In this document: positions 1-64,000 of the stretch, one piece after another | How the letters are laid out: each line of letters starts with the position of its first letter | Position numbering within the stretch: position 1 is the first letter of the stretch | Source of the DNA: Pirellulales bacterium | GTDB taxonomy: Bacteria > Planctomycetota > Planctomycetia > Pirellulales > JBFWUW01 | Direction of reading: 5' to 3' | Assembly (NCBI GenBank): GCA_050247075.1 | Contig: JBFWUW010000037.1 | Coordinates: 1-64,000 of the forward strand | Length of the DNA: 64,000 nucleotides | Notes under the pieces: model-generated | What the model was told of the DNA's origin: nothing | The model's input: only the letters and a program-made list of their open reading frames with translations | Database searches by the model: none | Position numbers and translations under genes: made by a program

Positions 1-2
1 TC

Positions 3-110
3 ACCATGCTCAAGCGTCATCCCATCAAAGACAGCCTCCGCGGCAAGATGATCGGTTGTATGCTCAACACCAAGCTTCTTACGGAAGTTCTTGCCCTGCA
101 ACAAGATTGA
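3..110 (+). CDS. 3' end of an ORF truncated by the window edge (product unknown)
   Basis: Frame 3 reads ...TMLKRHPIKDSLRGKMIGCMLNTKLLTEVLALQQD and stops at TGA 108-110. There is no start inside the window and no family was recognised. Confidence 0.2.
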   Translation, partial: TMLKRHPIKDSLRGKMIGCMLNTKLLTEVLALQQD

Positions 111-864
111 TATGCGCTGACCGTGCCCTGCCGTCTACACGCACTCGGCAGAACGGCAAAGCATTGACGATTTCCAATAGTGAGACTCGAGATACACATA
201 TCGGTTCAGAAAGAATCTCTGATGAGGAGCTTAGCCGTGTGCCAGGATCGCGAGAACGCGGCTTTCGCGAGGCAAACAGCGCTAGCGGTTTCTTGGAGTA
301 CTGTTTGACAGCCGTAGCAGCGCTGTGGCCTAAGTTGCTTGAGTGGTTTCAATTGTTTCCAACGGCTACCACCTTTCCACGGCTGCGGCCAGTCTCTCCC
401 ATTGGCGGTCTCTATCCCTTCGACATTCCGAAAGGGGCCGGCGCGCATCATTCGGCGAATACATGACGACATCGCGCGCCAAGAAGCTGGTTCTGACAAT
501 CGCTGGCCATCGCGGGTATGTGTCTGGCCCACTGGCGGTGCCGGGCAGAATGAATCGAACATTCGATTTGCCCTTACCAGACAGCGCGGTCTGATTGGCG
601 GCTATTCGCTGGGTGTTGACCTTGAAACGATCGGTCGAATCGTGCGAGATGCCGCAGGCAGTGGCTGGTTCAGGGGGCCAAGCTTCGCTGGCGGCTTGAA
701 AGTCGTCTACCGCTTGCCGTGACTATCTGGCCAAACCTGACTATTACCCGACGCTGATCGCTAGAATCGTGGCGCTGCTGGCACGCACGCCACTTTGGCC
801 CTCGGGGCAATTTTCGCCAACGGCATGCTAACCACTAACTGCGACACTTCCGCAGGGCGTTCGA

Positions 865-1310
865 GTGAGTTACCGGTACCGCGCCAAGTGCTTCCGCAAA
901 AGGGGATACTTGGCCAACTGTCGAAGAACAACGGTACTAGCATTGGATGGGGGGGCGACCGCCACGCCGATTTGCCTCTTGGTTGCCTGCTGTTCGAAAC
1001 GGTGGAAGCAATCCTGGCTCACAAAGAGACTTGGCCCGACGAATCGCCCGTGGATGGAACCATTGGCTACGAAAGCTTGAATTCCGACAAGGGGCTGTTT
1101 GTCGATTCCTCCAGCCAACGAGCGTTCTGCGCCCGCTTTGTCGGCGAGCCGCTCGATCTCAAGGAAATTGCCCACCAAAGCAAACGGCTCGCTGGCCACA
1201 TGAACATGGCCAGCGAGCAGAGTCTATTGGGTCTGGTTATCTTGATCTCATGTGGCCCGTGGGCCGAACAGTTGGACAGTGGCGGAACTGGCTTGCGGGT
1301 GAGCTGCTAG
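865..1310 (+). pseudogene. treY-like (malto-oligosyltrehalose synthase) internal fragment, frameshifted and truncated
   Basis: The 795-1310 frame encodes ...LFETVEAILAHKETWPDESPVDGTIGYESLN...IAHQSKRLAGH, which resembles the conserved VVEKILEHGE..WPVDGTTGYD...SKRL block of TreY. The preceding GYLANCRRTT piece, which matches the TreY PGAYLRRLRAAA block, lies in the 865-1080 frame. The frame switch coincides with a run of about 7 G at ~946-956. The flanking ~350 aa and ~400 aa of a full TreY are absent. Confidence 0.35.
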
Positions 1311-2365
1311 CGGACGATGATATCATCGACCACTTGCGTGTCTCCTTCGCGGATCACAAAGAACTGCACCTTCTTCTTCTTGCCTTCGACCAACACCAAC
1401 TTGCGAGCGCTGGCTGGCTTGGCCTCATGCACGGTGGCGTCTTCCAGCGCTTCTTTGAGCTTTTCCAGGCCTTTTGCATCGTTATCGCCCAACTTGATCG
1501 CGGCAGCCAAGCCCTTGGCCCTTCTACTCGTCAAGTCGCTGACCGTGCTGATGTCGCCCGCCAAAACGGCCTCGACCACGCGCTGCACCACAAACTCGGG
1601 CGACTCTTCGTCAAACTTCTTGCCATTGGCCGTCTTGACACTAGATCCGCCTGAAGCTGTCGCTGCACCGCCGGCTGCGGGAGCGCCACCAGGAGCAGCA
1701 GCCGGTGCAGCACCAGGAGCAGCGCCCGGAGCGGCGACCGGGGGAGCACCCGGTACATCACCCGCAGGAGCGCCTGCTACGGCACCCGGAGCAGCCCCAG
1801 CGGGAGCGCCCGCAACAGCACCCGGTGGAGTGCCAGCAACAGCGCCGGGTACCGCGCCGGCGGGAGTACCGGGTACATCGCCCGGAGGAGTGCCTGGTAC
1901 AGCGCCCGGTACCGCACCTGCGGGAGCGCCCGGAATGGCACCCGGTGGAGTGCCAGGAACAGCGCCCGGAACGGTACCTGCGGGAGCACCGGGGATTGAA
2001 CCCGGAACAGCGCCTGGTGCGGCGCCTGCGGGAGCTCCTGGGATTGAACCTGGAGCAGCACCCGCGGGAGCGCCTGGGACTGAGCCCGGAACAGCGCCAG
2101 GTGCGGCACCCGCGGGAGCGCCTGGGATTGAGCCGGGAGCCGCGCCCGGTGCCGTACTGGCTGGCGCGGCCGCGGGAGCCGACGCACTGCCAGCCGCCGG
2201 CTGAGTGCTGCTTGGTGCCGCGGCGGGAGCCGAGGAAGGGGCATTCTGCGCCACGGTGGCGGGGCTGTCTGATGAAGCAGCGGGCGGGCTGCTATCGGAG
2301 CCGCCGCAACCAGACATCGAGCATACAGCCAGCAGGCAGGCACAGGTCCAAACGGTTCGCGACAT
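1307..2365 (-). CDS. secreted lipoprotein with long Pro/Ala/Gly tandem-repeat region and a C-terminal globular domain
   Basis: An internal ATG at 2365 gives the N-terminus MSRTVWTCACLLAVCSMSGCGG, a signal peptide plus lipobox-like SGC. It is followed by ~170 aa of (A/V/I)PG(A/S)xPG repeats. The 5' extension in the track is unlikely to be real. Confidence 0.6.
   Translation of the reverse strand: MSRTVWTCACLLAVCSMSGCGGSDSSPPAASSDSPATVAQNAPSSAPAAAPSSTQPAAGSASAPAAAPASTAPGAAPGSIPGAPAGAAPGAVPGSVPGAPAGAAPGSIPGAPAGAAPGAVPGSIPGAPAGTVPGAVPGTPPGAIPGAPAGAVPGAVPGTPPGDVPGTPAGAVPGAVAGTPPGAVAGAPAGAAPGAVAGAPAGDVPGAPPVAAPGAAPGAAPAAAPGGAPAAGGAATASGGSSVKTANGKKFDEESPEFVVQRVVEAVLAGDISTVSDLTSRRAKGLAAAIKLGDNDAKGLEKLKEALEDATVHEAKPASARKLVLVEGKKKKVQFFVIREGDTQVVDDIIVR
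1630..2152 (-). repeat. imperfect in-frame tandem repeats (~36-48 nt units) encoding APGAAPGAVPGS(I/V)PG-type repeats
   Basis: Reiterated GCGCCCGGNGC / GGAGC(G/A)CCTGG blocks are visible at the nucleotide level. The same periodicity appears in the antisense shadow ORF 1317..2204. Confidence 0.7.
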
Positions 2366-2603
2366 GATCAACTCCAGTGGTAAGTAACTAGTCGCCGGCA
2401 ACTCTTGGGTTGCACTCGCATCTAGAATTAGCAGCGCGGCGGGAAGGTCGTCCACGCATTTTGCCCGTTCGAGGCCATTTTCACAAGCGAAATCACGGTA
2501 ACACGCCCGCTTTTAGCCCCTTGAGTCCCAGCCGCGAAAGCCCTAATTTAACGCTTCGCAACACCTTTTTCCCGGCCAGTCCGAAAACCAAAAGTCTCTG
2601 CCC

Positions 2604-3725
2604 ATGCCTGCTTCCAGCCGAAAACCGCCCATCCGCATTGCCATCATCGGAGCTGGCGCGGTCAGCGACTACCACCATGTGCCCGGCATCCGGCTCGATC
2701 CGCGGGCCACCTTGGCGGCCGTTTGCGACACCAACCCCGCTTTGCTGGCGCAGCGCCGGCAAGACTGGCAAATCGATAAGGCCTTTGCCGATCCGTTGGC
2801 CTGCGCGGTCGATCCCGACATCGACGCCGTCATCATCGCCACGCCCAACTTTACGCATCACCCCATTGCCGTGGCCGCCGCCAAGGCCGGCAAGCATGTC
2901 ATGTGCGAGAAGCCGCTGGGCCTGTCGGCCGAACAGGTCCGCCAGATGTACGTCGCCGCGCGCGACGCCGGCGTGGTCCATATGACCGCCTTCACCTATC
3001 GCTTTGCCCCCTCGATGCGTTATCTGCGGCATCTCCTCAAGGCTGGGCAGCTCGGCCAGCCCCGTCACTTTCGTTCGCAGCGTTTCTTGGACTGGCCCGA
3101 GACAAGTTGGAGCTGGCGGCAATACAAGGACACGGCCGGTGCCGGCGACCTGTTCGACATGACCATCCATCGCATCGACTTCGCCCTCGACCTGATGGGT
3201 CCCTTGAAGAGCGTATCCGGGGCGGTTGCCCAATTCGTGCCGCGCGACAAGAACCCGGACGGCACCCCTTGCAAGCCGTCGGAGGTCGACGATTGGTCGT
3301 GCCTGATTGGCGAGTTTGAATCCGGGGCGGTCGGCGTGTGGGAAGGAACAACACTGGCCAAGGGATACGGCCTGTCGGGCTTTGGCCACGAATGGGCAGA
3401 GGTCAATGGGTCGGAAGGCTCGGCCGTCTACCGCCTGCACGAGCCCAACACCATCTTGCTGGGCAAAACGGGCCAAGACCTGGCCCCGGTCGATGTCCCC
3501 AGCGAGTTCCTCAAACCGGCCGGCAGCCCGCGCGACCCCAGCCAAGGCAAACCGGCCACGGTCTTCCGCTACGACCTGGTGTGGGAATTTGTCTCAGCCA
3601 TTGTGGAAGGACGTCAGGCGGTCCCCAGCTTTTGGGATGGCCTCAACGCCCAATTGGTCGCCGACGCCGTCCTCAAGTCACACGCCGAGCGCCGCTGGAT
3701 CGACGCGCCGAACGACCCGGTATAG
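2604..3725 (+). CDS. Gfo/Idh/MocA family NAD(P)-dependent oxidoreductase
   Basis: N-terminal Rossmann motif IAIIGAGAVSDYH and EKP motif (MCEKPLGLS). Length 373 aa. Confidence 0.85.
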   Translation: MPASSRKPPIRIAIIGAGAVSDYHHVPGIRLDPRATLAAVCDTNPALLAQRRQDWQIDKAFADPLACAVDPDIDAVIIATPNFTHHPIAVAAAKAGKHVMCEKPLGLSAEQVRQMYVAARDAGVVHMTAFTYRFAPSMRYLRHLLKAGQLGQPRHFRSQRFLDWPETSWSWRQYKDTAGAGDLFDMTIHRIDFALDLMGPLKSVSGAVAQFVPRDKNPDGTPCKPSEVDDWSCLIGEFESGAVGVWEGTTLAKGYGLSGFGHEWAEVNGSEGSAVYRLHEPNTILLGKTGQDLAPVDVPSEFLKPAGSPRDPSQGKPATVFRYDLVWEFVSAIVEGRQAVPSFWDGLNAQLVADAVLKSHAERRWIDAPNDPV

Positions 3726-3744
3726 GAGAGTTGTTGGCGGTGCC

Positions 3745-6700
3745 TCAACTCCCTTTTTCCGCGGGTGGGGCAAAGCCGCGGCGCATGGTGTTTTCCGTAA
3801 TGGTGCGGGGGATGGTGAATTGCAGGAGGTAGTCGGGGCCGCCTGCCTGGCTGCCGATGCCGGACATTTTAAAGCCGCCGAACGGCTGCCGCCCGACGAG
3901 TGCGCCGGTGGTGGGGCGGTTGATGTACAGGTTGCCTACCTGGAATTCCTCGCGAACGCGGTCCAGATTGGCCGGGCTGCGCGAGAAGATGCCGCCGGTA
4001 AGCGCGTATTCGGTGCCGTTGGCAACCGCCAGGGCTTCGTCCAGGTCTTGGGCTTTGATGACGGCCAACACGGGACCAAAAATTTCCTCCTGGGCGATGC
4101 GGGCGGTCGGCGGCACATCGGCAAAAATGTGCGGGCCAATGTAGTAGCCTTGCTCGGCCAAGGGACCGGCCGAAACGGCCAGCACCTCGCGCCCTTCGCC
4201 GCGGCCGATCTCGGTGTATTTGAGAACTCGATCGTAAGATTCCTGGTCGATCACCGGGCCGACGCTGCTGGCGGGGTCTTCGGCGGGGCCAAGTTGAAGG
4301 CTCCGCGTGGCTTCGATTAGCCGTTTGAGGAACGGCTCGTAAACGCCCGCCAGCACGATACAACGGGAGCAGGCGGAACATTTTTGGCCTTGGTAGCCAA
4401 AGGCACTCTTGACCACGCCTAGCACGGCCTCGTCCAGGTCGGCGTCGTCATCGACGATGATGGCGTTTTTGCCTCCCATCTCGGCGATCACCCGCTTCAC
4501 GCCGCGATGCGACTTTTGGGAAACGACCGCCGCCTGGGCGTTGATGGCCAACCCCACGGCCCGCGACCCGGTAAAGGCAATCAGGGCCACATCGGGATGA
4601 TCGACCAGCGCCGCGCCGACGACCTCGCCCCGGCCCGGCAAATAGTTTAGCACGCCAGGGGGCAGGCCAACCTGCCGAAAGATATCCATCAGTTGGTTGG
4701 CTACCACGGGCGATTGCTCGGCGGGCTTCATCACGACGGTATTACCTGTCACCAGGGCGGCGGTCGTCATCCCCGTCAGGATGGCCAGTGGAAAATTCCA
4801 GGGGGCAATGACCGCCGCCACGCCGCGCGGGCGGTAGAGCATGCGGTTTTCCTCGCCTGGCACGTCAACCTGGCGCCCCTGCAAATGACAGGCGGCGGCC
4901 GCGTAATACTCGCAGAAGTCGATGGCCTCGCAGACATCGCCATCGGCCTCGCGCCAAGTCTTGCCGCATTCCACGACTTGCCAGGCCGCCAGCTCAAAGC
5001 GTTGCTGGCGCATGGCTGCCGCCGCCTGACGCAAGAATTCGGCCCGCTCTTCCACCGGTCGGGTTGCCCAGGCCGGCCAGGCGTTACTGGCGGCGGCCAC
5101 GGCTTGCTCGACATGGGGCAACTCGGCCGACGCGGCGGTCCCCACGCGCTGCGCCTTGTAGGATGGATTGTGCGAGGCCAGCCGCTGGTCGGTGTCGATC
5201 TCTTGGCCGTCAATAAAAAGCGGGCAAAACTCATCGATACTGCCCATGACTTCCACGATCGCCGCCGCCATGCCCCGGCGGTTTTCCTCCTGGGAAAAAT
5301 CCAACGGCGGCTCGTTAGAAAACGCCGCCACATCTTGAATAGTGCCTGCGGTGTCATTCGTCATTGGACCATCCTCATTCGGCGTTTCCCCTTCCTCCGG
5401 CTTCCGCAACAAAACTTCCGTGTCAACTTGGTCGGCAAAGCTGGCGCGCAAGAAGGAGTCGTTGGAGGTGTTCTCCAGCAGCCGCCGCACCAAATAGGCC
5501 ATGCCGGGAATCAATTCGCCGTAAGGCATGTAGATCCGCAGCCGGTGGCCCATCTTGACCAAGGTGTCTTTCTCGGCATCGGCCATGCCGTACAGCATTT
5601 GCAGCTCGTAGCCTGGCGGCGGCAGGCCAACTTGCCGGGCCGCGGCAATGCCATGGGCCAGCGAGCGAATGTTGTGGCTGGCCAAGGCGGGTCGCAAGTG
5701 CTGGTGATTTCGCATCAGGAAGCGAGTACAGAGCTCGTAACAGGCGTCCGATTGCCACTTCTGTTGATAGACCGGCACCGGCCAGCCAACCTGTTGCGCG
5801 TGGACCGTTTCGTAGTCCCAATAGGCTCCCTTTACGAGCCGCACCCACACCGAGTGTTTTCTCTTGGCGGCCCAGTCGCGCAGTACCAGCAGATCGCGCT
5901 GGGCATCACGCAGGTAGCATTGAATGACAATGCCAACATCTTGCCAGTCGCGGAATTCTTCCTCCAACAGCACCTGTTGAAAAATGGCTAAAGTAGTCGC
6001 CTTGGTCTTGTACGATTCCATATCGACATGCACGTAGGCCCTCTGCTGCCGCGCCGCGCGAAAGATCGGCCGCAACCGGGCCAACACGCGATTGGCCGTG
6101 CCGGCCTGGTCGATGCAGTCGAACTGGCTGTCGAGGGCTGAGAGCTTGATCGACAAGTTAAAACGTGGCAGCTCGGTGAACAGGCCGCGGTCGATCTGTG
6201 GATCCTCGGGCCAGGTGTTAACCGTGGGGGCCACGTTTTGAATCAGGTTCAGGCACTCGTCCGCGTAGCGGTCGGCCTCGCAGTCACTGGTCACCGCTTC
6301 GCCCAAGATATCGAGCGTAAAGGCCTGCCGCGCTTTTCGCACGCGCTTGACCGCCGCCAGGACTTCCTCGGTATTAGTGCCGGCGATAAAGCGCCGGGCG
6401 TGGCTCATGGCATTTCGCCGCGCGGCGATGGCCAATGCCCGACCCGCCACCGAACGGGGCGTGGCCACGGCCAGCCCAAGCCGCACGGCGGCCGGCAGAT
6501 GGCGGTCCACCTCGTGAAAATACTCGTGCAGGTGCCGCGTGACCGATTCACTGGTCGAAAGCATCGGCAGCACGTCAATAAAGCGAAACATCTGCACCTT
6601 AACCGATTCGTCCTGCATGGCCCAGGCCATGATGCGGTCGTCCCACCAACGGCGCTGCAAGATGCCAGGCTGGCGATGCCCCAAATGGTCGAAGATATAG

Positions 6701-6774
6701 CGGCCAACTTCCTGGGTTGTCCGCTCCACCGCGGCTAGTTCCCTCTCCGGCAGATCGTCGAGCAACTTGTTCAC
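3745..6774 (-). CDS. putA: bifunctional proline dehydrogenase / L-glutamate-gamma-semialdehyde (P5C) dehydrogenase PutA
   Basis: 1009 aa. A proline dehydrogenase TIM-barrel region (..FNLSIKLSALD..) is followed by an aldehyde dehydrogenase domain with FTGSRAVG, EMGGKNAIIVDDDADLDEAV and catalytic Cys in QGQKCSACSRCIV. It converges on the upstream oxidoreductase gene. Confidence 0.85.
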   Translation of the reverse strand: MNKLLDDLPERELAAVERTTQEVGRYIFDHLGHRQPGILQRRWWDDRIMAWAMQDESVKVQMFRFIDVLPMLSTSESVTRHLHEYFHEVDRHLPAAVRLGLAVATPRSVAGRALAIAARRNAMSHARRFIAGTNTEEVLAAVKRVRKARQAFTLDILGEAVTSDCEADRYADECLNLIQNVAPTVNTWPEDPQIDRGLFTELPRFNLSIKLSALDSQFDCIDQAGTANRVLARLRPIFRAARQQRAYVHVDMESYKTKATTLAIFQQVLLEEEFRDWQDVGIVIQCYLRDAQRDLLVLRDWAAKRKHSVWVRLVKGAYWDYETVHAQQVGWPVPVYQQKWQSDACYELCTRFLMRNHQHLRPALASHNIRSLAHGIAAARQVGLPPPGYELQMLYGMADAEKDTLVKMGHRLRIYMPYGELIPGMAYLVRRLLENTSNDSFLRASFADQVDTEVLLRKPEEGETPNEDGPMTNDTAGTIQDVAAFSNEPPLDFSQEENRRGMAAAIVEVMGSIDEFCPLFIDGQEIDTDQRLASHNPSYKAQRVGTAASAELPHVEQAVAAASNAWPAWATRPVEERAEFLRQAAAAMRQQRFELAAWQVVECGKTWREADGDVCEAIDFCEYYAAAACHLQGRQVDVPGEENRMLYRPRGVAAVIAPWNFPLAILTGMTTAALVTGNTVVMKPAEQSPVVANQLMDIFRQVGLPPGVLNYLPGRGEVVGAALVDHPDVALIAFTGSRAVGLAINAQAAVVSQKSHRGVKRVIAEMGGKNAIIVDDDADLDEAVLGVVKSAFGYQGQKCSACSRCIVLAGVYEPFLKRLIEATRSLQLGPAEDPASSVGPVIDQESYDRVLKYTEIGRGEGREVLAVSAGPLAEQGYYIGPHIFADVPPTARIAQEEIFGPVLAVIKAQDLDEALAVANGTEYALTGGIFSRSPANLDRVREEFQVGNLYINRPTTGALVGRQPFGGFKMSGIGSQAGGPDYLLQFTIPRTITENTMRRGFAPPAEKGS

Positions 6775-6980
6775 GGGCCACGTGCCAAGGGTGAAAAACG
6801 AGAGCTATCGCCGCACTTGCATCGTACGGCGGTGCCGGCGTACGTCAACGGCGGCTTGTAGTTTGCGGTAGGGGGGATGAGAATGGAGGAAGGAGTTTCG
6901 ATTTTGGATTTTTGATTTGCGATTGGCTGTCGATATTGGTCGGTTGATACTTTTCCCTTATTTCGCCTGATTGTTCGCCC
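6775..6980. promoter_or_regulatory. divergent promoter region between putA and the PSCyt/PSD gene, AT-rich with reiterated GATTT motifs
   Basis: The sequence ggattttggatttttgatttgcgattggctgtcgatattggtcggttgat is unusually AT-rich for this genome and lies between two divergently transcribed genes. Confidence 0.3.
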
Positions 6981-9900
6981 ATGCTTTCATTGAGACAGTA
7001 CGCTGTTGTTGGTTGGTTGATATTCCTGGTAGCGGGGAGGGTAGGCGCTGCCGAGCCGGCGAGTGAGTCGACGGAAGCGTTCGAACGGCTGGGGAAGCAG
7101 TACGATAGCGATGTTCGTCCGCTGCTCAAGCAGTTCTGCTTGGATTGCCACTCCAGCGATAAGCCCGAGGGGGAGTTGGATCTGGAAAGGTTTGCCACGC
7201 TGGCCGATGTTCGCACCGACACCAAGGTTTGGCTCAAAGCGGCCGAAATGTTAGACAACGGCGAAATGCCACCTAAGGGTTCCGCACAGCCATTGTCGCA
7301 ACAACGCCAGTCGTTGCGAAATTGGATCGCCGAGTACCTGGACGCCGAGGCCTTGGCCAGCGCCGGCGACCCGGGCCCCGTCGTGTTGCGGCGGCTGAAC
7401 AATGCCGAGTACACCTACACCGTCCGCGATTTGACCGCGGCCGAACTCTCGCCTGCCCGTGAGTTTCCCAGCGACAGCGCGGCGGGCGAAGGCTTCACCA
7501 ACACCGGCAGCGCCTTGGTCATGTCGCCAGCGCTATTGACCAAATATCTGGATGCCGGCAAGGATATCGCCAGCCATGCCGTGCTGTTGCCCGATGGCTT
7601 CCGTTTTTCCCATTCGGCCAACCGCAACGACTGGATCAACGATATTCTGGCCCAGATTCGGCAACTGTACTTTGAACAGACCGACTCCGCTGGCGGCACG
7701 CGGGTGAATCTGCAAGGGATCGTTTTTGACACCAACGGTGGCGGACGGTTGCCGGTGGCGGCTTATCTGCAAGCCACCTTGGCCGAACGTGATGCGCTGG
7801 CCGCTGGAAGCAAAACAACTGGGGATGTTGCCAAGGAACGCGGACTCAGCCCCAAATACCTGGCGGCGTTGTGGGGGATGCTCAACGAAAAGGAGGGTTC
7901 GCTGCTGTTGGACCGTGTGCGGCAACGCTGGAAGTTGGCCCGGCCGGAAGATGCCGAAGCACTGGCCGCTGAGATTGCCGTTTGGCAAAACGCCCTGACG
8001 CGGTTTCAGAGTGTAGGGCACATGAAGCCCTGGATGACACCCGCCGCGCCGCTAACGGCCCAGCAAGAGATTCGCTACAAGCTGCCGGCGGACGCCGCTG
8101 GCGATGTCGTTTTTTATCTGACAGCCCTTGAGGCAGGCGACGGTGCGGTGGGGGATGCGGCCTTGTGGCAACGCCCGCGGTTGGTGGCACCGGGCCGGCC
8201 CGATCTTTTGTTGCGCGACGTGCGGCGCTTTACCCGCCTGATGGCGTCGCGTCGCGGCCAGTTGTTTGCCGCCACCGCCAATTGCCTGAAGGCGGCGGCT
8301 GAAGCCAGCCTGGGCGACGCGGAAATCGACATCGCCGAATTGGCCCGGCGGCACAACACCGACGCCAGCTCGCTGCAATCGTGGCTCGATTTCCTCGGCA
8401 TCGGCCCCACGGCCACGCAAAAGCTCGACTTGTTTCAAGGCAAAATCGTCAACGCGTCGGGCTACGATTTCATCCGCGGCTGGGGATCGCACGATACGCC
8501 GCTGCTGTTGGCGAACTCCTCGGACCAACATGTGCGCGTCCCCGGCAACATGAAACCGCACGGAGTGACGGTCCACCCGTCGCCAACGTTGCAGGCCGCC
8601 GTGGGCTGGCGCAGCCCCGTATCCGCCCGGCTGCGGGTGGAAGGCAAGGTTTCGCATGCTCATCCCGAATGCGGCAACGGCATTGTCTGGTCGTTGGAAC
8701 TGCGGCGGGGTGCCGTCCGGCAACGATTGGCCAACGGTACGGCTGGCGGCAATCGGGATGCAGCCATTGGGCCAATCGAGTCGTTGGCGGTACGGCCGGG
8801 GGACCTGGTTTCGCTGCTGGTCGGTCCCCGCGATGGCAACCATGCGTGCGATTTGACGGATCTGGAGCTAACGCTCAAGAGCGACAAGCCCGACGGGCCG
8901 GCTTGGAGCCTGACGAGTGATGTCTCGCCCGACGTACAGGCCGGCAACCCGCACGCCGACCGATTGGGCAACAAGGATGTCTGGCACTTCTATACCGAGC
9001 CCGTTTCGGCAGCGTCCGCGGGGCCCGACATCCCCGCCGGATCGCTGCTGGCCCGCTGGCAGTTGGCGGATAAGGCAGACGAAAAGGCCAGCCTGGCGAA
9101 GGAACTACAAGCGTTGCTCTCCGGCCCGCCCCCCGCCGATGCCAATCATCCAGACGCGGCTCTATATCAACAGCTTGCCTCGCTAGGGGGCCCGCTGTTC
9201 GCGGCGGAATGGCAATCGTTGTTGAACAAGCCGGAGGATGCGGGAAATGATGGCCAATCGCCAGCATCCGAACCGGCGACCGACGAAGAAACCGCCGCGC
9301 CGCTGCCGGGCCTGGATCCGGCATTGTTCGGCAAGCTGCCGGACGGCAGGAGAATCGACGATGCCGATCTATGCTTTGCCGCCCCGGCATCGATGGAAAT
9401 TCGCCTGCCTGCCGACCTGGCGGCGGGGGCCGAGTTTGTCGCCGTGGGAACATTGGTGCAAACAAGCGAGAAACAGGGCAGCATTCAACTGCAAGCCGCG
9501 GGCGACAAGCCCGATGATTTGACTGCGCTGCGGCCCGACCTGCCGATTGTCGTCCGCGATGGCAGCGCAGCGCGGCAACGGTTTGAGAAAGCTTGCGACG
9601 ATTTCCGAAGTTGGTTTCCCGCCGCATTGTGCTACACCAAGATCGTGCCGGTCGATGAGGTCGTGACGCTGACGTTGTTTCATCGCGAGGATGAAGAGCT
9701 ATCGCGGCTGCTGCTGGACGACGAACAGCATGCCCGGCTGGACCGACTGTGGCAAGAACTGCACTTTATCAGTGGCGATGCCCTGACCTTGGTCGATGCC
9801 TTCGCCCAACTGCTGGAGTATGCCTCACAAGATAGCGACCCCAAACTGTTCGAACCCTTCCGCCAGCCGATCATGGACCGCGCCGCGGCTTTCCGCCAAA

Positions 9901-11183
9901 CATTGCTCGATGCGGAACCGCTGCACATCAACACGCTAGTCGCCTTCGCATCGCGAGCGTATCGTCGGCCGCTGACGGGCAAGGAATCTGGCGATCTGCG
10001 GGCCTTGTATCAAAGCCTGCGCGAGCAAGAACTGTCGCACGATGAAGCTTTTCGCTTTACGCTGGCCCGCCTGTTTGTGTCGCCCGCTTTCTTGTATCGG
10101 CTGGAAAAGGCCCCGCCGGGCGAACAGGCCGGCCCCGTCTCAGACTGGGAACTGGCCACGCGGTTGAGCTATTTTCTGTGGTCGTCGGCCCCGGACGATG
10201 AGCTGCGGGCGGCGGCTGCTGCGGGCCGGCTGCGCGAGCCGGAGGTGTTGGCCGCGCAGTCCAAGAGGATGCTGGCCGACGGCCGCGTGCGGAGGTTGGC
10301 GACGGAGTTTGCCTGCCAGTGGCTGCACATCTACGAGTTTGACGCCTTGGACGAAAAGAGCGAGCGGCACTTTCCCACGTTTCTCGATCTGCGGGATGAC
10401 ATGTATGAGGAGCCACGGAGGTTCTTTACCGACCTGTTCCAGCACGACGGGTCAATCTTGAGCATCTTTGACTGCGACCACACCTTCGTGAACGAGGCTT
10501 TGGCCGGGCATTACGACATGGCCGGCATCAGCGGACCCGAATGGCGGCGCGTGGCAGGTCAGAAGGAACTCGGCCGCGGCGGCATATTGGGGATGTCGGC
10601 CACGCTGGCCAAGCAGTCGGGCGCATCGCGGACCAGCCCTATTCTGCGCGGCAACTGGGTGTCGGAAGTCCTGTTGGGTGAAAAGCTGCCGCGTCCGCCC
10701 AAGGACGTGCCGCCGCTGCCCGACGACGAAACGGCCACCGCCGAACTGACCGTGCGGCAACTGGTCGAGCAACACACCAACGACGAGCGCTGCGCGTCGT
10801 GCCATCGGCGGATCGATCCTCTGGGTTTTGCCTTGGAGGGCTTCGATGCCATCGGCCGCCGCCGCGACAAAGACCTGGCCGGCCGGCCGGTGGATGAATC
10901 GAGCCAACTGGCCGACGGCACGCACATCGAAGGACTGGGCGGCTTGCGCGATTACCTGTTAACGGCCCGCCGCGATGCCGTGCTGCGGCAGTTCTGCCGC
11001 AAGCTGCTGGGATATGCCCTGGGCCGCGGAGTGCAACTCTCCGACGAGCCGCTGCTCACGGAAATGCGGCAAGCGTTGGAACAGCACGACTATCGGTTCT
11101 CTGTCGCCGTGGAGTCGATCGTCCGCAGCCCGCAATTTCGAGAAATCCGCGGTCGGGATGCAGCGATGGTGGAAGCGCAGTAG
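6981..11183 (+). CDS. Planctomycete-specific giant secreted protein with N-terminal cytochrome-c-like (PSCyt) CxxCH motif and C-terminal PSD/DUF1592-1595-1587-1588-1585-type region
   Basis: 1400 aa. It has a signal peptide (MLSLRQYAVVGWLIFLVAG), the motif CLDCHSSDKPEGELDLE (CxxCH), and a C-terminal CASCHRRIDPLGFALEGFDAIG motif typical of the DUF1585/1588 family in Rhodopirellula-like genomes. Confidence 0.75.
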   Translation: MLSLRQYAVVGWLIFLVAGRVGAAEPASESTEAFERLGKQYDSDVRPLLKQFCLDCHSSDKPEGELDLERFATLADVRTDTKVWLKAAEMLDNGEMPPKGSAQPLSQQRQSLRNWIAEYLDAEALASAGDPGPVVLRRLNNAEYTYTVRDLTAAELSPAREFPSDSAAGEGFTNTGSALVMSPALLTKYLDAGKDIASHAVLLPDGFRFSHSANRNDWINDILAQIRQLYFEQTDSAGGTRVNLQGIVFDTNGGGRLPVAAYLQATLAERDALAAGSKTTGDVAKERGLSPKYLAALWGMLNEKEGSLLLDRVRQRWKLARPEDAEALAAEIAVWQNALTRFQSVGHMKPWMTPAAPLTAQQEIRYKLPADAAGDVVFYLTALEAGDGAVGDAALWQRPRLVAPGRPDLLLRDVRRFTRLMASRRGQLFAATANCLKAAAEASLGDAEIDIAELARRHNTDASSLQSWLDFLGIGPTATQKLDLFQGKIVNASGYDFIRGWGSHDTPLLLANSSDQHVRVPGNMKPHGVTVHPSPTLQAAVGWRSPVSARLRVEGKVSHAHPECGNGIVWSLELRRGAVRQRLANGTAGGNRDAAIGPIESLAVRPGDLVSLLVGPRDGNHACDLTDLELTLKSDKPDGPAWSLTSDVSPDVQAGNPHADRLGNKDVWHFYTEPVSAASAGPDIPAGSLLARWQLADKADEKASLAKELQALLSGPPPADANHPDAALYQQLASLGGPLFAAEWQSLLNKPEDAGNDGQSPASEPATDEETAAPLPGLDPALFGKLPDGRRIDDADLCFAAPASMEIRLPADLAAGAEFVAVGTLVQTSEKQGSIQLQAAGDKPDDLTALRPDLPIVVRDGSAARQRFEKACDDFRSWFPAALCYTKIVPVDEVVTLTLFHREDEELSRLLLDDEQHARLDRLWQELHFISGDALTLVDAFAQLLEYASQDSDPKLFEPFRQPIMDRAAAFRQTLLDAEPLHINTLVAFASRAYRRPLTGKESGDLRALYQSLREQELSHDEAFRFTLARLFVSPAFLYRLEKAPPGEQAGPVSDWELATRLSYFLWSSAPDDELRAAAAAGRLREPEVLAAQSKRMLADGRVRRLATEFACQWLHIYEFDALDEKSERHFPTFLDLRDDMYEEPRRFFTDLFQHDGSILSIFDCDHTFVNEALAGHYDMAGISGPEWRRVAGQKELGRGGILGMSATLAKQSGASRTSPILRGNWVSEVLLGEKLPRPPKDVPPLPDDETATAELTVRQLVEQHTNDERCASCHRRIDPLGFALEGFDAIGRRRDKDLAGRPVDESSQLADGTHIEGLGGLRDYLLTARRDAVLRQFCRKLLGYALGRGVQLSDEPLLTEMRQALEQHDYRFSVAVESIVRSPQFREIRGRDAAMVEAQ

Positions 11184-11190
11184 GTTGCCG

Positions 11191-12681
11191 TCAATCCGGT
11201 AGCACTACAAACGCCGCAAACCCCGGCTCCGTCACGGGCAGTTCCGCATTGGGCATGCCGACTGGCGGCGGAGGCGTGATGGGTTGCATCGGCAAGCTTA
11301 CCAACTCGCCAGAGTAGATCCCCTCGGCCAACGTGGGACCATAAAAGTCCTTGACGCTGACCACGCGGAACTTTTGGCCTTGTTCCAAGACACCCGCCAA
11401 ATCGACCTCCACCTTCGGCAAGAGTTGCGGGTTGATGACTGCGATGTTGGCCCGGCCCGGTTGATAGGCATTGGGCCGCACGAAGACACGGAGCTTATCG
11501 GGCGCGCCCTTGGTAAAAGTACTCTCGCCGTCTACGTCCATTTGGCTGCGCCAATCGTCGAAGCTCATTCCGCGGCTCTTGCCGTTCTCCACGGCGGCGC
11601 AATCGCCCCAGCGGCCATCGGTAAGGTAGTAGTCGTTGTGGTCCCATTTCAGCCCGCTGAGCAACAGGTCGCCAGCCCCCTCGAGAATCGCCACATTGGA
11701 ATGGGCAACGACGGTATTCCGGCTGACCGTCGCCTGGCGAAAGTCCCGCAGCACCAAGCTACCCTCGCAGTAATTGCCGGTGCAGACGATGTCCTCGTTG
11801 GACGGTGGTCCCCAGGGATACCCCAGCCGCATGCCGTGGTTCAGAACAACGTTGTCCCGAACGGATGTTTGGGCGACCGGGCAACCACCGCCCACCATAA
11901 TGCCCTGGCCGCCATCCCCCTTGGCAAGTGCGCCGTTTTCAAAGGCGAAATTGCCATCAATCTCAAACCCCTTCAGCGAGGCTTTCTCCGAACCGTAGGC
12001 ATGGATGCCATAGCCAAATTGGTGGAACACCACGTTATCGGCAATTCGCTTGACGCCGCGAGCGTTCTGGGCGTAGATCGCGTGGCCGTGGCCGCGGTCG
12101 GGTCCCTGCCAGCCGTTGTTGTAAATCAAGCAGCCAGATACCTCTCCTCCCTCTCCCTCGGACCAAAGGCCAAACCCGCTCCCCAGATCGTGGACGACCA
12201 GATTCACCACCTTGATGCGGTCGCCGCGGACATCGATATTGCCCCGGTGAATGTCCTCGGGCCAAGAGCCAGCAATTTTGGTCTCGCGCAGCGGGTGCAG
12301 GCAAGTGACCTCAAAGTCGCGGTAGATGGTGTCTGCGCCGCCCAAGAAGAACAGGGCGTTGTCGCGGTCGTCGCGCGGCTGGGCGTCGATGATGGCCCGT
12401 TCGCCGGATGCCCCACGCACCACGATCGGCGCATCGGGCCGACCGGCCAGGCGCGAGGTGTACCCGCCTTGGTAGGTCCCCTCGTGCAGCCAAATAGTGT
12501 CGCCTGGCCGCACCACGGAAGGCGGCGAGAGGGCTGTCGCCAGGTCCCACGGTTCGGCCGCCGTGCCCGCGCCGGCGGCCGAACCCGATGGTGAGACATG
12601 AAACTCCGCCGCCGCTGCCGGCGCGGCCAACAACAAGCAGAACCAGCCACAATGCCAAACAGCCGCACGCAGAGTACACAT
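11191..12681 (-). CDS. secreted right-handed parallel beta-helix repeat protein (pectate-lyase-fold)
   Basis: Signal peptide MCTLRAAVWHCGWFCLLLAAPAAAAE. Contains repetitive NxxG/GHG beta-helix-like segments (NNGWQGPDRGHGHAIYAQNARG, VVLNHGMRLG). Catalytic type not determinable. Confidence 0.55.
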   Translation of the reverse strand: MCTLRAAVWHCGWFCLLLAAPAAAAEFHVSPSGSAAGAGTAAEPWDLATALSPPSVVRPGDTIWLHEGTYQGGYTSRLAGRPDAPIVVRGASGERAIIDAQPRDDRDNALFFLGGADTIYRDFEVTCLHPLRETKIAGSWPEDIHRGNIDVRGDRIKVVNLVVHDLGSGFGLWSEGEGGEVSGCLIYNNGWQGPDRGHGHAIYAQNARGVKRIADNVVFHQFGYGIHAYGSEKASLKGFEIDGNFAFENGALAKGDGGQGIMVGGGCPVAQTSVRDNVVLNHGMRLGYPWGPPSNEDIVCTGNYCEGSLVLRDFRQATVSRNTVVAHSNVAILEGAGDLLLSGLKWDHNDYYLTDGRWGDCAAVENGKSRGMSFDDWRSQMDVDGESTFTKGAPDKLRVFVRPNAYQPGRANIAVINPQLLPKVEVDLAGVLEQGQKFRVVSVKDFYGPTLAEGIYSGELVSLPMQPITPPPPVGMPNAELPVTEPGFAAFVVLPD

Positions 12682-12770
12682 CGCGGATTTCCCAGGAAGA
12701 ACAATCGGAATGGCTTTCCAATTAGCTCTTACATGGGAATCCGCCCAGTGCGGCGTGTCAACAGAGCGGG

Positions 12771-14855
12771 CTATTCCTCGCCACTCTCGTCGCCTTCGTC
12801 CCCGTTGTTTTCGTCCTCTTCGTCTTCCTGGGCACTTTCACCTGCTTCTTCGTCGGAGTCCTCGCCACCGTCGCGGCGTTCGGCCAGTTTTGCCCGCAGC
12901 GATTCCAACTCTTCCCGTAGTTCGTTGCGTTCGTCGGACAGCCGTTCGGCCTGTTCCGACAATTCGTTGACGCGCTCCTCCAACCGCTCGGTTCGTTCGG
13001 TCACGCGCTGGTCGAGCTCCTCCAACATTTCGTGCCAGCGGTTTTCCAATTCTCGCCAACCGCGGCGCAGCTCGCGTTCCGACTGCCGTCGTTCGCGTTC
13101 GATGGCGCGCTCCTCGCGGGCGCGTTCTTTTTCCTCCAGGTGCGAGGCCAACTCATCGAGTTCCGCCTGCAATTCATCCCGCTTACGGGCCAATTCGTCG
13201 ATGGCTTCACTCTCCTCGCGATCGTCCGCTTCCTCTTCCTCGTCGGACTCTTCGTCCATCTCCTCTTCGTCCCCTTCATCGTCGTCGGATTCATCTTCCA
13301 TTGACTCGTCGTCCTCATCGTCCGAGTCCTCATCGTCCGAGTCATCGTCGTCCGAGTCATCGTCGTCAGTCTCTTCCTCGTCGTCTTCCTCGTCGCGGTC
13401 GCCGGGATAAGCAAAGTTGGCCAATCCCAGGTTCGCATTCTCTCGCTCCGGTCCCGCCGATAACCCCCAAGCGCCGGTCAACATGATCAGCGCCAAGCCG
13501 GCCAACGTGGCCGCTCCCAAGCGCCATTGCAGACCGACGTGCCGTTCCAACACCTGTTCTCGTTCCAGCAACATGGTCATTCTCCTGTAGAATTCCGTCG
13601 AAGTCCGAAACACACCTGACACACTCAATCCCGCCTGGGCAAACCTTCCGCGGCCGACAATCAACGACACCAGCTCGCGGGCATACGTCTCTTTGTCCGA
13701 CTGGCCCGCCGCCCAGTCGTCGGCCAAAAGTTCTCGGCAAAGGCGTGCCCGGCCCCGCAACAGCCAATACAAGGGGTTCCAAAACAGCAGCGGCAGCGCG
13801 ATGTTAAACAGCGCCTGGCCCCAGGCGTCGCGCTGGCGAATATGCCCCAGTTCATGCCGCAGCACATGGGCCAATTGCGAGCGCCGCTCAACCAGGCAGC
13901 AACTTCGCGGCAGCACAATTGTCGGCCGCCACAAGCCAAATGTCACCGGACGCGGACAATGGCCGGAAACCAACAACCGGGGCCGTGCTCCCTCCCCGCA
14001 CAATTCGTACAGCAACCGCTCCAGCCAGCGCGGCGGCGTGGCGGCACGGTGTATCATGCGCCACAAAATGCATTGGCCGAATGCCAGCCAGGCCAGACAC
14101 AGTCCGGTGCCCATTGCCAGTAACATGGGAAGTTGCAACAACAAGGCATGCGGTCTCTTCACGGGAATTTCATGCTTGATCTGTTCGGCCGGAATCACGT
14201 CATGCTGGCTTGAAGGCTCGGCCAATGGCTCAACGGGCGGCGCTATGCTTTTCGCCGGTCGGGGATGAACGAAGGGGCTGGCCGCCGAACGCAACGACGG
14301 TTTGTTTTTAGGAGACCTGGTGCGGATAACCGTCGACTTCGTTCGCGCCGCGGGACGTTTATCGCCAGCCGAGGCAACCTTGCGTTCGGATCGTAGCCGC
14401 GCATGGCCCGCGCGGGCCTGTCCTTGGGAGACGCGAACTTGTCGCTGCGGCAACTTCTTGACGAGCCGCACGGTGACGTTATCCGCGCCTCGTGTTTTCG
14501 GTGCCGCGGTACCGCGGGCCACCGTTCGCGAATGTGCAACTGGCACTTCTAGAGAAGTCGGCGCGGTGGGTTCGAACTCCAACATCGTTTCGGGCATGGC
14601 ACTCTCATGTAATTCCCCAACAGTGAAATCTAAATGTTGGCTGCGAGAGGCCGCCGGCAAGTATTGCCGCCACGGCCGCGACAGGGGGAGGCAAGCCAAG
14701 GCCAGCCAGGCCAGCGATAGGCCCACCGTCAATTCCGCGCAGCGCAGTTGCCGAATTGGGCTGGAACACAGCAGCAAGCATGCTGTTCCCGCCAGTAACG
14801 CAGCGGTCGTCCCCAACGCCAGCATGGCGGCATGTTCGGCAAGGAAGGCAATCAT
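12771..14855 (-). CDS. BlaR1/MecR1-type M56 family membrane metalloprotease (sensor-transducer-like) with basic loop insertion and poly-acidic coiled-coil C-terminal tail
   Basis: HEXXH motif in the BlaR1-like context VLRHELGHIRQRDAW and four predicted TM segments. A ~150 aa K/R-rich insertion sits between TMs. The C-terminal ~250 aa are D/E-rich (DEEDDEEETDDDDSDDDDSDDEDSDDEDDE...) with heptad-like ELxxELxxL segments. The gene overlaps the blaI-like stop by 4 nt. Confidence 0.8.
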   Translation of the reverse strand: MIAFLAEHAAMLALGTTAALLAGTACLLLCSSPIRQLRCAELTVGLSLAWLALACLPLSRPWRQYLPAASRSQHLDFTVGELHESAMPETMLEFEPTAPTSLEVPVAHSRTVARGTAAPKTRGADNVTVRLVKKLPQRQVRVSQGQARAGHARLRSERKVASAGDKRPAARTKSTVIRTRSPKNKPSLRSAASPFVHPRPAKSIAPPVEPLAEPSSQHDVIPAEQIKHEIPVKRPHALLLQLPMLLAMGTGLCLAWLAFGQCILWRMIHRAATPPRWLERLLYELCGEGARPRLLVSGHCPRPVTFGLWRPTIVLPRSCCLVERRSQLAHVLRHELGHIRQRDAWGQALFNIALPLLFWNPLYWLLRGRARLCRELLADDWAAGQSDKETYARELVSLIVGRGRFAQAGLSVSGVFRTSTEFYRRMTMLLEREQVLERHVGLQWRLGAATLAGLALIMLTGAWGLSAGPERENANLGLANFAYPGDRDEEDDEEETDDDDSDDDDSDDEDSDDEDDESMEDESDDDEGDEEEMDEESDEEEEADDREESEAIDELARKRDELQAELDELASHLEEKERAREERAIERERRQSERELRRGWRELENRWHEMLEELDQRVTERTERLEERVNELSEQAERLSDERNELREELESLRAKLAERRDGGEDSDEEAGESAQEDEEDENNGDEGDESGEE

Positions 14856-15283
14856 GGCCGGCGCCCCCCGGCGCCTGGTCCCGTCTTGCGTCGGACCTTC
14901 GACAACAGCTCATCGAGCTTGCGTAGTTCCTCCACCGTCGGTTGCCGCAACGACAAGGCACTCTGCACCAATTGGTCCATCGCGCCGTCAAACAGCCGTT
15001 CCATCAGGCCCGACACCATCTGCTGACTGGTGTCGCTACGGGGCTGGGTCGGCCGATAAATAAACGACCGCCCCTCCGTGCGATGCGTAACCAGCCCTTT
15101 TTCCTCCATCGTCCGCAGAAACGCCTGTACCGTGTTTTGCACAATCGCAGCCTGGTCCCGCAAATCCTCGTACACCTCGCGAACCGTGGCTTCGCCCCGG
15201 TCCCACAAGACCTTGAGGATTTCCAGTTCGCGATCGGTCGGTTCCGTTTGAGCCATGCTCTCCTCCTGAAATTCCCGCTCCAT
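14852..15283 (-). CDS. BlaI/MecI/CopY family transcriptional repressor
   Basis: 143 aa. Winged-helix N-terminus ELEILKVLWDRGEATVREVYEDL is typical of the penicillinase repressor family. The gene is translationally coupled (ATGA overlap) to the M56 gene. Confidence 0.85.
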   Translation of the reverse strand: MEREFQEESMAQTEPTDRELEILKVLWDRGEATVREVYEDLRDQAAIVQNTVQAFLRTMEEKGLVTHRTEGRSFIYRPTQPRSDTSQQMVSGLMERLFDGAMDQLVQSALSLRQPTVEELRKLDELLSKVRRKTGPGAGGRRP

Positions 15284-15443
15284 GCCCCTGTCGCTTAATA
15301 TGGTACACTTACCAAACTAAGCTTAATCATGTCAAGGAAATTCCTGGCGAATTCTTGGAAGGGGCCGTCAGCGGAGAAGCGATCAGCCGTTAGCTTTCTT
15401 AAGGCAGACGATTCGACGTTGGAAACGCCGCCTAGGGACAGCG

Positions 15444-16958
15444 CTATGGCTGGATTTCGCGAATGGAAACCTCGGCCGTGCCGGTGTTATCGGCCAACGC
15501 CGCGGGTGAATCGTTGATGCGCAGGTAGAGCGTGCCGTCATGGGTCGGCAACAACGTGCTGAAAAGGCCCACGTTATCGTATTGCAACAGGGCGCTGGTA
15601 ACGTTCGGATCAACTTCGTCCGGACGGACGGCGGCTTGCAATATGCCCAACGGCGAACCGCGAAAATAATGGATCGACACGCCCCCTGGCTCGCTCCACC
15701 AGGCCTGGGGCTGTTGTTTTAATTGATACCGCCCGCTGGCCTCCACGCGGTAAGCCTTGTTCCGTTCCAGATGAATGCCCGTACTTTGCCAACCGGCATC
15801 GGCCGCTACTCTGACCGTTGCCCCCTTGGCGGGCAGCGGTTGGCCGGCCTCAAACCGCACCGCCATCCGCTCAAAGTCGTAGCCATAGTCAATATTGGCG
15901 ACGAACACCTGCCATTCCTCCAGCAATTCGCCCCATTCGTCGCCGTAGGCTTCTTGCAGCAATTGGTTGAAATTGGACTGGCGGGCCTGGTGGAACATCT
16001 GGCGAAAGCGGTCGCGATAACGCGGGTGCCCGTCCAAAAACGCTCCGGCCCCCCACGACCACCCGTACGACTCGTTGACCAGATGTGCCCGCGGCCCCAG
16101 CGCCAGCACCTTGGGAAACGTCAGCCCTTGCCGCGCGGCGTAGGCGTCTTTGACCAGCTTGACCCGCCCCCACAGCGGTAATTCCTCGCGCGACTTGGGA
16201 AAATACCCGGTGGTCAATTGTCCGTCGGCCCATAAATGCGTGCCAAAATATTCGGCCATCCCTTCGTTGTACCAAGGCGGGGCCACGTCGCTGACGTGGG
16301 CAAACATGAAAGCGTGCGTCCCCTCGTGCAGCATTAAATGCCGCCGATAATAGGCATTGGGCTGCTCCAGCATCCAAAACTCACGGCCCCGCGTATAACC
16401 GGAGGGAAATTCGGGCAAGTCGTCGTCCCACAGCCCGCACAGCCAAAACCGCTGTTTATCCGCCGCCAGAAAGGCGGTCGCCCGCCAACCGCTGTCTTCG
16501 GTGATCTCAAAATACTTTTGCCATTGGGGGACAGCCGCATCGAACACGGCTGGCAATTCGTCCACATCGGGACCGGCAGGCAGATCAGTGAAGAGCGTTA
16601 AATACTGGCCCTTCAATTCGCGGATGCCTTGTTCGCTCAGCCGCTCCTTGTCGATGGGCCGCGTGGCAACCTGCGGCACGGGGGGCTTGATATTCCGCGA
16701 GGAGGCGTTCGGCCCGGCTCTGTCTGGGCCGTTTCCAATGGCATCAGCCAGCGGAGAATCGGGATCGACCAACGGCTTATCGACCCTTGGCTGGCGCGGG
16801 CGGACAGGCTTCTTGGGACGCGGTGCCGCTGTATCCCCACTCGCTGGGCCAACCGCGGACGGCTGGGGAGCGACCGTGGCGGGAGGCGCGGCATCCCCAC
16901 AACCGGCCACGATCACCACCACCCAGGCAGCCAGGCACGAAAGCCCCTTGGGCATCAT
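15444..16958 (-). CDS. lipoprotein with HExxH motif (putative zinc metallopeptidase-like, DUF1570-like)
   Basis: The internal start gives MMPKGLSCLAAWVVVIVAGCGD (lipobox VAGC). The motif MLHEGTHAFMF is an HExxH variant. Secreted and about 500 aa, immediately upstream of blaI on the same strand. Confidence 0.55.
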   Translation of the reverse strand: MMPKGLSCLAAWVVVIVAGCGDAAPPATVAPQPSAVGPASGDTAAPRPKKPVRPRQPRVDKPLVDPDSPLADAIGNGPDRAGPNASSRNIKPPVPQVATRPIDKERLSEQGIRELKGQYLTLFTDLPAGPDVDELPAVFDAAVPQWQKYFEITEDSGWRATAFLAADKQRFWLCGLWDDDLPEFPSGYTRGREFWMLEQPNAYYRRHLMLHEGTHAFMFAHVSDVAPPWYNEGMAEYFGTHLWADGQLTTGYFPKSREELPLWGRVKLVKDAYAARQGLTFPKVLALGPRAHLVNESYGWSWGAGAFLDGHPRYRDRFRQMFHQARQSNFNQLLQEAYGDEWGELLEEWQVFVANIDYGYDFERMAVRFEAGQPLPAKGATVRVAADAGWQSTGIHLERNKAYRVEASGRYQLKQQPQAWWSEPGGVSIHYFRGSPLGILQAAVRPDEVDPNVTSALLQYDNVGLFSTLLPTHDGTLYLRINDSPAALADNTGTAEVSIREIQP

Positions 16959-17230
16959 TGGTCGATCAAAAAAGAACTGCCGAGCCATAAGACCGCCGCA
17001 TCGACGAATGCACCCCAACCACCAGGCCGCATGATCCTTTTCATTCTAACCAGACCGATCTTTCCTTGGCGAGCATGGCGTTAGTTGCGGAAACCCAAAG
17101 CAAACCAAAGGAGCGGCATCAGGGTCGGGTTGCTCCAGAAAGGTCTGGCCCTGTTGACCACGTTGCGCAGGCGGCCAGAAAACGGACAGGACGAGTCGCG
17201 GCGAACGATTGCATTGGCTATCTTGTGGCC

Positions 17231-17809
17231 ATGAGAGAAGTTACGGAAATTCTAAATCGGCTCCAGGCGGGGGGTAATGCGGAAGCCCGCGAGCTATTTG
17301 AACTGATCTACGACGAATTGCGCAAGCTCGCGGCGGCCCGGATCGAGCGGGAACCGGCCGGACAAACCTTGCAAGCAACTGCCCTTGTGCATGAGGCTTA
17401 CTTGCGGCTGGTCGATCAAGAGATTCCGCAATCTTGGGATTCTCGCGGGCATTTTTTCGCGGCTGCCGCCGAGGCGATGCGGAGAATCCTGGTCGAAAGC
17501 GCCCGCCGGCGAAAGAGCCTGAAACGAGGCGGCCACCTGACTCCGCGCGAATACAACGATTCACAAATCGCCGCTCCAGAAGAAGCGGGTGATGTAGAAG
17601 CCCTGCATGAGGCGCTGAATGAATTCGGCCAGGTTGATCCTCGCGCCTGCGAGTTGGTCAAGCTGCGCTGTTTTGCTGGCATGACGTTGGAACAGGCTGC
17701 CGAAGTGCTGGGCATTTCGCGCAGAACAGCCGCCCGCTTGTGGACTTATGCCCGCGCCTGGCTTCACCAGCGCCTGGGGCTTGGCTTGGGGCAAGAAGAC
17801 TTACCGTGA
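17231..17809 (+). CDS. ECF-type RNA polymerase sigma factor (TIGR02999/Sig70_X6-like, kinase-associated group)
   Basis: MREVTEILNRLQAGGNAEARELFELIYDELRKLAAARI... matches the ECF family that in Planctomycetes and Verrucomicrobia sits next to Ser/Thr kinases. The sigma-4 region AGMTLEQAAEVLGISRRTAARLW is present. ATG 17231 is preferred over the track start 17066, giving 192 aa. Confidence 0.85.
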   Translation: MREVTEILNRLQAGGNAEARELFELIYDELRKLAAARIEREPAGQTLQATALVHEAYLRLVDQEIPQSWDSRGHFFAAAAEAMRRILVESARRRKSLKRGGHLTPREYNDSQIAAPEEAGDVEALHEALNEFGQVDPRACELVKLRCFAGMTLEQAAEVLGISRRTAARLWTYARAWLHQRLGLGLGQEDLP

Positions 17810-17902
17810 AAAACCCAAAAAAAGTTTGGCACGCTTCAGCGTGAGATTTCGCATTGATGGATGGAAAAGGCGATTAAGACATGAAATACAGGAACCGCTC
17901 TG

Positions 17903-20900
17903 ATGAACGAACGGAGCATATTTTGGGCCGCTCTCGAATGTAAAACGCCACAAGCCCTGTCCGCGTACCTGGATGAGGCATGCGGCGGTAATCAGGAGTT
18001 GCGCGGTCGAGTGGAGTCGTTGATTCAGGCCCATGTCGCCGGCAGCGGACCGGTTGACGCCCTGGCGGGGGGCGATGATCCGCGGGATTCCTCTTGGGGC
18101 GCTGGGCCGGCACCGCTGAAAAGAAATCAAATGGAAGAAAAGCTTGATTTGTCGTTCTTGGATCCCAGTTCCCAAACTGGCAGCATCGGAACTCTTGGTA
18201 ACTACGAGATACTCGAAGTAATTGGCCACGGCGGCATGGGAGTCGTGCTCAAGGCGCAAGACACCAGGCTGCAGCGAATCGTCGCCATCAAGGTCTTATC
18301 GCCCAAGATTGCCGCCAACGTCGCGGCGAAACGGCGCTTCGAGCGGGAGGCTCAAGCCGCCGCCGCTGTGAGCCACGATCACATCGTCACCATCCATGCC
18401 GTGCAAGAACACCACGACTTGCCGTATATCGTGATGGAATGCGTCGTCGGCCGCTCGCTGCAGACCAAGATTGAAGAGACGGGCCCGTTAGAACTAAAGG
18501 AAATCCTGCGCATCGGCAGCCAGATCGCCTTGGGGCTGGCGGCGGCGCACAAACAAGGGTTGGTTCATCGCGATATCAAGCCCAGCAACATTTTGCTGCA
18601 GAATGGCATTCAGCGGGTCAAGATTGTCGACTTTGGACTGGCGCGCGCCGCGGACGATATCAGCATTACCCAGCCAGGACAGATCGCTGGCACGCCGTTG
18701 TACATGTCCCCCGAACAAGCGGAGGGAAAAACCGTTGACCATCGGAGCGACCTGTTTAGCTTGGGGAGCGTGCTCTACACCATGTGCGCGGGAAGGCCGG
18801 CGTTTCGGGCGGATAGCACCGTGGCGGTGCTTCGCCGTGTGTGCGATGACACGCCCCGTCCCATTCGCGAAATCAACCCCGAGTTGCCAGATTGGCTCGG
18901 GCAGATCGTTGGCAAGTTGCTCTTCAAAGCCAAGCAGGACCGTTATCAAACGGCCGCCGAATTGGCGGACCAATTGAGCTTGCACTTGGCCCGACTTCAA
19001 GAGCCGCGATCCGATTCGCATCTTGACCCAACCATAGCCCAACAAGCTCATCCCCTGGCCTCTCAATCCGGCGGCCTGGCACCGGTTTCGTCACGCCGGC
19101 GCGCGCGGTGGGCCGGCATGGGAGTAGCGCTGGGATTAGTCCTCGGAATGATTCCGCTTGCCTGGTGGTGGGGGTTGTTTGCCGTCCGTGACCCTTCGCC
19201 CGAGGGAATGTTCCATCCGGAGGCTTTAGCGCCACCATCTAGCGAGAGGCCATTGGCCGCGGCCGATAACGACCCGCGGGAAATCGTGCCTTCGGACGAT
19301 GCTCCTCCCGACAGCCCTTTATCCGAAAACCAAGATTGGCCCGGCTGGCCAGCGGATGCTCCCGCTCCGGCGATTTCCCCGTTCACCAGGGAACAGGCGC
19401 AGCGTTACCAGGAAGAGTGGGCGGCCTACCTGCAAGTGCCGGTCGAATGGGAGAATTCCATTGGCATGAAATTCCGCCTGATCCCGCCAGGAGAATTCCT
19501 GATGGGCCTGTCCGAGGCCGATGTAGCTTCGGTCGTTGCCAACAAGAGAAATGAAAACGAATGGGAAGCACAATATCCTGGCGCCATGCCTCGGCACCGC
19601 GTGCGCGTGTCGCAGCCCTACTACCTGGGTACGTTCGAAGTCGCCCAGGGGCAATTCAACCAGGTTGCCGGCGTCAACCCGTCGTTTTACTCCGCGGCGG
19701 GAGAAGGCAAGCAACAGGTTGCCAAAGAGGATACATCAACGTTTCCGGTCGATTCGGTGTCGTTCATCAAGGCCGCGGAGTTCTGCGGCAAGCTTAGCCA
19801 ACTCGAAGGACGAGAGCGCGCCTACTTCACCGGTGGCGCGACAGTCACGGTCTTGTCGGGCGGCGGTTATCGTATTCCCACCGAGGCCGAATGGGAATTT
19901 GCCTGTCGGGCCGGCACAACCTCTGGCTGGTCCGCCGCCGAACTAGAAAGCCAGTTGCCCAAGGCGGCCTGGTTCGCTGCAAACTCCGCCGGCCAAACAC
20001 ACCCGGCGGGCCAATTGCAGGCTAATCCCTTCGGACTGTACGACATGCACGGAAATGTCTCGGAATGGTGCCAAGACGTTTACAACGGGCGAACTTATCT
20101 CAATCGCCAATCGGGCATCACGACCGACCCTGTTGGCCCAGATGTCGGCAACCAGCGCGTGCTGCGCGGCGGCAGTTGGTATAGCCACTCTGGCCTGAGC
20201 CTGGCGGCCTTTCGATTGGTGCGAGATTCCACCATCCATCATCCCGACTGCGGCTTTCGGGTGGCTATCAGTGCCCAAGAGGTCCAGCAGTCGCCGATCT
20301 CCGTGGCGCCGCGGGTGGGCCTTAATCCGCAATCCATTCCAGAACACGAGCGGCTGCCGTGGCACCCTAGCGAACTCTTGGGGGTGATCGGCGCCCAACA
20401 GCGAGCCCATTGGGGCAGCGTGTCTTCCGTGGCGTTGTCGCCGGACAGCAAGCAGTTTTTGAGTTGCGGCGCGGATGGCTGCTGGTTGGAGACAGATGCC
20501 AGCCAGCCAGCCGAATGCATCACATTCGCCGAAAACCCACCCTCCTTCGCGTTGTATCACGAAGCGTTGGGCTTCCTCAGCGTCCATCGCGACGGACAGG
20601 TTCTGCGCTGGTTCACGGAACAGCCTTCGCGGCACGAAACGCTCTGGCGGGTGCCCGCCAACACCCGCGTATTGAGAATGTCTGGCGACGCCAAGACGTT
20701 AGCCGCTTGGGTGTTGCCAGAGACCGGCGGACAAACTTCCTTCGAGGGAGTGGGTGACACCGTTGTCATGGATCTGGCGGACAACGTGCCGCGAGAACGC
20801 TTCCGCGTCAGGGGGACGCGCCGACCGGCAATGACGCCCCAGAGAGACATGCTATTCGTCTATGACGAGGCGGCCAAAGAGTTACAGGTTTTCGATCTGC

Positions 20901-22294
20901 GCGAGCCAGAAGTGGTGCCCGCCAGCCGCATTAAGCCAAGTGCGCCAATCTGGCAGATGGAGTGCAAGGCAGAAGATCAACTCGTCACCCTGAACACCAA
21001 CAATATTTTGGAGTTGTGGTCGGTGGAGGCGCACGCGTTGACACTTCTCGATTCGACCGACCCAGCCTTCTCCTTCGCGGGTTGCTTGGAAATCGCGGTC
21101 TCTGGTGATGGGCGACGCGTCGCCGCGCCCCACAAGGCTGGAGCGCGTGTGGTCGATATCGTCGATCGGCGGTTTGTGCCGTACCTGAAGGGAAATTTGG
21201 ATGCCCACTACTTTTTGTCCAATTATGAAAGAGCAGCACTTTCCCAAGACGGGTCTACCTTGTTGATCGGACCCAGTGCAGCGCCAGTTCGCCGCTGGAC
21301 GTTGGAGGCTAGCCAGGCCAAGGAGGCCGAATTTCAGGGCTATACCGTGGGAACGCCGAACCTGGTAACCTCGGGAGACGGTTCTCGAGTCGCCTCCCAT
21401 AATAACTGGGGCAGCATTCGCATTTGGGGCTTGGACCAATCGCAGCCCGATTACCGGAAAAACCCGGAATGGAATCATGCGGGTGTGTTGGCCTTCAGCG
21501 ATGACGGTCTGGCCGCTTGCGTCTCGGCTGGCCATCCTGAGTTATCGCTCTTTCGCGATTCTGGTGGAACCTGGGTAACGGCCAGGCTCTTGGATCAAAA
21601 CGGCCAGGCGGCCAGCTTTTCCGGGCAGGGCCAGTTGGCGGTCGCCGCCGCGACCGGCGAAATAATACTCTACGATGTAACCAGCCGCCAACCCGACGAA
21701 ATCGCGCGTTCACCCAGTTTGGGTTCGGAGATCGCCTTTCGCCAGATTGCATTTCAGCGGCCGGAAGGCCGGCTCGTCGCCATCACCTCGCCGCCGCAAG
21801 CCGCGCGAGAATTGGTATTGCGCGTCTTTGAGATAGACGGAACGACAATCCGTGAGGCCTATTCCAAAAAGATGTCCGACGTAACCGCGGTTCTCGGCCG
21901 ATTCGGCACGCACGCGGCCGTCTCCTATCGCGATGGTTTGGTCGAGATCTTTAAGGTAGGGCCGGCCAGCCTGACCAAAGCCAAAGAGATAAGGCTTGGC
22001 GCCAATCCTGTCGCTGTCGACTTGTCGCCGACCGGTTCTCACCTGTTGGCCGTTGGTCCTCCGAGCGAGGTAGGTGTCTTTCGGTGCGAGGATGCTCTCC
22101 GTACCACCCACTGGGAGTTTCCTGGCGCGGTCTGGAACGCCGCATTTCTCGGCGATAGCGGCTGCATCGTGACGGCCAATTCCAATCGAACCGCGCTAGT
22201 GCTTCGATATGAAATGGGTGAAAGCGGAGTTCACGGGAACGCCCAACTTAGGAAGCCCCCGACGGCCGTTCCAGCGGTTACCCCTTCGCCGTGA
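17903..22294 (+). CDS. Ser/Thr protein kinase with transmembrane segment, extracytoplasmic FGE-sulfatase (SUMF1-like) domain and C-terminal beta-propeller (WD40-like) region
   Basis: Kinase motifs HRDIKPSNILL, DFGLAR and GTPLYMSPE. TM helix WAGMGVALGLVLGMIPLAWWWGLF. FGE-domain motifs RVRVSQPYYLGTFEVAQGQF and RVLRGGSWYS. About 650 aa of repetitive beta-strand-rich sequence follow. The conserved N-terminal box MNERSIFWAALECKTPQALSAYLDEACGGNQELRGRVESLIQAH is characteristic of ECF-associated kinases. Confidence 0.9.
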   Translation: MNERSIFWAALECKTPQALSAYLDEACGGNQELRGRVESLIQAHVAGSGPVDALAGGDDPRDSSWGAGPAPLKRNQMEEKLDLSFLDPSSQTGSIGTLGNYEILEVIGHGGMGVVLKAQDTRLQRIVAIKVLSPKIAANVAAKRRFEREAQAAAAVSHDHIVTIHAVQEHHDLPYIVMECVVGRSLQTKIEETGPLELKEILRIGSQIALGLAAAHKQGLVHRDIKPSNILLQNGIQRVKIVDFGLARAADDISITQPGQIAGTPLYMSPEQAEGKTVDHRSDLFSLGSVLYTMCAGRPAFRADSTVAVLRRVCDDTPRPIREINPELPDWLGQIVGKLLFKAKQDRYQTAAELADQLSLHLARLQEPRSDSHLDPTIAQQAHPLASQSGGLAPVSSRRRARWAGMGVALGLVLGMIPLAWWWGLFAVRDPSPEGMFHPEALAPPSSERPLAAADNDPREIVPSDDAPPDSPLSENQDWPGWPADAPAPAISPFTREQAQRYQEEWAAYLQVPVEWENSIGMKFRLIPPGEFLMGLSEADVASVVANKRNENEWEAQYPGAMPRHRVRVSQPYYLGTFEVAQGQFNQVAGVNPSFYSAAGEGKQQVAKEDTSTFPVDSVSFIKAAEFCGKLSQLEGRERAYFTGGATVTVLSGGGYRIPTEAEWEFACRAGTTSGWSAAELESQLPKAAWFAANSAGQTHPAGQLQANPFGLYDMHGNVSEWCQDVYNGRTYLNRQSGITTDPVGPDVGNQRVLRGGSWYSHSGLSLAAFRLVRDSTIHHPDCGFRVAISAQEVQQSPISVAPRVGLNPQSIPEHERLPWHPSELLGVIGAQQRAHWGSVSSVALSPDSKQFLSCGADGCWLETDASQPAECITFAENPPSFALYHEALGFLSVHRDGQVLRWFTEQPSRHETLWRVPANTRVLRMSGDAKTLAAWVLPETGGQTSFEGVGDTVVMDLADNVPRERFRVRGTRRPAMTPQRDMLFVYDEAAKELQVFDLREPEVVPASRIKPSAPIWQMECKAEDQLVTLNTNNILELWSVEAHALTLLDSTDPAFSFAGCLEIAVSGDGRRVAAPHKAGARVVDIVDRRFVPYLKGNLDAHYFLSNYERAALSQDGSTLLIGPSAAPVRRWTLEASQAKEAEFQGYTVGTPNLVTSGDGSRVASHNNWGSIRIWGLDQSQPDYRKNPEWNHAGVLAFSDDGLAACVSAGHPELSLFRDSGGTWVTARLLDQNGQAASFSGQGQLAVAAATGEIILYDVTSRQPDEIARSPSLGSEIAFRQIAFQRPEGRLVAITSPPQAARELVLRVFEIDGTTIREAYSKKMSDVTAVLGRFGTHAAVSYRDGLVEIFKVGPASLTKAKEIRLGANPVAVDLSPTGSHLLAVGPPSEVGVFRCEDALRTTHWEFPGAVWNAAFLGDSGCIVTANSNRTALVLRYEMGESGVHGNAQLRKPPTAVPAVTPSP

Positions 22295-22370
22295 GTCCTT
22301 GATTTCGCTGAAAGATACAGTGCGACAACAACGGCGGCGCGGCGGCCATTGTCGCGGTTGGATGCAACAA

Positions 22371-22400
22371 CCGCTGGCCGGGAACTTTCCCAGCCAGCGG
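22371..22400. terminator. GC-rich hairpin between convergent kinase and SPFH genes (putative bidirectional terminator)
   Basis: CCGCTGGC-cgggaactttccca-GCCAGCGG is a perfect 8-bp stem. It lies in the 120-bp gap between the stop at 22294 (+) and the stop at 22414 (-). Confidence 0.4.
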
Positions 22401-22413
22401 TCCTCGATCCTTC

Positions 22414-23520
22414 TCACAACAAATTCACCACCCGGTCGGCCAAGCCGCGCTCGCCCAGGACGACCTTCAGATCGGAGTGGATGGCGATCTTTTCCAACAC
22501 CTCCAGCTCCCGCAGCCGCATCAGGGTTGGGTTGTCCTGCAACAACCGGGCCGTGTTGACTTGGCTGCGCATGGCGGCCGTCTCCTCGCGGCGGACGATG
22601 AGGTTGGCCTCGGCTGCCTTTTTGGCTTCCGTGACCTTGTTCATCAGATCCTTCATTTCGCCCGGCAGGATGATGTCGCGGATGCCGACCGCGGCTACTT
22701 CCAGGCCCAATTCGGCCGCGCGGCGGCGGACTGCCTGGTGCAGTTCGTCAGCCACGGCATCCTTGTCGGCCAGGAAGGCATCCAGATCGCGCGCGCCGAT
22801 CACGGCCCGCAACGCCAACTGGGCGTCGCGGTACAATGCCTGGCGAACGTCCTCGGCCGCGGTTACGGCCTGGCGGGCGTCGGACACGCGATACGTGACG
22901 ACGGCGTTCAGGCGTAGCGTGACTTTGTCGGCCGTCATGATCTCCTGGCCGCCAACGTCCAACATTGCCTCGCGCAGATCGACCGGAACCAGCTTGATCT
23001 GGGCCATGTTCTTCCAAAAGGCGTAGCGGCCCGGCGGCAGCGTCTCGATGTACGCGCCGTCGCGGAACAATACTCCCTGGTGGCCCTGATCAACCTGGCA
23101 TACCTCCAGCAGCCGTTCGACCAAGGACGAGCGGGCAATCATCGGCAGATCGGCATGTTCAAACCGTGCGCCGCGGGCGTCGATGATTTCCACCTTCACC
23201 TCGCGTAGGTCGCTCCAGTAGGTAAACAGACCCGGCGGCAGCACATGGCTGAAACGGCCGTCGATCCAGACCAAGGCCCGCTGGTAGTCCTTCAAATCGA
23301 CCACCACGGCGCGGCCGGCGAGCTCGCCCGAGCGAACGATCACGTCCAACTTGTCGTGGACCAGCCACGGATCGCGGCGCGAGGCAATCTGTACGCGCAC
23401 CTTGCCGAATGGGTCGAACAGCCAGTGACGGCCTGCGGCCAGCAGGCCGCGGAACTCGCCATCGCGGAACAACAGGCCGCACTCGTAATTGCAAATCTTG
23501 ATGTGCTTGAACAGTAACAT
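22414..23520 (-). CDS. SPFH/band-7 (stomatin/prohibitin-like) domain protein
   Basis: The C-terminal half KVTLRLNAVVTYRVSDARQAVTAAEDVRQALYRDAQLALRAVIGARDLDAFLADKDAVADELHQAVRRRAAELGLEVAAVGIRDIILPGEMKDLM is classic band-7. Confidence 0.8.
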   Translation of the reverse strand: MLLFKHIKICNYECGLLFRDGEFRGLLAAGRHWLFDPFGKVRVQIASRRDPWLVHDKLDVIVRSGELAGRAVVVDLKDYQRALVWIDGRFSHVLPPGLFTYWSDLREVKVEIIDARGARFEHADLPMIARSSLVERLLEVCQVDQGHQGVLFRDGAYIETLPPGRYAFWKNMAQIKLVPVDLREAMLDVGGQEIMTADKVTLRLNAVVTYRVSDARQAVTAAEDVRQALYRDAQLALRAVIGARDLDAFLADKDAVADELHQAVRRRAAELGLEVAAVGIRDIILPGEMKDLMNKVTEAKKAAEANLIVRREETAAMRSQVNTARLLQDNPTLMRLRELEVLEKIAIHSDLKVVLGERGLADRVVNLL

Positions 23521-23909
23521 GGCTTGGCTTCTTTCTTGCGTTCAAGAGGGCCCTTGGGAGGCGAAACGAGTTGCCGATCACATGGTGGATTGCGGGGCTG
23601 GCTTGAGTTAAGGCCTTCCGATGCCGCCGGGCGGCCGCGCGAGTGCCGGGCCACGCGGCCCAAGGGCCGCGCTGCGCCGACAAGCCGGGACCGCCCGCGT
23701 TTCACGGGGTGGCAAAAGCGGTATCCGCCCAGCCGCAGGGCAATCTTGCATGCCGCCTTGGGGCGTGGCCGCCCACCCGCGCCTTCAACCGCAAGCGGTC
23801 GAAAAGCGAGAGAAAGGCGGTTTAGCGGTCCGCGGCCGATTGGCAAATAGCTCACCTCCCTTGGGCGTTGATGTTGGCACTTGCGTGCCGCGAGCGGTTT
23901 GTAGCCGCC

Positions 23910-23980
23910 TGATGGTGCGGGAGTCGAACCCGCGACTTCCAGTTGAAAACTGGTGCTCTACCCACTGAGCTAACCGGTCG
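23910..23980 (-). tRNA. tRNA-like gene with canonical D and T arms, but an acceptor stem that does not pair as read and a short anticodon loop (isotype unresolved; TTC/Glu if the loop is TTTTCAA)
   Basis: The reverse complement gives GACCGGT-TA-GCTC-AGTGGGTA-GAGC-A-CCAG-TTTTCAA-CTGG-AAGTC-GCGGG-TTCGACT-CCCGC-ACCATCA. The D-arm and T-arm (GGTTCGACTCC) are textbook. The 3' acceptor strand ACCATCA does not pair with the 5' strand GACCGGT; ACCGGTC would be expected. Confidence 0.5.
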
Positions 23981-24246
23981 AATGCCGCCATCGTCATAAC
24001 CCGAATCACGGAACGCCGCGAGCTAACGGGAGATAACCCGAGTTCGCTGCGCCGCCGGCCCGACGGCATCAACAGCAAAGACGCGGCGGAAGGGGAACGG
24101 GTTCGCGGGGAAGGGGGAGAAAAGGCAGAAGGATGAAGGCGGAAGGACGAAGAAGAGTGGTTGCCGTGGGGTTGTAGAAATGGGATGGAGCTTGATAATG
24201 CCGGTGGTTCATGGTCGCCGGATCTTATGCATTTAAGGAGATTGTC

Positions 24247-25149
24247 ATGCCATTGCTGGTTGTTGGTTCGGTGGCCTTGGACAGCGTTGAGACACCTATG
24301 GACAAGCGCGATGACGTGCTGGGGGGCTCGGCGGTTTTTTTCTCGTACGCGGCCAGTTACTTTACGGGCGTGCGGCTGGTGGGCGTGGTGGGGGAGGATT
24401 GGCCGGCCGAGCATTCGCAGTTGCTGCAAACGCGGGGCATTGACACGTCGGGCCTGCATGTGGTGCCGGGTGGCAAGACCTTCCGTTGGCGCGGCAAGTA
24501 CCTGCCCAACATGAACGACCGCGAGACGCTGGAAGTCCACCTCAACGTGTTTGAGACCTTCGACCCCGTACTGCCCGACGATTACCGCCGCAGCCAGTTT
24601 TTGTTCTTGGCCAATGGCTCGCCGATTGTGCAGCTTAAGGTGCTGGAACAGGTGCCGGGGGCCACGCTGGTGGTGGCCGACACGATGGACCTGTGGATTA
24701 AGATTCAACATGCCGAGTTGATGCGGCTGTTCAAACGGCTGGACGGGCTGGTGCTGAACGATTCCGAGGCCAAGCTGCTAACCGGTGACGACAACCTGGT
24801 ACGGGCGGGGCACGCCGTCCGCAAGATGGGGCCCAAGTTCGTCATCATCAAAAAGGGGGAGCACGGCGCGATGTTCTTCAGCGAGCATGAGACTTACGTC
24901 ATGCCGGCGTTTCCCACGGCGGACGTGATTGATCCAACCGGGGCGGGCGACAGCTTTGCCGGAGGCATGATGGGCTACCTGGCCGAGCAAGGCAACTTTG
25001 AGCCGCAAACGCTGAAGACGGCCATGGCCTACGGCACGCTGGTCGCCAGCTTCAATGTGGAGGACTTCAGCCTCGACCGTCTACGAAAGATTGACCGCGC
25101 GGATATCGACCGCCGCATGAAAGAATACCGGCAGATGCTGAGCTTTTGA
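24247..25149 (+). CDS. PfkB family carbohydrate/nucleoside kinase (ribokinase-like)
   Basis: DPTGAGDSFAGGMMGY anion-hole motif. SD AAGGAG lies 6 nt upstream of ATG 24247. The track start 24211 is less likely. 300 aa. Confidence 0.85.
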   Translation: MPLLVVGSVALDSVETPMDKRDDVLGGSAVFFSYAASYFTGVRLVGVVGEDWPAEHSQLLQTRGIDTSGLHVVPGGKTFRWRGKYLPNMNDRETLEVHLNVFETFDPVLPDDYRRSQFLFLANGSPIVQLKVLEQVPGATLVVADTMDLWIKIQHAELMRLFKRLDGLVLNDSEAKLLTGDDNLVRAGHAVRKMGPKFVIIKKGEHGAMFFSEHETYVMPAFPTADVIDPTGAGDSFAGGMMGYLAEQGNFEPQTLKTAMAYGTLVASFNVEDFSLDRLRKIDRADIDRRMKEYRQMLSF

Positions 25150-25163
25150 GGCGCGGAATTGAT

Positions 25164-25270
25164 CTCCCTCTCCCTCTGGGAGAGGGCCGGGGTGAGGGTT
25201 TGGTTGATGGCGGCTATTTCGGCACATCTCCCTCTCCCCAACCCTCTCCCGGAGTACCGGGAGAGGGAGC
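25164..25270. repeat. REP-like composite palindromic intergenic repeat, copy 1
   Basis: ctccctctccctctgggagaggg ... ggggtgagggtt ... aaccctctcccggagtaccgggagagggag: nested inverted repeats in the gap between convergent pfkB-like and sulfatase genes. The same element recurs at 63245-63352. Confidence 0.6.
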
Positions 25271-25337
25271 CTGAAGCAGAAGTTATTTCGGTACCCAACC
25301 ATACGATTTCAATTGTCGCCGGCATATGCGCGGGCAG

Positions 25338-26849
25338 TCATTCCGGGATGGGGGCTGACCGGCGAATGGTGGTCGCCCCTTCCCACACCGCTTCATCGGT
25401 GGCGGGGTCATACGTCAGCACGCGATGGGCGCTGCCGGCGGCGGGAGCCTCGTCGATGGTCGGCAGCCAGCGGCGATGATCGGCGATGATACGCTCGTAG
25501 GCGGCATCGTCGGCCAGATTGGTCCATTCGCGCGGGTCGGATTGCAAGTCGTACAATTCTTGGCTGCCGTCGGCGTAGTGGATATACCGCCAGCGCTGGC
25601 TGCGAACCGCATGGTTGCCACGGTTGTGCGAGGTAATGGCCGGCTTTTCGCGCGGCGCGTCGGCCTGTTGCAGTTGCGGCAGCAGGCTCTGCCCTTCCAG
25701 CCCATCGCTCGGCGGCAGATGGCTCAGTTCGACCAGCGTGGGATAAATATCGAGCAGTTCGGCGGGCTGCGTGCAGCGTCCGCCGGCTGCCACGCCCGGT
25801 CCGGCAAAGATCAATGGCACGCGGGTGGAGCGTTCCCACAGCGTGTTCTTGCCGGTAATGGCCTTCTCACCGAGGTGCCAGCCGTGGTCGCCCCACACCA
25901 CGACAATGGTGTTGTCGGCCAGTCCAGCCTGGTCGAGCGCCTCTATCAGGCGGCCGACTTGCGCATCAACAAAACTGGTGCAAGCCAGGTACGAGCGAAC
26001 GAGATTGCGCCATTGGCCGTTGTCACGAACCCACTTCAGCCGCGGTTCTGGCAGATTCCAATGCAAGTACCAGGAAAAACGGGGCGTGTCTTGGCGGTCG
26101 TTGTCCTGGATCGCTGGCAGCAGCGTATCATCATCGGGATAAAGATCGAACCATTTTTGAGTGGCATAGCACGGCACATGTGGCAGAAAAAAGCCAGCAG
26201 CCAGAAAAAACGGCTGGTCGCGCGGGGCAGCCGCAATTTGCTCGGCCGCCCAGGTGGCTACCTGGTAGTCGCCTTTGTCCTGGTCGCGGTGTGGAAAAAC
26301 GCCCCAGTCCATCAGCGGATGATTGCCCATCGGCGTGGGCGGAATGAGCTTGTCCGGCGGTTTGGCGCCAATGCCGCCGAACGGTCCCCATCCGTCAAAC
26401 TCGCTGGCTCGCTGAGCAGGGCCGCCGGCATCTCCATGATAAATCTTGCCGGTCGTTAGAGTCCGGTAGCCGTGCGCTTGGAAGTATTGTGGCAAAGTCA
26501 CCCGGTCGCTCCATCTGTCGAGCGTGCGAAACCAGGGGGCCAGGCCATAGATGCCAGTGGTGGTGGGGCGCAGTCCAAGCATCAGGCTGGTCCGCGAAGG
26601 GTTGCACAACGGGGCTTGGCAGTGGGCATTAAGAAACACCGTGCCGCCCTCGGCCAGCCGATCGAGGTGGGGCGTTTTGGCTAATGGGTGGCCGCCCAAC
26701 GCCCCGACCCAATCGTTCTGGTCGTCAATGGCAATGAACAAGATATTGGGCGGGCGCGGCGGTTCGGCGGAAATTGCCGTGGCATGAGAGTAGCACGCCA
26801 GCAGAACCAGAGAGGCCACCAGCCGTCGGCATCGAAGCAGATTACGCAC
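25338..26849 (-). CDS. sulfatase (arylsulfatase family, formylglycine-dependent)
   Basis: Signal peptide and the sulfatase signature CQAPLCNPSRTSLMLG (C-x-P-x-R FGE target), then GDHGWHLGE. 503 aa. Confidence 0.9.
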   Translation of the reverse strand: MRNLLRCRRLVASLVLLACYSHATAISAEPPRPPNILFIAIDDQNDWVGALGGHPLAKTPHLDRLAEGGTVFLNAHCQAPLCNPSRTSLMLGLRPTTTGIYGLAPWFRTLDRWSDRVTLPQYFQAHGYRTLTTGKIYHGDAGGPAQRASEFDGWGPFGGIGAKPPDKLIPPTPMGNHPLMDWGVFPHRDQDKGDYQVATWAAEQIAAAPRDQPFFLAAGFFLPHVPCYATQKWFDLYPDDDTLLPAIQDNDRQDTPRFSWYLHWNLPEPRLKWVRDNGQWRNLVRSYLACTSFVDAQVGRLIEALDQAGLADNTIVVVWGDHGWHLGEKAITGKNTLWERSTRVPLIFAGPGVAAGGRCTQPAELLDIYPTLVELSHLPPSDGLEGQSLLPQLQQADAPREKPAITSHNRGNHAVRSQRWRYIHYADGSQELYDLQSDPREWTNLADDAAYERIIADHRRWLPTIDEAPAAGSAHRVLTYDPATDEAVWEGATTIRRSAPIPE

Positions 26850-26906
26850 GGCGAAGAGCCTTGTAGATTGAGGGAGGCAATTCGATCCCGCGCTGGCGGT
26901 GCCTGC

Positions 26907-28088
26907 TTACAAGCGCTCCGGCACGTATTCGTGGTCGCGCTTGCGAAGGACCGTGGCGGAGATGACACGGTCAGGCTCCGTGGTTTTGCGGGTTTCGTCA
27001 TCCATCCGTTTCAGCTTGGCCAGCACATCCAGCCCGTCGATAATACGGCCAAACACGGTATGCTTGCCATTCAAGCCAAGCGCCGGTCGAAAACTCAGAA
27101 AGAACTGAGAGCCGCCGGTGTCCTTGCCGGCATGGGCCATGCTGATGCTGCCGCGAAAATGCTCGCGATGGTCCTCGCGGCCGCATTCACACGCGATTTT
27201 GTAGCCAGGACCGCCGGTGCTGTTGCCGAGTGGATCGCCACCTTGCGCGACGAACGATGATTCCACGCGAAAGAACGTCGTATCGTTGTAGTATTTGTCC
27301 TCCACCAGACGGACAAAGTTGGCCACGGTGTTGGGGGCCTGGTCCTCAAAGAGTTCCAGTGTCATGTCTCCCTGGGTCGTGTGGAGCAAGACTCGCGGAA
27401 GATCGCCCGCCTCGGCATCGGCCGCGCGGAACTCTAGTTCGCGCTGCCAGGCCTTGGTCACGGCGGCGGCTTGGCTCAAATCGCGCAACGCGGCTTCGCC
27501 CAAAACACTTTGCTCGGCGGGCAACTTCATCGTCTCGGCATCGCGCTTCAGTTTTTCGGCCGCCAGCTTGAGGTATTTTTCAGCCCGTTCTCCGTCGGCC
27601 AATGCAAAGGCAACCCGCCCCGCCAGCTCGTAGATTCCCTCGTCGAGCGGCTCGCGCGTCTCCAACGGTTCCAGCAGTTCCTGGGCAAGCTCGTAGTCGT
27701 CCTTGAAGGCGGCGGCAGCGGCCGAGAACATCATGAACTTGTCGAGATCATCCCGCCGACTGGCGCCATTGTGACTAAGGGCCTTGGCCGCCTCGGTCAT
27801 CTGAACGACCATTTCGTCGCCGGCGGCCAGTTTTTCATCGTACTCGCGCCGCAGCCCGTCCCGAGCAGACTCTGACGCCGTCAAGAAGGCCAACTGCAGT
27901 TGGTGCAGTTCGAGAACAAGGGACTTCCATTCGGCATACAGACGGTCGAACCGGGCCTCTTGCGCCGCGGCGGACAAACTTGCCGCGGGATCGGCTGCCT
28001 TAACCGTCAAGCCGCCCCATGCGGCGGCCAATAGCAGGCAGCCAGCCAGGGGGCACCATATCCACCGCGACTTTGTTGGTCTATGCAT
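26907..28088 (-). CDS. secreted cyclophilin-type peptidyl-prolyl cis-trans isomerase with N-terminal helical (TPR/coiled-coil-like) domain
   Basis: C-terminal cyclophilin motifs FFRVESSFVAQGGDPLGNSTGGPGYKI and SMAHAGKDTGGSQFFLSF. Signal peptide present. Confidence 0.85.
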   Translation of the reverse strand: MHRPTKSRWIWCPLAGCLLLAAAWGGLTVKAADPAASLSAAAQEARFDRLYAEWKSLVLELHQLQLAFLTASESARDGLRREYDEKLAAGDEMVVQMTEAAKALSHNGASRRDDLDKFMMFSAAAAAFKDDYELAQELLEPLETREPLDEGIYELAGRVAFALADGERAEKYLKLAAEKLKRDAETMKLPAEQSVLGEAALRDLSQAAAVTKAWQRELEFRAADAEAGDLPRVLLHTTQGDMTLELFEDQAPNTVANFVRLVEDKYYNDTTFFRVESSFVAQGGDPLGNSTGGPGYKIACECGREDHREHFRGSISMAHAGKDTGGSQFFLSFRPALGLNGKHTVFGRIIDGLDVLAKLKRMDDETRKTTEPDRVISATVLRKRDHEYVPERL

Positions 28089-28155
28089 GGCAGTTGGCGG
28101 TCAAACCGATCAGATCAAACCTTTGCGGCAGTGGGCATATGCCAAGAACGGCGAC

Positions 28156-29388
28156 TCACTCCGGCTTCTCTGCGGCTCCCTCGTCGGCAACCTTTTTCGG
28201 CACGTATTTGTGGTCGCGCTTGCGAAGCACGGTAGCCGTTTCGATGACGTCAGGCTTGGGGCCGCCAGGGAATTGAGGATTAACGCGTTGCAAGTCCTTG
28301 AGGACTTCCATGCCCTGAATAACGCGGCCAAAAGCCGTGTGCTTGCCGTCGAGGTGGCCGGTGGGGCGGAAGGTCAAGAAGAACTGCGATCCGCCGGTGT
28401 CCTTGCCGGCATGGGCCATGCTCAAGGTGCCGCGGAAGTGCTTGCGATAGTCGTCCCGGTAGCATTCACACGCAATGTGATAACCGGGGCCTCCCGTGCC
28501 GTTGCCTTCAGGGTCTCCCCCTTGAGCCATGAAGCCGGGCAGAACACGATGGAACGGCAACCCGTCGTAGAACTTCTTTTCGACGAGGTTGATAAAGTTC
28601 GCCACGCTGTTGGGTGCCTGGTTTTCAAACAGCTCGATGGTGATATCGCCCTTGCTGGTAGCCAGTTTGACGCGAGGCAGGTCATCGGCTTTGGCCTCGG
28701 CCGCTCGGATATCTTGCTCTTTTGCCCATTCCTCGCGAAACTCGGGCAGCAGGGCCAGCGTGACCTTGCCGTCTTCCTCCAGTGCCTTGAGTTCCTTGGC
28801 TTGCTTCAACTCCGATTCAGCCAGGTCCAAGTCTTCCATATTGAAAGCCGCGGCACCAATCGCCTGGTGGATCGCGGGATTCTCAAAGCCTCCCTTCACC
28901 AGCAATTGCCCCAAACGGACAGCCTCTTCGTAATCGTCCCCTTCGATCGACCGGCCAATCCTCTCCGCCAAGAACTGCTCCGCCTTTTTGTTAGCCTTGG
29001 GATCTTTGAGGTACAGCTTTTCGATCTCTGGCTGCAAGTCAACCAACAAGGCAGCCCGTTCATTGATCGCCGCGGCCAGCCCTTGGTACTTCTGGACAAT
29101 CGCCGGCCGGTCAGCCTCCTTGGCCTTGCGGAACTCGCCTTCTAGCTTGCCGATCTCGCCCGCGATCTCCAGGGCCTCGTCGTAGATTTTCTCAAAGTCG
29201 GCGATCGAAGGAGGCACCACCTCGCCCTTTGGCTTTGCAGCGGCCGGTTTGGCCGGGGCGGGTTTCTTGGCGGGCTGCTGCTCGCCTTCAGCGGCGTGGG
29301 CGGACACAAACGGGCTGAAACCAACGACATAGCACAAGCCACACGTCAAAGTAAATTTTCGAACGGCGGTCAACATAATTGCACCCAA
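28156..29388 (-). CDS. secreted cyclophilin-type PPIase paralog with Lys/Ala-rich N-terminal region
   Basis: FHRVLPGFMAQGGDPEGNGTGGPGYHI and SMAHAGKDTGGSQFFLTF. Tandem paralog of 26907..28088. Confidence 0.85.
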   Translation of the reverse strand: MGAIMLTAVRKFTLTCGLCYVVGFSPFVSAHAAEGEQQPAKKPAPAKPAAAKPKGEVVPPSIADFEKIYDEALEIAGEIGKLEGEFRKAKEADRPAIVQKYQGLAAAINERAALLVDLQPEIEKLYLKDPKANKKAEQFLAERIGRSIEGDDYEEAVRLGQLLVKGGFENPAIHQAIGAAAFNMEDLDLAESELKQAKELKALEEDGKVTLALLPEFREEWAKEQDIRAAEAKADDLPRVKLATSKGDITIELFENQAPNSVANFINLVEKKFYDGLPFHRVLPGFMAQGGDPEGNGTGGPGYHIACECYRDDYRKHFRGTLSMAHAGKDTGGSQFFLTFRPTGHLDGKHTAFGRVIQGMEVLKDLQRVNPQFPGGPKPDVIETATVLRKRDHKYVPKKVADEGAAEKPE

Positions 29389-29525
29389 GAATGGTTGGTC
29401 GAAGGACGTACTTGCATTGCAAAACAGAGTCGGACGAGCGCGGCGGGGCGCAGCCCAAGACCGAGCTTTAGCGTACCATACACCTGTTACGATTTGCAGG
29501 GGCTGTCGGTTCGCTCCTCCGTTTT

Positions 29526-29574
29526 GTCGGAGGCGTTTCCAATGCCGAAAACGTAGGAGGCGTTTCTAACGCCG
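29526..29574 (+). promoter_or_regulatory. two tandem copies of a (T/G)AGGAGG + GGCGTTTC(C/T)AA(T/C)GCC palindrome element directly upstream of the rsmD-like gene
   Basis: gtcggaggcgtttccaatgccga (29526-48) and gtaggaggcgtttctaacgccga (29552-74). They are flanked by ccgttttg...cgaaaacg complementary arms. Related copies lie at 43203 and 53416. Confidence 0.5.
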
Positions 29575-29581
29575 ATGCTTC

Positions 29582-30229
29582 ATGGTTCACCGCCCGCGCC
29601 GCCAAGGCTCCAGCACCGATCCGGCTTCCGCCGACATGGGAAGTGTGCGGATCGTCGGCGGAACGTTTCGCGGGCGGCGGCTGGAATATAGCGGTGATCT
29701 ACGCACCCGGCCGATGAAAGACCGGGTTCGCGAGTCGTTGTTCAACCTTCTGCCCGACGACTTGGGGGGGCTGGCCGCCTTCGACCTGTTCGCCGGGACG
29801 GGCGTGTTAGCCCTGGAGGCAATCAGCCGGGGGGCTGAACAGGCCATTTGCATCGAACAGCACATGCCGACCGCCGAGTTGATCCGCCGCAATGCCAGGT
29901 TGCTCGAGATTGAAGACCGCGTTTTGGTCGCGCCCGCGAATACCTTCCTGTGGATTCGCCGCTTGGCCGAGGGACGCCTGGCCGCCGCGGAACTCGCACC
30001 GCTTAAGGGACCGTGGCTGGTGTTTTGTTCACCGCCTTATGCTTTTTACGTTGAGCGGGCCGACGAGATGCAACGGATGCTGGCACGCCTTGTCGAGGCG
30101 GCCCCATCGGGCAGCCGGTTTGTCCTGGAAGCCGACGACCCAGCGCACATCATCGCCAGCCCGCTGTTGGAACCGTGGGACATTCGCACCTATCCGCCCG
30201 CCGTGCTAGCGTTTTCCAAGAAGCCGTAG
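29582..30229 (+). CDS. rsmD: RsmD-like 16S rRNA (guanine-N2)-methyltransferase (class I SAM MTase)
   Basis: RIVGGTFRGRRLEY...RPMKDRVRESLFNLL...LDLFAGTGVLALEAISRGAE is the RsmD family pattern. Alternative in-frame starts are at 29573 and 29636. Confidence 0.7.
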   Translation: MVHRPRRQGSSTDPASADMGSVRIVGGTFRGRRLEYSGDLRTRPMKDRVRESLFNLLPDDLGGLAAFDLFAGTGVLALEAISRGAEQAICIEQHMPTAELIRRNARLLEIEDRVLVAPANTFLWIRRLAEGRLAAAELAPLKGPWLVFCSPPYAFYVERADEMQRMLARLVEAAPSGSRFVLEADDPAHIIASPLLEPWDIRTYPPAVLAFSKKP

Positions 30230-30382
30230 CAACATGGCTCTCGCCATGTGTGCTTGAATAGCGTTTGATCCTCGATGCCTGGCAACCTAATCCGCGGGGG
30301 ATAGCGAAATCACCCATCGAGCCAGCACGGCGGGAGCCGTACCGGTTAGGTTTTTCACCCTGTATTACAAGGAATCCTCAAG

Positions 30383-30712
30383 ATGTCACGGTATGTGGTC
30401 GATAAAGGCGACTGTTCGCGGCATACGATTTTTCCCGGCGTCCAGATTTTCACGACTTATGGCCAGCATTCAATGCTATCGCTGGTCGAGTTCGAGCCGG
30501 GAAGCATCGTGCAAGAACACAGCCATCCCCATGAGCAACTCGGATTGCTGCTAGAGGGGGAACTGCAATTCACCATCGGCGGAGAACCGCACCGCGTATT
30601 GCCCGGCATGATGTGGCGAATTCCTGGCGGGGTAAAGCACAGTGCTGTCGCCGGATCCGCCGGAGCCAAGGCTTTGGACACGTTCTACCCGATTCGCGAG
30701 GACTACAAGTGA
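30383..30712 (+). CDS. cupin domain protein
   Basis: EHSHPHEQLGLLLEGELQFTIGGEPHRVLPGMMWRIPGGVKHS is a two-His cupin barrel signature. 109 aa. Confidence 0.75.
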   Translation: MSRYVVDKGDCSRHTIFPGVQIFTTYGQHSMLSLVEFEPGSIVQEHSHPHEQLGLLLEGELQFTIGGEPHRVLPGMMWRIPGGVKHSAVAGSAGAKALDTFYPIREDYK

Positions 30713-31533
30713 GCGCCAGCCGTGCCTGTCTCAGCCTGTTCGTTGCCTGCCTGATCGGCACGACGGGCTGCTCGACAATGAGCGCATGGCGTGCGGTCTC
30801 CTCTGAGCCAGCCGGGGCCTTCAAAAAGCTGCGAGTTACGTACCGCGCCGATAGCGAGCAGATTAAGGCGGCCTGCGCGGCCCCGCCCAGTGAAGGGCAA
30901 CTTGTTTCGTACCAAGAGCCTGCCACGCCCCTGCCGGACAACACCATTTCGACTTTGGAGATTGTCTACCCGCACCCCAACGGTGTGCCCGGGATGGCGC
31001 TGGTGCAGGTGAAGATTGAAGCCCGCGGCCAGACCGAAAACCCCGCTCAGCCTTCGAGTTCGGCGTTCAAAAGGTTTTGGAACCGCACTCGCGACGAACT
31101 GCCGGGACTCAAGGGGACCGGTTGGACCCAAGAACGATGGGTGGTGGACATGCCGCGCGAGGATGTCGAGCGTCTGGTGGCATCACTCCGTTCGCAGGGT
31201 TATTTTACGAAAGATAAAGTCGCCACCGCCACCACGTCACTAGCGGCGACGATCGACGGCACCAAAACTAATAAGCGCTGGCGGCAAACTCGAGAGTTGG
31301 ATGAACTCATCACCCACGTGCGCACCGACGGGCGGCTGGTGTCATCGGCCGTTCCACCCAAGGCTGGCTTAGGCCAAGACAATCCCACATTGGCACGGCT
31401 AAAGAAAGCCACGACGCTGCAAGCTTATCGCGATCTGCTATCGCGTGATGCGGTCCGCGGGCGGCCCGCGGACACTCCCGCTGAACCGGAAGTGGTTCGC
31501 CTGCCGGATGTGAGCGAAACGGTAAAGAGGTAG
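30709..31533 (+). CDS. hypothetical lipoprotein
   Basis: The GTG at 30709 overlaps the cupin stop and gives (M)SASRACLSLFVACLIGTTGCS (signal plus lipobox-like TGC). The upstream part of track ORF 30613.. overlaps the cupin gene and is unlikely to be real. Confidence 0.45.
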   Translation: MSASRACLSLFVACLIGTTGCSTMSAWRAVSSEPAGAFKKLRVTYRADSEQIKAACAAPPSEGQLVSYQEPATPLPDNTISTLEIVYPHPNGVPGMALVQVKIEARGQTENPAQPSSSAFKRFWNRTRDELPGLKGTGWTQERWVVDMPREDVERLVASLRSQGYFTKDKVATATTSLAATIDGTKTNKRWRQTRELDELITHVRTDGRLVSSAVPPKAGLGQDNPTLARLKKATTLQAYRDLLSRDAVRGRPADTPAEPEVVRLPDVSETVKR

Positions 31534-31563
31534 CCACACTGCTTCCGCCATGCCGGCCGACAT

Positions 31564-33210
31564 CTACCGTGAATTACTTCCTACGGGACCGGGCAGAATC
31601 AACCGCGGCTGTTGGCGGGCCGTGGCGGGCGTTTCTTCCTCCTCCGCGTCAGTCGGCTCCAAATCGAGCGGCGCGGGAACTTGGATTGTCAGCAGGCGAC
31701 CGGCTCGTTCGACCAGCACGGGCATCGGCCGCGGCTGATCGAGCAGCAAGCGGTGGAACTGGTCGCTCGTGTGAAAGGCCTTGCCGCCGACCTCATAGAC
31801 GCGATCGTTTACCAACAGGCCGGCATCGTCGGCCGGAGACCCTGGCACAACACGCGTGAGGGTGGCGGCCCCCGGCTCGGCATCGTCTAGCCGCCAAGTC
31901 ACACCCACCCGCACCGGTGCGCCGGTCGGACGGACGCGGACCGTGAGGGGTTCATCCTGGCCGCGGCGTTGCACGGCAAAGTCGAGTGGTCCCCGCGCGG
32001 CCAGCACCACGCGTCGAAACACTTCACCGTCGTGCAAATCGCGATTGCCCACGCGAAGGAGCCGGTCGCCAACCTGGATGCCGGCGATCGACGCGGCCGA
32101 TTTAGGCGTTACGCCCGTCACACGAATGCCGGGTTCTTGGCTCGGTTGCGGATCCCACTGCACGCCCATGCGGCCGGGCAACGGCCCCAAGGGGCGTTCT
32201 TGCAAGATTTGCGACTCGGGTGTTTCGTGTCGCGAGGCCGCGCGAAATTTCGGCAGACGCTCGGCATTGGCCAGTGAGCAAGTGGTTAAAAACATCAATC
32301 GCGACACGCGCTCCAAGCCGGGGATGTCCAGCTTTTCCGCATCGTCACTGGGCCGATGGTAGTCGTTATGCAATCCGGTATGCAGCATCAGCACCGGTAT
32401 GTTTTTGGCAAAGAACGAATAGTGGTCGCTGTCTTCCTTCATGGTCCAAGTGAAATCGAGCAGCAAATTGAGCTGCTCGTTCTGAAAACTGACCAATTGG
32501 CGGAAACCGGGTGCGGTGCGGCTTCCCAGAATTTCCACCCGTTCGCCACGTAGCCGGCCGATCATGTCGGCGTTTAGCATGGCCACGATGTGCGACAGCG
32601 GAATGCTGGGATGTTCCAGCCAATGTTTCGACCCTAATAAGCCCGCCTCTTCGGCATCCCAAAAGGCGAAGAGAATCGTTCTCCGCGGAGCCTCGGGAAG
32701 CTTCTTGCAAGCTTCTATGACTTCGACCAGTCCGGCGGTGCCGCTGGCGTTATCGTCCGCGCCGTTATGGATGTGGCCGATCGGCCCAAAACTGTTCTGC
32801 TGATTTCCGTATCCGACATGGTCATAGTGTGCCGAGACGACGACCACCTGCTCTTGCAGCAGCGGGTCCGAACCTTCCAATTTGGCCAGAATGTTGCGGG
32901 AGTTGCCGTTGAAGGGCTGAAAGTAGCTGCCGTCGGCGGCACCACCGGCCAGGCCCAAGCGTTGGAGCTCCTTGGCCAGGTAAACGCTGGCCGCGCGTCC
33001 GCCACGACTCCCGGCCTCGCGCCCCTCAAAGGTGTCGTTGGACAACAGCACGGCGTGGCGCTTGAGATCACCTGTCGTGATCGACTCCATGGCCGCATTG
33101 AGCACGGTGTCGCCACCGCTCGCCCGATGCGTCTGGCCAATAACCGCCAATGCAACCAACAGCAACGCCATCGGGCGGCCCGGCCGGGCCGTACGCAAAC
33201 TCAGCTTCAT
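31564..33210 (-). CDS. M28 family zinc aminopeptidase with two C-terminal PDZ domains
   Basis: VVVVSAHYDHVGYG, ADDNASGTAGLVEVIEACKKL and FAFWDAEEAGLLGSKHW are M28 metal-binding motifs. Two PDZ-like segments follow. Start at the internal ATG MKLSLRTARPGRPMALLLVALAV (signal peptide). Confidence 0.8.
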   Translation of the reverse strand: MKLSLRTARPGRPMALLLVALAVIGQTHRASGGDTVLNAAMESITTGDLKRHAVLLSNDTFEGREAGSRGGRAASVYLAKELQRLGLAGGAADGSYFQPFNGNSRNILAKLEGSDPLLQEQVVVVSAHYDHVGYGNQQNSFGPIGHIHNGADDNASGTAGLVEVIEACKKLPEAPRRTILFAFWDAEEAGLLGSKHWLEHPSIPLSHIVAMLNADMIGRLRGERVEILGSRTAPGFRQLVSFQNEQLNLLLDFTWTMKEDSDHYSFFAKNIPVLMLHTGLHNDYHRPSDDAEKLDIPGLERVSRLMFLTTCSLANAERLPKFRAASRHETPESQILQERPLGPLPGRMGVQWDPQPSQEPGIRVTGVTPKSAASIAGIQVGDRLLRVGNRDLHDGEVFRRVVLAARGPLDFAVQRRGQDEPLTVRVRPTGAPVRVGVTWRLDDAEPGAATLTRVVPGSPADDAGLLVNDRVYEVGGKAFHTSDQFHRLLLDQPRPMPVLVERAGRLLTIQVPAPLDLEPTDAEEEETPATARQQPRLILPGPVGSNSR

Positions 33211-33520
33211 GGTGGCAATTCCCAGGAAAGTTGCGAGACGAAGTTCTCGACGCCGCCCTTCCGCTGAGGCAGCCACTCTGCCGGCGTCACTGGACAGCCG
33301 GCCAGTCCCTATCTGTCATCATCATACGCGGCATACAAGGTAGTATCGATACCAACCACGCCAGACTTGCGTTGTCCTTGGCCAAACCAAGTCTGGTGAT
33401 ACCGGCTGTAACGATTGTTACGGCTAAAGTACCAAAGCACTAGCATTTACATCGGCTTATCCAGTAACATATAGGCCGGTGTTGATCGGCCACTCCGCGG
33501 TTGTGGGAGATGGAACAACG

Positions 33521-35023
33521 ATGCTTCGCATCTTGGGATCACGACGAGAACTATGTAACGGTGTTAGCCGCCGCGAAATGCTGCGCGTTGGCGGCTTGGG
33601 CCTGGCTGGCCTAGGTTTGCCCGATCTGCTGCGGTTGCAAGATGCGGCTGCTAGCGATGCAGTCAATCGCCCCGCATCGTTTGGCCGGGCCAAGTCGATC
33701 ATCTTGATTCATTTGTATGGCTCGCCCAGCCAACTGGAAACAGTCGATCCCAAGCCCGACGCTCCGGTGGAAATCCGCGGCGACTTGGGCTGTATCGACT
33801 CCAGCCTGCCGGGCATGCGCGTGGGCGAGTTGTTGCCGAATCTGGCCAAGGTCATGGATCGCACGACGATCCTTCGCTCGTTGACTCATCCTTATCCGCT
33901 GCACGGGGTGGCCTTTGCCTTGACGGGAGTGCCGGCAATTGACGTAGCGATGGAGCTCAACCCGCGTGATTCTCGGCACTGGCCCTACTTTGGATCCGTG
34001 GTCGAATACATCGACCGCGTTCAAAACCGGCCTGTTGCCAAACACCCCATTCCGCAAAACATGTTGTTGCCGTGGGCCTTTAGCACCCAACGCGTGGGCG
34101 AAGTGCCGCGGGCCGGTCCCTATGCCGCGTTCTTGGGGGCCGAATACAATCCGGTTTCGACCGAGTTCGTGGGGACGGCCACCAAAAAGCTTCGCCGCAC
34201 CTTGGCCGATAAGGTCCACGACGATAACGATCCTTATATCGGCCTTAGTCCCGACAGCCACTTTGTCGTCCCAAGTGCCACGCAGCTTTTGCCAGAGCTT
34301 ACGCTCGACCGGCTCAACGGCCGCAAGTCGCTGCTGGGCCAGTTCGAGGAAGCCCGCGCCGCGTTGAACGGAATCGCTGGCGGCGGCAAGCAAGACCGCT
34401 ACCAGCAGATGGCCTATTCGTTGCTGGAATCCGACGCTTTGCGGACTTCGCTCGACATCCGCCAGGAGCCAGAATCAACCCGTGCCCTGTACGGCTCAAC
34501 CTTGATGGGACAGTCGTGCCTTGCCGCCCGGCGTTTGGTGGAGGCAGGCGGCCGCGTGGTAAGCGTTTTTTGGGACGAGTTCGGCCTGGCCGGCAGCGGT
34601 TGGGATACGCACTGGAATCACTACCCGCGAATGAAAGAAGAACTTTGCCCCGGCCTCGATCAGGCTTGGTACGGGCTGATCACCGACTTGGACCAACGCG
34701 GGCTGTTGGACGATACGCTGGTGGTCTGTACCAGCGAACATGGCCGCACGCCGCAGATCAACCAGGCGCAAGGGGGGGGCCGCGACCACTGGTCGCGGGT
34801 TTACTCGGCCATGTTAGCGGGGGGCGGCATCGCGCGGGGTCGCGTGGTAGGTGCCTCCGACAAGCATGGCAGCGACCCGGCCGACTTGCCGCTTTCCCCC
34901 AAGGATATGCTGGCCACGATGTACCATTTGCTGGGGATCGACCACCATACCATCGTCCACGATGCCCTGACCCGGCCGCTTCCCTTGGTCGAGGGGCAAG
35001 TGATTCAGCACGCGCTGGCGTAA
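33521..35023 (+). CDS. DUF1501 family protein (sulfatase-fold, Tat-signal), orphan copy
   Basis: Tat-like N-terminus MLRILGSRRELCNGVSRREMLRVGGLGLAGLG and conserved DUF1501 blocks (DxHxxxNHYP-like ..WDTHWNHYPRMKEE.., GGGRDHW). There is no adjacent DUF1549/1553 partner. Confidence 0.85.
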   Translation: MLRILGSRRELCNGVSRREMLRVGGLGLAGLGLPDLLRLQDAAASDAVNRPASFGRAKSIILIHLYGSPSQLETVDPKPDAPVEIRGDLGCIDSSLPGMRVGELLPNLAKVMDRTTILRSLTHPYPLHGVAFALTGVPAIDVAMELNPRDSRHWPYFGSVVEYIDRVQNRPVAKHPIPQNMLLPWAFSTQRVGEVPRAGPYAAFLGAEYNPVSTEFVGTATKKLRRTLADKVHDDNDPYIGLSPDSHFVVPSATQLLPELTLDRLNGRKSLLGQFEEARAALNGIAGGGKQDRYQQMAYSLLESDALRTSLDIRQEPESTRALYGSTLMGQSCLAARRLVEAGGRVVSVFWDEFGLAGSGWDTHWNHYPRMKEELCPGLDQAWYGLITDLDQRGLLDDTLVVCTSEHGRTPQINQAQGGGRDHWSRVYSAMLAGGGIARGRVVGASDKHGSDPADLPLSPKDMLATMYHLLGIDHHTIVHDALTRPLPLVEGQVIQHALA

Positions 35024-35045
35024 GTTGGACGGATCGGCGTCAACC

Positions 35046-36203
35046 ATGCAAATCGTCGCCCGCGGCACCATCTACGATGCGACCGATGCTCCGCCTCACG
35101 AGCGGATCGCCTATTTTACGGCGCTCAGCCCTCTGCGGTCGGGTGCCATGCTCTGTTCGTTTCAATTGGGGCCGGGCAAGCATTCGCCCCACTCCACGAT
35201 TGGCCTCTGCCGCTCCGACGACCGGGGAGATTCCTGGCAGCGCCAGCCGTATGAATTCCGACGGGTGATTGACGGCGCACCTGGTTCGCTGGCCGGGGCG
35301 GAACTTGTGGAAGTCGAGCCAGGACGGTTGTTGCTGTTCGCCACCTGGTACGACCGCAGCGACCCCGACCGCCCATTGTTCGACCCGGTGACGGAAGGCA
35401 TTCTGCGCGGCAAACAGCTCTACGCGGTTTCCTCTGACGAAGGCCGCACCTGGAGCGATTGGCAAGAAATCGCCACGCCCGGCCTGACCGGCCGCGCCAC
35501 GACCGGCCCGTTGGTGCAATGGCCCGACGGCACCATCGCGTATTGTTTTGAGAGTTTTAAGGATTATGACGACCCGCGGCCCAGCCGCCACGCGGCTTGG
35601 ATGTTGGTCTCCCGCGATGGCGGACGAACTTTCTCTCAGCCACTGAGGGTGGCCAAACACCCGGACGACAAAATCTATTACTGGGACCAGCGGCTGACGC
35701 CGGGCCGACGGCCGGCGGAATTCGTGGCGCTTTTTTGGACCCACGATCTGCCGAACCAGCGGGACTTGCGCGTGCATATCGCCCGAGGAAAGGTAACGCC
35801 CGCGGCTGTGGCAGGCGTGGAAACTATGTCGATCGAGGTCGAAACACCCAGAGAAACGACGATTCCCGGCCAGATCGCCGCGCCACTGCTGCATGGCAAT
35901 CGCCTGCTGGCATTTGTCGTCGACCGGGCCCGTCCGGGTACGATGAGGCTTTGGTCGTCGTCCGACGACGGCGCAACCTGGCCGGAAGGGGGCTGTCTGA
36001 CTATTCACACCCACGAGGAACGCGCCGCGCTATCCCAAGGGCAAGAAAACATCGACTTCAAGCAGTACTGGGAAGACATGGGTAAATGGAGCTTTGGCCA
36101 CCCGGCGCTGCGGCGCTGGGACGACCAGCATGTATTGGCCGCGTGGTACGCCGGTACGCCGCAAACCATGAGCATTCACTGGGCCAGGGTGCGGGTGGAA
36201 TGA
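35046..36203 (+). CDS. BNR/Asp-box repeat protein, sialidase-like (exo-alpha-sialidase / GH33-like fold), no signal peptide
   Basis: Asp-boxes SDDRGDSWQ, SDEGRTWSDW, SRDGGRTFSQ and SSDDGATWPE. The start is set at ATG 35046 because the track start is a TTG. The N-terminus MQIVARGTIYDATD lacks a signal peptide. Confidence 0.7.
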   Translation: MQIVARGTIYDATDAPPHERIAYFTALSPLRSGAMLCSFQLGPGKHSPHSTIGLCRSDDRGDSWQRQPYEFRRVIDGAPGSLAGAELVEVEPGRLLLFATWYDRSDPDRPLFDPVTEGILRGKQLYAVSSDEGRTWSDWQEIATPGLTGRATTGPLVQWPDGTIAYCFESFKDYDDPRPSRHAAWMLVSRDGGRTFSQPLRVAKHPDDKIYYWDQRLTPGRRPAEFVALFWTHDLPNQRDLRVHIARGKVTPAAVAGVETMSIEVETPRETTIPGQIAAPLLHGNRLLAFVVDRARPGTMRLWSSSDDGATWPEGGCLTIHTHEERAALSQGQENIDFKQYWEDMGKWSFGHPALRRWDDQHVLAAWYAGTPQTMSIHWARVRVE

Positions 36204-36292
36204 CGCGCGTGCCGAGCAACACTCGCCGTGTTCAGCAAATCGACCGAGGGAAATACGGCCTTGTGTGCTATCATTGAATTGGAGGTCGATCC

Positions 36293-36880
36293 ATGTCTGT
36301 CGTCGAGAAGTCCTTTATCACGCCACAAGAGTACCTGGCGCGCGAACGCGCGGCGGCGTTTCGCAGCGAGTATTATCGCGGCGAAATGTTTGCCATGTCG
36401 GGTGCCAGTTGGGAGCACGCGCTCATCAAGGACAACCTGGCCCGCATCTTGGGCAATGAACTGGCTGGCGGGCCATGCCGGGCTGTTACCAGTGATCTGC
36501 GTGTGAAAGTTGACGAGAGCGGCCTCTATACGTATCCCGATTTGTTGGTTGTGTGCGGAGAACCGCGGTTCGAAGACAACGTGTTTGATACGCTGCTCAA
36601 CCCTCGTATCTTGATCGAAGTCCTTTCCGATTCGACCGAGAAATATGATCGTGGTGAGAAGTTTGCCCAATACCGGCGGATTGAATCGCTACAAGAGTAC
36701 GTGATGCTCTCGCAGACTCAGCCGCTGGCCGAGCGATTCGTACGGCAGCCGGATGGCTCCTGGCTGATGACCGCCGTTCCGGGGCTGGACCAGGCGTTCA
36801 CGTTCGGTACCATTGCCGTCACCGCTTTCTTGGCGGAAATTTATGCCGGCGTCCGATTTGCCGAAAGGCCGGCACGGTAG
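36293..36880 (+). CDS. Uma2 family (DUF820) PD-(D/E)XK endonuclease-like protein
   Basis: PQEYLARERAAAFRSEYYRGEMFAMSGASWEHALIKDNLARILGNEL...YPDLLVVCGEP is the Uma2 signature. SD GGAGG upstream. Confidence 0.8.
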   Translation: MSVVEKSFITPQEYLARERAAAFRSEYYRGEMFAMSGASWEHALIKDNLARILGNELAGGPCRAVTSDLRVKVDESGLYTYPDLLVVCGEPRFEDNVFDTLLNPRILIEVLSDSTEKYDRGEKFAQYRRIESLQEYVMLSQTQPLAERFVRQPDGSWLMTAVPGLDQAFTFGTIAVTAFLAEIYAGVRFAERPAR

Positions 36881-37047
36881 CCGCTTCGTCGCCGGTTTCC
36901 CTCCGGCGGACGATATTCTCTTCGGCCCGCAATTTCTTTTTTTGGCACCTTTGCGGACGGGCCTGTTTGCGTGACAATGGCCCGGTTCTTGAACCGCATT
37001 CTCCCGCCAGTCCCGACTTTGTTTGCTTCAACGAAGGAAACCCGTCC

Positions 37048-37962
37048 ATGCCCCGCTTTCCGCTTGGCATTATGTCAACCTGCGTCGTCCCCTGGGACGA
37101 GCAAGGTGAGATGATGGAGGACCTCTTCCGCCATCAGGTCCGCGAGAGCGTTCGCGGCACCAAGAACTTGTACGTCTTCGGCACGGCCTGCGAGGGCTAC
37201 GCCGTCACCGACCGGCAGTTCGACCGCGTGACAACGGTGTTTAGTGACGAAATGCGCAAGTGCGGCGCCGAGCCGATGATTGGCGTGATCGGCCTATCAC
37301 TGCTAACAATCATCGAACGCATCGCCCGCTGCCGCGAGGCGGGCGTGAAGTTGTTTCAGATCTCGCTGCCGTCGTGGGGCGCGCTGGCCGAGAGCGAGGT
37401 CTTCACGTTCTTTCGCGAGGTCTGCGGCCGTTTCCGCGACTGCCGCTTTTTGCACTACAACCTGATGCGGACCAAACGGCTGGTGACGGGGGCGGAATAT
37501 GCCCGGTTGGCGGCCGAACATCCCAACCTGGTGGCAACCAAGAACAGCACCGACAGCATCACACGCGTGCATGACCTGATGAAGCAGGCTCCCGATCTAA
37601 CGCACTTTTTAGACGAAAGCGGCTACACCTACGCCAGCCAGATCGGCGAGTGCGGGCTGCTGGCCAGCGTGCCGGTCATCAACTGGAAGTTCTGCCAGGA
37701 GTTTTTCGACGCTGGCCAACAGCGCGATACCAAACGCATGCTGGAACTGTACCAGGAAGTCTGCGACATTACCGGCGGGCTGATGCAATCGGTCAACCAC
37801 GCCTCCTTCATCGACGGCGCGTACGACAAGATGCTGTGGAAGTTCACCGACCGCCGCTTCCCGCTCCGTCTGCTTCCGCCCTACGAATACGCCAGCGAAG
37901 AGTCGTTCGGAAAGTTCGTATCGTTCGTCGAGAAGAACTACCCGCACTGGGCGGGAAAGTAG
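37048..37962 (+). CDS. DapA/NAL family class I aldolase-like protein (dihydrodipicolinate synthase / N-acetylneuraminate lyase family), divergent
   Basis: LYVFGTACEGYAVT (GTxGE-like), ..YNLMRT.., PNLVATKNST (PNIVGIKE-like). ATG 37048 is preceded by GAAGGAAA. Confidence 0.55.
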   Translation: MPRFPLGIMSTCVVPWDEQGEMMEDLFRHQVRESVRGTKNLYVFGTACEGYAVTDRQFDRVTTVFSDEMRKCGAEPMIGVIGLSLLTIIERIARCREAGVKLFQISLPSWGALAESEVFTFFREVCGRFRDCRFLHYNLMRTKRLVTGAEYARLAAEHPNLVATKNSTDSITRVHDLMKQAPDLTHFLDESGYTYASQIGECGLLASVPVINWKFCQEFFDAGQQRDTKRMLELYQEVCDITGGLMQSVNHASFIDGAYDKMLWKFTDRRFPLRLLPPYEYASEESFGKFVSFVEKNYPHWAGK

Positions 37963-37998
37963 TTTTCGGTTTTCATCCCTCATACCTCATACCTCCCA

Positions 37999-39033
37999 AT
38001 GTCCACTCTCCGCATCGGCCTCATCGGTTCCGGCTATATGGGCCGCAGCTACGCTGAGTGCATCAAGAAATATACGACGGGCGGCCAACTCGCGGCCATT
38101 ACAGGCGGCAGCCGCGGGCCCAAGTTGGCGGCCGACTATGAGGTGCCGCTGGTCGAAAGCGTGCCGGCGCTGCTGGCTCGCGACGATGTAGACGCCGTGC
38201 TGGTGGCGACACCGCACAGTGTCCACTTGGAGCAAGTCACCTTGGCTGCCGCCGCCGGCAAGCATGTGCTGGTCGAAAAGCCGATGGCACTTAACCGGAG
38301 AGAGTGCGACCAGATGATCGCCGCTTGCCAAAAGAGCGGGGCGACATTGTCGGTCATTCAGACTTGCCGTTTCCGCGGCACCGTGGCCCGCGCCAAGAAA
38401 ATGGTCGATGAAGGCCGTATCGGCAAGGTCCGCATGATCCAACTGCGGACCCTGTTTGAATGGGTGCCGATCAAGGGGCAAAGCTGGTCCGAGCAAGAAT
38501 GGGAAGGAGGCCTAATCCTCGACCAAGGGGCGCACAATTTTGACTTCATGCGGTGGTTTGCCGGCAGCGAGGCGGCCTGGGCCTTTGGCCGCGTCAAGAA
38601 CTACAGCGGTTCGACTTATCCGGCACCGACCGGCATGGCCCAAGTGGAGTTTGCCAACGGTGTCTCCGCCCAAACCTGGATGTCGTTTGAATTGCCCAAG
38701 CCGGGGATCGAGCGGACCCAATTTCGCGGGCTGATCGTCGGCGAGACGGGCATGTTGGATGTCGATGGCTATGGCCAGCTGCACGCCGCGCTGGACGGCA
38801 AGCCCTGGGAGATGGTGTGGGAGCAGCCAGCCATTGACTACGTTAACAAACCGCTGGCCCCAGAACGGCTGGAAGCGTTCTATACGCAAGTTCAAGATTT
38901 TATCGACGCCGTACGAAACAAGCGTAGGCCCGCCGTGACGGGTGAGGACGGCCGGGCCGCCATCGAACTGATCGACGCCGTGCGGCAGTCTAACGTGTCG
39001 GGCCAGGCTGTTTCCTTGCCGTTGGGAAAGTGA
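37999..39033 (+). CDS. Gfo/Idh/MocA family oxidoreductase
   Basis: IGLIGSGYMGRSYAE Rossmann motif and LVEKPMALNRREC (EKP). 344 aa. Confidence 0.85.
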   Translation: MSTLRIGLIGSGYMGRSYAECIKKYTTGGQLAAITGGSRGPKLAADYEVPLVESVPALLARDDVDAVLVATPHSVHLEQVTLAAAAGKHVLVEKPMALNRRECDQMIAACQKSGATLSVIQTCRFRGTVARAKKMVDEGRIGKVRMIQLRTLFEWVPIKGQSWSEQEWEGGLILDQGAHNFDFMRWFAGSEAAWAFGRVKNYSGSTYPAPTGMAQVEFANGVSAQTWMSFELPKPGIERTQFRGLIVGETGMLDVDGYGQLHAALDGKPWEMVWEQPAIDYVNKPLAPERLEAFYTQVQDFIDAVRNKRRPAVTGEDGRAAIELIDAVRQSNVSGQAVSLPLGK

Positions 39034-39043
39034 GCATCGTTCC

Positions 39044-40165
39044 ATGAAAATCACTTCCGTCAGCACGCACGCCCTGCGCTACCCGCTGCCCAAGACCTAT
39101 GGCGGATCGCACTACGACTACAGCCAGCGCGACTTTTTGCTGGTCAAGGTGACGGCCGACAACGGACTGGTTGGCTGGGGCGAGACGGCCCTGTTCGGCG
39201 GCGTCCGCAGTTTGATCGATGGCACGCTGGGACCGGCCGTGATCGGCCAAGATCCGCGGCGACATCGCCACCTGTGGCAAAAAATGTGGGGCTGGAATTT
39301 TGGCAACGGCATGGCTGTTGGCGGGTTGGACATTGCCCTGGAGGACTTGCGCGGCAAGGCCACCGGCATGTCGCTTTCCGACCTGCATGGGGGGCGCGTC
39401 CGCGACCGCGTGCCGGTCTATGCTTCTTCGCTGAACTACACCCAAGGCATCGACCCGCTGCAATCGTATCCGGCCGACGCCAAGGAACTTGTCGCCCGCG
39501 GTTTCAAGGCCATGAAGCTGCGGATTGGCCGGCAGCCGTTTCGGCAAGACATGAATATGGTAGCGGCGGTGCGACAGGCGGTCGGTCCCAATGTGATGCT
39601 GCTGGCCGATGGCAACGCCGGGTACACGCTGGCTTCGGCCGTGCAAGTCGGCAAAGAGCTTGAGCGGCAGGGCCTGTACTGGTTTGAGGAGCCGTTGCCC
39701 GAGGCCAACTACGCCGGTTACGAAGCGCTCCGCGAAAAGCTCGATATCGCCCTGGCTGGCGGCGAGGTACTCAACGGCCGAGGCGACGCCCGCGAGATCA
39801 TCGCCCGCCGGGCCATCGACATTATCCAGCCCGATGTCACCCTTTGCGGCGGCTTCGCCGAGTGCCTGTTCATCGCCGAAATGGCCGCGCTGTGGGGCAT
39901 CACCTGCAACCCGCATTGCTACGGCGGGCCGATTGCCGCGGTTGCCACGCTGCATTTGCTTTCCCTGCTGCCAGAACCCAACCTAAGCTACACGCCGGAA
40001 GTCCCCATGTTGGAGTTGGATGTTTCTCCCAGTCCGCTGATGGAGCGGCTGGTGCGGCAACCACTCAGTCTGGCCGACGGCCAAATGCCGGTGCCCACCG
40101 GGCCGGGACTGGGCATTGAGATTGATGAGGATGTGTTGCGTGAGTTTGAGGTAGTGAATAACTGA
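39044..40165 (+). CDS. enolase-superfamily enzyme, mandelate racemase/muconate lactonizing enzyme family (sugar-acid dehydratase-like)
   Basis: N-terminal capping domain plus TIM barrel with KLRIG, LLADGNAGYT, FEEPL and IIQPDVTLCGG metal-ligand blocks. 373 aa. Confidence 0.85.
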   Translation: MKITSVSTHALRYPLPKTYGGSHYDYSQRDFLLVKVTADNGLVGWGETALFGGVRSLIDGTLGPAVIGQDPRRHRHLWQKMWGWNFGNGMAVGGLDIALEDLRGKATGMSLSDLHGGRVRDRVPVYASSLNYTQGIDPLQSYPADAKELVARGFKAMKLRIGRQPFRQDMNMVAAVRQAVGPNVMLLADGNAGYTLASAVQVGKELERQGLYWFEEPLPEANYAGYEALREKLDIALAGGEVLNGRGDAREIIARRAIDIIQPDVTLCGGFAECLFIAEMAALWGITCNPHCYGGPIAAVATLHLLSLLPEPNLSYTPEVPMLELDVSPSPLMERLVRQPLSLADGQMPVPTGPGLGIEIDEDVLREFEVVNN

Positions 40166-40182
40166 TTCACGGGATCAACCGC

Positions 40183-41079
40183 ATGAAGACGGAAGGTTGC
40201 TGGCCGGCGTTGCTGACTCCGCTGGATGCTGATGGAGAGCCTTGCCCCGCCGCCATAGAGCGGTTGGTAGAGCTCTTCGTGCGGCAAAACCTGGGCGGGC
40301 TGTACATCATCGGCTCAACTGGCCAGTGGCCGCTGTTGCGCCTCGATCAGCGGCGCACTGTGGCCGAGCGCGTGGTGCAAGCATCGGCCGGCCGTATCCC
40401 GGTGATGGTCCATGTCGGCGCGATTGCCACGGACGACGCCGTGGCCCTGGCCGAACATGCCGCGCAGATCGGGGCCGATGCCGTCTCCTGCGTGGCACCG
40501 GTCTACTATCCCACCACGGCTGACATGACGTTCGAACACTATCGCCGCATCGGCGCGGCATCGCGGCTGCCACTGTACGTCTACCATCTCTCGATTGTCA
40601 ATCAATCCTCGCTCGATCCCCAGGATTACGTCCAGCGACTGCTGGCCCTGCCAAACATCGCCGGCATGAAGATCACCGACGGCGATATGTACCAGTTTGG
40701 GTTGCTCCATTCTTACGCCGGCAACCAGCTCAAACTATTCAGCGGCGCGGACGAGGTGCTGTGCCACGCCGCCCTCAGCGGTGCCTGTGGCGCGATCGGC
40801 ACGTTTTATAACGTGTGGGGACCGGCTTGCCAGGCAGCAAGGCAGCGGTTCGTGACGGGGGACGTGGCGCTGGGCTACCGGTTCATGCTGGCCTTTCAAC
40901 GGGCGATTTCCGAGATTATTCGCTCGAAGTCGATTTGGACATTTTTGCGGGCCGCCATGCAGCGGCGTTACCAAATCGACATTGGCCGCCCCCGCGGACC
41001 GCTAGGCTCTATGGATAAGCCGTGGGCTGATGCCGATGTCGATCGCTTGCTGGCTTCGGTGGACCAGGCGGCGTTGTAA
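40183..41079 (+). CDS. DapA/NAL family lyase (dihydrodipicolinate synthase / N-acetylneuraminate lyase family)
   Basis: LLTPLDADGE, YIIGSTGQW (GTTGE-like), PVMVHVGA, APVYYP, LYVYHLS and PNIAGMKITDGD match DapA family blocks. Confidence 0.8.
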   Translation: MKTEGCWPALLTPLDADGEPCPAAIERLVELFVRQNLGGLYIIGSTGQWPLLRLDQRRTVAERVVQASAGRIPVMVHVGAIATDDAVALAEHAAQIGADAVSCVAPVYYPTTADMTFEHYRRIGAASRLPLYVYHLSIVNQSSLDPQDYVQRLLALPNIAGMKITDGDMYQFGLLHSYAGNQLKLFSGADEVLCHAALSGACGAIGTFYNVWGPACQAARQRFVTGDVALGYRFMLAFQRAISEIIRSKSIWTFLRAAMQRRYQIDIGRPRGPLGSMDKPWADADVDRLLASVDQAAL

Positions 41080-41100
41080 ACAAGAACTCCAGGAACCCCC

Positions 41101-41889
41101 ATGCACACCAGTAAAATCAAAGCCAAGCTGGCTCAAAACAAACCCGCGTTGATCTCTGCTTTGCATCTGACCGACCCGTCGGTCTACGAGATGGCCAGCT
41201 TGCTGGGGATTGACGGCATCTGGATGGACCTGGAGCATCACGGCTACTCGGTAGAGACGGCCGGGCAGCTCATGCGCGCCGCGCGCGTGGGGGGGGCTGA
41301 TATCATGGCCCGTCCGGCCAAAGGAGAGTTCATGCGGCTGGGACGCCTGTTTGAGGCGGGGGCGACCGGCGTCCTCTACCCGCGCTGCGACAATGCCGCC
41401 GAGGCGGCCGAAGTCGTCAAATGGTCAAAGTTTGCCCCGCTGGGCCGCCGCGGCTTTGACGGCGGCAACCCCGACATGCCGTACTGCACCATGTCGATCC
41501 CCGACTATATCGCCGCCGCCAACCGCGAGACCTTTGTGGCGATACAGATTGAAGACCCCGACGCCTTGGATTGTGTCGAGGCCATCGCGGCGGTGGAAGG
41601 GGTCGATGTGTTGTTCTTTGGCCCGTCCGACTTCTCCATCATCAGCGGCATACCGGGCCAGTTCGACCATCCCACGCTGCAAGCCGCCATGAAGCGTATC
41701 GCCGCGGCCGCCAAGAAGGCCGGCATTCATTGGGGCATGCCCGTCGCCAGCGTCACCCACGCCCAGGAACTGTTGGAGCTTGGTGCCCGCTTCATCTGCC
41801 ACGGCTGCGATATCGTCATGGTCAAAGCCGGTTTGGAAGCCATCCAGCGGCAGTTTGCACCGCTGGGGTTCAGTTTTGAGAAAGGATGA
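41101..41889 (+). CDS. HpcH/HpaI family aldolase (2-keto-3-deoxy-sugar-acid aldolase-like)
   Basis: ISALHLTDPSVYEMASLLGIDGIWMDLEHHGYSVETAGQLMRAARVGGADIMARP is the HpcH/HpaI/citrate-lyase beta signature. 262 aa. Confidence 0.8.
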   Translation: MHTSKIKAKLAQNKPALISALHLTDPSVYEMASLLGIDGIWMDLEHHGYSVETAGQLMRAARVGGADIMARPAKGEFMRLGRLFEAGATGVLYPRCDNAAEAAEVVKWSKFAPLGRRGFDGGNPDMPYCTMSIPDYIAAANRETFVAIQIEDPDALDCVEAIAAVEGVDVLFFGPSDFSIISGIPGQFDHPTLQAAMKRIAAAAKKAGIHWGMPVASVTHAQELLELGARFICHGCDIVMVKAGLEAIQRQFAPLGFSFEKG

Positions 41890-42008
41890 AGGCGAAAGGC
41901 GAAAGGATGAAGTCTGATAGCCGACGGCTGACTGCTTCTCCGCTGACAGCCTTTTCCTTTTCAGTTGGCCAAGTCAGGCCGACGGGAATGCCCTGTCGTG
42001 AAGCGCGG

Positions 42009-43172
42009 CTACTTGGCTAACTCGACGATGCGCAAATTGCGAAACGACAAATTGGTGGTTGGATCGTGTCCTTGTATCGACAGTGTGCCAGCTTCCACCC
42101 GCAGCCCCTTGCGAGGGTTCGCGTCGGGTTTGCGGGTGTCGGTCCAGTCACTCACCGGAAAGCCGTTCACCCATCCGGCCATGTGCGGACCGTCGGCGAC
42201 CAGCGTCATGGCGAACCACTCGTGGTCGTTTGAGACGACCCGCCGCGCATCTTGTCGTCGATAGAACCCGCCGGTTCCGCAATCGAGCGGTTTGTTGCGG
42301 TCGCCGTCCTTGTAGCCATTTTGAATTTGAAACTCGTAACCCAGCTTGAAGTCGCCAGGAATCGAGCGAAAGAAAATTCCTGAGTTGAGATGTTCGCCAT
42401 GTGAGATGGCTTCAAGTTGCAAGACAAAATCGCCGTAACTCTCCTCGCTCTCCAGCTGGCCATCGCCGTTTTCCACATGCAGATATCCCTCGGATGTGAC
42501 CGAGTAGACACTGGCCTTGCCGGCCAGCTCCTTCCAGCCCGACAAGTCCTTGCCGTTAAAGATGCTCCGCAGCCCCAAAGGCTTGAGCTTAATGTTACGG
42601 AACTCGACCGGCCCGGCATTGTATTGCAGGCCAATATGCCCGCGGGCCAACGGGTGGGGATCGGTGTAGTCCAAGACGGTCTCGCCATCTAGCTTGACGG
42701 TGATTTGCGCCCCCTGGGCAGCAACTTCGTAGGAGTGCCATTGCGTCAGATCGTGCTGGCCGCCCGACCTTTGCCGTCCGACAAAACTGCCGGTGGGAAA
42801 AGGGCTAATGGCCGGCGCGGCAATGTTTAGCTCGTAGCAGTCCTTTGCCGGGTCGGTGGGTATCGGCGGAGTCCGCAAGAAGATACCACTGTTGGTTTCG
42901 GCCGATGCGCGAAAGTCGGCCTTAAAGACGTAATCGGCGAACTGGCTAGTGGTGTTGAGCAGCCCCTTGGTTCCTTCGCTGACGGTGATCGCGCCGTCGG
43001 CCACGTTCCAATTGGCATCGGTGGCGGCCTTCCAACCAAACGTGCTCTCGCCGTCGAATAGCAAAATCCAACCCTTGGCCATCTCGTCCGGCGTTAGCGT
43101 ATTTGGTTCCGCGGAAAACCCGCTAGCCGCCACTGAACCCAACACGGCACATATTAAAAACCGCTGCAACAT
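42009..43172 (-). CDS. secreted protein with two DUF1080 (3-keto-disaccharide hydrolase / LamG-like jellyroll) domains
   Basis: Internal start MLQRFLICAVLGSVAASGFSAEP (signal peptide). GWILLFDGESTFGWK...FADYVFKADFR is repeated as GWKELAGKASVY...YGDFVLQLE. Confidence 0.7.
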   Translation of the reverse strand: MLQRFLICAVLGSVAASGFSAEPNTLTPDEMAKGWILLFDGESTFGWKAATDANWNVADGAITVSEGTKGLLNTTSQFADYVFKADFRASAETNSGIFLRTPPIPTDPAKDCYELNIAAPAISPFPTGSFVGRQRSGGQHDLTQWHSYEVAAQGAQITVKLDGETVLDYTDPHPLARGHIGLQYNAGPVEFRNIKLKPLGLRSIFNGKDLSGWKELAGKASVYSVTSEGYLHVENGDGQLESEESYGDFVLQLEAISHGEHLNSGIFFRSIPGDFKLGYEFQIQNGYKDGDRNKPLDCGTGGFYRRQDARRVVSNDHEWFAMTLVADGPHMAGWVNGFPVSDWTDTRKPDANPRKGLRVEAGTLSIQGHDPTTNLSFRNLRIVELAK

Positions 43173-43202
43173 GCGAACCACCTGTGGTTGGTTGAACCTG
43201 AA

Positions 43203-43225
43203 TCGGCGTTGGAAACGCCTCCTAC
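43203..43225 (-). promoter_or_regulatory. copy of the GTAGGAGG + GGCGTTTCCAACGCC palindrome element, ~30-45 nt upstream of the DUF1080 gene start
   Basis: The minus strand reads gagttgtaggaggcgtttccaacgccgatt. The 15-bp palindrome is perfect here. Confidence 0.45.
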
Positions 43226-43231
43226 AACTCT

Positions 43232-43765
43232 TCATTCGACGCTCGTCACTCGACACTCGGCAGTTCCCCCCGGTTGCCATGTCGATCGGATCTCCAAGTA
43301 TACTTCCCCAATGAGGCCTCCGGGGAGTTGTTCGCGGCCATATCGGCTAGGGGCCGCCGCTCCAGGTTCCACCCGCGGTAGTTCGACCATAAAAACCAAT
43401 TCGTTGCGATCGGCTAGCAGCGGCGTGAGGTGGAACTCGGCTGGCGGGGGAAGAAAACCGGCCGTCCCCAGTGATTGGCCGTTGAGCGACACCAGGGCGG
43501 CGGGATCGACGCCGTTGATTTTCAGCCAGACTTGTTCGTGGTCTTCCAACCCGGTCGGCAAGTTGAAATGCCGGCGGAATCGCACGCGGCCGCGAAAATC
43601 GGTCCCTATCGCCGCGCCCCAATCGGCGGGCGGGCGGTACTCGGCGGCAGGTGGCAACTCGCCCGGTTCGGCCTCCACCCGACCGTCCGCGCGGCGCACC
43701 AATCTGGCCAGCGGCTCGCAGGCCCAAGGCCCACGCAAGCGAATACGGTGTGGATAGATCGGCAT
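43232..43765 (-). CDS. hypothetical protein (beta-sandwich, weakly GH2 N-terminal sugar-binding-domain-like)
   Basis: MPIYPHRIRLRGPWACEP...WLKINGVDPAALVSLNGQSLG. Coding-like codon bias. No firm family assignment. Confidence 0.35.
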   Translation of the reverse strand: MPIYPHRIRLRGPWACEPLARLVRRADGRVEAEPGELPPAAEYRPPADWGAAIGTDFRGRVRFRRHFNLPTGLEDHEQVWLKINGVDPAALVSLNGQSLGTAGFLPPPAEFHLTPLLADRNELVFMVELPRVEPGAAAPSRYGREQLPGGLIGEVYLEIRSTWQPGGTAECRVTSVE

Positions 43766-43855
43766 GGCGGGAGACTCGGCATGTGCCTCCTGGAAGTGAT
43801 AAATCAGGAAGCTAGGACGAGTGTAAGCCTTGCGAGCGCCCAACGCAATTTGCCG

Positions 43856-46444
43856 CTACTTCGCCCCCGATTCTGGCGGTTGAACTTTTTCCAGCAGCTT
43901 CAAGAAGCGTTGTTGCAGTTCTTTGCCGCCTAGTTCCGGATGCAGCACCCGCGTGCTGTTAATGACCGTGGCCGATCGCTTGTGGTCGCCCAGCCGATAC
44001 AGTACAGCGGCCAGTTGGTATCTGGCGCGCAGCCAGCGGTCTCCACCGGCGCGGCTTTTCGTTTCCACCTCGTGCCATTTGGCCAGCGCTAACTCCAGCG
44101 TTTTGCGATCTTTGGCGGCCGACAGGGCCAGGGCATATTCTTCTTGGATCTGCCCTTCGCGCGGGTATTTCTCGGCCAAAGCGGCATAGGCCGCAATCGC
44201 TTCCGTTGTCCTGCCAGCGGCGGCATGTGCTCGGGCTTGCGCCAAGTCAATCGCCCGCTGCGCCGACTTGCCGAGTTGGCCATTGCGTCCCCCGGCCAGT
44301 CGGGCCACCCGACCTTGCAGTTCGGCCAGGGGGGCCTGTTGCTGCTTGGGTAGTTTGCCGTTCAACCCGCTTAGTTCCTCCAGCAATTGCTGCATGGCTT
44401 GGGGCCTGACGGTTTCCAGCTTGTCGACCTCGTCGCGGGCTTCGTCCAAGCGCCCTTGCCTGGCCAGGGCAGCGATCAGCAGACAGCTAGCATCGGCCCT
44501 CCAAACCACGGCTTCGTCGGTTTCATCGGCACGGGTTCCGGCCAAGGCTTCGGTCACGATTCGCTCGGCCCGCGGCACCGCGCGTTCGCCGGCGGCCAGC
44601 CACAGCCTGGCGGCGGCCAGGGCTGCCGTGCGGTCAATCTGGCCCCAGCGAGCGGGCCAGCGATTGTCGGTTCCCAAAAACAGGCTTTCAAACCAGCGGG
44701 CCCCATCATTTGCCACATTGACTGCCGCTTCCTGGTCGTTTTGAAGTTGAGCCAGCCACTTGCCGTAGCCGTACACCGCGCCGTCCACGGCTTCGGCAAA
44801 CTGCTCTTGGTCCGTAGGGACACCTCGGTAGGCCGCCACGGCCGCGGGCCAATCACCGCGGCTTTCCGCCAGTTTGGCTCGCAACATCTCGATCTGGCCG
44901 GTTGTCGATCCTTTGGGCCATTGTCGCAGATGTTCATCCAACATGGCCACGTATTCCGCCAAGGGATCTTTGCCATTGGCGGCCTTTGCGTTCGTCTTCG
45001 CGGCTTGGCCGGCGTTGTAAATGGCCAGCAGATGCGCCGCGGGTGCCTGCGATTCGTCGGGCGAAGCTAGCGACAGAGCGCGGAAGCGTTCGGCGGCGGC
45101 GGCGTGCTGCTTACGTTGATGCTCGATGCTGGCCGCCGTGTAGCCCAGTTTGAACGCTTCCTCTTGCTGGCCGTCTTGCGCTGCTTGTTGCCGAGCCCGG
45201 TCATAGGCATCGAGCGAATTATCGATCTGCCCTGCGCGATACTCCGCTTCGGCAGCGCGAATCAACACCGCCAGATCGCTGCCTCCGCCCGTCTTGGCCA
45301 CGCTGCCAGCTAACAACGATTCCGCCCTGCGAGTCCAATACGGGCCATGCAGGCGCTGGATATCATCGACCAGCGCCGAGGCTTGTTGCTCGTACCTCTT
45401 GGAGGCGGCCACATCTTGTTGTTCGGCCGCGGCCCGCCAGGCTTTCAGTTGCACGCGCAGGCTGGCGAAGGCCACTTCGGGCGCAGCAGACATGTCAGCG
45501 GCGGACAATTGATCGGCCAGTTTCAGGGCTTCCGCCAGCCGGTCTTGATCGAGGGGTAACAGAATTTGTTCCGCCAAGGCACGCTGGCGGATATCGGCGG
45601 GTGGATCGGCCGATAGAAGTGACGCCAGCCGTTCGTCCGCTTCGTCATAGTCGCGGGCCAGCCGCAAGCAGTGGACCACTTCCAACCGGCTGGGCCAATA
45701 GAGTGGATCCTCGGCATCCAGTTCGGTCAGCGGCTGCAAATGTTCTGTAGCCAATGAGAGAGCATTGTGGCGGTCGGGTGTGTCGGGCGCGTAACATTCC
45801 GCTTGATTGCGCGACACGCGAGCCAACTGGTAACGCAAATTGTTGGCCAATGCGACCAACTCCGCGCGGCTCAGAAAGCCCGGCTTGTCACGGCCGGAAT
45901 CGCCCAGTTCTCGCAAGCGATCGGCGGCCAACGTCGCACAAGCCAGCAGTTCTCGCCGGGCCGTGCTGAGATATCCGCGGGCTTCCGCCAGAGTACGCTG
46001 GTCTTGGCCGCGGACTTCGGCCTGCTGTCGAATCAACTCGCCACGCGCCAACAGCACCAACGCCGCCTGCACGCGGGCTAACAGCGCGCCGGGCGCATCG
46101 GGATGGTCCCGGGCGAAATCGGCCGGGACTTCCATGGCCCGCCGCCAAAGTGGATCTGCTTTGGGGGGTGACTCTTGCCAGGCATGCTCGGCCAACGTCC
46201 GCGAGAATTCCACGACCAGAGCGGCATGTTCTTCGATCGGTAGGCCCTGCTCGGCCAACCGCTGCTGGCAGAAAGTCTCGGCCAGGCGATAAAGCTGCCT
46301 CTGTCGCAGACCCGCCAGAAAACGCTCGTCGGCGGTATCGGCCCGCGCTGGGCAGCATGTAGCAGTCCAAGCCGCGCTGCAAAACAGAACGGCCAACCAT
46401 CTGGCTGAAAGTACGCGGCGGCAAAGTGGAATGAAATCGTTCAT
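43856..46444 (-). CDS. large secreted TPR-repeat protein
   Basis: Signal peptide MNDFIPLCRRVLSARWLAVLFCSAAWTATCCPARA followed by >800 aa of Ala/Leu/Arg-rich TPR-like helical repeats. Confidence 0.6.
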   Translation of the reverse strand: MNDFIPLCRRVLSARWLAVLFCSAAWTATCCPARADTADERFLAGLRQRQLYRLAETFCQQRLAEQGLPIEEHAALVVEFSRTLAEHAWQESPPKADPLWRRAMEVPADFARDHPDAPGALLARVQAALVLLARGELIRQQAEVRGQDQRTLAEARGYLSTARRELLACATLAADRLRELGDSGRDKPGFLSRAELVALANNLRYQLARVSRNQAECYAPDTPDRHNALSLATEHLQPLTELDAEDPLYWPSRLEVVHCLRLARDYDEADERLASLLSADPPADIRQRALAEQILLPLDQDRLAEALKLADQLSAADMSAAPEVAFASLRVQLKAWRAAAEQQDVAASKRYEQQASALVDDIQRLHGPYWTRRAESLLAGSVAKTGGGSDLAVLIRAAEAEYRAGQIDNSLDAYDRARQQAAQDGQQEEAFKLGYTAASIEHQRKQHAAAAERFRALSLASPDESQAPAAHLLAIYNAGQAAKTNAKAANGKDPLAEYVAMLDEHLRQWPKGSTTGQIEMLRAKLAESRGDWPAAVAAYRGVPTDQEQFAEAVDGAVYGYGKWLAQLQNDQEAAVNVANDGARWFESLFLGTDNRWPARWGQIDRTAALAAARLWLAAGERAVPRAERIVTEALAGTRADETDEAVVWRADASCLLIAALARQGRLDEARDEVDKLETVRPQAMQQLLEELSGLNGKLPKQQQAPLAELQGRVARLAGGRNGQLGKSAQRAIDLAQARAHAAAGRTTEAIAAYAALAEKYPREGQIQEEYALALSAAKDRKTLELALAKWHEVETKSRAGGDRWLRARYQLAAVLYRLGDHKRSATVINSTRVLHPELGGKELQQRFLKLLEKVQPPESGAK

Positions 46445-46462
46445 CCGGTGGTGAGCTAAAGG

Positions 46463-47512
46463 TTATTCACGTTTGCCGCCCGGCATGGCTTGCAGCAAGT
46501 CGCGAGCCTCTCCGGCCGAGGCATCGCCGGGATAGTTGGCCACGGCCTCTCGATAGAGCCGCGCCGCTTCGGGCATCTGGTCGAGCCGTTCAAGCGCCCG
46601 GCCAGCTTCCAACAGGGCACGCGCCCCCAGCGGCCGTTCACGCGGGTAGAGAATGGGCAGTCGCAGCAGTTCCAGCGCGCCATCCTCGAACTGTTGTTGC
46701 TGGATCAACGCCCGGCCCAACAGATAGGTTGGACCCGCGGCTAGCGATTCGGGCAGCCGGTCCAGCAGATTTCGCCAGTCGGCCAGTTGTTTGTTGTTGG
46801 TGGAAGCGATCTGCCTCCGCCAAAGCTGGGCGCGGGCCAACATGGCAATGCGGGGGTCTTCGTGATCGCTCAGGTGCTGCAAGCGGTTGGCCGCGGCCGC
46901 CCCTTGCGAAGACAACAACAGATGGCTGGCACCCAGCAGCATGGCAACTGGTTGGCTGTCTTGCTCTATCCAGCGGCGGGCCTTTTGTTCTAGTTCCACT
47001 CCGGATACGCCGGGCAGCCAGGCCAGGGGGATGCAATCGAAGAAGGGCGTGTCGGCATCACTCTTGGTCAGAATAAGAAACTGCTCGCCAGCCGCGGCCT
47101 CTTGGCCCAACGACTTCAAGCTCCAAACCGTCTGAGCCACAATCCGCCGCCGGGCCCAGGTACGTTTGTCAGTATTGCGGGCTAGCTCGTACAACGCGGC
47201 AGCCTGGTCGTATCGCCCCTGGGCGAACGCCTCGTCCGCGGCGGTTTCTTCTTTTGTGTGCTGTGTTTCGATCCGGATTACTCGATTGGCAGGCAGCAGT
47301 TTTTGCCTGCCATTCGCTTGTTGCAGGGTCAGTTCGCGTCCGTTGTAGTCCAGGATCTCACCGCGAAGTATGGTTCGTCCGCGGCCATCATTGCCTGTCG
47401 CCAGATGGACGACATCGCTCTGCGCCAACAGCGGTGCCGCCATGCATAGCGACCATGCCGCCGCGACCCAGGCAGTTACGATAGCCAGGAAATTGTTGGT
47501 CGATCTTTCCAT
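46463..47512 (-). CDS. secreted TPR-repeat protein
   Basis: Internal start MERSTNNFLAIVTAWVAAAWSLCMAAPLLAQS (signal peptide) and TPR-like helices. 19-nt gap to the downstream TPR gene. Confidence 0.55.
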   Translation of the reverse strand: MERSTNNFLAIVTAWVAAAWSLCMAAPLLAQSDVVHLATGNDGRGRTILRGEILDYNGRELTLQQANGRQKLLPANRVIRIETQHTKEETAADEAFAQGRYDQAAALYELARNTDKRTWARRRIVAQTVWSLKSLGQEAAAGEQFLILTKSDADTPFFDCIPLAWLPGVSGVELEQKARRWIEQDSQPVAMLLGASHLLLSSQGAAAANRLQHLSDHEDPRIAMLARAQLWRRQIASTNNKQLADWRNLLDRLPESLAAGPTYLLGRALIQQQQFEDGALELLRLPILYPRERPLGARALLEAGRALERLDQMPEAARLYREAVANYPGDASAGEARDLLQAMPGGKRE

Positions 47513-47618
47513 GACCGTTGGTGCTAGCGGTGATAAAGCCCTTGGTTTAACTATACCGCGCTGGCCCGCATTGCAGACACCCCAAGTCCGCCAGCACACT
47601 TCCGCGAACACCGAATCG

Positions 47619-48083
47619 TCAATCGGCGATGATGTCGTCCAGACGCGTCACGCCGACCAGATCGCGGCGGTTGACCCAAGTTTGCCGTCGATTGGGTGTC
47701 ACGCCGTGCAGCCGACAGTCGAGGACGTATTTCTCGCGGCTGGTACTGGTGTCGCGCAGGTCATGGGCATCAACATCCTCTAGCACCAGGTAATCGGCTT
47801 CATCCTTGGTTAATCGGCCGATGTAAACCCAAGGGCTGGCCAGATCGAGGACCACAATCTGGCCGATCAATTCGCTAGCGGGGGTCATGGTAGCATCGCT
47901 TAAGGCTTGGTACGGCAAATCACGCACTGCAGGGCCGACAGGTTCCTCCCAGCCTAGGCACGGCCTCCGCTTCCGGCAAGCGCGGACCACGTTCCAGAGG
48001 AGAACGCCAGCAACGAAAGCAGCCTTGTTGGCCTGTGCCTGGCCGGGCCGGTTTGATACTGTCCCCCGCCCGAAGTAGCCCAA
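47619..48083 (-). CDS. small hypothetical protein (start uncertain; possibly the internal ATG at ~47888)
   Basis: ...MTPASELIGQIVVLDLASPWVYIGRLTKDEADYLVLEDVDAHDLRD... It lies upstream and co-directional with the two TPR genes. Confidence 0.3.
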   Translation of the reverse strand: MGYFGRGTVSNRPGQAQANKAAFVAGVLLWNVVRACRKRRPCLGWEEPVGPAVRDLPYQALSDATMTPASELIGQIVVLDLASPWVYIGRLTKDEADYLVLEDVDAHDLRDTSTSREKYVLDCRLHGVTPNRRQTWVNRRDLVGVTRLDDIIAD

Positions 48084-48095
48084 AAGTAAGGTGAG

Positions 48096-49718
48096 ATGAA
48101 GGAATTGGTTCCCGCCAGCCGTGGAAGGCGCTTCCTCGTACTCATCCTATCCATCGCAGTGGGATTAGAACCGATGACGCGAAGAATCCGAACGCCGATT
48201 TGCCTGTTGGCCCTGTTCATCCTGGCCGGTTGCGGCAGCGCGGCGCGCAGCCCCATGAGTGACCGCTCATCGTCGGATCGCGAGTCGGACGAACCTCAGG
48301 CATGTTCGGCCATGCCCGATGAAGAAACAGGCTCCTCGCCGACCACCATGGGCGACGGCGAAACGTCCCGGTCGATTGCCCCTGAAATGGGCGTCAAGGC
48401 GCAAGGGGCCGATCATAGTGAACCGCGCAGCGCCGCTCCGCCAGAGGATTACTCCGGTTACGACACGCGCGCCATGCCTTACACCGCGCCGCCCCCCGAG
48501 GATCATGTCGTCGTGAAGGTCTTTTACGGCACCGACCGCCGACCCATGAGCCAACCGCTGGTGACAGGTCGTACTTATGTCGAGAGGTTTCTGCCTCTGG
48601 CGCTGGCCGCCGCGCTGACCGCGCTGGCGCTGTTTCTGTCGCCGCGCTTGCTCAAGCAGCGGCTTAGCCCGCACTGGACGCTGCTGGGAGTCGCCTCGTC
48701 GGTGCTGCTCGGTTTGAGCGGGGCGTGGTCTTGTTGGAAACTGCATCTGGACTACATCCAACCTCGCAACGACTACGGCAATGGGCGCGGCGATTTGACC
48801 GTGGGTGTATGCGACGTGACCATTCCGCTGGCACACGACCCGGGCGAGTTGGAAACACCTTCGCTGCTGCGGCTGGAGTTTCGCCCCGACCCCAGCAAGC
48901 ATATCGTTCTGCACAGTGTAACCCCCCTGGATATGGACGAGTTTTACGCCCAAATGCAGTTCCAGGTGAACACTTCGTCCGGCCACGATGTACTGGTATT
49001 TGTGCATGGCTTTGACAATACCTACGAGAACGCGGTGCGGCGAACGGCGCAGATTGCCTACGATTTGAAGTTCACCGGGGCGGCCGTCTGTTACAGTTGG
49101 CCGTCGCAGGGTGGACTGTTCAAGTATTTTGTCGATGAGGCCAATGTCGAATCGACTATTCCTCATCTGCAAGCATTTTTGCGCGATATCGCCGCCAGGT
49201 CTGACGCCCAAAGAATCCACCTGATTGCCCACAGTATGGGCAATCGGGCGTTGACCGGCGCGTTGCGGGCGTTGGCCCAGGAGATCAAGCGGCCTGCTTT
49301 CAACGAAGTGATTCTTACCGCGCCCGATGTCGATGCCACGGTGTTTAAGCGCGACATCGTGCCTGCCATTGGCGTCATTGCCCAACGCACAACCTTGTAT
49401 GCCTCGTCCAATGATCGGGCGCTGTTCATCTCACGCAAGATACATGGCCAGCCGCGGGCGGGCGATTCGGGACAAGCCCTGATTGTGTTACCAGGCTTGG
49501 ACACCGTGGATGTTTCAGCGGTCGATACCAGCTTGCTGGGCCACTCGTACTATGGCAGTAACGAGTCGGTATTGGCCGACATCTACGAGTTGATCCATGC
49601 GGGCCAGGCACCCGCCAACCGGCGTTGGCTGCGGCAGGTCCAAGCGGAAACGTTGCCTTACTGGATTTTTGGAGAAGCTACGGCAATAGCCCGCCCGGAC
49701 CAGCCTATGACACGCTAG
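48096..49718 (+). CDS. alpha/beta-hydrolase of the DUF900 family, membrane-anchored/lipoprotein
   Basis: VFVHGFDNTYENAVRRTAQIAYDL...VCYSWPSQG...IAHSMGNRAL (GxSxG-like nucleophile elbow HSMGN). SD aaggtgag upstream of ATG 48096. An internal lipobox LAGC follows the alternative start 48174. Confidence 0.7.
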   Translation: MKELVPASRGRRFLVLILSIAVGLEPMTRRIRTPICLLALFILAGCGSAARSPMSDRSSSDRESDEPQACSAMPDEETGSSPTTMGDGETSRSIAPEMGVKAQGADHSEPRSAAPPEDYSGYDTRAMPYTAPPPEDHVVVKVFYGTDRRPMSQPLVTGRTYVERFLPLALAAALTALALFLSPRLLKQRLSPHWTLLGVASSVLLGLSGAWSCWKLHLDYIQPRNDYGNGRGDLTVGVCDVTIPLAHDPGELETPSLLRLEFRPDPSKHIVLHSVTPLDMDEFYAQMQFQVNTSSGHDVLVFVHGFDNTYENAVRRTAQIAYDLKFTGAAVCYSWPSQGGLFKYFVDEANVESTIPHLQAFLRDIAARSDAQRIHLIAHSMGNRALTGALRALAQEIKRPAFNEVILTAPDVDATVFKRDIVPAIGVIAQRTTLYASSNDRALFISRKIHGQPRAGDSGQALIVLPGLDTVDVSAVDTSLLGHSYYGSNESVLADIYELIHAGQAPANRRWLRQVQAETLPYWIFGEATAIARPDQPMTR

Positions 49719-49835
49719 GTCTTGGGATCTCCCAGCGTGGGTGATGAAGTCAGAAGGGTGAGACAAGCGGAATTCTATCCGACCAAACACAATCGGTTTG
49801 GCCGCAATGTTCCACCAATTGCGGTGACCCCGGCC

Positions 49836-50867
49836 TTAAAACCGGCGTGGGCCGGCTTGTTGTTCTGGTTCGGGGGCCACAATTTGCGAGGCGAACTCCG
49901 CCTTAAGCTGCTCGGTCAGCCGGTCAGGGCCGAAGGCTTCCACCTGGTTTAATTCGCCGACGGCTTGTCGCGGATAGCCCAGGTATCCGTACAGATAGGC
50001 CAGCAGCAGGCGGGCCTGGGAATCGCGCGGGTTGTCGTCTAGGTACCCTTCTAACGCGCGCAGTTCTTGCTGAAAGAGGCCGCCGTTGGGGTAGATCACG
50101 CGGAAGTTGCGCACCACCTTGCCCCACTCCTGGCTGGCCAAACCGGGCAACGTGCGGCGCAATTCAGCCACTGCTTGTTCGTAGCGTTGCAAGGCGAATA
50201 AGGCTTGCGCGCGCAACAATCCCGCGGCAGCCAATCCAGGCTGCGTGTCGTCAACGCGGTCCATCTCATCCAGCACTGCCTCGTACTGTTGGACGCGAAA
50301 CGCGGCGACGGCGTTTTCCAACTCAGCCGGAACCGCCACGCCGACGGCGGGCCGAGGCATAATCGGATCGGTCGTCGGCCCTGCGACTGGATAGTAACTG
50401 GGCGGCGGCGCGGGACCGTAGTCGGGCGGACGACGGTCGTAGGCGGGACCATAGGTGTAACTGTTGGGGCCAGTCGGCTGAATCTCGTAACCCGCGGGCT
50501 GCTCGACCGGGTTGTCGTAACGATAGCCGTAAATGACTCCTGGCCAGACTGCCCAAGGTTCAAACACGCCATCGCCGTATAGTGTCGGCCCGAGCCCGCC
50601 GGTGATGGTGGGTTGCGTGGGAGAGAATCGCCCGCCCAAACCTGGAGGATCGGCATACAACCAGCGACGATCCGCCAGACCGGCCCGATAGCGAATGTAG
50701 TCTTGTTGGCCAATTTGGCCGGCAATGGCACGCTGGCGCTGGTTTTCGCCCACCTGGGCGGCTTGTTCGCCAGCCGTGATGGAATTAAGCGGGGTTGGTC
50801 CAGGTTGTGCGTATGATTGGCCAACCCACGCCCATGCCAGCAGTGCCACAACGAGGCATCGTTTCAT
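49836..50867 (-). CDS. secreted protein with Pro/Tyr/Gly-rich low-complexity middle region and C-terminal TPR-like helical domain
   Basis: Internal start MKRCLVVALLAWAWVGQSYAQP (signal). ...GYEIQPTGPNSYTYGPAYDRRPPDYGPAPPPSYYPVAGP... C-terminal helical repeats. Confidence 0.5.
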   Translation of the reverse strand: MKRCLVVALLAWAWVGQSYAQPGPTPLNSITAGEQAAQVGENQRQRAIAGQIGQQDYIRYRAGLADRRWLYADPPGLGGRFSPTQPTITGGLGPTLYGDGVFEPWAVWPGVIYGYRYDNPVEQPAGYEIQPTGPNSYTYGPAYDRRPPDYGPAPPPSYYPVAGPTTDPIMPRPAVGVAVPAELENAVAAFRVQQYEAVLDEMDRVDDTQPGLAAAGLLRAQALFALQRYEQAVAELRRTLPGLASQEWGKVVRNFRVIYPNGGLFQQELRALEGYLDDNPRDSQARLLLAYLYGYLGYPRQAVGELNQVEAFGPDRLTEQLKAEFASQIVAPEPEQQAGPRRF

Positions 50868-51033
50868 GGCGTTCCTTCTCCTGCACAAGAATCCGCGGTC
50901 CCCCCGGCCGCTACCCGCATTATACCGCCTGCCGCCGCTGGAGCGAAGAAAATGGAATGCTAGCACCGCAGCCAGTCACTTTGGACGACTGAACTTGACG
51001 TTGGGGGCCAACCGCACGACACTCTCCGCCCGT

Positions 51034-52218
51034 ATGCGCATACTTACCCGATATGTAATCGCCGAGTACTTCAAAGCCTTTTTGCTGACGCTGACCGCGC
51101 TGACCACGTTCATGCTGCTGGTGGGCATCGTCAAACAGGCCTATGAGGAAAGCTTGGGAATTGCGCAGATCCTTCGGATCTTGCCCTTCTTCGTCCCAGA
51201 GGCCTTGCGGTTCTCCATGCCGGGATCGGCCTTGTTTGCCGCCTGCAGCATGTATGGCCGCATGTCGGGGGGCAACGAGATTGTTTCGCTCAAATCGCTG
51301 GGGATCAGCCCTTGGGTGGTGATTTGGCCGGTCTGCCTGATTAACCTCGTGCTTAGCCTGTCCACGGTCTGGCTGAATGACATGGCGGTGACATGGGGCT
51401 TTCACGGTGTACGCCGCGTGGTCTTGGAAGCGATGGACGATATCGCTTACAGCCGGCTGCGGACGCAGCGCTCGTACAGTTCGCCGCAGTTCTCCATCAA
51501 CGTTAAGCGAGTTGAGGGGCGACGGCTGATCCAGACGACGATCAGCTTTCAGGGGCACGGCAATTCGCCCGCAGGCACCATTCAGGCGGAAGAGGCCGAA
51601 TTGGATGTCAACGTGGCCCGCGGCACGTTGGCCATCCGCTGCCGAAACGCCGTAGTCGATTTCATGGGCGAGGCCACGGCACGGCTGCCGGTCATCGAAC
51701 GCGAAATCTCCCTGGTCGAAGCGCACGGCTCGAACAGTGCCGATTCCTTGCCGGCCCGCATGCCGATGAGCGAGCTTCCCGAGAAGGCCGTGGCCGCCGC
51801 CGAAGCTTTGCAAAGCCGGTTGCAACAGTCCGCGGTGAAGGCCGCCTGTATGATGCTCTCGGGAGAGAACCAAACGCTCGTCGGGCAGGAGTGGGCTACG
51901 TTGCAAACGCAGCGGGAATTTCAGTTCAGCCATCTCAGCCGTTTACGGATAGAAGCGCCCAGGCGCTGGGCCAATGGCATGAGTTGCCTGTGCTTCATGT
52001 GGATCGGAGCCCCCATGGCCATCCGGCTGCGGAACTCCGACGTATTGCAGACCATGTTCCGCTGTTTCCTGCCGATCTTGTTCGCGTTTTACCCGTTGTT
52101 GATGATGGGCGTCGACCAAGGCAAACGCGGCGCGCTTCCTCCTTATTGCGTCTGGTCGGGGAATGTGGTGCTGGCGCTGTGGGGCTGCTGGCTGCTGCGC
52201 CGCGTGATGCGGTATTAG
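51034..52218 (+). CDS. LptF/LptG family permease (YjgP/YjgQ)
   Basis: MRILTRYVIAEYFKAFLLTLTALTTFMLLVGIV... is the characteristic N-terminus, with a 6-TM topology and a periplasmic beta-jellyroll insert. Start at the internal ATG 51034. Confidence 0.8.
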   Translation: MRILTRYVIAEYFKAFLLTLTALTTFMLLVGIVKQAYEESLGIAQILRILPFFVPEALRFSMPGSALFAACSMYGRMSGGNEIVSLKSLGISPWVVIWPVCLINLVLSLSTVWLNDMAVTWGFHGVRRVVLEAMDDIAYSRLRTQRSYSSPQFSINVKRVEGRRLIQTTISFQGHGNSPAGTIQAEEAELDVNVARGTLAIRCRNAVVDFMGEATARLPVIEREISLVEAHGSNSADSLPARMPMSELPEKAVAAAEALQSRLQQSAVKAACMMLSGENQTLVGQEWATLQTQREFQFSHLSRLRIEAPRRWANGMSCLCFMWIGAPMAIRLRNSDVLQTMFRCFLPILFAFYPLLMMGVDQGKRGALPPYCVWSGNVVLALWGCWLLRRVMRY

Positions 52219-52254
52219 AAACGGCTCATTCAAGCATGGAAGGCACCGACACGA

Positions 52255-53337
52255 CTACGGTTGCGGCAGAACTTCTGCCGCGGGCTGGGCCAGGTTCTTG
52301 GCGATGCCGGCCAGGTGCGCATCGCTATCTTGCAACATACGGGCAGCTTCTTCTAGAAATGCCGCGGCACGTTGCCGCTGGCCATCGAAGTACAGCTCCA
52401 AGCCAACCAGCAAGATCAGATCACTGCTGTCGGGTTGTTTGTCGGCTGCTTCCGCCAGCGATTCCAGGTGCGACTGTTTGGCGATTTTGAGGTCGCCATA
52501 AAGTTCCGCCAGATCCAGGGCGGCCTCGGCCATGTTAGGTTCCAGCTTCAGCCCGCGTTTGAAGGCCGTGGCGGCAATGGTGTACTCACCCTGGGCGACC
52601 ATCGCCTGGCCCTGCCGAAACCAGGTTTCCGGGACGTCGGGCGCGGCCTCGGATGCGTTCTTGTAGCGCTGGTTCGCCTGGCGAAACTCTTGCTTGACGA
52701 AATACTTGTCGCCGAGATTGATCCACCGCCAGGCCCGACTGACCGACTCAGGATTCGAGACACGCACCTTGGGCCTGCCTGCCGGTTTGTCTCGCGGTAG
52801 CGCCGCTTGGGGCAGGTTGATTACATTCACCTGGGGCGGCGGCGGATTGACACCCAGCCCCTCGGGGTTCCACAACCCTTGCAGATTCGGTCCCCATAGT
52901 TCATTGGCCGAATAGATCGCCGGACGGCCAAAGTAATACGAATAATTGGAATAGCCAAAAGGATAGCCCGCGCCGATACCGTAAGGATAGCCGTAACCGT
53001 ACCCGCCGTAATACGGTACAGGTCCGATCGTTCCGAAAAAGGCCCCATAGCCAGGCCCGCCATAATAGCCCGGTCCGCTACCGTAATAGCCGGTGCCGGA
53101 CGAATAATAGCCACTGTTGCCGCCGCTGTAGTACAGGCCGCCAAACCTGCGCCCGTTATTGGGGAGAAAATCGGCGTACCGGCGGGACGACGGATCGTGA
53201 ACCTCGGCCTGGCTGTAGCCCGGCACGATCTGGTCGCCCAACGTGCGGCGTCCGCGCTGGGCGGCAGCTTCGCGCGTTATGGCACCGCTAACCGCTACCA
53301 CAAATAACGCCAACAGCAAGCGACTGGCAAGCGACAT
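52255..53337 (-). CDS. secreted protein with Gly/Tyr-rich low-complexity region and C-terminal TPR-like domain
   Basis: Start MSLASRLLLALFVVAVSGAITREAAAQ (signal). ..GGLYYSGGNSGYYSSGTGYYGSGPGYYGGPGYGAFFG..YYGGYGYGYPYGIGAGYPFGYSNYSYYFG.. C-terminal helical repeats. Confidence 0.5.
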   Translation of the reverse strand: MSLASRLLLALFVVAVSGAITREAAAQRGRRTLGDQIVPGYSQAEVHDPSSRRYADFLPNNGRRFGGLYYSGGNSGYYSSGTGYYGSGPGYYGGPGYGAFFGTIGPVPYYGGYGYGYPYGIGAGYPFGYSNYSYYFGRPAIYSANELWGPNLQGLWNPEGLGVNPPPPQVNVINLPQAALPRDKPAGRPKVRVSNPESVSRAWRWINLGDKYFVKQEFRQANQRYKNASEAAPDVPETWFRQGQAMVAQGEYTIAATAFKRGLKLEPNMAEAALDLAELYGDLKIAKQSHLESLAEAADKQPDSSDLILLVGLELYFDGQRQRAAAFLEEAARMLQDSDAHLAGIAKNLAQPAAEVLPQP

Positions 53338-53415
53338 GGCAAAACCCTCCATCTCCGGTTCCGGCCGAGAAATGCTCCAGGTCTTATTATCACCTGAATC
53401 GGGCCATCCGGCAAA

Positions 53416-53474
53416 TCTTGTAGCAGGCGATTTCTTGTAGGAGGCGATTTCTTGTAGGAGGCGATTCCATCGCC
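53416..53474 (+). repeat. three tandem 17-nt repeats tcttgtag(c/g)aggcgatt ending in the palindrome GGCGATTCCATCGCC (variant of the GTAGGAGG-palindrome element)
   Basis: atcttgtagcaggcgatt-tcttgtaggaggcgatt-tcttgtaggaggcgatt-ccatcgcc, upstream of the GY-rich protein gene but written on the opposite strand. Confidence 0.7.
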
Positions 53475-53665
53475 GACAAGCCATGTACTGCCTGGACAGC
53501 GCAATGCTCGCCTGTTGGCCGCTGTAATCGGCCCGCTGCGACTGTTGCGTGGAAATCAGGCTTACGTGGGCTGAAGCCCACGCCACGGTCGCCTTCCGCG
53601 GGCATGCCAAATAAACGCGGGAGAGCGCCATTAGCGACGCTCCCCCGCTTCATACGCCACGACTG

Positions 53666-53866
53666 CTATTGAGCGCAGGCGCACCCAACGCATGCGCATA
53701 CGTCACAGGTGCAGAACAGGCCGTTGCAATCGGGGCAGTGGCATTCCACGCAGCCGCAACAGGTACTGGCCCGCGGGGCCGATGGCGTTGGCCTGGCATA
53801 CGACAGGGCAGCCATCGACACGACAACCGCTGCCAACAGCAGCGCGAACTTCGAGAGACGCTTCAT
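53666..53866 (-). CDS. small secreted cysteine-rich peptide (66 aa; 13 Cys in a 42-aa mature part)
   Basis: MKRLSKFALLLAAVVVSMAALSYA|RPTPSAPRASTCCGCVECHCPDCNGLFCTCDVCACVGCACAQ. Signal peptide, AGGA 8 nt upstream, GC3-rich coding bias. Confidence 0.5.
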   Translation of the reverse strand: MKRLSKFALLLAAVVVSMAALSYARPTPSAPRASTCCGCVECHCPDCNGLFCTCDVCACVGCACAQ

Positions 53867-53933
53867 GGAAGAATCCTTTCAGGCAAACTGGTTGTGAAAA
53901 AATAGAAACGAAACGACGGGCAGCCCCGTGGTT

Positions 53934-54365
53934 TCATTTCAACCAGATGCAGAAAAGCGCCAGCAATTTCGGACCAGCTCGCGAAGGTCGTTCCTCGGCC
54001 CGATCGAAATACTCGGCGGAAGAGAATGCGGAAAGGCTAGCCGCCGGAAAAACAGCCCAGCCCGCCAACTGCCGTTTGACGGCGGACAAGTCGAATAGTT
54101 CTCGCACGATGGGAGCCAGCGGAGGGGTGTGCTGGCAACAACAGCAAGTCCGGTCCAACAGTGCCGCGCCCCTGGCTGGCTGTTTCTTGGCGCAACAAGC
54201 ATGTTTCGGGCGGGCAGCATCCCCGGCCATGGAATGCGAACAGCAAGCCCGCTCGGGGCCGGCCCGCCTTGCACAACAGCACGGCCTAGCCACCGCCGCG
54301 ATCGGATTGACCGCCACGGCCAGCAACGTAATAAGAGCGACGATGGATCGAAGCGCTTTCATCAC
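53934..54365 (-). CDS. small secreted cysteine-rich protein with CC/CCC/CCCC clusters (C-terminal extent uncertain)
   Basis: MMKALRSIVALITLLAVAVNPIAAVA|RPCCCARRAGPERACCSHSMAGDAARPKHACCAKKQPARGAALLDRTCCCCQH... Signal peptide and the same A|RP junction as the neighbour. Confidence 0.45.
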   Translation of the reverse strand: MMKALRSIVALITLLAVAVNPIAAVARPCCCARRAGPERACCSHSMAGDAARPKHACCAKKQPARGAALLDRTCCCCQHTPPLAPIVRELFDLSAVKRQLAGWAVFPAASLSAFSSAEYFDRAEERPSRAGPKLLALFCIWLK

Positions 54366-54560
54366 ATTTGCATCGTATGAAGTTTGGCGCGGGCAAGCAA
54401 CTTTGATTCGCCGGTACTAGACCGAAGGCGATGCTATTACCGCTTTCACAAAGGTTCATCCACTCCACGAACCTCTATAGAATTCTAGCGAGCGCCCGTC
54501 GATTCCAGATTGGCCGTTTTGACGGGGCGGCCGCGACCGAGGTCCGTGCCCGGAATTGTC

Positions 54561-56015
54561 TCAACCACGGATCTCCGGCACGATGCTGCCTTCATTCACC
54601 GTGGGACGTTCGGGCCGGCCTTGATGGTGGTAGAGCAACCGGGTGTGATCGAGGCCAAGCAAATCAAGAATCGACGCGTGCAAGTCGTGGACGTGGATGC
54701 GGTTCTCCACCGCTTTCAAGCCAAAGTCGTCGGTCGCGCCAATCACGCGGCCGCCGCGAACTCCGCCCCCGGCCAGCCACATGGTAAAACCGTAAGGGTT
54801 GTGGTCGCGGCCGTCCCCTTTTTCGGACATCGGCGTGCGGCCGAACTCGCCCCCCCAGATCACCAGGGTGGAATCAAGCAGCCCGCGGGCTTTCAGATCG
54901 GCCAGCAGAGCGGCAATCGGCCGGTCGGTGGCTTGGCAAAGTTGGCCGTGGTTTTCCTCAATTTTGCTGTGGGCATCCCAGCGGCTGCCAGATCCGCCGT
55001 AAAGTTGCACGAAGCGCACGCCGCGTTCCACTAGCCGTCTGGCCAACAGACAATTGCGGCCAAACGCGGCGGTGGCCGGTTTGTCGATGCCATAGGCCGT
55101 TTGTGTGGCGGCGGTTTCTTGGGCCAAATCGACGGTCTCCGGTGCCTCGGCCTGCATGCGAAAGGCGAGTTCGTAGGAAGCAATGCGGGCCTCTAGTTCG
55201 CTATCACCAGGACGGTCTTGCGCATGCTGTCGATTGAGATGGGCGATGAAGTCAAGCTTGCGGCGTTGTTGCGAATCGGCCACTTGTTCTGGCGGTGCCA
55301 GGTGCAAAATGGGCCGCGGACCAGCCAAAAACCTGGTCCCTTGGTAGGTGGAAGGCATAAAACCGGTGCCCCACACGCGGCTGCCGCCGGGCGGCTCGCG
55401 GTCGCCATCCAGCAGCACCACGAACGACGGCAAATTCTGGCTCTCCGACCCCAGCCCATAGGTCACCCACGATCCCAAACTGGGCCGGCCCGCCAGGATA
55501 CTGCCGGTGTTCATCTGGCAAACGCTGCCGACATGGTTCAGGCCGTTGGCCCAACAAGACCGCACCACGGCGATATCGTCGATGCAGCGCCCAACGTGCG
55601 GGTACCAGTCGGATACTTCAATCCCGCTTTGGCCGTGGCGGGTCCACGTTCGCTTCGTCGGCAAGATGGGATTTTCGGAGACACCCATCGGCGTCAACAC
55701 ACGCTCGATCGAAGCCGGCAATGGTTGGCCGGCCAGTTCGTTGACTTTGGGTTTGTGGTCGAACGTATCCAGGTGGCTTGGCCCGCCATCCATAAACAAG
55801 AAAATCACGCTCCGCGCAGTCGCCCCATGATGGCCGGCCCGCGGCGCCAAGGGAGAAGTTGCCTGGGAATCGTCGGCGGCAACAGGTGACGGCTCGACCG
55901 ACTCGGCCAACAACGCCGCCAGCGCCAAGACACCGAATCCTCCGCCGGCCCGAGTTAAGAAATCGCGGCGGTGGCTGAAAGAGGCGAGCGGCAATGGCTG
56001 ACGGTCAATCGACAT
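54561..56015 (-). CDS. DUF1501 family protein (Tat-signal, sulfatase-like fold)
   Basis: RRDFLTRAGGGFGVLALAAL Tat motif and conserved DUF1501 blocks. Overlaps the start region of the DUF1549/1553 gene, the classic pairing. Confidence 0.85.
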   Translation of the reverse strand: MSIDRQPLPLASFSHRRDFLTRAGGGFGVLALAALLAESVEPSPVAADDSQATSPLAPRAGHHGATARSVIFLFMDGGPSHLDTFDHKPKVNELAGQPLPASIERVLTPMGVSENPILPTKRTWTRHGQSGIEVSDWYPHVGRCIDDIAVVRSCWANGLNHVGSVCQMNTGSILAGRPSLGSWVTYGLGSESQNLPSFVVLLDGDREPPGGSRVWGTGFMPSTYQGTRFLAGPRPILHLAPPEQVADSQQRRKLDFIAHLNRQHAQDRPGDSELEARIASYELAFRMQAEAPETVDLAQETAATQTAYGIDKPATAAFGRNCLLARRLVERGVRFVQLYGGSGSRWDAHSKIEENHGQLCQATDRPIAALLADLKARGLLDSTLVIWGGEFGRTPMSEKGDGRDHNPYGFTMWLAGGGVRGGRVIGATDDFGLKAVENRIHVHDLHASILDLLGLDHTRLLYHHQGRPERPTVNEGSIVPEIRG

Positions 56016-58380
56016 ACAAAAACTCGTTGGAATTCATCAGGGCGTGGCAAAAATCGACCAAGGCGGCCCCTTGCGCGGGATCATAAAACTTGGGAAACGG
56101 CGTAGGCAGCAAGACATCGGCTCCTTGCGCCGTTCGGGCTGCGATAGCCGCGGTTTGATCGGACAAGAATTGGCCGCCAGCATGCTGCTCGGCCGCGGTT
56201 GCCGGTCGGCCAAACGCCAGCAGGCAGGCCTTATCCACCTGCCGCATTGGCGACAGCATGGGGTCGTCCGCCAGCAATCGACCGGCGAATGCCTGTGCAT
56301 AGCTCAACACCAGATGGCTATTGAGCAACGTCAAGGCTTGCGGCGAAGTGGTCGTCATCTGGCGGCAAGCGCAGCTTTCGTGCATGTCGGGCAGATCGAA
56401 AGCGCCTAGCAACGGATAGGGCAAATTGCGTTTGGCCAGAATATATACCGAGCGGCGGCAGCGATCGGCCAGATCGGGTGAAACCGTCCACGACTCGCGC
56501 GACGAATAGCCGGGGGGGAGTGGTGGGCAGATGCCCGGCCCATGCATCCGCGGATTGAGCAGCCCGGAGACCGCCAACAACGAATCACGCACCGACTCCG
56601 CCTCCAAACGGCGGCGCGGAAACCGCCAGTACCAGCGGTTCGTGGGATCGGCCGAATAGGTTGTGGCAATCGGCTCCTGGGTCGCGGCGCGGCTGCTTTG
56701 AAGGTAAACGCATGATGTCATGATCAGCCGATGCATGCGTTTCAGCGACCAGGGGACTGTTGCCGATTCGGCCTGCCAGGTCGGCGTGACGAGTTCCGCC
56801 GAGAGCCAGTCGAGCAGTTCGGCGTACAGCGGTTCGCCCCCTTGTACCCCCAAGTCGTTGCCGTTTTGCACCAGACCGCGGCCAAAATGCCCCTGCCACA
56901 AGCGATTGGCCATCACCCTGGCGGTGAGCGGATTGCGGGCGTCGGTGATCCAGCGGGCCAGCGCCGCGCGGCGGCCGGAACTGCCCGGCCGCAATGGCGG
57001 CGGAATCGTTGCCGCCGCGGCCGGGTCGGCGGATATCGCGGACAAGAAGCCCGGTGCCACTTCTTCCTCGGGCCATTCGTAGCTGCCGCCCGACAGCAAA
57101 TAGGTAGTGGGCGGATGGGGACCGTCGATGCCAGCCATCACGTCGGTATCACGGCCAGCCGGCCGGGCGGCCTCCATCTCTTCGATTTGAAGCAGCAATT
57201 GCTGCCTTCGCGATTGCTGCTCTGCCGACAGTTTCTTGAGCAGTTCCGCCTCGGTGATCGGAATTTGCCGCTCGGCAAAGAAGGCAAATTGTTGCTGCAA
57301 CGATGACCGCCGCGACGGATGCAGATCAATCGAAGCCAACACGGCCGAGGGAAACTTCAGCCGCCGCTCGCCGCCAATGGCGATCCGCGCCGGCAGTTCC
57401 AGTTGGCGCAGTTCCTCGCGCAAGGGATCAACGGCTGCCTTCCAGCGGTCGATTGCCGCCAATCGTGTCCGCAACTCCTCTGGCGTGCCCAACATGGCCT
57501 GATCGGCTGGCACCACCGCGGCAAAAAACGCTTGCAGCCGGTAAAAATCGCGCTGCGGCAGATCGTCGAACTTATGGTCGTGGCACTGCGCACAAGCCAG
57601 CGATTGCCCCAACAAGGCCGAACCGACCACACCCGTCAGGTCGTTCAATTGGTCTTGGCGGGCCAGCAGCACGTTCGAGGCATTGCTTTCGTCGGGCTGC
57701 AGCCGCAGAAACCCGGTCGCCACCAGTGCTGCTTCATCGTCGGGAAACAGTTCGTCGCCGGCCAGTTGCTGTTGCACGAAGCGATCGTAGGGCAGGTCGG
57801 CATTGAATGCCTGAATGACGTAATCACGATAACGGTACGCCAGCGGCCGCACGGGATCGGCGTTGTAACCCGCACTGTCGGCATAGCGGACCACGTCCAG
57901 CCAATGCCGGCCCCAACGCTCTCCATAATGGGGGCTGGCCAGCAAGCGGTCGAGCAACCGCGTGTAGGCGTCTTCCGACTGGTCGGCGGCAAACTCGTCA
58001 ATCTCGTCGGGTGTTGGCGGCAGGCCGTGGAGGTCAAACTTGGCACGCCGCAGCAATTCATACTTGCCAGCGGGCGGAGAGAGCGACAGCCCCTCTGCCG
58101 ACAAACGGCGCTGGATGAAGGCATCAATGGGATTTGCCGCGGGCCGGACGGCTTGTTCCGTGGGAATGGCGGGCCGCATGACCGGGCGATAGGCCCAATA
58201 GGTAGCGTCCGTTCGGAAAGGGTTAACCGCTGGATCAGCCTCGGCCCCGCGGATCGGCCCGACGACAACCGCCAACCATAGCCAACACCACACATTTATC
58301 CAGCCCAGCCGATATTTCGAGCGTGGACCAGCGAGTAGCGGCGGATTTCGGCCGGTTTTCAATCGCATGGAATCCATCAA
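56005..58380 (-). CDS. DUF1549 (PSCyt2) + DUF1553 (PSD1) domain protein
   Basis: LACAQCHDHKFDDLPQRDFYRLQAFF is the DUF1549 signature. The C-terminal DUF1553 part carries the MHESCACRQ motif. Signal/TM at the N-terminus. 791 aa. Confidence 0.85.
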   Translation of the reverse strand: MMDSMRLKTGRNPPLLAGPRSKYRLGWINVWCWLWLAVVVGPIRGAEADPAVNPFRTDATYWAYRPVMRPAIPTEQAVRPAANPIDAFIQRRLSAEGLSLSPPAGKYELLRRAKFDLHGLPPTPDEIDEFAADQSEDAYTRLLDRLLASPHYGERWGRHWLDVVRYADSAGYNADPVRPLAYRYRDYVIQAFNADLPYDRFVQQQLAGDELFPDDEAALVATGFLRLQPDESNASNVLLARQDQLNDLTGVVGSALLGQSLACAQCHDHKFDDLPQRDFYRLQAFFAAVVPADQAMLGTPEELRTRLAAIDRWKAAVDPLREELRQLELPARIAIGGERRLKFPSAVLASIDLHPSRRSSLQQQFAFFAERQIPITEAELLKKLSAEQQSRRQQLLLQIEEMEAARPAGRDTDVMAGIDGPHPPTTYLLSGGSYEWPEEEVAPGFLSAISADPAAAATIPPPLRPGSSGRRAALARWITDARNPLTARVMANRLWQGHFGRGLVQNGNDLGVQGGEPLYAELLDWLSAELVTPTWQAESATVPWSLKRMHRLIMTSCVYLQSSRAATQEPIATTYSADPTNRWYWRFPRRRLEAESVRDSLLAVSGLLNPRMHGPGICPPLPPGYSSRESWTVSPDLADRCRRSVYILAKRNLPYPLLGAFDLPDMHESCACRQMTTTSPQALTLLNSHLVLSYAQAFAGRLLADDPMLSPMRQVDKACLLAFGRPATAAEQHAGGQFLSDQTAAIAARTAQGADVLLPTPFPKFYDPAQGAALVDFCHALMNSNEFLYVD

Positions 58381-58599
58381 CGCGGGATGTACGAAACGCC
58401 TTCAGGCTATTTTGCACCCTCAACCGCCGACCGTCCAGTCGATTGTCTCCATCGCGGGCCGTCGTTGACTCAATCCTCAAATACATGAATCTTGAGAAGA
58501 CCGCTTGAGGCATGGCCGGCACTCTCTAGAATGGTGAATCGCCGAAGATTGCTTCGGCGTTGTTCCAGGTGATGAAAACAATGGTCAGGAGAGCAAGCC

Positions 58600-58794
58600 A
58601 TGCCCATGAGCGGTCCGATCGTGCGTTCGGGTCCAACCCCAGAATTCTCGAAGAACTGGGATAGCGTCTTTGGCGGCAAGAAGCCAGCCGCGCCCGCCAA
58701 AAAGGCCGATGCGCCCAAGGCTGCCAAAAAATCAGCCAAGAAGCCCGTCAAGAAGGCTGCTACTAAAAAGGCCGCCAAGAAAGGGAAGAAGTAA
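58600..58794 (+). CDS. small basic Lys/Ala/Pro-rich protein, histone H1-like
   Basis: MPMSGPIVRSGPTPEFSKNWDSVFGGKKPAAPAKKADAPKAAKKSAKKPVKKAATKKAAKKGKK. SD AGGAG upstream. Confidence 0.5.
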   Translation: MPMSGPIVRSGPTPEFSKNWDSVFGGKKPAAPAKKADAPKAAKKSAKKPVKKAATKKAAKKGKK

Positions 58795-58835
58795 CCGCGG
58801 CGGCAGCAAGCCGATCAAGGGGCCGACTGGCTAGA

Positions 58836-59894
58836 CTACTCCGCCGTCGATGCGGCCGAGTGGGCTTCCGCGGGCATTCCAAAACGTGGCCGCAACCGTT
58901 CCAACTGTTCGCGGCGTACCAATTCGTCGGCTAGCGGATCAAAATCCAGCGGCTCCTCGATCAGCATTGTCAACTGCCTGGCGGCTATCTGACGGGTGGC
59001 GGAATCGCTCCGATCCAACAACACAAACCATGTTTGCGGATCCCATGACATCCAAAAAGCAATCCGCTCTACGGAATCGTCGGCGATCCCCACATCGATC
59101 GAGTCGATAATGCGGCGGATGCGGATGCGCTGCTCGGCCGAGAGCTGGCGGCGGTCCAGGCTGCGAAGGTAGGGCATGACCGCCACGCCCGCCCCTCGCA
59201 ATTCGCGGTCTGCCGCTTCGCGCGCCGCGAAACGGTCGTTGGTAAGCCGCTCCACCAGTTCGCCCCAGACCTTGCGGCCCGCCGTGCGCGACTGGCCCGC
59301 CGTGGCCAGCAGGGCCGCTTCCAGCCCGCTAGCCAGATCGGCCAATTTCCAATCGGGCTGCAACATTTGCACGATCGGCAGCATTTCTTGCTGCATGATG
59401 TCCGGCTCGGCCAGCGCCAGCAGCCACAGTGAGGACGCCGTCACGGTCTTGATCTCGGCATCCTCATCCTGCTGAATGGATAGCGTCAGCGGGCCGCGCA
59501 GTGGTTGGATAAGTTCCAGCCAGGAACCGGTCCCCATGCCGCGGGGCTCGCGCTGCACGGTCAGTTCGTCGCTGCTGGTGCCATTAATCACCACACGTTC
59601 GTCTTTGGTGGCCAACTCATAGCTGAAGACAGGAATGCCGTTCGACAAGTTGATCGAAAGCTTTTCCTCGCGGCCGTTGTTCTTAGTCGATGAGGAAACC
59701 TGCCGGCCAAACAACTGGCTGCTGATGGAAAAGCGGCCCGAGACCACCCGAAATTGCAGCCACCGCAAATTATTCGACACGCCCGACCCGCGTCGTTGCC
59801 TGGCCGGCTGAGGAGGCAATTGCGCCCAGCCGTGGGTGGCCAGCGATGATAGAGTTGCGCCCAGCAGGAGCCGGCAGATCAAGCCGCGTGACAT
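58836..59894 (-). CDS. hypothetical secreted protein
   Basis: Signal peptide MSRGLICRLLLGATLSSLATHGWAQ. No recognisable domain. Lies immediately downstream of the VWA gene on the same strand. Confidence 0.45.
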   Translation of the reverse strand: MSRGLICRLLLGATLSSLATHGWAQLPPQPARQRRGSGVSNNLRWLQFRVVSGRFSISSQLFGRQVSSSTKNNGREEKLSINLSNGIPVFSYELATKDERVVINGTSSDELTVQREPRGMGTGSWLELIQPLRGPLTLSIQQDEDAEIKTVTASSLWLLALAEPDIMQQEMLPIVQMLQPDWKLADLASGLEAALLATAGQSRTAGRKVWGELVERLTNDRFAAREAADRELRGAGVAVMPYLRSLDRRQLSAEQRIRIRRIIDSIDVGIADDSVERIAFWMSWDPQTWFVLLDRSDSATRQIAARQLTMLIEEPLDFDPLADELVRREQLERLRPRFGMPAEAHSAASTAE

Positions 59895-59944
59895 CTTCGG
59901 GCCTCTTGCGGAGTGAAGTTGTCTGGAGGAGGCGGAACCGCTTT

Positions 59945-61972
59945 CTACAGTTTGGGCAGTTTGACTTGCTCTGGCTTTTTCAGCACTTGCGGTTGTTCCG
60001 TGCGCCGGGTACGGTCTGGCGCTCTTGGCGGCGGAGGAACCGGATTGGCCGGCCGAACCATCGGCTTAGGCGGCGGTGGCGGCGGATCGTAGGCCTCGTT
60101 GACCTTGAAGCCCAATGGATTCACCAGCTCTCGCTGAGCCAACATGCTCCAAGGCGTGTTCGGATTGAGCTGCACGCAACGGTTCAGCAGCCGCAGAGAC
60201 TCGGCGGCTTGCCGATCAGAGGCCGTGCCGAAATTCAACTTGGCATCGGGCACAAACTCCCAGCGGTTGGACTGCTTTTCGACGAAATCGGTCCCCTTGC
60301 CTTTCATAATGGCGCAGGCCCAGTTGTACTCGTTGCAGCGCACGCGCATGGCCAACAGCCGGCCGTAGGTCAAGTCGTACCAGGCGCGCCATCGATACGA
60401 CTTTTCTTGCTTGTAGGCATCTTCCAGCCCCTTGCTGCCAAAAGCAGCCAATGCCTCGTCCAGAATGGCCGAGTTATAGGCTACGGTTTCTTGCGCCTCG
60501 CGCATCTGCTGCTGAAAATCATTAGCCGTGGGGGCAAAACGCAATTGGGGGGTGTCCTTCAGCTTGCGCTGGAAAGTCACATCCACGGCCTTCAAAATGG
60601 CCGAACGCAACGGGCTGGCCGAGGCCCGCCGCATGTATTCGCCCGATGAGTTGTATTCCGGCAGGTAGTCTTGCATCTCCTCCAGACGGAATGGCGATGC
60701 ATCGGCCTCGTGATCCTTGATGAAATACATGCCTCCGGTGGCACCCGTCAGGCGGGCCAGGGCAAACGGGGCCAGGCCAGAATGCAATGTTTCGTGCTGC
60801 GGTCCCTTAAACCAGTACGGCAGCCGGAGGCGCTCTTGACGGATGGCGTCTGGCCCGCGGCTGACCGGCAGCATGTAGACTTGGCCATCCTCGGGATGCT
60901 TATAGGCTACCTTGCCAATCTCTTGGCCAAACATGGCCGAGGGGCCGACGGCGTAGACCATGATCGACTGCTTTTGGCACAAGGCCACCGCGTCTTCCAA
61001 TCGCGAATAGTCGTCTCCCGATTCGTCCGTCCAGATGATGAACATGATCCGGCGGCGTTCGCGCGTGTGAAAAACCTTGTAGCGTTCGGCCGAGCCATAC
61101 ACCGTTTGAAAGACATTCTCAATCCCCGACTCATCGTTGGGGATCTTCTTCATGGCCGCCACGACTTTGTCCACATCGTTGGTTGGGCCGACCATTTCGT
61201 CGGCCTTCTCCCCAAAACTAACGACCGCGCTTAGCAAGTCCTGGTGAGAGGGATTGACTTGTTCCAACTGGCTGTAAATGCGCTGCAGCCGGTCGGCCAC
61301 CTCTTGGCGGTCGGCCGCAAGGCTAAGCGAGGCATCCATCAGCCAGACAACCAACAACTTGTGTTCATCCAATTGTTCGCTGATTTCATAGGTCAGCCGG
61401 TCAACGGCCCCTTCGACATGCGCCACTTCATGCGCGCCAATCGTCCCTTCGCGCAGCAGCAGATCGTCTTGCAGCATCCCCTTGATTTCCTCGATCGACT
61501 CCAGCGTCAACATCGGAGCCTCGACAGTCACTTCCTCGATGGTAACTTGCCGGGCGTTCTCCAAGACGGCGTCGTCCGCTTGCAGCGGCGCTACCGACAT
61601 GGCCAGCGAACTCAGCAAGTCCTCTTGCGGTTCATCGTCGGGACGCAAGCTAAAGTCAGGGTCCAAGGGGACCGACTCTTCCTCGGGATCGGCTTCGGTC
61701 GCCGTCAGCAGATGCTCCATCGGTTCAATCGGCCGGATATCGGCAGCCAGGTTGGCATAAATGGCCAACACGGTGGCATGCACAACCGCACTCAATGCGG
61801 GGCTAATCAGCCACTTGGCGGAGTGCGACATCCGGGCACGGGCCAGATCCCACATCCGGTCCCAGGGAGAAATCGTATAGGGCAGATCGAAAGCAGGCCG
61901 CAGGCCCGCCTCCCACCGCATTTCCGCCAGTCGATGAACCACCGCAAACATGGCATCTCCTCGTGCTAGCAC
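59945..61972 (-). CDS. von Willebrand factor type A (VWA) domain membrane protein with Pro-rich C-terminus
   Basis: N-terminal TM, VWA MIDAS motif LLVVWLMDASLSL ... IMFIIWTDESGDD, C-terminal PPPPPPKPMVRPANPVPPPPRAP. Confidence 0.65.
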   Translation of the reverse strand: MLARGDAMFAVVHRLAEMRWEAGLRPAFDLPYTISPWDRMWDLARARMSHSAKWLISPALSAVVHATVLAIYANLAADIRPIEPMEHLLTATEADPEEESVPLDPDFSLRPDDEPQEDLLSSLAMSVAPLQADDAVLENARQVTIEEVTVEAPMLTLESIEEIKGMLQDDLLLREGTIGAHEVAHVEGAVDRLTYEISEQLDEHKLLVVWLMDASLSLAADRQEVADRLQRIYSQLEQVNPSHQDLLSAVVSFGEKADEMVGPTNDVDKVVAAMKKIPNDESGIENVFQTVYGSAERYKVFHTRERRRIMFIIWTDESGDDYSRLEDAVALCQKQSIMVYAVGPSAMFGQEIGKVAYKHPEDGQVYMLPVSRGPDAIRQERLRLPYWFKGPQHETLHSGLAPFALARLTGATGGMYFIKDHEADASPFRLEEMQDYLPEYNSSGEYMRRASASPLRSAILKAVDVTFQRKLKDTPQLRFAPTANDFQQQMREAQETVAYNSAILDEALAAFGSKGLEDAYKQEKSYRWRAWYDLTYGRLLAMRVRCNEYNWACAIMKGKGTDFVEKQSNRWEFVPDAKLNFGTASDRQAAESLRLLNRCVQLNPNTPWSMLAQRELVNPLGFKVNEAYDPPPPPPKPMVRPANPVPPPPRAPDRTRRTEQPQVLKKPEQVKLPKL

Positions 61973-62179
61973 GCAGTGTCACAAACGGCCGGACCATTTG
62001 CATGTTGGCCCAGCGGCGGCTGGCAGCCGAATTGAATCGTCCCGGTTCCCGTCTCATGGAAACCGCGGCACGCAACTGCCATCGCCGCTTGGCATTGTAT
62101 CAATTCGGCGGCCAACAACCTACTAGAATATCCAATCGTTCCGAGAACCGCCATTTATTGCCGCCGCACCACATTTACC

Positions 62180-63220
62180 TTACCCAACCACTATATTCGC
62201 CCGTTGTTCCGCCGCGCGCACCCGGGCGATAGCACCGCTGTTGAATTGCAAGGCATCGGCTTCGATGCCGTCGGAAAAGACTACACCGCCCGCGGGCATC
62301 AACGATTCCAAGATCAGTTCCTGGCCCGCATCGAGCAGACCGGCAACCAGATTGGTGTGCGAATGCTTGCTGGCAAACGGTTCGCGAACGGCCCACAGCA
62401 GCCGCCGGTCTTCCCACGGCAACTGCTGGCCGACGCTCACCGATTCTCCCTGCCAGGCGGCCACCCCCTGCACCATGTTGAACACCGAGGAGAACCAGCC
62501 GGTCGAGCCAGCCCCGGTCGAAACCAGCACGCCGCTGGACGATTGCGGCTCCTCCCGATCTTGCACCCGCAGCACATAGCGGGCCGATACATGGCTGGCC
62601 GCGCCCAAAAAGAAATCATTGAAAGCCAGCAGGCGCTGCCCGTCGTTCAGCTCGACCTCGGCCAGCGTGACCGGCCGAACCTTGGCCTTGCCCTCCAGGA
62701 CTCGGCCGACGGCCCGCCTGGCCTGGTTCGTTTTAAAGGGCAGCAACACGCCGTCAATCCGCAACGGATCGGGGTTGACCGCCACGATCGGCAGATGCCG
62801 CACGTACTTGGCGACATTGGCCACCAAACCATCTTGGCCCACCACCACGACCAATTCGCACGTTTGAAACTCAAAATTGGGCACGAAGTCGCGATCCACG
62901 AATTTGATCGGCAGGCCAAAATCGAGCTCTCGCTCCAGCGCTTCCAGCGAACCGCGATAGGCGTCATCTTCCTGCTGGTACGCGCGAATCGTGGCTTCGG
63001 CCGTTTCGTCATAGTCGGTTTCTGGCACCGCACGCGATACTTGCCGCGTGGCCGCCTTGGCGGGATTTCCGCGGCTGTCGTGTGCCGCTCGCCGCGCGCG
63101 TTCATGCACTTGGGCCTGCCCCAGCGCAAAGGCCGCCATGCTGGCGGTGGCGTACCGCTCGCGCAGCCCTTGCATGCGGGTCTTGCGCGTCACGACGGCA
63201 ATGCCGAGCTTAATTCCCAT
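62180..63220 (-). CDS. NAD kinase-like (ATP-NAD/diacylglycerol kinase superfamily) protein, divergent
   Basis: VVVGQDGLVANV (GGDG-like) and SGVLVSTGAGSTGWFSSV (DGxxxSTxxGSTAY-like). Start at internal ATG 63220. The track start would translate the REP-like repeat. Confidence 0.5.
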   Translation of the reverse strand: MGIKLGIAVVTRKTRMQGLRERYATASMAAFALGQAQVHERARRAAHDSRGNPAKAATRQVSRAVPETDYDETAEATIRAYQQEDDAYRGSLEALERELDFGLPIKFVDRDFVPNFEFQTCELVVVVGQDGLVANVAKYVRHLPIVAVNPDPLRIDGVLLPFKTNQARRAVGRVLEGKAKVRPVTLAEVELNDGQRLLAFNDFFLGAASHVSARYVLRVQDREEPQSSSGVLVSTGAGSTGWFSSVFNMVQGVAAWQGESVSVGQQLPWEDRRLLWAVREPFASKHSHTNLVAGLLDAGQELILESLMPAGGVVFSDGIEADALQFNSGAIARVRAAEQRANIVVG

Positions 63221-63244
63221 ACGAATGTCCCAACCAAAGCCCTT

Positions 63245-63352
63245 TCCAGGCTCCCTCTCCCGGTACTCCGGGAGAGGGTTGGGGTGAGGGCTATGTGGCG
63301 AAAGACCGTCCATCCACAACCCTCACTCGGCCCTTTCTCCGAGGGTGAGGGT
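63245..63352. repeat. REP-like composite palindromic intergenic repeat, copy 2 (inverted relative to copy 1)
   Basis: ctccctctcccggtactccgggagagggttggggtgaggg ... aaccctcactcggccctttctccgagggtgagggtt. It lies between the SPFH gene stop (63366) and the NADK-like start (63220). Confidence 0.6.
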
Positions 63353-63365
63353 TCGCACGCGATTT

Positions 63366-64000
63366 TCATTCGCGATTCAACAGGCTGTTCAACAGATCGG
63401 GCGAGACGTTCAGTTCGCCGATTTTGCCCGCGTTCTCGGCCAAACTCTGAAAAGCCAAGGCAATAATGGCCTTGGCGTCGGCTCCACCGCCTGCTGCCGC
63501 CATGAGGGTTTTCCAATCGACCCCCTTGAGCGGTTCCAAGATGGCCTGCAAGGCATGCGCCTTGGCGTCGGCCTCTTTCCGCTCGTTGGCCACGCGGCGA
63601 TCGACCAGTTCGGCCCGCCGTTCCTCAACGGCAATCTCGGCCGACATCTGCGTTTCACGAACCATTCGCCGTTTCTGCTCCACGGCAATCTCCGTGTTCA
63701 GTTCGTTCTCTTTGATCGTTCTTTCCAACTCCACGGCCGCGTTGCGGCGGGCATAGATGGCCTCGTCCGCCTCGCGCAACAGTTGCTCGCGGGCGGCGGC
63801 CTGCAACGCCTTGGCCATGTCGGGCGTCGGCTTGACCGACAAGATCGACAGGGCCACGATTTCCGCGCCCAACATGCCGGTCACTTCCGACGCTTTCAAC
63901 CCCGTCAAAACGTCGGCCACCAGCAAGTCGCTGCTGGTCAACAGTTCGCGTAACTTGCGCTGCTGCGTGTAGGCCCGCGTGAGGATTTGCGCGACGTGGA
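63366..64000 (-). CDS. SPFH/band-7 (flotillin/YqiK-like) domain protein, 5'-truncated by window edge
   Basis: ...TQQRKLRELLTSSDLLVADVLTGLKASEVTGMLGAEIVALSILSVKPTPDMAKALQAAAREQLLREADEAIYARRNAAVELERTIKENELNTEIAVEQKRR... The reading frame continues past position 64000. Confidence 0.7.
   Translation of the reverse strand, partial: HVAQILTRAYTQQRKLRELLTSSDLLVADVLTGLKASEVTGMLGAEIVALSILSVKPTPDMAKALQAAAREQLLREADEAIYARRNAAVELERTIKENELNTEIAVEQKRRMVRETQMSAEIAVEERRAELVDRRVANERKEADAKAHALQAILEPLKGVDWKTLMAAAGGGADAKAIIALAFQSLAENAGKIGELNVSPDLLNSLLNRE

Follow-up and report, generated by a model that had tools for sequence, protein, structure and literature searches.

The closest described systems are the BlaR1/BlaI and MecR1/MecI pairs of S. 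aureus, in which an M56 metalloprotease is encoded next to a BlaI-type repressor. In BlaR1, the extracellular loop EL1 docks on the C-terminal domain, and it is the displacement of EL1 that provides the signal (PMC9834060). According to PMC13492132, a penicillin-binding sensor is present in only about 6% of some 15,000 M56 proteins, the commonest architecture is an undefined and often disordered tail, and the signal is known for almost none of the approximately 94% of BlaR-like proteases that lack a beta-lactam sensor. The assumption of the initial annotation that such a sensor normally follows the protease in this family has thus to be abandoned. The only precedent in the family for ion-dependent signalling is PetP of Synechocystis, which degrades the repressor PetR in response to copper (bioRxiv 10.1101/2020.07.31.226407).

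Here, we have studied an M56 protein encoded in a 64-kb stretch of DNA from a Pirellulales bacterium (the window). This 694-residue protein is an M56 gluzincin of the BlaR1 type with intact catalytic motifs: Pfam Peptidase_M56 (PF05569) matches residues 225-429 with 64.8 bits (gathering cut-off 31), the motif RHELGHIRQRD occupies residues 333-343, and the residues H334, E335, H338, E375 and D379 are invariant among 55 homologues. The predicted fold has four transmembrane helices and a re-entrant protease core as in BlaR1, the best six Foldseek matches in the PDB are all S. aureus BlaR1, and the structure 8exr_A superposes with an rmsd of 3.6 A over 164 columns. The exact protein is on deposit as 'MAG: M56 family metallopeptidase [Pirellulales bacterium]'. 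Both the intact zinc site with its membrane core and the lack of a penicillin-binding sensor had been recognised in the initial annotation, and both hold: profile searches with the whole protein and with the tail alone gave no match to a transpeptidase domain (PF00905) and none to TonB_C (PF03544). With the NCBIfam model NF000326 (blaR1_generic), the protein reached 37 bits as compared to a cut-off of 400, and the protease part alone was matched. No beta-lactamase or PBP2a gene is located within about 10 kb of the M56 gene. [quoted passage not shown] The features of the locus are listed in the table.

Table. Features of the M56 locus, with positions in the window.
Feature	Position	Strand	Details
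M56 (BlaR1-type) membrane metalloprotease gene	12771..14855	-	694 aa + stop, one uninterrupted ORF
TM1-TM2 helical hairpin, residues 2-55	14691..14852	-	hydropathy; AF2 helices 2-29 and 33-55, pLDDT >90
EL1-equivalent TM2-TM3 loop, residues 61-235	14151..14675	-	175 aa; AF2 pLDDT <50 at 74-220
Basic block of EL1, residues 117-205	14241..14507	-	89 aa, 26% K/R, net +20
TM3, cytoplasmic gluzincin domain with re-entrant helices, and TM4, residues 236-467	13455..14150	-	AF2 pLDDT >90
HELGH zinc-binding/catalytic motif (H334, E335, H338)	13842..13856	-	aligns with BlaR1 H201EXXH
E375-L-L-A-D379, second gluzincin motif (EXXXD)	13719..13733	-	equivalent of BlaR1 E242XXXD
Acidic tract 1, residues 485-549	13209..13403	-	65 aa, 77% D/E, net -48; AF2 pLDDT <50
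118-residue helix, residues 545-662	12870..13223	-	AF2 single helix, pLDDT ~90; 35% D/E, 23% K/R
Acidic tract 2, disordered C-terminus, residues 663-694	12774..12869	-	32 aa, 56% D/E, net -18
BlaI/MecI/CopY-family winged-helix repressor gene, 143 aa	14852..15283	-	Pfam Penicillinase_R, E 8.5e-27, 94 bits
Candidate BlaI-type operator TAAGCTTAGTTTGGTAAG, dyad CTTAG-N4-CTAAG	15308..15325	-	sequence conservation
TTGACA hexamer, candidate -35 box	15330..15335	-	upstream of the blaI-like gene, read from sequence

The tail that follows TM4 (residues 468-694) consists of 227 amino acids, 48% of which are Asp or Glu, with a net charge of -79. An acidic tail had been described before, but as about 250 residues of nearly pure Asp/Glu, and neither this size nor this purity was found; the acidic and heptad sequences quoted at that time are all present exactly. 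The segment 12771-13430 corresponds in frame to residues 476-694 and the stop codon. The first acidic tract begins about 20 residues past TM4, is predicted to be disordered, and contains a 15-nt tandem repeat (13311-13367; 3.8 copies, 95%). Among close homologues it is between about 65 and about 120 residues long, and the second tract is variable as well. The long helix between the two tracts contains two heptad blocks (residues 552-579 and 587-660) with strong hydrophobic residues at 62-75% of the a and d positions, as compared to 0-10% elsewhere (occupancy 0.75 in the block 552-579), and the homologues P0002-P0006 have kept the sequence of both blocks. The charged heptad-repeat segment seen at first reading is thus genuine, and the helix is probably a dimeric coiled coil. 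A single alpha-helix of the ER/K type was considered and rejected: opposite charges in i/i+4 spacing occur 16 times as compared to 18.1 +/- 3.3 in shuffled sequences, so that salt bridges are not enriched, and there is a clear hydrophobic a/d seam. Acidic tracts are also no habit of this genome, and proteome-wide acidity was discarded as an explanation: the most acidic 40 residues of the M56 protein contain 82% Asp/Glu, those of the next-ranking open reading frame in the window 35%.

The second unusual element is the loop between TM2 and TM3. A Lys/Arg-rich insertion of about 150 residues had been reported at this position; a basic segment is indeed present between the helices, but its length has to be corrected to the 89-residue block that is embedded in the much longer loop. 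This EL1 is the most basic among 102 mapped relatives. Both EL1 and the acidic tract are conserved in composition but not in sequence, as would be expected for polyelectrolyte interactions. By homology with BlaR1, EL1 and the tail are both very probably located in the periplasm: in a BlaR1-like core, which has four full transmembrane helices and its active site in the cytoplasm, the TM2-TM3 loop and whatever follows TM4 should face the side opposite the active site. Moreover, TM4 is flanked by positive charges before and negative charges after the helix, and the tails of the relatives bear exclusively periplasmic domains (TonB_C, LysM, HlyD-like, M23 and STN). A periplasmic tail is also supported by signal-peptidase-like motifs (AxA-Q), which are enriched behind TM4 in the relatives. 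A periplasmic loop with a net charge of +20 runs contrary to the positive-inside trend, from which long loops are usually exempt. If the tail and the loop are separated from the active site in this way, any inhibition must be allosteric, across the membrane, and this speaks against the direct electrostatic autoinhibition of the protease that had been put forward initially.

The M56 gene is translationally coupled to the gene of a BlaI-type repressor: the stop codon of the repressor gene and the start codon of the M56 gene overlap by four nucleotides (ATGA), and homologous loci have kept both this overlap and the pairing of the two adjacent, co-oriented genes. The suggested pairing with BlaI is thus real; the NCBIfam models CopY_TcrY and BlaI match the repressor below their cut-offs. 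The operator-like box upstream of the repressor gene, TAAGCTTAGTTTGGTAAG, occurs once in the 64-kb window. It is found directly 5' of blaI in the homologous loci L004, L005 and L006 and in six more metagenome loci, and a consensus TAAGCTTAG-N4-STAAG precedes blaI in 10 loci; judged from the sequence, this box is a candidate autoregulatory operator. In L004 and L005, too, the motif TTGAC precedes the box, and the promoter scan called no canonical -10 region for blaI. A metagenome-wide scan for the box returned 120 loci; most are chance matches in AT-rich contigs, and six are the further ones in front of blaI. The remaining high-GC matches adjoin genes as unlike as those for an aldo/keto reductase, HlyD, OmpA, MarR, an integrase, DUF6069 and others, and no regulon could be derived from them. 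The other lineages of M56 proteins with acidic tails do not share the box. Within about 10 kb, the neighbouring genes encode an ECF sigma factor, a kinase, a protein of unknown function, a Pel9A-like beta-helix protein, a PSCyt/PSD protein, PutA and a GFO_IDH_MocA protein. There is no conserved downstream target gene: across the homologous loci blaI alone is kept and the other neighbours differ. The Pel9A-like gene starts 89 bp downstream, with no terminator called in between, and is specific to this genome.

How common is this architecture? A poly-acidic tract of this sort is present in 7 of 191 close M56 relatives, and the clade of the window protein is small and rare, accounting for 5 of the 150 nearest 50%-identity representatives. 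This clade is a derived form of a larger clade with coiled-coil tails, the conserved C-terminal module of which has been lost, and so the earlier suggestion that the protein might stand for a class of its own among the BlaR1 proteins of planctomycetes is not supported. The relatives have a mildly acidic linker after TM4 (median 18% Asp/Glu), and a heptad block within about 150 residues after TM4, such as the window protein has, is present in 98 of 164 relatives as compared to 8 of 164 shuffled sequences. A three-helix C-terminal module of about 120 residues ('LDLV.LA..Y.DA ... RK..LLR.IA'), weakly similar to the hairpins of efflux adaptors, is shared by 111 of 164 relatives and by P0012. It was not found in the window protein with jackhmmer, and a hhalign probability of 0.2% also led us to dismiss the idea that the coiled coil is a remnant of this module. 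A scan of genome representatives revealed distant relatives (at most 37% identity; Planctomycetota, Thermoguttaceae MAGs) and no close homologue.

The charge pattern recurs. Of the nearest relatives, 102 were mapped, and the most basic EL1 loops among them belong to the six proteins with acidic tails: their best 60-residue stretch of EL1 carries +7 to +17, whereas for the 96 others the median is -1 and the 95th percentile +4. P0012, which combines an acidic tail with a basic EL1, forms a lineage of its own in the core tree, and neither feature is present in its sisters. In a wider census, 16 of 155 M56 proteins were acidic-tailed, distributed over at least four BlaI-paired lineages, and their acidic tract always starts 14-56 residues after TM4. 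A core-only profile search (A3) recovered nearly exclusively short proteins devoid of a tail, with not one of the known relatives among them, and did not contribute to this census. For the strongest basic block on the periplasmic side, the median charge is +9 in the acidic-tail proteins as compared to +5; these charge statistics are uncorrected for kinship and have about three to four independent lineages as their base. In the P0023 clade, a poly-Asp tract is directly followed by a Lys/Ala-rich tract, and the cultured bacterium Polyangium aurulentum encodes, adjoining blaI, a protein with an acid/basic/acid/coiled-coil/acid layout (WP_136925409.1). In P0132, an acidic tract is present but a strong basic block is missing, and this counts against charge pairing. 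Among the non-acidic relatives, the charges of loop and tail are weakly and positively correlated (Spearman +0.20), and loop-tail complementarity is therefore no family-wide rule. Taken together, the charge segregation in the acidic-tail M56 proteins, judged notable from the beginning, is recurrent and non-random. Their distinctive feature is the charge pattern itself, i. e. a juxtamembrane poly-acidic tract that is usually accompanied, on the same face of the membrane, by a block of unusually basic character.

Based on these observations, we propose, with a probability of roughly one in three (0.35), that the locus encodes a proteolysis switch of the BlaI/BlaR type that does not sense beta-lactams and in which an electrostatic pair of periplasmic loop and tail forms the sensing module. 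The BlaI-like repressor would bind the box in front of its own operon, and the activated four-helix M56 gluzincin would cleave the repressor in the cytoplasm, which would result in derepression of the operon and of a further regulon. The tail may serve as one part of the periplasmic sensor, with a disordered acidic tract, a coiled coil by which two protomers are probably joined, and the second acidic tract, and the long basic EL1 between TM2 and TM3 may serve as the other part. Electrostatic binding between the acidic tract and EL1 would hold TM3 and TM4 at rest, as a counterpart of the docking of EL1 in the BlaR1 sensor domain. If this pairing were screened or outcompeted, EL1 would be freed and the change relayed via TM3 to the protease. 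Candidate stimuli are multivalent cations, ionic strength, pH, polycations, and polyanionic polymers of the envelope or of substrates; the acidic-tailed protein may sense cations. We infer dimerisation, repressor cleavage, the contact between loop and tail, and the kind of signal. Further observations count against such a loop-tail switch: AF2 models both EL1 and the acidic tract as disordered, the net charge of EL1 is at odds with the positive-inside trend, and the acidic tract varies in length and contains an apparently recent tandem duplication of 15 nt, as neutral slippage of a linker would give as well. It is tempting to extend the proposal to the acidic-tailed M56 proteins in general. 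They might form a recurrent, hitherto undescribed BlaI/BlaR subclass with a self-contained polyelectrolyte switch as the sensor, in which a periplasmic poly-basic block (in EL1 or in an adjacent part of the tail) holds the juxtamembrane poly-Asp/Glu tract until multivalent cations, the ionic strength or polyions that compete for binding, for instance cationic peptides or anionic polysaccharides, set it free. We regard this extension as rather doubtful; if true, it would link an electrostatic cue to repressor proteolysis, as a charge-based analogue of the displacement of EL1 from the BlaR1 sensor by a beta-lactam.

A different reading of the same atypical BlaI/BlaR switch, which we consider possible and hold only tentatively, is that the acidic tracts are passive, non-sticky and self-repelling low-complexity linkers that were extended by replication slippage. 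The coiled coil would then be the real sensor, either by dimerising or by binding a periplasmic or outer-membrane partner, and the basic EL1 would be incidental or would balance the bulk charge. The 15-nt repeat and the variable length of the first tract fit this idea, as does the conservation of the two heptad blocks as the constant parts of the tail. In most relatives a heptad block comes after a linker that is only mildly acidic, so that the tail of the window protein resembles an exaggerated linker, and the similarity of their three-helix module to efflux adaptors hints at partner binding. However, this putative partner-binding module has been lost from the clade of the window protein, and the acidic tracts accompany unusually basic blocks. 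Moreover, at least four lineages have such tracts, each time at the same place next to the membrane, and a clade of at least 14 clusters has kept them throughout, and such recurrence and retention is hard to explain without selection. The coiled coil might also project the disordered acidic tail as a probe that monitors the periplasm or the cell wall, i. e. the peptidoglycan mesh, the periplasmic width or the contact to the outer membrane; a role of this kind has been proposed for the disordered extracytoplasmic region of the anti-sigma factor RsgI of B. subtilis and suggested for CenR of C. difficile. The reach would be long, with about 65 disordered residues and a helix of 118 residues (about 17 nm if straight, as calculated from the AF2 model), and there are precedents in the accessible parts of two sources: disordered extracytoplasmic regions that serve as sensors of cell-wall gaps (PMC9732909), and CenR, an M56 protein with a mostly disordered tail that governs a cell-envelope regulon (PMC13492132). 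The disordered regions of RsgI and CenR are, however, not reported as poly-acidic in these parts, no envelope genes are linked to the locus, at which the neighbours are not conserved, and both the extreme charge and the basic partner block would be left unexplained, so that we find this idea unlikely.

The remaining explanations are even less probable. Signal peptidase sheds the BlaR1 sensor domain at Gly331/Gln332, just past the last transmembrane helix (PMC9834060), and a signal-peptidase-like site AxA-Q ([AVS]-x-A-[QE]) follows TM4 in 76 of 168 relatives (45%) as compared to 15% in control windows. A similar cut might release the tail as a soluble poly-acidic coiled-coil protein that acts in the periplasm as a cation buffer or as a chaperone-like polyanion, leaving a membrane stub as the regulated or inactivated form. 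Yet the window protein has a weak site alone (LSA|GP), the searches detected no free-standing tail homologues, and the shedding of BlaR1 was read as turnover rather than as a function of the freed domain (PMC9834060); a shed tail thus seems very unlikely to us. More improbable still is a cytoplasmic tail that mimics nucleic acids or other polyanions, as the initial annotation had envisaged for the nucleoid, or that plugs the protease or its basic surfaces directly. DNA-mimicking and autoinhibitory acidic tails are well known in eukaryotes, e. g. in histone chaperones (PMC10987829), and a basic loop in the cytoplasm would fit the positive-inside rule, but the BlaR1-like core with its cytoplasmic active site, the periplasmic domains of homologous tails and the charges around TM4 all place the tail and the loop on the opposite side. 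Finally, the acidic region might be an artefact, either a gene of its own in another frame or the result of a frameshift or of errors in assembly or sequencing. In favour of this, GA-rich low-complexity DNA with tandem repeats is error-prone, and a plus-strand open reading frame (12598..13410) overlaps the region. We regard the chance of an artefact as negligible: a single open frame extends from the conserved core through to the stop codon, three independent assemblies encode the identical protein, homologues from other samples have kept the tail architecture and the conserved coiled-coil blocks, and the Ser-rich product of the plus-strand frame is merely the mirror image of the acidic codons.

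With the loop-tail switch, there is an explicit hypothesis for the acidic-tail proteins, i. e. charge pairing of two disordered periplasmic segments at the positions of the signalling contact of BlaR1. Its confirmation would make them a clear case, in bacteria, of two disordered polyelectrolytes that together work as a transmembrane sensor; its refutation would leave the locus as another atypical BlaIR pair with a low-complexity linker.

A comparison with the known systems places the locus among them. The closest relatives of the core (40-57% identity) are found in the coiled-coil-tailed M56 clade of the Planctomycetota that was defined in this analysis (P0007, P0008, P0010, P0013-P0022 and others). 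These proteins share the disordered EL1, the linker and the heptad block after TM4, and in L006 also the operator-like box 5' of blaI, whereas they differ by an only mildly acidic linker, a neutral or acidic EL1, and the frequent three-helix module. The atypical BlaIR systems, CenIR of C. difficile, PvmSR of P. aeruginosa and BlaIR of M. tuberculosis and M. abscessus, likewise pair an M56 protein without a transpeptidase domain with a BlaI-type repressor, and their C-terminal region is largely disordered without an identifiable domain (PMC13492132; bioRxiv 10.64898/2026.08.03.742534). In the accessible parts of these sources, however, the tails are shorter, there is no mention of poly-acidic or coiled-coil sequence in them or of a basic insertion in EL1, and the organisms and regulons are unrelated. 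PetR/PetP of Synechocystis shares the BlaI/CopY-type repressor and the co-transcribed M56 protease with overlapping genes (bioRxiv 10.1101/2020.07.31.226407). PetP has a TM2-TM3 loop of 14 residues and no C-terminal extracytoplasmic domain, and its copper sensing can therefore not make use of an acidic tail. RsgI of B. subtilis, as far as the accessible part of PMC9732909 describes it, is similarly a membrane-anchored regulator in a proteolytic pathway with a disordered extracytoplasmic region as the sensing element, but it is an anti-sigma factor that is cut by regulated intramembrane proteolysis, shares no homology, and is not reported to be poly-acidic. With S. aureus BlaR1 and MecR1 (structures 8EXP-8EXT), the window protein has in common the HEXXH...EXXXD gluzincin core, the four transmembrane and re-entrant helices and the fold, and with BlaR1/BlaI the neighbouring repressor gene. 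The differences concern the sensory part, since the penicillin-binding/transpeptidase sensor is replaced by acidic disordered sequence and a coiled coil and EL1, about 40 residues long in BlaR1, has become a 175-residue basic loop, and they extend to the surroundings, which are devoid of beta-lactamase and PBP2a genes. Both proteins nevertheless possess a TM2-TM3 loop and a C-terminal region that are extracytoplasmic, as judged by homology in the window protein, and in BlaR1 it is the interaction of the two that sets the signalling state.

The M56 gene of the window encodes a BlaR1-type protease and overlaps, by its start codon, the stop codon of a BlaI-type repressor gene. We are highly confident that the two form an atypical BlaI/BlaR regulated-proteolysis pair. 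The Pfam model Peptidase_M56 matches residues 225-429 with 64.8 bits (cut-off 31), and H334, E335, H338, E375 and D379 are invariant among 55 homologues. A phmmer search against PDB sequences matched the core to 8EXS and 8EXP, and the best six Foldseek matches in the PDB were all S. aureus BlaR1 (8exr_A, rmsd 3.6 Å over 164 columns); by sequence and predicted fold, the core was thus identified as BlaR1-like. The NCBIfam model of canonical BlaR1 covers the protease part only (37 bits, cut-off 400). The HMM search proposed in the initial annotation found no transpeptidase or penicillin-binding domain, either in the whole protein or in the separately scanned tail.

Coordinates of the locus, of the parts of its M56 protein (residues) and of features in homologous loci (L) and proteins (P)
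Feature	Position	Strand	Description
M56 gene	12771..14855	-	single ORF, 694 aa
BlaI/MecI/CopY-type repressor gene	14852..15283	-	143 aa; Penicillinase_R, E 8.5e-27
Box, window	15308-15325	-	
Box, homologous loci	L004 1106-1123; L005 2547-2564; L006 3274-3291		
Box, six further metagenome loci	L039, L044, L050, L081, L091, L111		
TM1, TM2	2-29, 33-55		helices, pLDDT > 90
EL1-equivalent loop	61-235		175 aa, pLDDT < 50
Basic block inside this loop	117-205		89 aa, 26% K/R, net +20
TM3, protease domain, TM4	236-467		pLDDT > 90
Acidic tract 1	485-549		65 aa, 77% D/E, net -48, disordered
Long helix	545-662		118 aa, continuous, pLDDT ~90
Acidic tract 2	663-694		32 aa, 56% D/E, net -18, disordered
P. 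aurulentum M56 gene	L141 4001-5899 (CP079217.1)		WP_136925409.1
Three-helix C-terminal module, example	P0007 638-750		model m676becfaa778

The interval flagged initially (12771-13430) is the 3' end of this ORF and encodes residues 476-694 and the stop codon. All sequences quoted in the initial annotation are present in the protein, and the charge pattern it described is real, but its extent was overstated: the supposed ~250 residues of nearly pure Asp/Glu are a tail in which acidic tracts of 65 and 32 aa flank the long helix, and the ~150-residue Lys/Arg-rich insertion is the 89-aa block. In the long helix, strong hydrophobic residues occupy 62-75% of the a/d positions as compared to 0-10% of the others, and opposite-charge i/i+4 pairs are not enriched over shuffled sequences; the helix is therefore a coiled coil, and an ER/K single helix is ruled out. 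The most acidic 40-aa window of the M56 protein contains 82% D/E, as compared to 35% in the ORF that ranks next, and the long ORFs of the window are charge-balanced. An artefact is effectively excluded: the region lies in a single ORF, the identical protein was recovered three times independently, from assemblies of two SRA runs and from the NCBI MAG GCA_050184935.1 (annotation 'M56 family metallopeptidase [Pirellulales bacterium]'), and the homologues P0002-P0006 from other samples share the layout, with two sequence-conserved coiled-coil blocks and acidic tracts of variable length. A Ser-rich plus-strand ORF (12598-13410, 270 aa) was rejected as a mirror translation of the Asp/Glu codons.

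BlaR1 has four full transmembrane helices and a re-entrant element, its HEXXH/EXXXD site is cytosolic, and its extracellular TM2-TM3 loop, EL1, docks in the C-terminal sensor domain (PMC9834060). By homology to BlaR1, the basic loop of the window protein and its acidic tail are both predicted to be periplasmic. Three independent observations support this placement of the tail: the tails of relatives carry periplasmic domains (TonB_C, LysM, HlyD-like, M23, STN), the flanks of TM4 in the window protein are positive ahead and negative behind, and a signal-peptidase-I-like motif, [AVS]-x-A-[QE], is found just past TM4 in 76 of 168 relatives (45%) as compared to 15% of control windows. With loop and tail placed in the periplasm, the initially suggested cytoplasmic roles, nucleoid mimicry and a direct plugging of the protease with its cytosolic active site, are effectively excluded. 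The motif parallels the site at which signal peptidase sheds the BlaR1 sensor (Gly331/Gln332; PMC9834060), and its enrichment suggests that the tails of M56 relatives may likewise be shed. A weak counterpart in the window protein is located at residues 462-468 ('GLSA|GP', about 13452-13472).

The acidic tails usually occur together with a basic block. Loop and tail were mapped in 102 relatives, and EL1 was most basic in the six of them with acidic tails: their best 60-aa window reached +7 to +17, whereas the median of the other 96 was -1 and their 95th percentile +4 (Mann-Whitney p = 2e-5, ignoring phylogeny). One of these lineages, P0012, lies outside the window clade (P0001-P0005) in the core tree, among sister proteins with neither acidic tract nor basic EL1. 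Searches with full-length acidic-tail queries revealed further lineages, both adjoining blaI genes. In the clade of P0023 and P0311-P0324, a near-pure poly-Asp tract after TM4 runs directly into a Lys/Ala/Arg-rich tract, followed by 5-8 tandem ~17-aa repeats of an unannotated unit ('FGPGSEFEKKMEAFGKEMESK') and, at the end of the tail, a coiled coil (e. g. P0311 residues ~395-643, L142). In Polyangium aurulentum, the tail consists of poly-D, the His-Arg-rich RRGPRHERRHRHH, poly-D, a coiled coil and a poly-D terminus. This is a cultured myxobacterium, and two DUF4139 genes trail its M56 gene. In a topology-based census of 155 M56 proteins, 16 had acidic tails, always starting 14-56 residues past TM4. 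Their strongest periplasmic basic 40-aa block had a median of +9, as compared to +5 in 134 others (p = 6e-7, ignoring phylogeny), and P0132 was the one exception to the pairing. Loop and tail charge were not anticorrelated among the non-acidic relatives (Spearman +0.20); hence only the poly-acidic forms show the pairing.

The box TAAGCTTAGTTTGGTAAG, with the dyad CTTAG-N4-CTAAG, is flanked by a TTGACA hexamer on one side and by the start of blaI on the other. In ten independent loci, the consensus TAAGCTTAG-N4-STAAG directly precedes a blaI-like gene, among them the distant L006 with its unrelated M56 tail. The box is a candidate operator of this BlaI subfamily, and its recurrent position would be in keeping with autoregulation. 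It is present in a single copy, without a second target in the 64-kb window, and a metagenome-wide look at the other boxed loci gave no coherent regulon. Both the P0023 clade and P. aurulentum lack the box, and this agrees with independent origins. The only conserved neighbour of the M56 gene is blaI; the downstream genes vary from locus to locus. In the window, a secreted right-handed beta-helix gene (Pel9A-like; 11191-12681, minus strand) begins 89 bp past the M56 stop codon. It is not conserved beside M56 homologues; no terminator was called in between, and the two genes may be co-transcribed. Upstream of blaI, a 524-aa ORF (15444-17018, minus strand) with a signal-anchor-like N-terminus and a 'HEGTH' motif has no Pfam match and may encode an unannotated metallopeptidase-like protein.

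An exhaustive search yielded 39,439 M56 relatives at E <= 1e-3 and 210 at E <= 1e-30; layouts were surveyed in the 150 best 50%-identity representatives and earlier matches. The usual order in the Planctomycetota clade is M56 core, mildly acidic linker (median 18% D/E), heptad block (98 of 164 relatives, as compared to 8 of 164 after shuffling), variable region and a conserved C-terminal module of ~120 aa and three helices ('LDLV.LA..Y.DA ... RK..LLR.IA'; 111 of 164). This module matches no Pfam family and weakly resembles the alpha-hairpins of the periplasmic efflux adaptors EmrA, HlyD, MacA and MexA (E 0.4-2). The monophyletic P0001-P0005 clade lacks it and has a hyper-acidic linker (65-69% D/E); P0012 has both acidic tract and module. 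In the wider clade, P0015 (885 aa, NCBI) is an unusual protease-adaptor fusion of an M56 core to HlyD-type membrane-fusion domains (PF25973, PF00364, PF25919, PF25917).

How might such a protein sense? In BlaR1, signalling starts when a beta-lactam displaces EL1 from the sensor domain (PMC9834060). By analogy to this docking, we tentatively propose, with a probability of about 0.35, an electrostatic latch: in the periplasm, the basic EL1 loop would pair with the acidic tract on a coiled-coil dimer, ion screening or polyion competition would free them, and the freed latch would switch on repressor cleavage. The main rival, which we consider only slightly less probable, regards the acidic tracts as inert spacers grown by slippage and assigns sensing to the coiled coil. 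Part of tract 1 did expand by recent slippage-type duplication, as seen from a 15-nt tandem repeat (13311-13367, 3.8 copies, 95% matches) that encodes (D-D-D/E-D-S) units; the basic partner recurs with the tracts across lineages. An envelope probe resembling RsgI or CenR is less likely, and so is a soluble tail acting after shedding. The latch makes acid-base pairing a concrete, testable hypothesis for the signal of at least some orphan BlaR-like proteases; the P. aurulentum protein could serve as an experimental model.

The initial annotation took a penicillin-binding sensor to be the norm. This premise does not hold: of roughly 15,000 M56 proteins surveyed, only ~6% contain a transpeptidase sensor, and a tail that is undefined and often disordered, like that of CenR, is the commonest architecture (PMC13492132). 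Further pairs without such a sensor are PvmSR and mycobacterial BlaIR, and the copper-dependent PetRP pair lacks any tail. In the literature searched, we found no description of a poly-acidic tract that recurs next to the membrane together with a basic partner. The window protein resembles CenR, PvmSR and mycobacterial BlaIR in being an M56 partner of a BlaI-type repressor without a transpeptidase sensor; this state is already known and ordinary for the family, and the new element is the recurring poly-acidic tract with its basic partner.

Follow-up and report, generated by a model that had tools for sequence, protein, structure and literature searches.

The closest described systems are the sigma factor/kinase pairs EcfP/PknT of Vibrio parahaemolyticus and EcfK/PknS of Xanthomonas citri, both from Gammaproteobacteria, in which the two genes lie side by side and whose outputs are polymyxin resistance in V. 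parahaemolyticus and the T6SS in X. citri. Their sigma factors are intrinsically inactive and are activated by Thr phosphorylation (PMC8999054, PMC13147305), the phospho-Thr lying in the same sigma2.2 motif in both pairs (PMC13147305, PMC8999054, PMC8103513). ECF sigma factors of this kind are recognised by the replacement of the sigma2.2 DAED/DxxD by uncharged residues together with a conserved Thr (PMC13147305, PMC8999054), the ECF43 consensus being QTTA and the EcfK motif QATE (PMC13147305). The kinases carry a helical N-terminal extension (81-83 aa and 3-4 predicted helices in PknS; PMC13147305), a flexible linker, the kinase domain, one TM helix and a periplasmic sensor, which in PknS is of the TPR type.

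Here we describe a sigma factor/kinase pair from a Pirellulales MAG (Planctomycetota), located in a stretch of 64,000 nucleotides that was analysed as a whole (the window). Both ORFs were confirmed, with a gap of 93 nt between them, and the exact kinase protein is present in NCBI as a Pirellulales MAG protein. The features of the pair, all on the + strand, are:

17231-17809, +, ECF sigma factor gene (192 aa; TIGR02999 / PF07638 family, ECF43-like, kinase-associated)
17378-17380, +, codon of Thr50 in the sigma2.2 motif Q48-A-T50-A, the predicted phospho-acceptor replacing the acidic DAED motif
17827-17856, +, bipartite promoter-like motif, TGGCAC (17827-17832), 17-nt spacer and CGCATTG (17850-17856), 53 nt before the kinase ATG
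17903-22294, +, Hanks-type kinase gene (1463 aa)
17903-18037, +, N-terminal box, a three-helix module (aa 1-45), proposed to serve in sigma docking/recognition
18203-18997, +, Hanks-type Ser/Thr kinase domain (aa 101-365) with intact catalytic motifs
19103-19186, +, single transmembrane helix (aa 401-428), the sole Kyte-Doolittle peak above 1.4
19337-20266, +, FGE-fold (C-type-lectin-like) module outside the membrane (aa 479-788), including the WPGWPADAP...IGMKFxLIPPGEF leader
20183-20200, +, degenerate FGE active-site loop with S761 and S766 at the two catalytic Cys positions
20315-22222, +, predicted divergent double WD40-type beta-propeller (about aa 805-1440)

The pair belongs to a known type of planctomycete signalling pair, of which it is an ordinary example, and judged by its sequence it fits the published ECF43 paradigm of EcfP/PknT and EcfK/PknS, the other kinase-linked planctomycete groups being ECF59, 61, 62 and 217. 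We consider it likely, with a probability of roughly three in four, that the two genes form an ECF43-type module for signalling across the membrane, in which a receptor kinase activates the sigma factor by phosphorylation; this adds one more ECF43-like sigma/kinase pair, and little changes otherwise.

The sigma factor, its kinase and the predicted switch

The sigma factor matches TIGR02999 end to end (200 bits, cut-off 126) and PF07638 (Sigma70_ECF) over profile positions 1-183 of 185 (E 8e-58), and given that these end-to-end matches support the ATG at 17231, this codon and not the TTG at 17066 was taken as its start. A search at E<1e-10 gave more than 8000 homologues. A Hanks kinase is encoded directly downstream in 74 of the 82 homologous sigma loci that leave room for it (the sigma-kinase gap across homologous loci has a median of ~110 nt), and the closest homologues looked up (n = 3, 70-73% identity) are all paired with kinases carrying the same N-terminal box. 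At sigma2.2 the acidic DAED/DxxD of other ECFs is replaced by an uncharged QATA with Thr, which differs from the ECF43 consensus QTTA in its second residue and resembles the uncharged Q/S-x-T-A with conserved Thr seen in EcfP and EcfK, pairs that have no anti-sigma factor, just as none is encoded beside this one. Among 90 aligned homologues T50 is invariant within GQTLQATALVHEAY and A51 is likewise invariant, with Q48 present in 86 and A49 in 88. T50 corresponds by motif to T51 of EcfK and to the phospho-Thr of EcfP, which suggests that it is phosphorylated here as well; a PDB search for a solved sigma factor alignable over sigma2.2 gave no match at E<=0.01. The TIGR02999 match, the adjacent Hanks kinase in 74/82 loci and the QATA with its invariant Thr50 bear out the kinase-associated ECF type to which the preliminary description had assigned the protein.

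The kinase opens with a box of about 45 aa, modelled by AlphaFold2 as three helices (aa 3-11, 16-27 and 31-45; pLDDT 87-94), which is followed by a disordered linker (aa 48-78). The Pkinase match covers aa 101-350 (E 1e-47; PknB alignment E 2e-54) and holds the motifs GHGGMG, VAIK (K130), HRDIKPSN (D224, N229), DFG (D243) and SPE, with K130, H222-R-D224, N229 and D243-F-G245 invariant in an alignment of relatives. As there is a single hydrophobic segment (aa 401-428) with RRRAR on its N-terminal side, the topology is N-in, C-out, with the kinase domain in the cytoplasm and the remainder outside. The order Pkinase, one TM helix, FGE match and weak WD40/beta-propeller matches, divided by the membrane, is thus the one given in the preliminary description.

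From these parts we propose the following sequence of events. The sigma factor would be inactive as made, its acidic RNA polymerase-gripping patch having been replaced by Q-A-T-A, and its partner would be a single-pass receptor kinase with a cytoplasmic kinase domain and an outside sensor, composed of a membrane-proximal, non-catalytic FGE-fold binding module and a distal double WD40 propeller. Binding of an extracytoplasmic ligand would activate the kinase, which may recognise its own sigma factor via the three-helix N-terminal box and phosphorylate Thr50, possibly together with a Ser/Thr of the sigma2-sigma4 linker such as T104 or S111. The added negative charge would then allow the sigma factor to associate with core RNA polymerase for transcription of its targets, a likely one being the kinase gene itself, via TGGCAC-N17-CGCATTG in the gap (positive feedback).

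N-terminal boxes and neighbouring sigma factors

The claim that the N-terminal box is conserved holds well, since 71 of the 74 kinases that directly follow a homologous sigma gene carry it; it is also present in 26 of 96 FGE-carrying kinases. At box position 19 the window kinase has Leu, versus Arg in at least 90% of relatives. No relatives of the box were found in Pfam, NCBIfam or PDB. The layout is that of PknT/PknS-type kinases (helical N-terminal extension, flexible linker, kinase domain, one TM helix, sensor), with 45 aa in three helices and a 30-aa linker here versus 81-83 aa in the PknS extension, and with an FGE fold plus double propeller in place of TPR. Sequence homology between the two N-terminal extensions is not detectable: the N-terminal extension of 9eed, a solved kinase that is probably PknS 1-364, goes undetected by the box profile, so the homology of the two is unproven.

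Related loci allow a further comparison. Kinases with the type-1 box, as in the window, pair with a PF07638 sigma factor, those with an anti-sigma type zf-HC2 N-terminus with a Sigma70_r2 sigma factor (3/3), and a fourth N-terminus type with a longer PF07638 sigma factor (2/2); kinases of a further type stand without a neighbouring sigma factor (2/2). In the loci compared, gene order thus shows the type of N-terminal box to track that of the neighbouring sigma factor, and we infer that the box docks to, or recognises, the cognate sigma factor. Such a role is also our proposed answer to the question left open for PknS/EcfK, namely what the N-terminal extension does.

The same comparison bears on how the sigma factor is kept silent. 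The zf-HC2-kinase fusions P0249, P0033 and P0053, encoded beside Sigma70_r2-type ECF sigma factors, have the same layout and the same ectodomain repertoire as the window kinase, but carry a recognisable anti-sigma zinc-finger (24 bits and E 4e-5 in P0249; detected in 6/6 proteins tested) and a sigma factor of another family, neither of which applies to the window pair. As sister kinases with the same ectodomains have a true zf-HC2 at the same place, beside an ECF sigma factor, and as box type tracks sigma type, the box could be an anti-sigma domain that holds the sigma factor at the membrane until kinase activation releases it. We regard control by sequestration as unlikely, given that the box is only ~45 aa long and lacks the HxxxCxxC motif, and that the sigma factor has no acidic RNA polymerase-binding patch and an invariant Thr in its place, an arrangement that leaves EcfP inactive unless phosphorylated (PMC8999054). 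Docking and activation by phosphorylation are compatible, so sequestration is more a refinement of the phosphorylation reading than a true rival to it.

The genes neighbouring the pair encode BlaR1/BlaI, an HExxH protein, an SPFH protein, PfkB, a sulfatase and a cyclophilin, and a domain search of the 64-kb window found no anti-sigma domain among them; phmmer likewise revealed no paralogue of the sigma factor, kinase, box, FGE module or propeller elsewhere in the window. The earlier proposal that the kinase may replace the anti-sigma factor therefore stands as far as the missing anti-sigma domain goes, but not in its implied mode of action, since the characterised relatives are switched on by Thr phosphorylation and not released from sequestration (PMC8999054, PMC13147305).

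The FGE-fold module and the predicted double propeller

Outside the membrane, PF03781 (FGE-sulfatase) matches aa 526-788 (E 7e-37), and the consensus built from 120 homologues has the same WPGWPADAP leader. Database proteins matching the ectodomain number more than 4600, and most are of the Pkinase+FGE kind. That the preliminary description took the FGE-kinase combination for something out of the ordinary does not agree with the literature, in which FGE already ranks third in abundance among the accessory domains of Ser/Thr kinases in Planctomycetota, behind TPR and WD40, and single-pass kinases with a periplasmic 'sulfatase-modifying enzyme 1' domain have the same Pkinase, TM, FGE architecture (PMC11032199).

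Homologues are named 'bifunctional serine/threonine-protein kinase/formylglycine-generating enzyme family protein' in NCBI, and this name, along with the significant Pfam match, would make the window protein a bifunctional kinase with a working formylglycine-generating enzyme or related oxidase. The module does share its fold and PF03781 with bona fide FGEs (human SUMF1, 1y1e; Thermomonospora curvata, 5nxl/6s07; Streptomyces coelicolor, 2q17), yet it differs from them in being the receptor part outside the membrane, in its distance (E ~1e-11 to 1e-8) and in having Ser for both catalytic Cys. The catalytic pair CxxxxC of the C-terminal loop is C336 and C341 in the human enzyme; where the T. curvata FGE reads GGSFLCHESYC, the window module reads GGSWYSHSGLS, placing S761 and S766 at the two positions, and the C-R-S motif usual in the family is lost, with S-L-A at aa 766-768. 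Across 321 homologous modules Cys is not among the six commonest residues listed at the first catalytic position, which is thus not conserved, and it occupies the second in 196. Weaker similarity to PorK/GldK, PvdO and EgtB, non-FGE members of the fold, further shows how widely this scaffold is used without FGE chemistry. Catalysis by this module is hardly credible on these grounds, and the Cys pair, which the preliminary description had put forward as the means to tell enzyme from pseudo-enzyme, speaks for its expectation of a non-catalytic domain.

The closest solved relative is TvpA (2y3c; E 6e-31), a non-enzymatic binding protein with an FGE-type C-type-lectin fold (PMC5758913). In both proteins an RGGSW...GFR scaffold frames a variable C-terminal loop (PMC5758913), although TvpA, the variable protein of a diversity-generating retroelement (DGR) of Treponema denticola, is a stand-alone surface protein and not a kinase ectodomain. 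Since this loop is hypervariable across the 321 homologous modules, many different ligands appear more plausible than one conserved peptide. The sensor cassette is, moreover, swappable on an otherwise conserved receptor: P0250, the kinase nearest to this one, shares its box and kinase (68% identity) and its propeller (35% identity) but has DUF1080 at the place of FGE. Taken from sequence comparison, the FGE module is a non-catalytic, interchangeable binding module, and the 'FGE' label on such kinases, including the bifunctional name given in NCBI, should not be read as enzymatic or sulfatase-related.

The latter point concerns the idea, voiced in the preliminary description, that the module responds to sulfated glycans or to sulfatase maturation; unmodified sulfatase peptides would be another possible ligand, and the pair would then tune sulfatase-related genes. 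There is some ground for it, as the groove of the FGE fold binds the CxPxR peptide of sulfatases, a sulfatase of the Cys type (motif CNPSR) is encoded 3 kb downstream (25338-26849), and the DUF1080 that replaces FGE in P0250 is lectin/glucanase-like and compatible with general glycan binding. However, this sulfatase lies three unrelated genes away on the opposite strand, without the promoter-like motif, and it is the only one in 64 kb, which does not show the 'genome rich in sulfatases' spoken of earlier; the gene tables read for nine homologous FGE-kinase loci list no sulfatase; the module is much nearer to TvpA than to true FGEs; and the binding-site loop is hypervariable. The idea took its cue from the domain name alone, and with TvpA as nearest relative and DUF1080 in the closest kinase we consider sulfatase sensing quite improbable and the FGE module to be without detectable link to sulfatases.

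Diversification of the FGE loop by a DGR was considered for the window and rejected, as it has no repeat of 20150-20300, no Avd-like ORF and no ORF resembling a YxDD reverse transcriptase; without template repeat, Avd and reverse transcriptase in the window, the module is probably not being diversified here, barring a remote element elsewhere in the genome. Ten other FGE-kinase loci have no template-like copy outside the gene. A single related locus, L090, does show such a copy, in a decayed DGR cassette aimed at the FGE loop.

The ~650-aa C-terminal region was predicted to be all-beta, with 51 strands, in a low-confidence AlphaFold2 model (pLDDT 60). Sequence matches to WD40/beta-propellers are weak (aa 833-935 and 1111-1264) and far under the curated Pfam cut-offs, the HMMER search with the propeller query reached 615 WD40-type proteins at E<1e-10, and the best Foldseek matches are all double WD40 propellers (E 1e-25 to 1e-21, with TM-scores of only 0.22-0.27). 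The region very likely belongs to the WD40 propeller fold class; the propeller-like repeats reported before thus agree with the all-beta prediction and the double-propeller matches, tempered by the low confidence of the model. Close relatives are rare, with only two among 1.84 billion representative proteins, and P0249 shares the double propeller at 37% identity. The 119 best-scoring homologues have 2-6 tandem FGE modules and no propeller, in a ranking that favours multi-module proteins, and single-module FGE kinases do exist; the window kinase, in contrast, combines one FGE module with a predicted divergent double propeller common to only those two other representative proteins.

A promoter-like motif in the sigma-kinase gap

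Around the pair, neither a sigma-70 consensus promoter nor an intrinsic terminator scored above shuffle expectation, and the gap itself gave no Rfam match and no unusual RNA fold (folding z-score 0.28). It does contain the bipartite motif TGGCAC-N17-CGCAYTG, which recurs in 63 of 70 sigma/box-kinase gaps. With a PWM trained without the window sequence, the window site scores 29.4 bits, against 13.0 for the next best site in the window and 10-18.6 in shuffles, and 5' of kinases paired with other sigma types or with none the motif is absent (<6 bits). These values suggest that the motif works as a promoter, which would make it a candidate for the promoter that a very large sigma family, without known regulon in Planctomycetes, acts on. 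Upstream of the sigma genes the search for an ECF-type motif gave merely a weak enrichment of housekeeping-like TATAAT, TATACT and TACAAT. Owing to the single copy of the motif in the window, no target besides the kinase gene is seen there.

The motif is nearly identical across many paralogous sigma-kinase pairs and a pair-specific output is thus hard to reconcile with it; it could also be read by another factor. We tentatively raise the possibility, which we hold to be somewhat less probable than an even chance, of a network with many sensors and a shared output, in which kinases with shuffled ectodomains act through box-matched, near-identical sigma factors on one promoter class, TGGCAC-N17-CGCAYTG. 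Were this so, dozens of receptor kinases with TPR, WD40, FGE, DUF1080 or LamG ectodomains would take part, the box would do what the anti-sigma zinc-finger does in sister kinases, and the window pair would be one node, with its kinase gene as a target of its own sigma factor. As a further observation on the placement of the putative promoter, it precedes the kinase gene and not the sigma gene, and is also found before neighbouring genes whose exported products bear a basic + LExLExR leader.

The sigma factor and kinase gene pair

The region 17231-22294 contains two open reading frames in the same direction, an ECF sigma factor gene and, 93 nt behind it, a kinase gene, in a window where G+C is ~60% all along. 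For the sigma factor an ATG at 17231 was preferred over an upstream TTG, because the 192 residues from there match TIGR02999 (200 bits, cut-off 126) and PF07638 (E 8e-58) end to end. An identical kinase protein is present at NCBI, from a Pirellulales MAG, under the name "SUMF1/EgtB/PvdO family nonheme iron enzyme". All structural details of the preliminary description (both reading frames, N-terminal box, kinase, transmembrane helix, FGE domain and propeller-like region) were borne out, as the reading frames and domain matches were found as described:

17231-17809, +, sigma factor gene: ECF, 192 residues, TIGR02999/PF07638
17903-22294, +, kinase gene: 1463 aa
kinase aa 1-45, N-terminal box: three helices by AlphaFold2 (pLDDT 87-94), then a linker without order (aa 48-78)
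aa 101-365, Hanks kinase domain: Pkinase E 1e-47, PknB alignment E 2e-54, every catalytic motif intact
aa 401-428, hydrophobic helix preceded by RRRAR, the sole such segment of the protein
aa 526-788 (Pfam), single FGE-sulfatase module: E 7e-37
C-terminal ~650 aa: weak WD40 matches; all-beta by AlphaFold2 (51 strands, pLDDT 60)

The top structural matches of the C-terminal region were exclusively double WD40 propellers (2ymu, Aip1 1nr0, PWP2; E 1e-25 to 1e-21), with TM-scores of just 0.22-0.27.

The sigma factor belongs to a very large family, with at least 8000 homologues at E<1e-10 and most of the matches listed 55-76% identical. Among 90 aligned homologues sigma2.2 reads GQTLQATALVHEAY, T50 and A51 being invariant. 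In ECF43 sigma factors the acidic DAED/DxxD patch, a contact to the beta' clamp, is missing, and its place is taken by an uncharged motif (QTTA as consensus; STTA in EcfP, the partner of the kinase PknT in Vibrio parahaemolyticus; QATE in EcfK, the partner of PknS in Xanthomonas citri), whose threonine is phosphorylated by the adjoining Hanks kinase, bringing back the negative charge and rendering the sigma factor active (PMC13147305, PMC8999054, PMC8103513). The QATA of the window sigma factor is consistent with this uncharged threonine motif, and its linker holds T104 and S111, in the same region where EcfK has further functional phosphosites. Our putative ECF43 assignment is made from defining features, not from phylogeny. 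A domain search of the window found no anti-sigma domain in the genes flanking the pair, which encode a BlaR1-type M56 protease with BlaI, a 524-aa HExxH protein, an SPFH protein, PfkB, a sulfatase and a cyclophilin.

We consider the locus to be an ECF43-like kinase-activated sigma factor with a receptor kinase that joins two ectodomain types, those ranking second and third in abundance in planctomycetes. This kind of signalling pair is already known and the locus adds one more case, with modest leads for specialists: a box that tracks sigma type, a promoter-like motif, a cassette swap and a DGR (diversity-generating retroelement) relic in a related locus.

The pair was compared across 80 homologous loci from a scan (one genome per species) and five more reached via the closest sigma homologues. 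A kinase gene directly follows the sigma gene in 74 of the 82 loci with downstream room (median gap ~110 nt), and 71 of these 74 kinases begin with the same box as the window kinase (type 1). The comparison of ectodomain types proposed in the preliminary description gave, for the post-kinase regions of 48 partner kinases, 27 with TPR, 13 with WD40 and a few with FGE. The partners of the three closest sigma homologues looked up (70-73% identity) carry FGE plus DUF1080, LamG, or FGE plus LRR. Such varied ectodomains mean that sensor parts are exchanged freely, the cytoplasmic core being conserved. One related contig (L092:2317-10560) carries two tandem sigma/FGE-kinase pairs; P0114, the kinase in the first of them, shares 69% identity with the window kinase in its cytoplasmic part.

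The FGE module and the ectodomain

The best solved relative of the window FGE module is TvpA, a DGR variable protein of Treponema (E 6e-31); true FGEs match more weakly, at about 1e-11 to 1e-8. The GGSFLCHESYC of the T. curvata FGE aligns with GGSWYSHSGLS in the window kinase, so that both catalytic cysteines are replaced by serines, S761 and S766. This check of the cysteine pair, suggested in the preliminary description, falls on the pseudo-enzyme side, and the view expressed there of a pseudo-enzyme used as a sensor was right. Across 321 modules in 120 homologous proteins, the first cysteine position is variable (most commonly S, N, D, Y or H), and the second is cysteine in 196, within a C-R-S motif that the window kinase also lacks, having S-L-A instead. 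Positions that are hypervariable within the family are framed by a conserved scaffold (R755-G-G, R771, G784-F-R), in the very segment matched by the TvpA C-terminus. TvpA itself does not act as an FGE and is believed to be a ligand binder; the DGR targets on record include FGE domains in fusion with a kinase or WD40 domain (PMC5758913). We take the window FGE module to be a binding module, not an enzyme.

A link to sulfated glycans or sulfatase maturation, as had been proposed, found no support. The only sulfatase gene of the window (25338-26849, CNPSR motif) lies on the opposite strand to the pair with three unrelated genes between, and nine homologous FGE-kinase loci list no sulfatase in their gene tables. 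When 1.84 billion representative proteins were searched exhaustively with HMMER, the propeller region had just two real relatives (E 2e-109 and 1e-103); everything else that matched was a WD40 protein of generic kind, at E 7e-27 at best. One relative, P0250, encoded behind a PF07638 sigma factor, has the same box, a kinase 68% identical over aa 1-370 and a propeller 35% identical, and carries DUF1080 (3-keto-disaccharide-hydrolase-like) exactly where the window kinase has FGE; in the other, P0249, this position is empty of any domain. On this evidence the FGE module is an exchangeable membrane-proximal cassette. As FGE and DUF1080 cassettes are both lectin-like folds, the module may bind glycans in general; nothing points to sulfate as the ligand.

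In related locus L090 (JGI 3300031991, Ga0318467_1001996), the stretch 5325-7039 has the look of a DGR cassette in decay, attached to P0053, an FGE kinase with an ECF link. The kinase gene is followed by one that resembles Avd (weak PF22296 match); a reverse transcriptase was absent from the 3 kb around. The intergenic region next in line, 6899-7039, repeats once more the 141 nt found at the 3' end of each of the two FGE modules, which makes three copies; it has many AAC codons and encodes ...HWNNTASNCRSSNR... Mismatches cluster at template adenines (12/25 and 17/25 A positions vs 20/116 and 18/116 non-A positions).

The N-terminal box and its sigma partner

Four N-terminus types were distinguished among 96 FGE-carrying kinases.

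N-terminus types of the kinases and their adjacent sigma genes (context counts for types 2-4 are small)
Type 1 (window box): adjacent PF07638 sigma; 71/74 loci, also P0114 and P0250
Type 2: no adjacent sigma; 2/2
Type 3 (matches the zf-HC2 anti-sigma zinc-finger): adjacent Sigma70_r2-type ECF sigma; 3/3
Type 4: adjacent longer PF07638 sigma; 2/2

Type by type, the N-terminus tracks the sigma partner and the ectodomain does not. P0249 matches zf-HC2 with 24 bits (E 4e-5), and the domain occupies the same N-terminal place in all six proteins tested (P0249, P0033, P0053, P0019, P0088, P0097); in one sister class, then, the N-terminus is a recognisable sigma-binding domain. We infer that the window box is likewise a module recognising its cognate sigma factor. 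It is comparable to the N-terminal extension of PknS, which spans 81-83 aa, with 3-4 predicted helices and a flexible linker, and whose role is stated as unknown (PMC13147305). A box profile had no match in the PDB, the 364-residue entry 9eed (probably PknS 1-364) included. At box position 19 the window kinase has Leu, and at least 90% of its relatives have Arg.

The type 3 proteins are themselves fusions of an anti-sigma domain (zf-HC2, HxxxCxxC) to a kinase, with FGE or propeller ectodomains as in the window class; the genes at L087, L090 and L094 each follow directly on one for a Sigma70_r2-type ECF sigma factor (3/3 contexts).

A promoter-like element and other features of the window

A motif in two parts, TGG(C)(A/G)C and (A-T-T-T)CGCA(T/C)TG, separated by a 17-nt spacer, is present in 63 of 70 gaps between sigma and box-kinase genes, preceded by phased A/T tracts and mostly 45-60 nt ahead of the kinase start codon; the spacer sequence is not conserved. 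The window copy is as follows:

17827-17832, TGGCAC, and 17850-17856, CGCATTG: bipartite motif in the sigma-kinase gap

It scores 29.4 bits with a weight matrix trained without the window, the runner-up in the 64 kb (13.0 bits) being within shuffle range. Further sites of at least 17 bits number 31 in 1 Mb of loci, vs 0-3 in shuffles; most are behind sigma genes, and six precede genes whose exported products have a basic plus LExLExR leader. The motif is absent (<6 bits) before kinases of types 2, 3 and 4. The sigma-kinase gap has no Rfam match and its RNA fold is not unusual; upstream of sigma genes there is mild enrichment of housekeeping-like -10 words and nothing else. The geometry of TGGCAC-N17-CGCAYTG suggests an ECF-type promoter driving the kinase gene, plausibly the target of the sigma family itself, which would amount to positive feedback. 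The motif is nearly identical among paralogous pairs, which raises a question on specificity.

Reading frames with the LExLExR leader, basic stretch first (e.g. RRLxLERLEDRxLLS), number 24 in related loci (L006, L008, L012, L013, L016-L018, L020, L031, L035, L041, L042, L045, L053, L062, L064, L069, L074, L080) and none in the window. The strand of the sigma/kinase pair holds 21 of the 24, and most are found immediately behind the kinase gene; six have the motif upstream. Beta-propeller (SBBP or DUF5122) and Calx-beta proteins are among the products of the 24.

Divergent from the sigma gene, 15444-17018 (-) encodes the 524-aa protein, with a lipoprotein-like leader (VAGCGD) and a metalloprotease-like HEGTH (HExxH) motif. 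It belongs to no Pfam family, has only a faint flagellinolysin match (E 0.004) and is not conserved beside homologous sigma/kinase pairs. The stretch 12771-15283 (-) encodes the BlaI-type repressor and BlaR1-type M56 sensor protease, the latter with a long, extremely acidic C-terminal tail of repeat-rich D/E runs (DNA repeat family D2, 12797-13402); L086 has a similar pair close to an FGE kinase that is unrelated. Direct repeats with a 12-nt period form an array at 1653-2180, inside a minus-strand coding region, with 29 overlapping copies of a 120-nt unit (60-76% identity). Finally, the stretches 26919-27254 and 28198-28533, 1279 nt apart and 77-78% identical, point to two cyclophilin-type paralogues arranged in tandem, one at 26907-28088 and the other at 28156-29388, both (-).

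Follow-up and report, generated by a model that had tools for sequence, protein, structure and literature searches.

The 23-base copies dispersed along this stretch of DNA most probably (we put the chance at about 80%) form one family of GTAG-tagged repetitive extragenic palindromes (REPs) in an uncultured member of the Pirellulales, of the kind that is spread by a domesticated transposase (RAYT, REP-associated tyrosine transposase). The motif is then an ordinary REP, not a gene-specific operator or a ribosome-binding device. An earlier note on the same DNA had listed a small MITE or REP family among its suggestions. The REP half of that suggestion is borne out by the GTAG head, the perfect palindrome, the intergenic positions and the presence of the same 23-mer beside RAYT genes in other genomes. 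The MITE half is rejected, as there are no terminal inverted repeats and no target duplication, and the unit is just 23 nt long. The analysis covered the window, that is, the whole stretch of 64,000 nucleotides, together with a 1.9-kb extension beyond its end.

The repeat unit and its genomic sites

The motif GTAGGAGGCGNTTCNANCGCC has five matches in the window at up to three mismatches. Dinucleotide-preserving shuffles of the window gave an expectation of 0.16 ± 0.37, and none of 100 shuffles reached five. The repeat described in the earlier note is therefore real, and its sequences and coordinates were correct. The four occurrences counted there in 64 kb also stand, and a fifth, degenerate one (15413–15435) had been missed. 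With a sixth copy in the extension (Table 1), the local density is six full copies per 65.9 kb, and three truncated duplicates of the 5′ half occur besides. REP families usually have a genome-wide copy number above 100.

Table 1. Full and partial REP copies in the window and its extension, numbered from the first base of the window
Feature	Position	Strand	Basis and remarks
Degenerate singleton REP CTAGGCGGCGTTTCCAACGTCGA	15413..15435	-	3-mismatch match; hairpin kept with a G.T pair
Degenerate REP GTCGGAGGCGTTTCCAATGCCGA	29526..29548	+	2-mismatch match; GTAG to GTCG, one stem G.T; first unit of the dimer
Intact REP GTAGGAGGCGTTTCTAACGCCGA	29553..29575	+	Exact pattern match; second unit of a direct (head-to-tail) dimer
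Intact singleton REP GTAGGAGGCGTTTCCAACGCCGA	43203..43225	-	Exact match
Two truncated 17-nt tandem REP 5′ halves with 4-nt flank, TCTTGTAGCAGGCGATT and TCTTGTAGGAGGCGATT	53416..53453	+	Direct reading of the sequence
Intact REP GTAGGAGGCGATTCCATCGCCGA, GGCGAT/ATCGCC stem subtype	53454..53476	+	Exact match
Sixth REP copy, GGCGAT/ATCGCC subtype	Window-equivalent 64499-64521 (L038 1384)	+	About 500 nt past the window end

Units are 23–25 nt long and are laid out as (TT)GTAG-GA-[6-bp stem, 3-nt loop]-GA(N). The stem is a perfect 6 bp and the loop 3 nt, with the consensus GGCG[T/A]T-TCY-A[A/T]CGCC, and the family pattern is GTAGGAGGCG(T/A)TTCCA(A/T)CGCCGA. Every copy keeps the order GTAG, GA, stem, loop, stem, GA(N). 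The unit thus falls within the 20–40 nt expected of a REP with a stem-loop-forming palindrome, and an unpaired GT[AG]G, the test for a GTAG tag, stands at the palindrome's 5′ foot. The GTAG is exact in four of the six full copies and carries a single substitution in the other two (GTCG, CTAG). Of three partial copies counted for the window, one keeps it, as does the partial copy of L038, the locus that bears the sixth copy.

All five loci (six copies) are intergenic by the gene calls of the source assembly or of Logan contigs. Since about 12% of the DNA in the three source contigs is intergenic by gene calls, the probability of this by chance would be about 0.12^5. The copies are arranged as two singletons, one direct dimer and two copies with tandem 5′-half duplicates, and no inverted REP pair was found in the ~66 kb of window plus extension. 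The dimer sits in the divergent spacer between PPIase(-) and RsmD(+) (29377–29581 by gene calls), which makes at least one of the five loci promoter-side. Its units had been described as 26 nt apart; they start 27 nt apart and are separated by a 4-nt gap. At the two loci with duplicated 5′ halves, the break falls in, or just past, the hairpin loop. It is in the loop for the 17-nt units at 53416–53449, which read TCTTGTAG(C/G)AGGCGATT; a 5′-partial tandem duplicate at L038 1407–1391 precedes the sixth copy in the same way.

Positions relative to genes are mixed, and the description of the copies as lying upstream of unrelated genes was half right. Two copies follow the stop codon of the preceding gene, in sense orientation. 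The copy at 43203 is 7 nt past the stop of the ORF 43232–43843(-) and about 30 nt before the DUF1080 ATG (~43172), a start backed by a signal-peptide start (MLQRFLICAVLG) and a Pfam match; the periodicity of GC by codon position disappears over 43070–43250. For the degenerate copy at 15413, the preceding gene encodes 504 aa and its stop (15444) is 9 nt away; the start of a BlaI-like gene (15283) follows after about 130 nt. Two further loci carry copies antisense to the adjacent gene: the copy at 53454 lies 117 nt upstream of a TPR gene, whose start at 53337 is backed by a gene call and a signal peptide, and the sixth copy is antisense to its own neighbour. Tabulating distance and orientation to start codons over the copies of the window and L038, a check proposed earlier, gave no consistent pattern. 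The gene labels proposed earlier were confirmed as Cons_hypoth95 (RsmD family) and 3keto-disac_hyd (DUF1080). Maximal ORFs at 42009–43280 and 52255–53631 pass through REP copies.

Hairpin folding and compensated stem changes

Folded as DNA or as RNA, all six copies form a 6-bp stem with a 3-nt loop and leave the head GTAGGA unpaired. Minimum energies for the copy at 29553 are -6.2 kcal/mol in DNA (z -2.9) and -7.7 kcal/mol in RNA, and for the copy at 53454 they are -6.0 and -9.9 kcal/mol, respectively. The hairpin of the first dimer unit is weaker in DNA (-3.0 kcal/mol, z -0.5), and its G.U pair is retained in RNA. Across copies, RNA folds range from -5.9 to -9.9 kcal/mol, with modest single-copy z values of -0.4 to -2.7. 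A nested hairpin had been proposed for the dimer from complementary framing arms. Such arms exist, but they are only 6 nt long (CGTTTT/AAAACG). To the minimum-energy fold of the DNA they contribute a weak element of 5 bp, and to that of the RNA nothing. In the latter, CCTCCG (29514–29519) pairs instead with the CGGAGG head of the first copy.

For covariation, copies were sampled solely by a GTAGGA head and a GA tail at fixed distance, from the window and from loci bearing such REPs. Stems are perfect in 26 of the 30 copies picked in this way, and their sequences are of several different kinds. Among the 13 distinct sequences, 96.2% of cells are paired and double changes occur in four of the six pairs; none of 500 shuffles reached the covariation score, and slid registers drop to 20–47% paired. 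Related copies swap the whole stem (GGCGTT, GCGGTT, GCGGCT, GGGGCT) with pairing kept, and the subtype of GTAGGAGGCGATTCCATCGCCGA is a compensated T-A to A-T swap. What is constrained across related copies is the GTAGGAG head, the loop region and the CGA tail; variation is confined to some four GC-rich positions of the stem. Conservation is highest in the asymmetric GTAGGA head.

The sequences following the copies (GATGCTT, GATTCAG, GACAAGC, GAATCGT) contain no T-run, and the terminator scan made no call at REP copies in any of the four window loci; a Rho-independent terminator, which would have a T-run directly after the hairpin, was accordingly rejected. Rfam 15 at gathering score gave no REP match, its sole match in the window being tRNA-like (23910–23979), and no prediction from the tRNA, promoter, terminator and Rfam scans of the window overlaps a REP copy. 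A CRISPR repeat (no array, no regular spacers) and an integron attC (wrong size and core) were also considered and rejected.

RAYT genes, relatives and known REP families

A pattern scan of genome contigs for the motif returned at least 18 stretches among the matches listed. About ten of those listed are single chance matches within genes of unrelated taxa; the informative ones come from two low-GC MAGs and one Pseudomonadales MAG. The identical 23-mer is thus present in 37%-GC MAGs, in a Pseudomonadales MAG and in a 61%-GC planctomycete, and the GTAGGAG head also recurs in the REPs of the Pseudomonadales and low-GC MAGs. In the MAG DAIRCK01, the exact 23-mer GTAGGAGGCGTTTCTAACGCCGA adjoins the 3′ end of a RAYT gene (P0001). 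The product resembles E. coli RayT (tblastn 1.5e-8) and bears HxH and YxxNPV motifs. Against NF047646 REP_Tyr_transpos it reaches 122.6 bits, above the cutoff of 80, and it stays under the IS200 cutoff. A RAYT 71% identical to it (P0003) holds the same REP in its 3′ flank, translated as VGGVSNAD. GTAGGAGCGGCTTTTAGCCGCGAC and GTAGGAGGGGCTTCCAGCCCCGAT stand beside the RAYTs of two other loci (L022 and L023), and sister REPs beside related RAYT genes differ solely by compensated stem changes. RAYT gene calls in other MAGs run on through REP arrays.

No RAYT gene was found in the window and its 1.9-kb extension by tblastn or by profile HMM with all filters off. Protein searches with the DAIRCK01 RAYT and with the RAYT profile retrieved thousands of RAYTs, mostly proteobacterial, and none of the retrieved homologues could be assigned to the source genome. 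High-GC candidates picked by amino-acid composition (P0069, P0067, P0068 and the closer P0004/P0005) proved to be true REPtrons. Their GTAG hairpins are different ones, as in the flanks of the high-GC RAYTs in L034, L035 and L044, and they were rejected as the planctomycete's RAYT.

The family appears lineage-specific when judged by presence and absence at orthologous sites, not by positional conservation. A relative at 57% identity (L037) shares the RsmD/PPIase-PPIase synteny and retains a TTAGCGTACCATA...GCAGGGGC block in the spacer. The REP itself is absent from that syntenic rsmD/PPIase spacer, contrary to the conservation in related genomes on which a functional element had been expected to depend. 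Ten further Pirellulales loci (62 kb) from relatives at ~50% identity, found by searching metagenome contigs with the PPIase neighbour, hold no REP copies, and 2.9 million viral contigs gave no match to the motif.

GTAG-tagged REPs, as the accessible parts of Di Nocera, De Gregorio & Rocco 2013 (PMC3733652) describe them, resemble the present unit in the 5′ GTAG, a GC-rich stem within the usual 6–9 bp, a 2–3 nt loop and some G.T pairs, as well as in sub-families with complementary changes and in extragenic singletons, dimers and clusters. For the GTAG-1 and GTAG-2 REPs, those parts give a spacer of 2 nt and a tail of 3 nt; in our copies, likewise, a dinucleotide between GTAG and stem is unpaired and the untagged end carries a short conserved motif. 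The P. putida GTAG-1 REP peptides given there (..PLLQ.., ..RSY) correspond, on a codon-level reading that we infer from them, to the reverse-strand product of the GTAGGAG head. The present case is unlike these REPs in its host, an uncultured Pirellulales MAG, and in its sole dimer being head-to-tail, whereas direct dimers are described there as absent or under-represented. The stem GGCGTT does not occur in the accessible text and supplements of PMC3733652. Within the same phylum, Rhodopirellula baltica (Planctomycetes) has GTAG-20 and GTAG-21 REPs, according to the same accessible parts. They are alike in the GTAG tag and in several coexisting tyrosine-transposase genes, but their sequences differ, since the peptides SRIRQEF and RSVVLHR listed there are impossible from GTAGGAGGCGTTTCCAACGCC in six frames.

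Corneloup et al. 2021 (PMC8266576) describe Group 3 REPs as short perfect palindromes. Examples are the S. maltophilia REPSm, of 23 nt with a 3-nt loop, and the Marinomonas REPMb, with a 5-bp stem two bases from GTAG, which its TnpA-REP cleaves at CT or CA (PMC8266576). Group 3 TnpA-REP cuts single-stranded hairpins 5′ or 3′ of the REP, and GTAG is comparable to the guide sequence of IS200/IS605 elements (PMC8266576). The RAYTs beside the identical 23-mer resemble Group 3 REPtrons in passing the NF047646 equivalog cutoff. Unlike at Group 3 cleavage sites, no CT or CA lies at a consistent fixed offset among the six copies. The IS200/IS605 subterminal hairpins themselves share the hairpin, the 5′ guide tetranucleotide and an HUH/Y1 enzyme acting on single-stranded DNA (PMC8266576). 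They differ from the isolated 23-nt modules seen here, which have no transposase gene between paired ends, and the enzymes linked to the 23-mer score as RAYTs, under the IS200 cutoff. REPINs (Bertels & Rainey 2011, PMC3116915) are built of the same kind of REP. In the Pseudomonadales MAG, the exact 23-mer and an inverted partner have their first residues 71 bp apart, the same spacing as that of the GI REPINs in SBW25 (PMC3116915). The copies of the window and its extension differ from REPINs and BIMEs in lacking the inverted doublet that defines those arrangements.

Mechanism, alternatives and significance

By analogy with characterised REPtrons, a RAYT (TnpA-REP, HUH/Y1 type) would recognise the REP as a folded single-stranded DNA hairpin. 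The 5′ GTAG would act as an unpaired 'guide' tetranucleotide that helps to choose where, close by, the DNA is cleaved. New intergenic copies would arise when single-stranded DNA, at a replication fork for instance, is nicked and the strand transferred, and they would then decay through mutation. Any influence on adjacent genes would be a by-product of where a copy landed, as with an RNA hairpin 7–9 nt past two stops. We infer a cognate RAYT, present or past, in the source genome as the agent that mobilises the copies. Several observations count against this reading: no RAYT gene turned up in the window and its extension, GTAG is mutated in two of the six copies, inverted (REPIN/BIME-type) doublets, the usual replicative form, are missing, and the rsmD/PPIase locus is promoter-side, while published REPs favour sites downstream of genes.

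It is possible, if on the unlikely side, that the RAYT has been lost or inactivated in this lineage and that the copies are inert fossils in slow decay. This would agree with the lack of a RAYT in ~66 kb, with the head mutations and G.T stem pairs in two of the six copies, and with the occurrence of singletons rather than inverted doublets, singlets being the decaying class in P. fluorescens (PMC3116915). Some REP-bearing species are also reported without REPtrons in the accessible parts of PMC3733652. However, four of the six copies are intact with perfect stems, and the GGCGAT/ATCGCC subtype is shared by the copies at 53454 and L038 1384, two separate loci, which suggests that a variant was propagated rather than that decay was independent. 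Moreover, 66 kb is only about 1% of a typical Pirellulales genome, so a single-copy RAYT would be expected to be missing from it. Because GTAG is mutated in two of the six copies, the family may still be decaying or orphaned. A Group-3-type REP/RAYT system acquired across phyla, and propagating unusually as singletons, direct dimers and 5′-half tandem duplications instead of inverted REPIN doublets, is distinctly unlikely. With head, loop region and tail constrained and so few stem positions free, the same 23-mer could arise independently.

The remaining explanations give the motif a function at its site. A hairpin selected for a transcript role, such as 3′-end protection, operon punctuation or translation, with dispersal reflecting function and not mobility, would account for the two sense copies just past stop codons and for the two copies that accept G.T (G.U) pairs, and it agrees with the stable RNA folds; mRNA-stabilising and terminator-like roles have been proposed for REPs in the accessible literature (PMC3733652). 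It is nevertheless very unlikely, given the two antisense copies, the modest RNA z values, the lack of any T-run, terminator-like copy or Rfam match, and an unpaired GTAG head and GA tail that are conserved equally with the stem, a pattern that fits recognition by a protein or of single-stranded DNA and not a simple RNA hairpin. Improbable to a still higher degree is the regulon operator suggested earlier, in which a dimeric helix-turn-helix regulator would bind the 15-bp dyad GGCGnTTCCAnCGCC in duplex DNA. The dyad has the size and symmetry for such a protein, two loci can be counted as promoter-side spacers, and a promoter-like match at 53414–53386 (minus) adjoins the 53416–53476 cluster. 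Against this, both arms vary by compensation, down to exchange of whole stems, and the asymmetric head is better conserved than the dyad. The element is also missing at the orthologous rsmD promoter, where another block is conserved, and its copies are placed anywhere from directly past a stop codon to over 100 nt ahead of a start. Finally, the identical sequence stands beside transposase-like genes in unrelated genomes.

Scarcely credible is an element that presents or sequesters a Shine–Dalgarno sequence, again an earlier suggestion, with AGGAGG as a ribosome-binding site whose access the adjacent hairpin sets. The AGGAGG is perfect, at 29553 it precedes the called rsmD start by 21 nt, and the upstream CCTCCG can pair with the head of the first copy. 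Yet the spacings from AGGAGG to the next start are ~21 (or 75 if ATG 29636 is used), 45, ~125 and >100 nt, never the 5–10 nt of a Shine–Dalgarno sequence. No fold places AGGAGG within the hairpin, at two loci the copies run antisense to the neighbouring gene, two copies follow stops, and the GTAGGAG head recurs in the REPs of Pseudomonadales and low-GC MAGs. Since distance and orientation to start codons are inconsistent, AGGAGG is best read as part of the conserved GTAGGAG head of the REP.

The significance of the REP reading is mostly practical. With it, an AGGAGG-plus-dyad motif is not mistaken in annotation for an operator, a riboswitch-like leader or a ribosome-binding site, and the copies explain spurious N-terminal ORF extensions and odd repeat peptides. 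The reading also extends the short list of REP families known from the PVC group by one from the Pirellulales, and the GTAGGAG...CGA frame of Pseudomonas-type REPs recurs far beyond the Proteobacteria. If acquisition across phyla were true, it would speak against the view of REPIN-RAYT systems as almost strictly vertically inherited. Should a cognate RAYT be present in the source genome, this would offer a usable non-proteobacterial model for the co-evolution of REPs and RAYTs.

Copies of the repeat and their genomic setting

A short repeat recurs in the window as a real, non-random feature. The sequences quoted in the earlier note were all confirmed, at the coordinates given, when the window was read directly, and a pattern search with GTAGGAGGCGNTTCNANCGCC, allowing up to three mismatches, returned five sites. 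Dinucleotide-preserving shuffles gave an expectation of 0.16 ± 0.37 matches, and none of 100 shuffles reached five. Without its head, the dyad is much less distinctive in the window (5 matches vs 1.16 expected), and the specific signal is therefore the combination of head and dyad. Aligned copies give the consensus unit (TT)GTAGGAG-GCG(T/A)T-TCY-A(A/T)CGC-CGA. The host is a Pirellulales planctomycete of 61% GC. Its gene products include PSCyt/PSD, DUF1501 and DUF1080 domains, and their best-named homologues belong to Pirellulales.

The window is contiguous over 64 kb, and MAG GCA_050184935.1 covers it in at least three contigs. One of these, contig 018, extends 1.9 kb beyond the window end (stretch L038) and holds a sixth full copy.

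Positions of repeat copies and other features (REP matches: GTAGGAGGCGNTTCNANCGCC search, at most three mismatches)
Feature	Position	Strand	Context
REP match, locus D	15415-15435 (locus 15413-15435)	-	9 nt past stop of 504-aa gene, sense; BlaI-like gene about 130 nt further on
REP match, locus A	29526-29546	+	205-nt divergent spacer, cyclophilin PPIase (-) / RsmD-family gene (+)
REP match, locus A	29553-29573	+	same spacer
REP match, locus B	43205-43225 (locus 43203-43225)	-	7 nt past stop of ORF 43232-43843 (-), sense to both neighbours; DUF1080 gene ATG about 30 nt further on
Two truncated 17-nt units, TCTTGTAG(C/G)AGGCGATT, locus C	53416-53453	+	ahead of full copy at 53454
REP match, locus C	53454-53474 (locus 53416-53476)	+	117 nt upstream of TPR gene (start 53337), antisense; downstream of terminator-like hairpin
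Sixth full copy, GTAGGAGGCGATTCCATCGCCGA, locus E	64499-64521, past window end (L038 1384-1362, -)	+	contig 018; 177 nt upstream of Band_7 gene, antisense
Terminator-like hairpin	53648-53617	-	strong, 14-bp stem, 10 GC pairs, then GTTTATTTGG; between 66-aa ORF call and TPR gene
ORF	53692-54420	+	no Pfam match; uncalled in NCBI assembly
42-nt repeat	15357-15398, 41916-41957		81% identical, inverted
71-nt repeat	25203-25273, 63247-63317		87% identical, inverted, 38 kb apart
tRNA-like sequence	23910-23979	-	47.6 bits on Rfam tRNA; uncalled by ARAGORN
12-nt periodicity run	1653-2180		29 registers reported
Cyclophilin-type PPIase paralogues	26907-28088, 28156-29376		tandem
Block TTAGCGTACCATA...(10 nt)...GCAGGGGC	29470-29510 (L037 830-870)		rsmD spacer
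GCA_050184935.1 contig 108	1-17715		break at 17715 not near REP copy
GCA_050184935.1 contig 128	to about 33749
GCA_050184935.1 contig 018	from about 33761

Gene placement was based on gene calls of the source contigs (JBFWZW010000108, 128 and 018 of GCA_050184935.1; Logan runs SRR27751815 and SRR27751816), Pfam matches, and N-terminal signal peptides. All copies lie outside genes. Since gene calls leave only ~12% of the three source contigs intergenic, the chance of five independent loci all being intergenic is about 2.5e-5. The earlier note had asked for distance and orientation relative to start codons; across the five loci, neither is fixed. Terminator scans detected no T-run after any copy, and the copies have no match in Rfam.

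The 5' half of the repeat, with a few flanking bases, is tandemly duplicated at two sites: as three 17-nt units in locus C, and as two 23-nt units in L038 (1407-1391), where the partial duplicate GTGATTGTAGGAGGCGATTCCAT precedes the sixth copy. Both duplications are of the GGCGAT stem subtype and break within the hairpin loop or shortly after it. They may have arisen by slippage at the hairpin, or by aberrant nicking or rejoining.

The window carries two other small repeat families. The 42-nt repeat reads ..GCCGTCAGCGGAGAAGC.GTCAGCCG.., and each copy lies between genes, at a gene 3' end; 15 nt separate the first from a degenerate REP copy. The 71-nt repeat, CCCTCTCCCCAACCCTCTCCCGGAGTACCGGGAGAGGGAGCC, has a hairpin of its own (CTCTCCCGG/CCGGGAGAG), and a similar motif, GGGAGAGGGTTGGGG, adjoins a chance match in Caulobacter contig L001. 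The tRNA-like sequence, in which acceptor 3' strand ACCATCA pairs at 3/7 positions with 5' strand GACCGGT, may be a disrupted or pseudo-tRNA. In one frame, the periodic run encodes Ala/Gly/Pro/Thr-rich low-complexity sequence (..APGTAPAGAPG..), and gene calls there differ between assemblies.

At the rsmD spacer, the closest full-length relative is locus L037, which has the same RsmD/PPIase-PPIase arrangement and a PPIase 57% identical. The spacers share the TTAGCGTACCATA...GCAGGGGC block, and the L037 spacer lacks the REP, contrary to any positional conservation. The REP dimer thus looks like an insertion between this block and rsmD. Ten more Pirellulales loci (62 kb) also contained no REP. 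This block, kept upstream of rsmD in a relative with no more than 57% protein identity, is a stronger candidate than the REPs for a promoter or regulatory element of rsmD or the PPIase gene. Segments of the PPIase paralogues are 77–78% identical in DNA, and L037 shares their duplication.

Hairpin structure and covariation

Every copy folds, as DNA or RNA, into a 6-bp stem (GGCGTT/AACGCC) with a 3-nt loop, leaving the GTAGGA head and GA(N) tail unpaired. Predicted energies of intact copies are -6.0 to -6.2 kcal/mol as DNA (z about -3) and -7.7 to -9.9 kcal/mol as RNA. In two degenerate copies (DNA -3.0 and -4.7, RNA -5.9 and -7.3 kcal/mol), a G.T/G.U pair preserves the hairpin. The compensated swap GGCGAT/ATCGCC is seen at 53454 and in the L038 copy. 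The longer flanking arms described previously amount to CGTTTT/AAAACG, and form no stable predicted feature in DNA or RNA folds.

To guard against circularity, units for covariation analysis were chosen from the window and from loci with these REPs solely by GTAGGA and GA at a fixed distance. Perfect 6-bp stems, of several different sequences, occur in 26/30 units. Among 13 distinct sequences, 96.2% of cells are paired, vs 73% in shuffles, and at four of the six stem pairs both partners have changed. Covariation scores 0.64 vs 0.22; 0/500 shuffles reach 0.64, and pairing falls to 20–47% when the register is slid. Sequence itself is conserved at the head, loop region, and tail. This is the pattern that would be expected of a hairpin with single-stranded flanks read by a protein.

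Related repeats and transposases in other genomes

Among the matches listed in a pattern scan of genome contigs, ~10 are isolated ones within genes of unrelated taxa; a pattern with 18 specified bases would produce such matches by chance in 596 Gb. Eight more fall in two low-GC (34–42%) MAGs, DAIRCK01 and JBNAVN01, and one in a Pseudomonadales MAG; 2.9 million viral contigs contained none. In the low-GC MAGs, the exact window 23-mer is paired, GTAG ends inward, with GTAGGAGCGGTTTCYAACCGCGA, which matches it in head, loop, and tail and differs by a stem swapped through compensated changes. In the Pseudomonadales MAG, the 23-mer and GTAGGAGCGGCTTACAGCCGCGAA form an inverted pair with 71 bp between first residues, the spacing reported for GI REPINs (inverted REP pairs) of P. 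fluorescens SBW25. An identical 23-mer across phyla is weakly suggestive of cross-phylum transfer, as the REP frame leaves only ~4 GC-rich stem positions variable.

Some of these repeats accompany REP-associated tyrosine transposases (RAYTs). In tblastn searches, E. coli RayT matched low-GC locus L015 (7534-7911, 1.5e-8) and had no match in the window; a profile HMM run unfiltered likewise detected no RAYT in the window or its extension. The L015 ORF (protein P0001, PF01797) has HxH and YxxNPV motifs, a sister-REP tandem array upstream, and the exact window 23-mer at its 3' end; L015 7206-7324 is masked as N. Relatives of P0001 are named ‘REP-associated tyrosine transposase’ by their sources. 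P0001 itself passes NCBIfam NF047646 with 122.6 bits (cutoff 80), whereas the IS200 model gives it 33.7 bits, below the cutoff of 55. P0003, from another MAG, is 71% identical, and its 3' read-through translates both REP types (SRLETAPT, VGGVSNAD). Two more distant RAYTs, P0005 and P0004, have GTAGGAGCGGCTTTTAGCCGCGAC and GTAGGAGGGGCTTCCAGCCCCGAT at their flanks. Gene calls for low-GC RAYTs run through REP arrays (L015 7155-8000; P0001-P0005), giving artefactual C-terminal repeats (SRLETAPTGGE several times, VGGVSNAD).

Other GTAG-tagged hairpins flank three high-GC RAYTs (L034, L035, L044), some in 130-nt periodic arrays. In L044 (GCA_023269675.1; 9485-10502), one such array precedes the RAYT, with GTAGGGACGGCTCCCCGAGCCGTCC alternating with inverted GTAGGGACGTTTCCCCGAAACGTCC; this is a textbook BIME-like REPtron.

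Identity and origin of the element

By its sequence, the element fits the definition of a GTAG-tagged REP, which bears out one of three suggestions in the earlier note, a MITE/REP family, as a REP. GTAG REPs are described from >80 species, Planctomycetes among them (GTAG-20 and GTAG-21 of R. baltica), with 6–9 bp stems, 2–3 nt loops, some G.T pairs, and sub-families that arise by complementary changes (Di Nocera et al., PMC3733652), all features of the window REP. It also shares the unpaired dinucleotide after GTAG and the 3-nt tail of GTAG-1 and GTAG-2 (PMC3733652). The other two suggestions fared less well. A duplex operator is disfavoured by a stem kept in structure and a head, loop region, and tail kept in sequence, which is hairpin-type conservation, and the apparent Shine-Dalgarno AGGAGG arises by accident from the conserved GTAGGAG head.

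TnpA-REP binds the single-stranded hairpin and cleaves at an adjacent CT or CA; GTAG plays a part similar to that of the guide tetranucleotide in IS200/IS605 ends, and short perfect palindromes characterise Group 3 REPs, one of which is set 2 nt from GTAG (Corneloup et al., PMC8266576). Given this binding and cleavage, and the Group 3 palindromes, the most likely mechanism by analogy is that a RAYT would generate and spread the hairpin module, with single copies then decaying. An orphaned, decaying REP family is a live alternative, favoured by GTAG heads mutated in 2/6 copies. The window and extension contain no inverted doublets, the hallmark of REPINs. The main uses of the repeat are in keeping annotation clean and in giving the PVC group an example of Pseudomonas-type (GTAGGAG...CGA) REPs.
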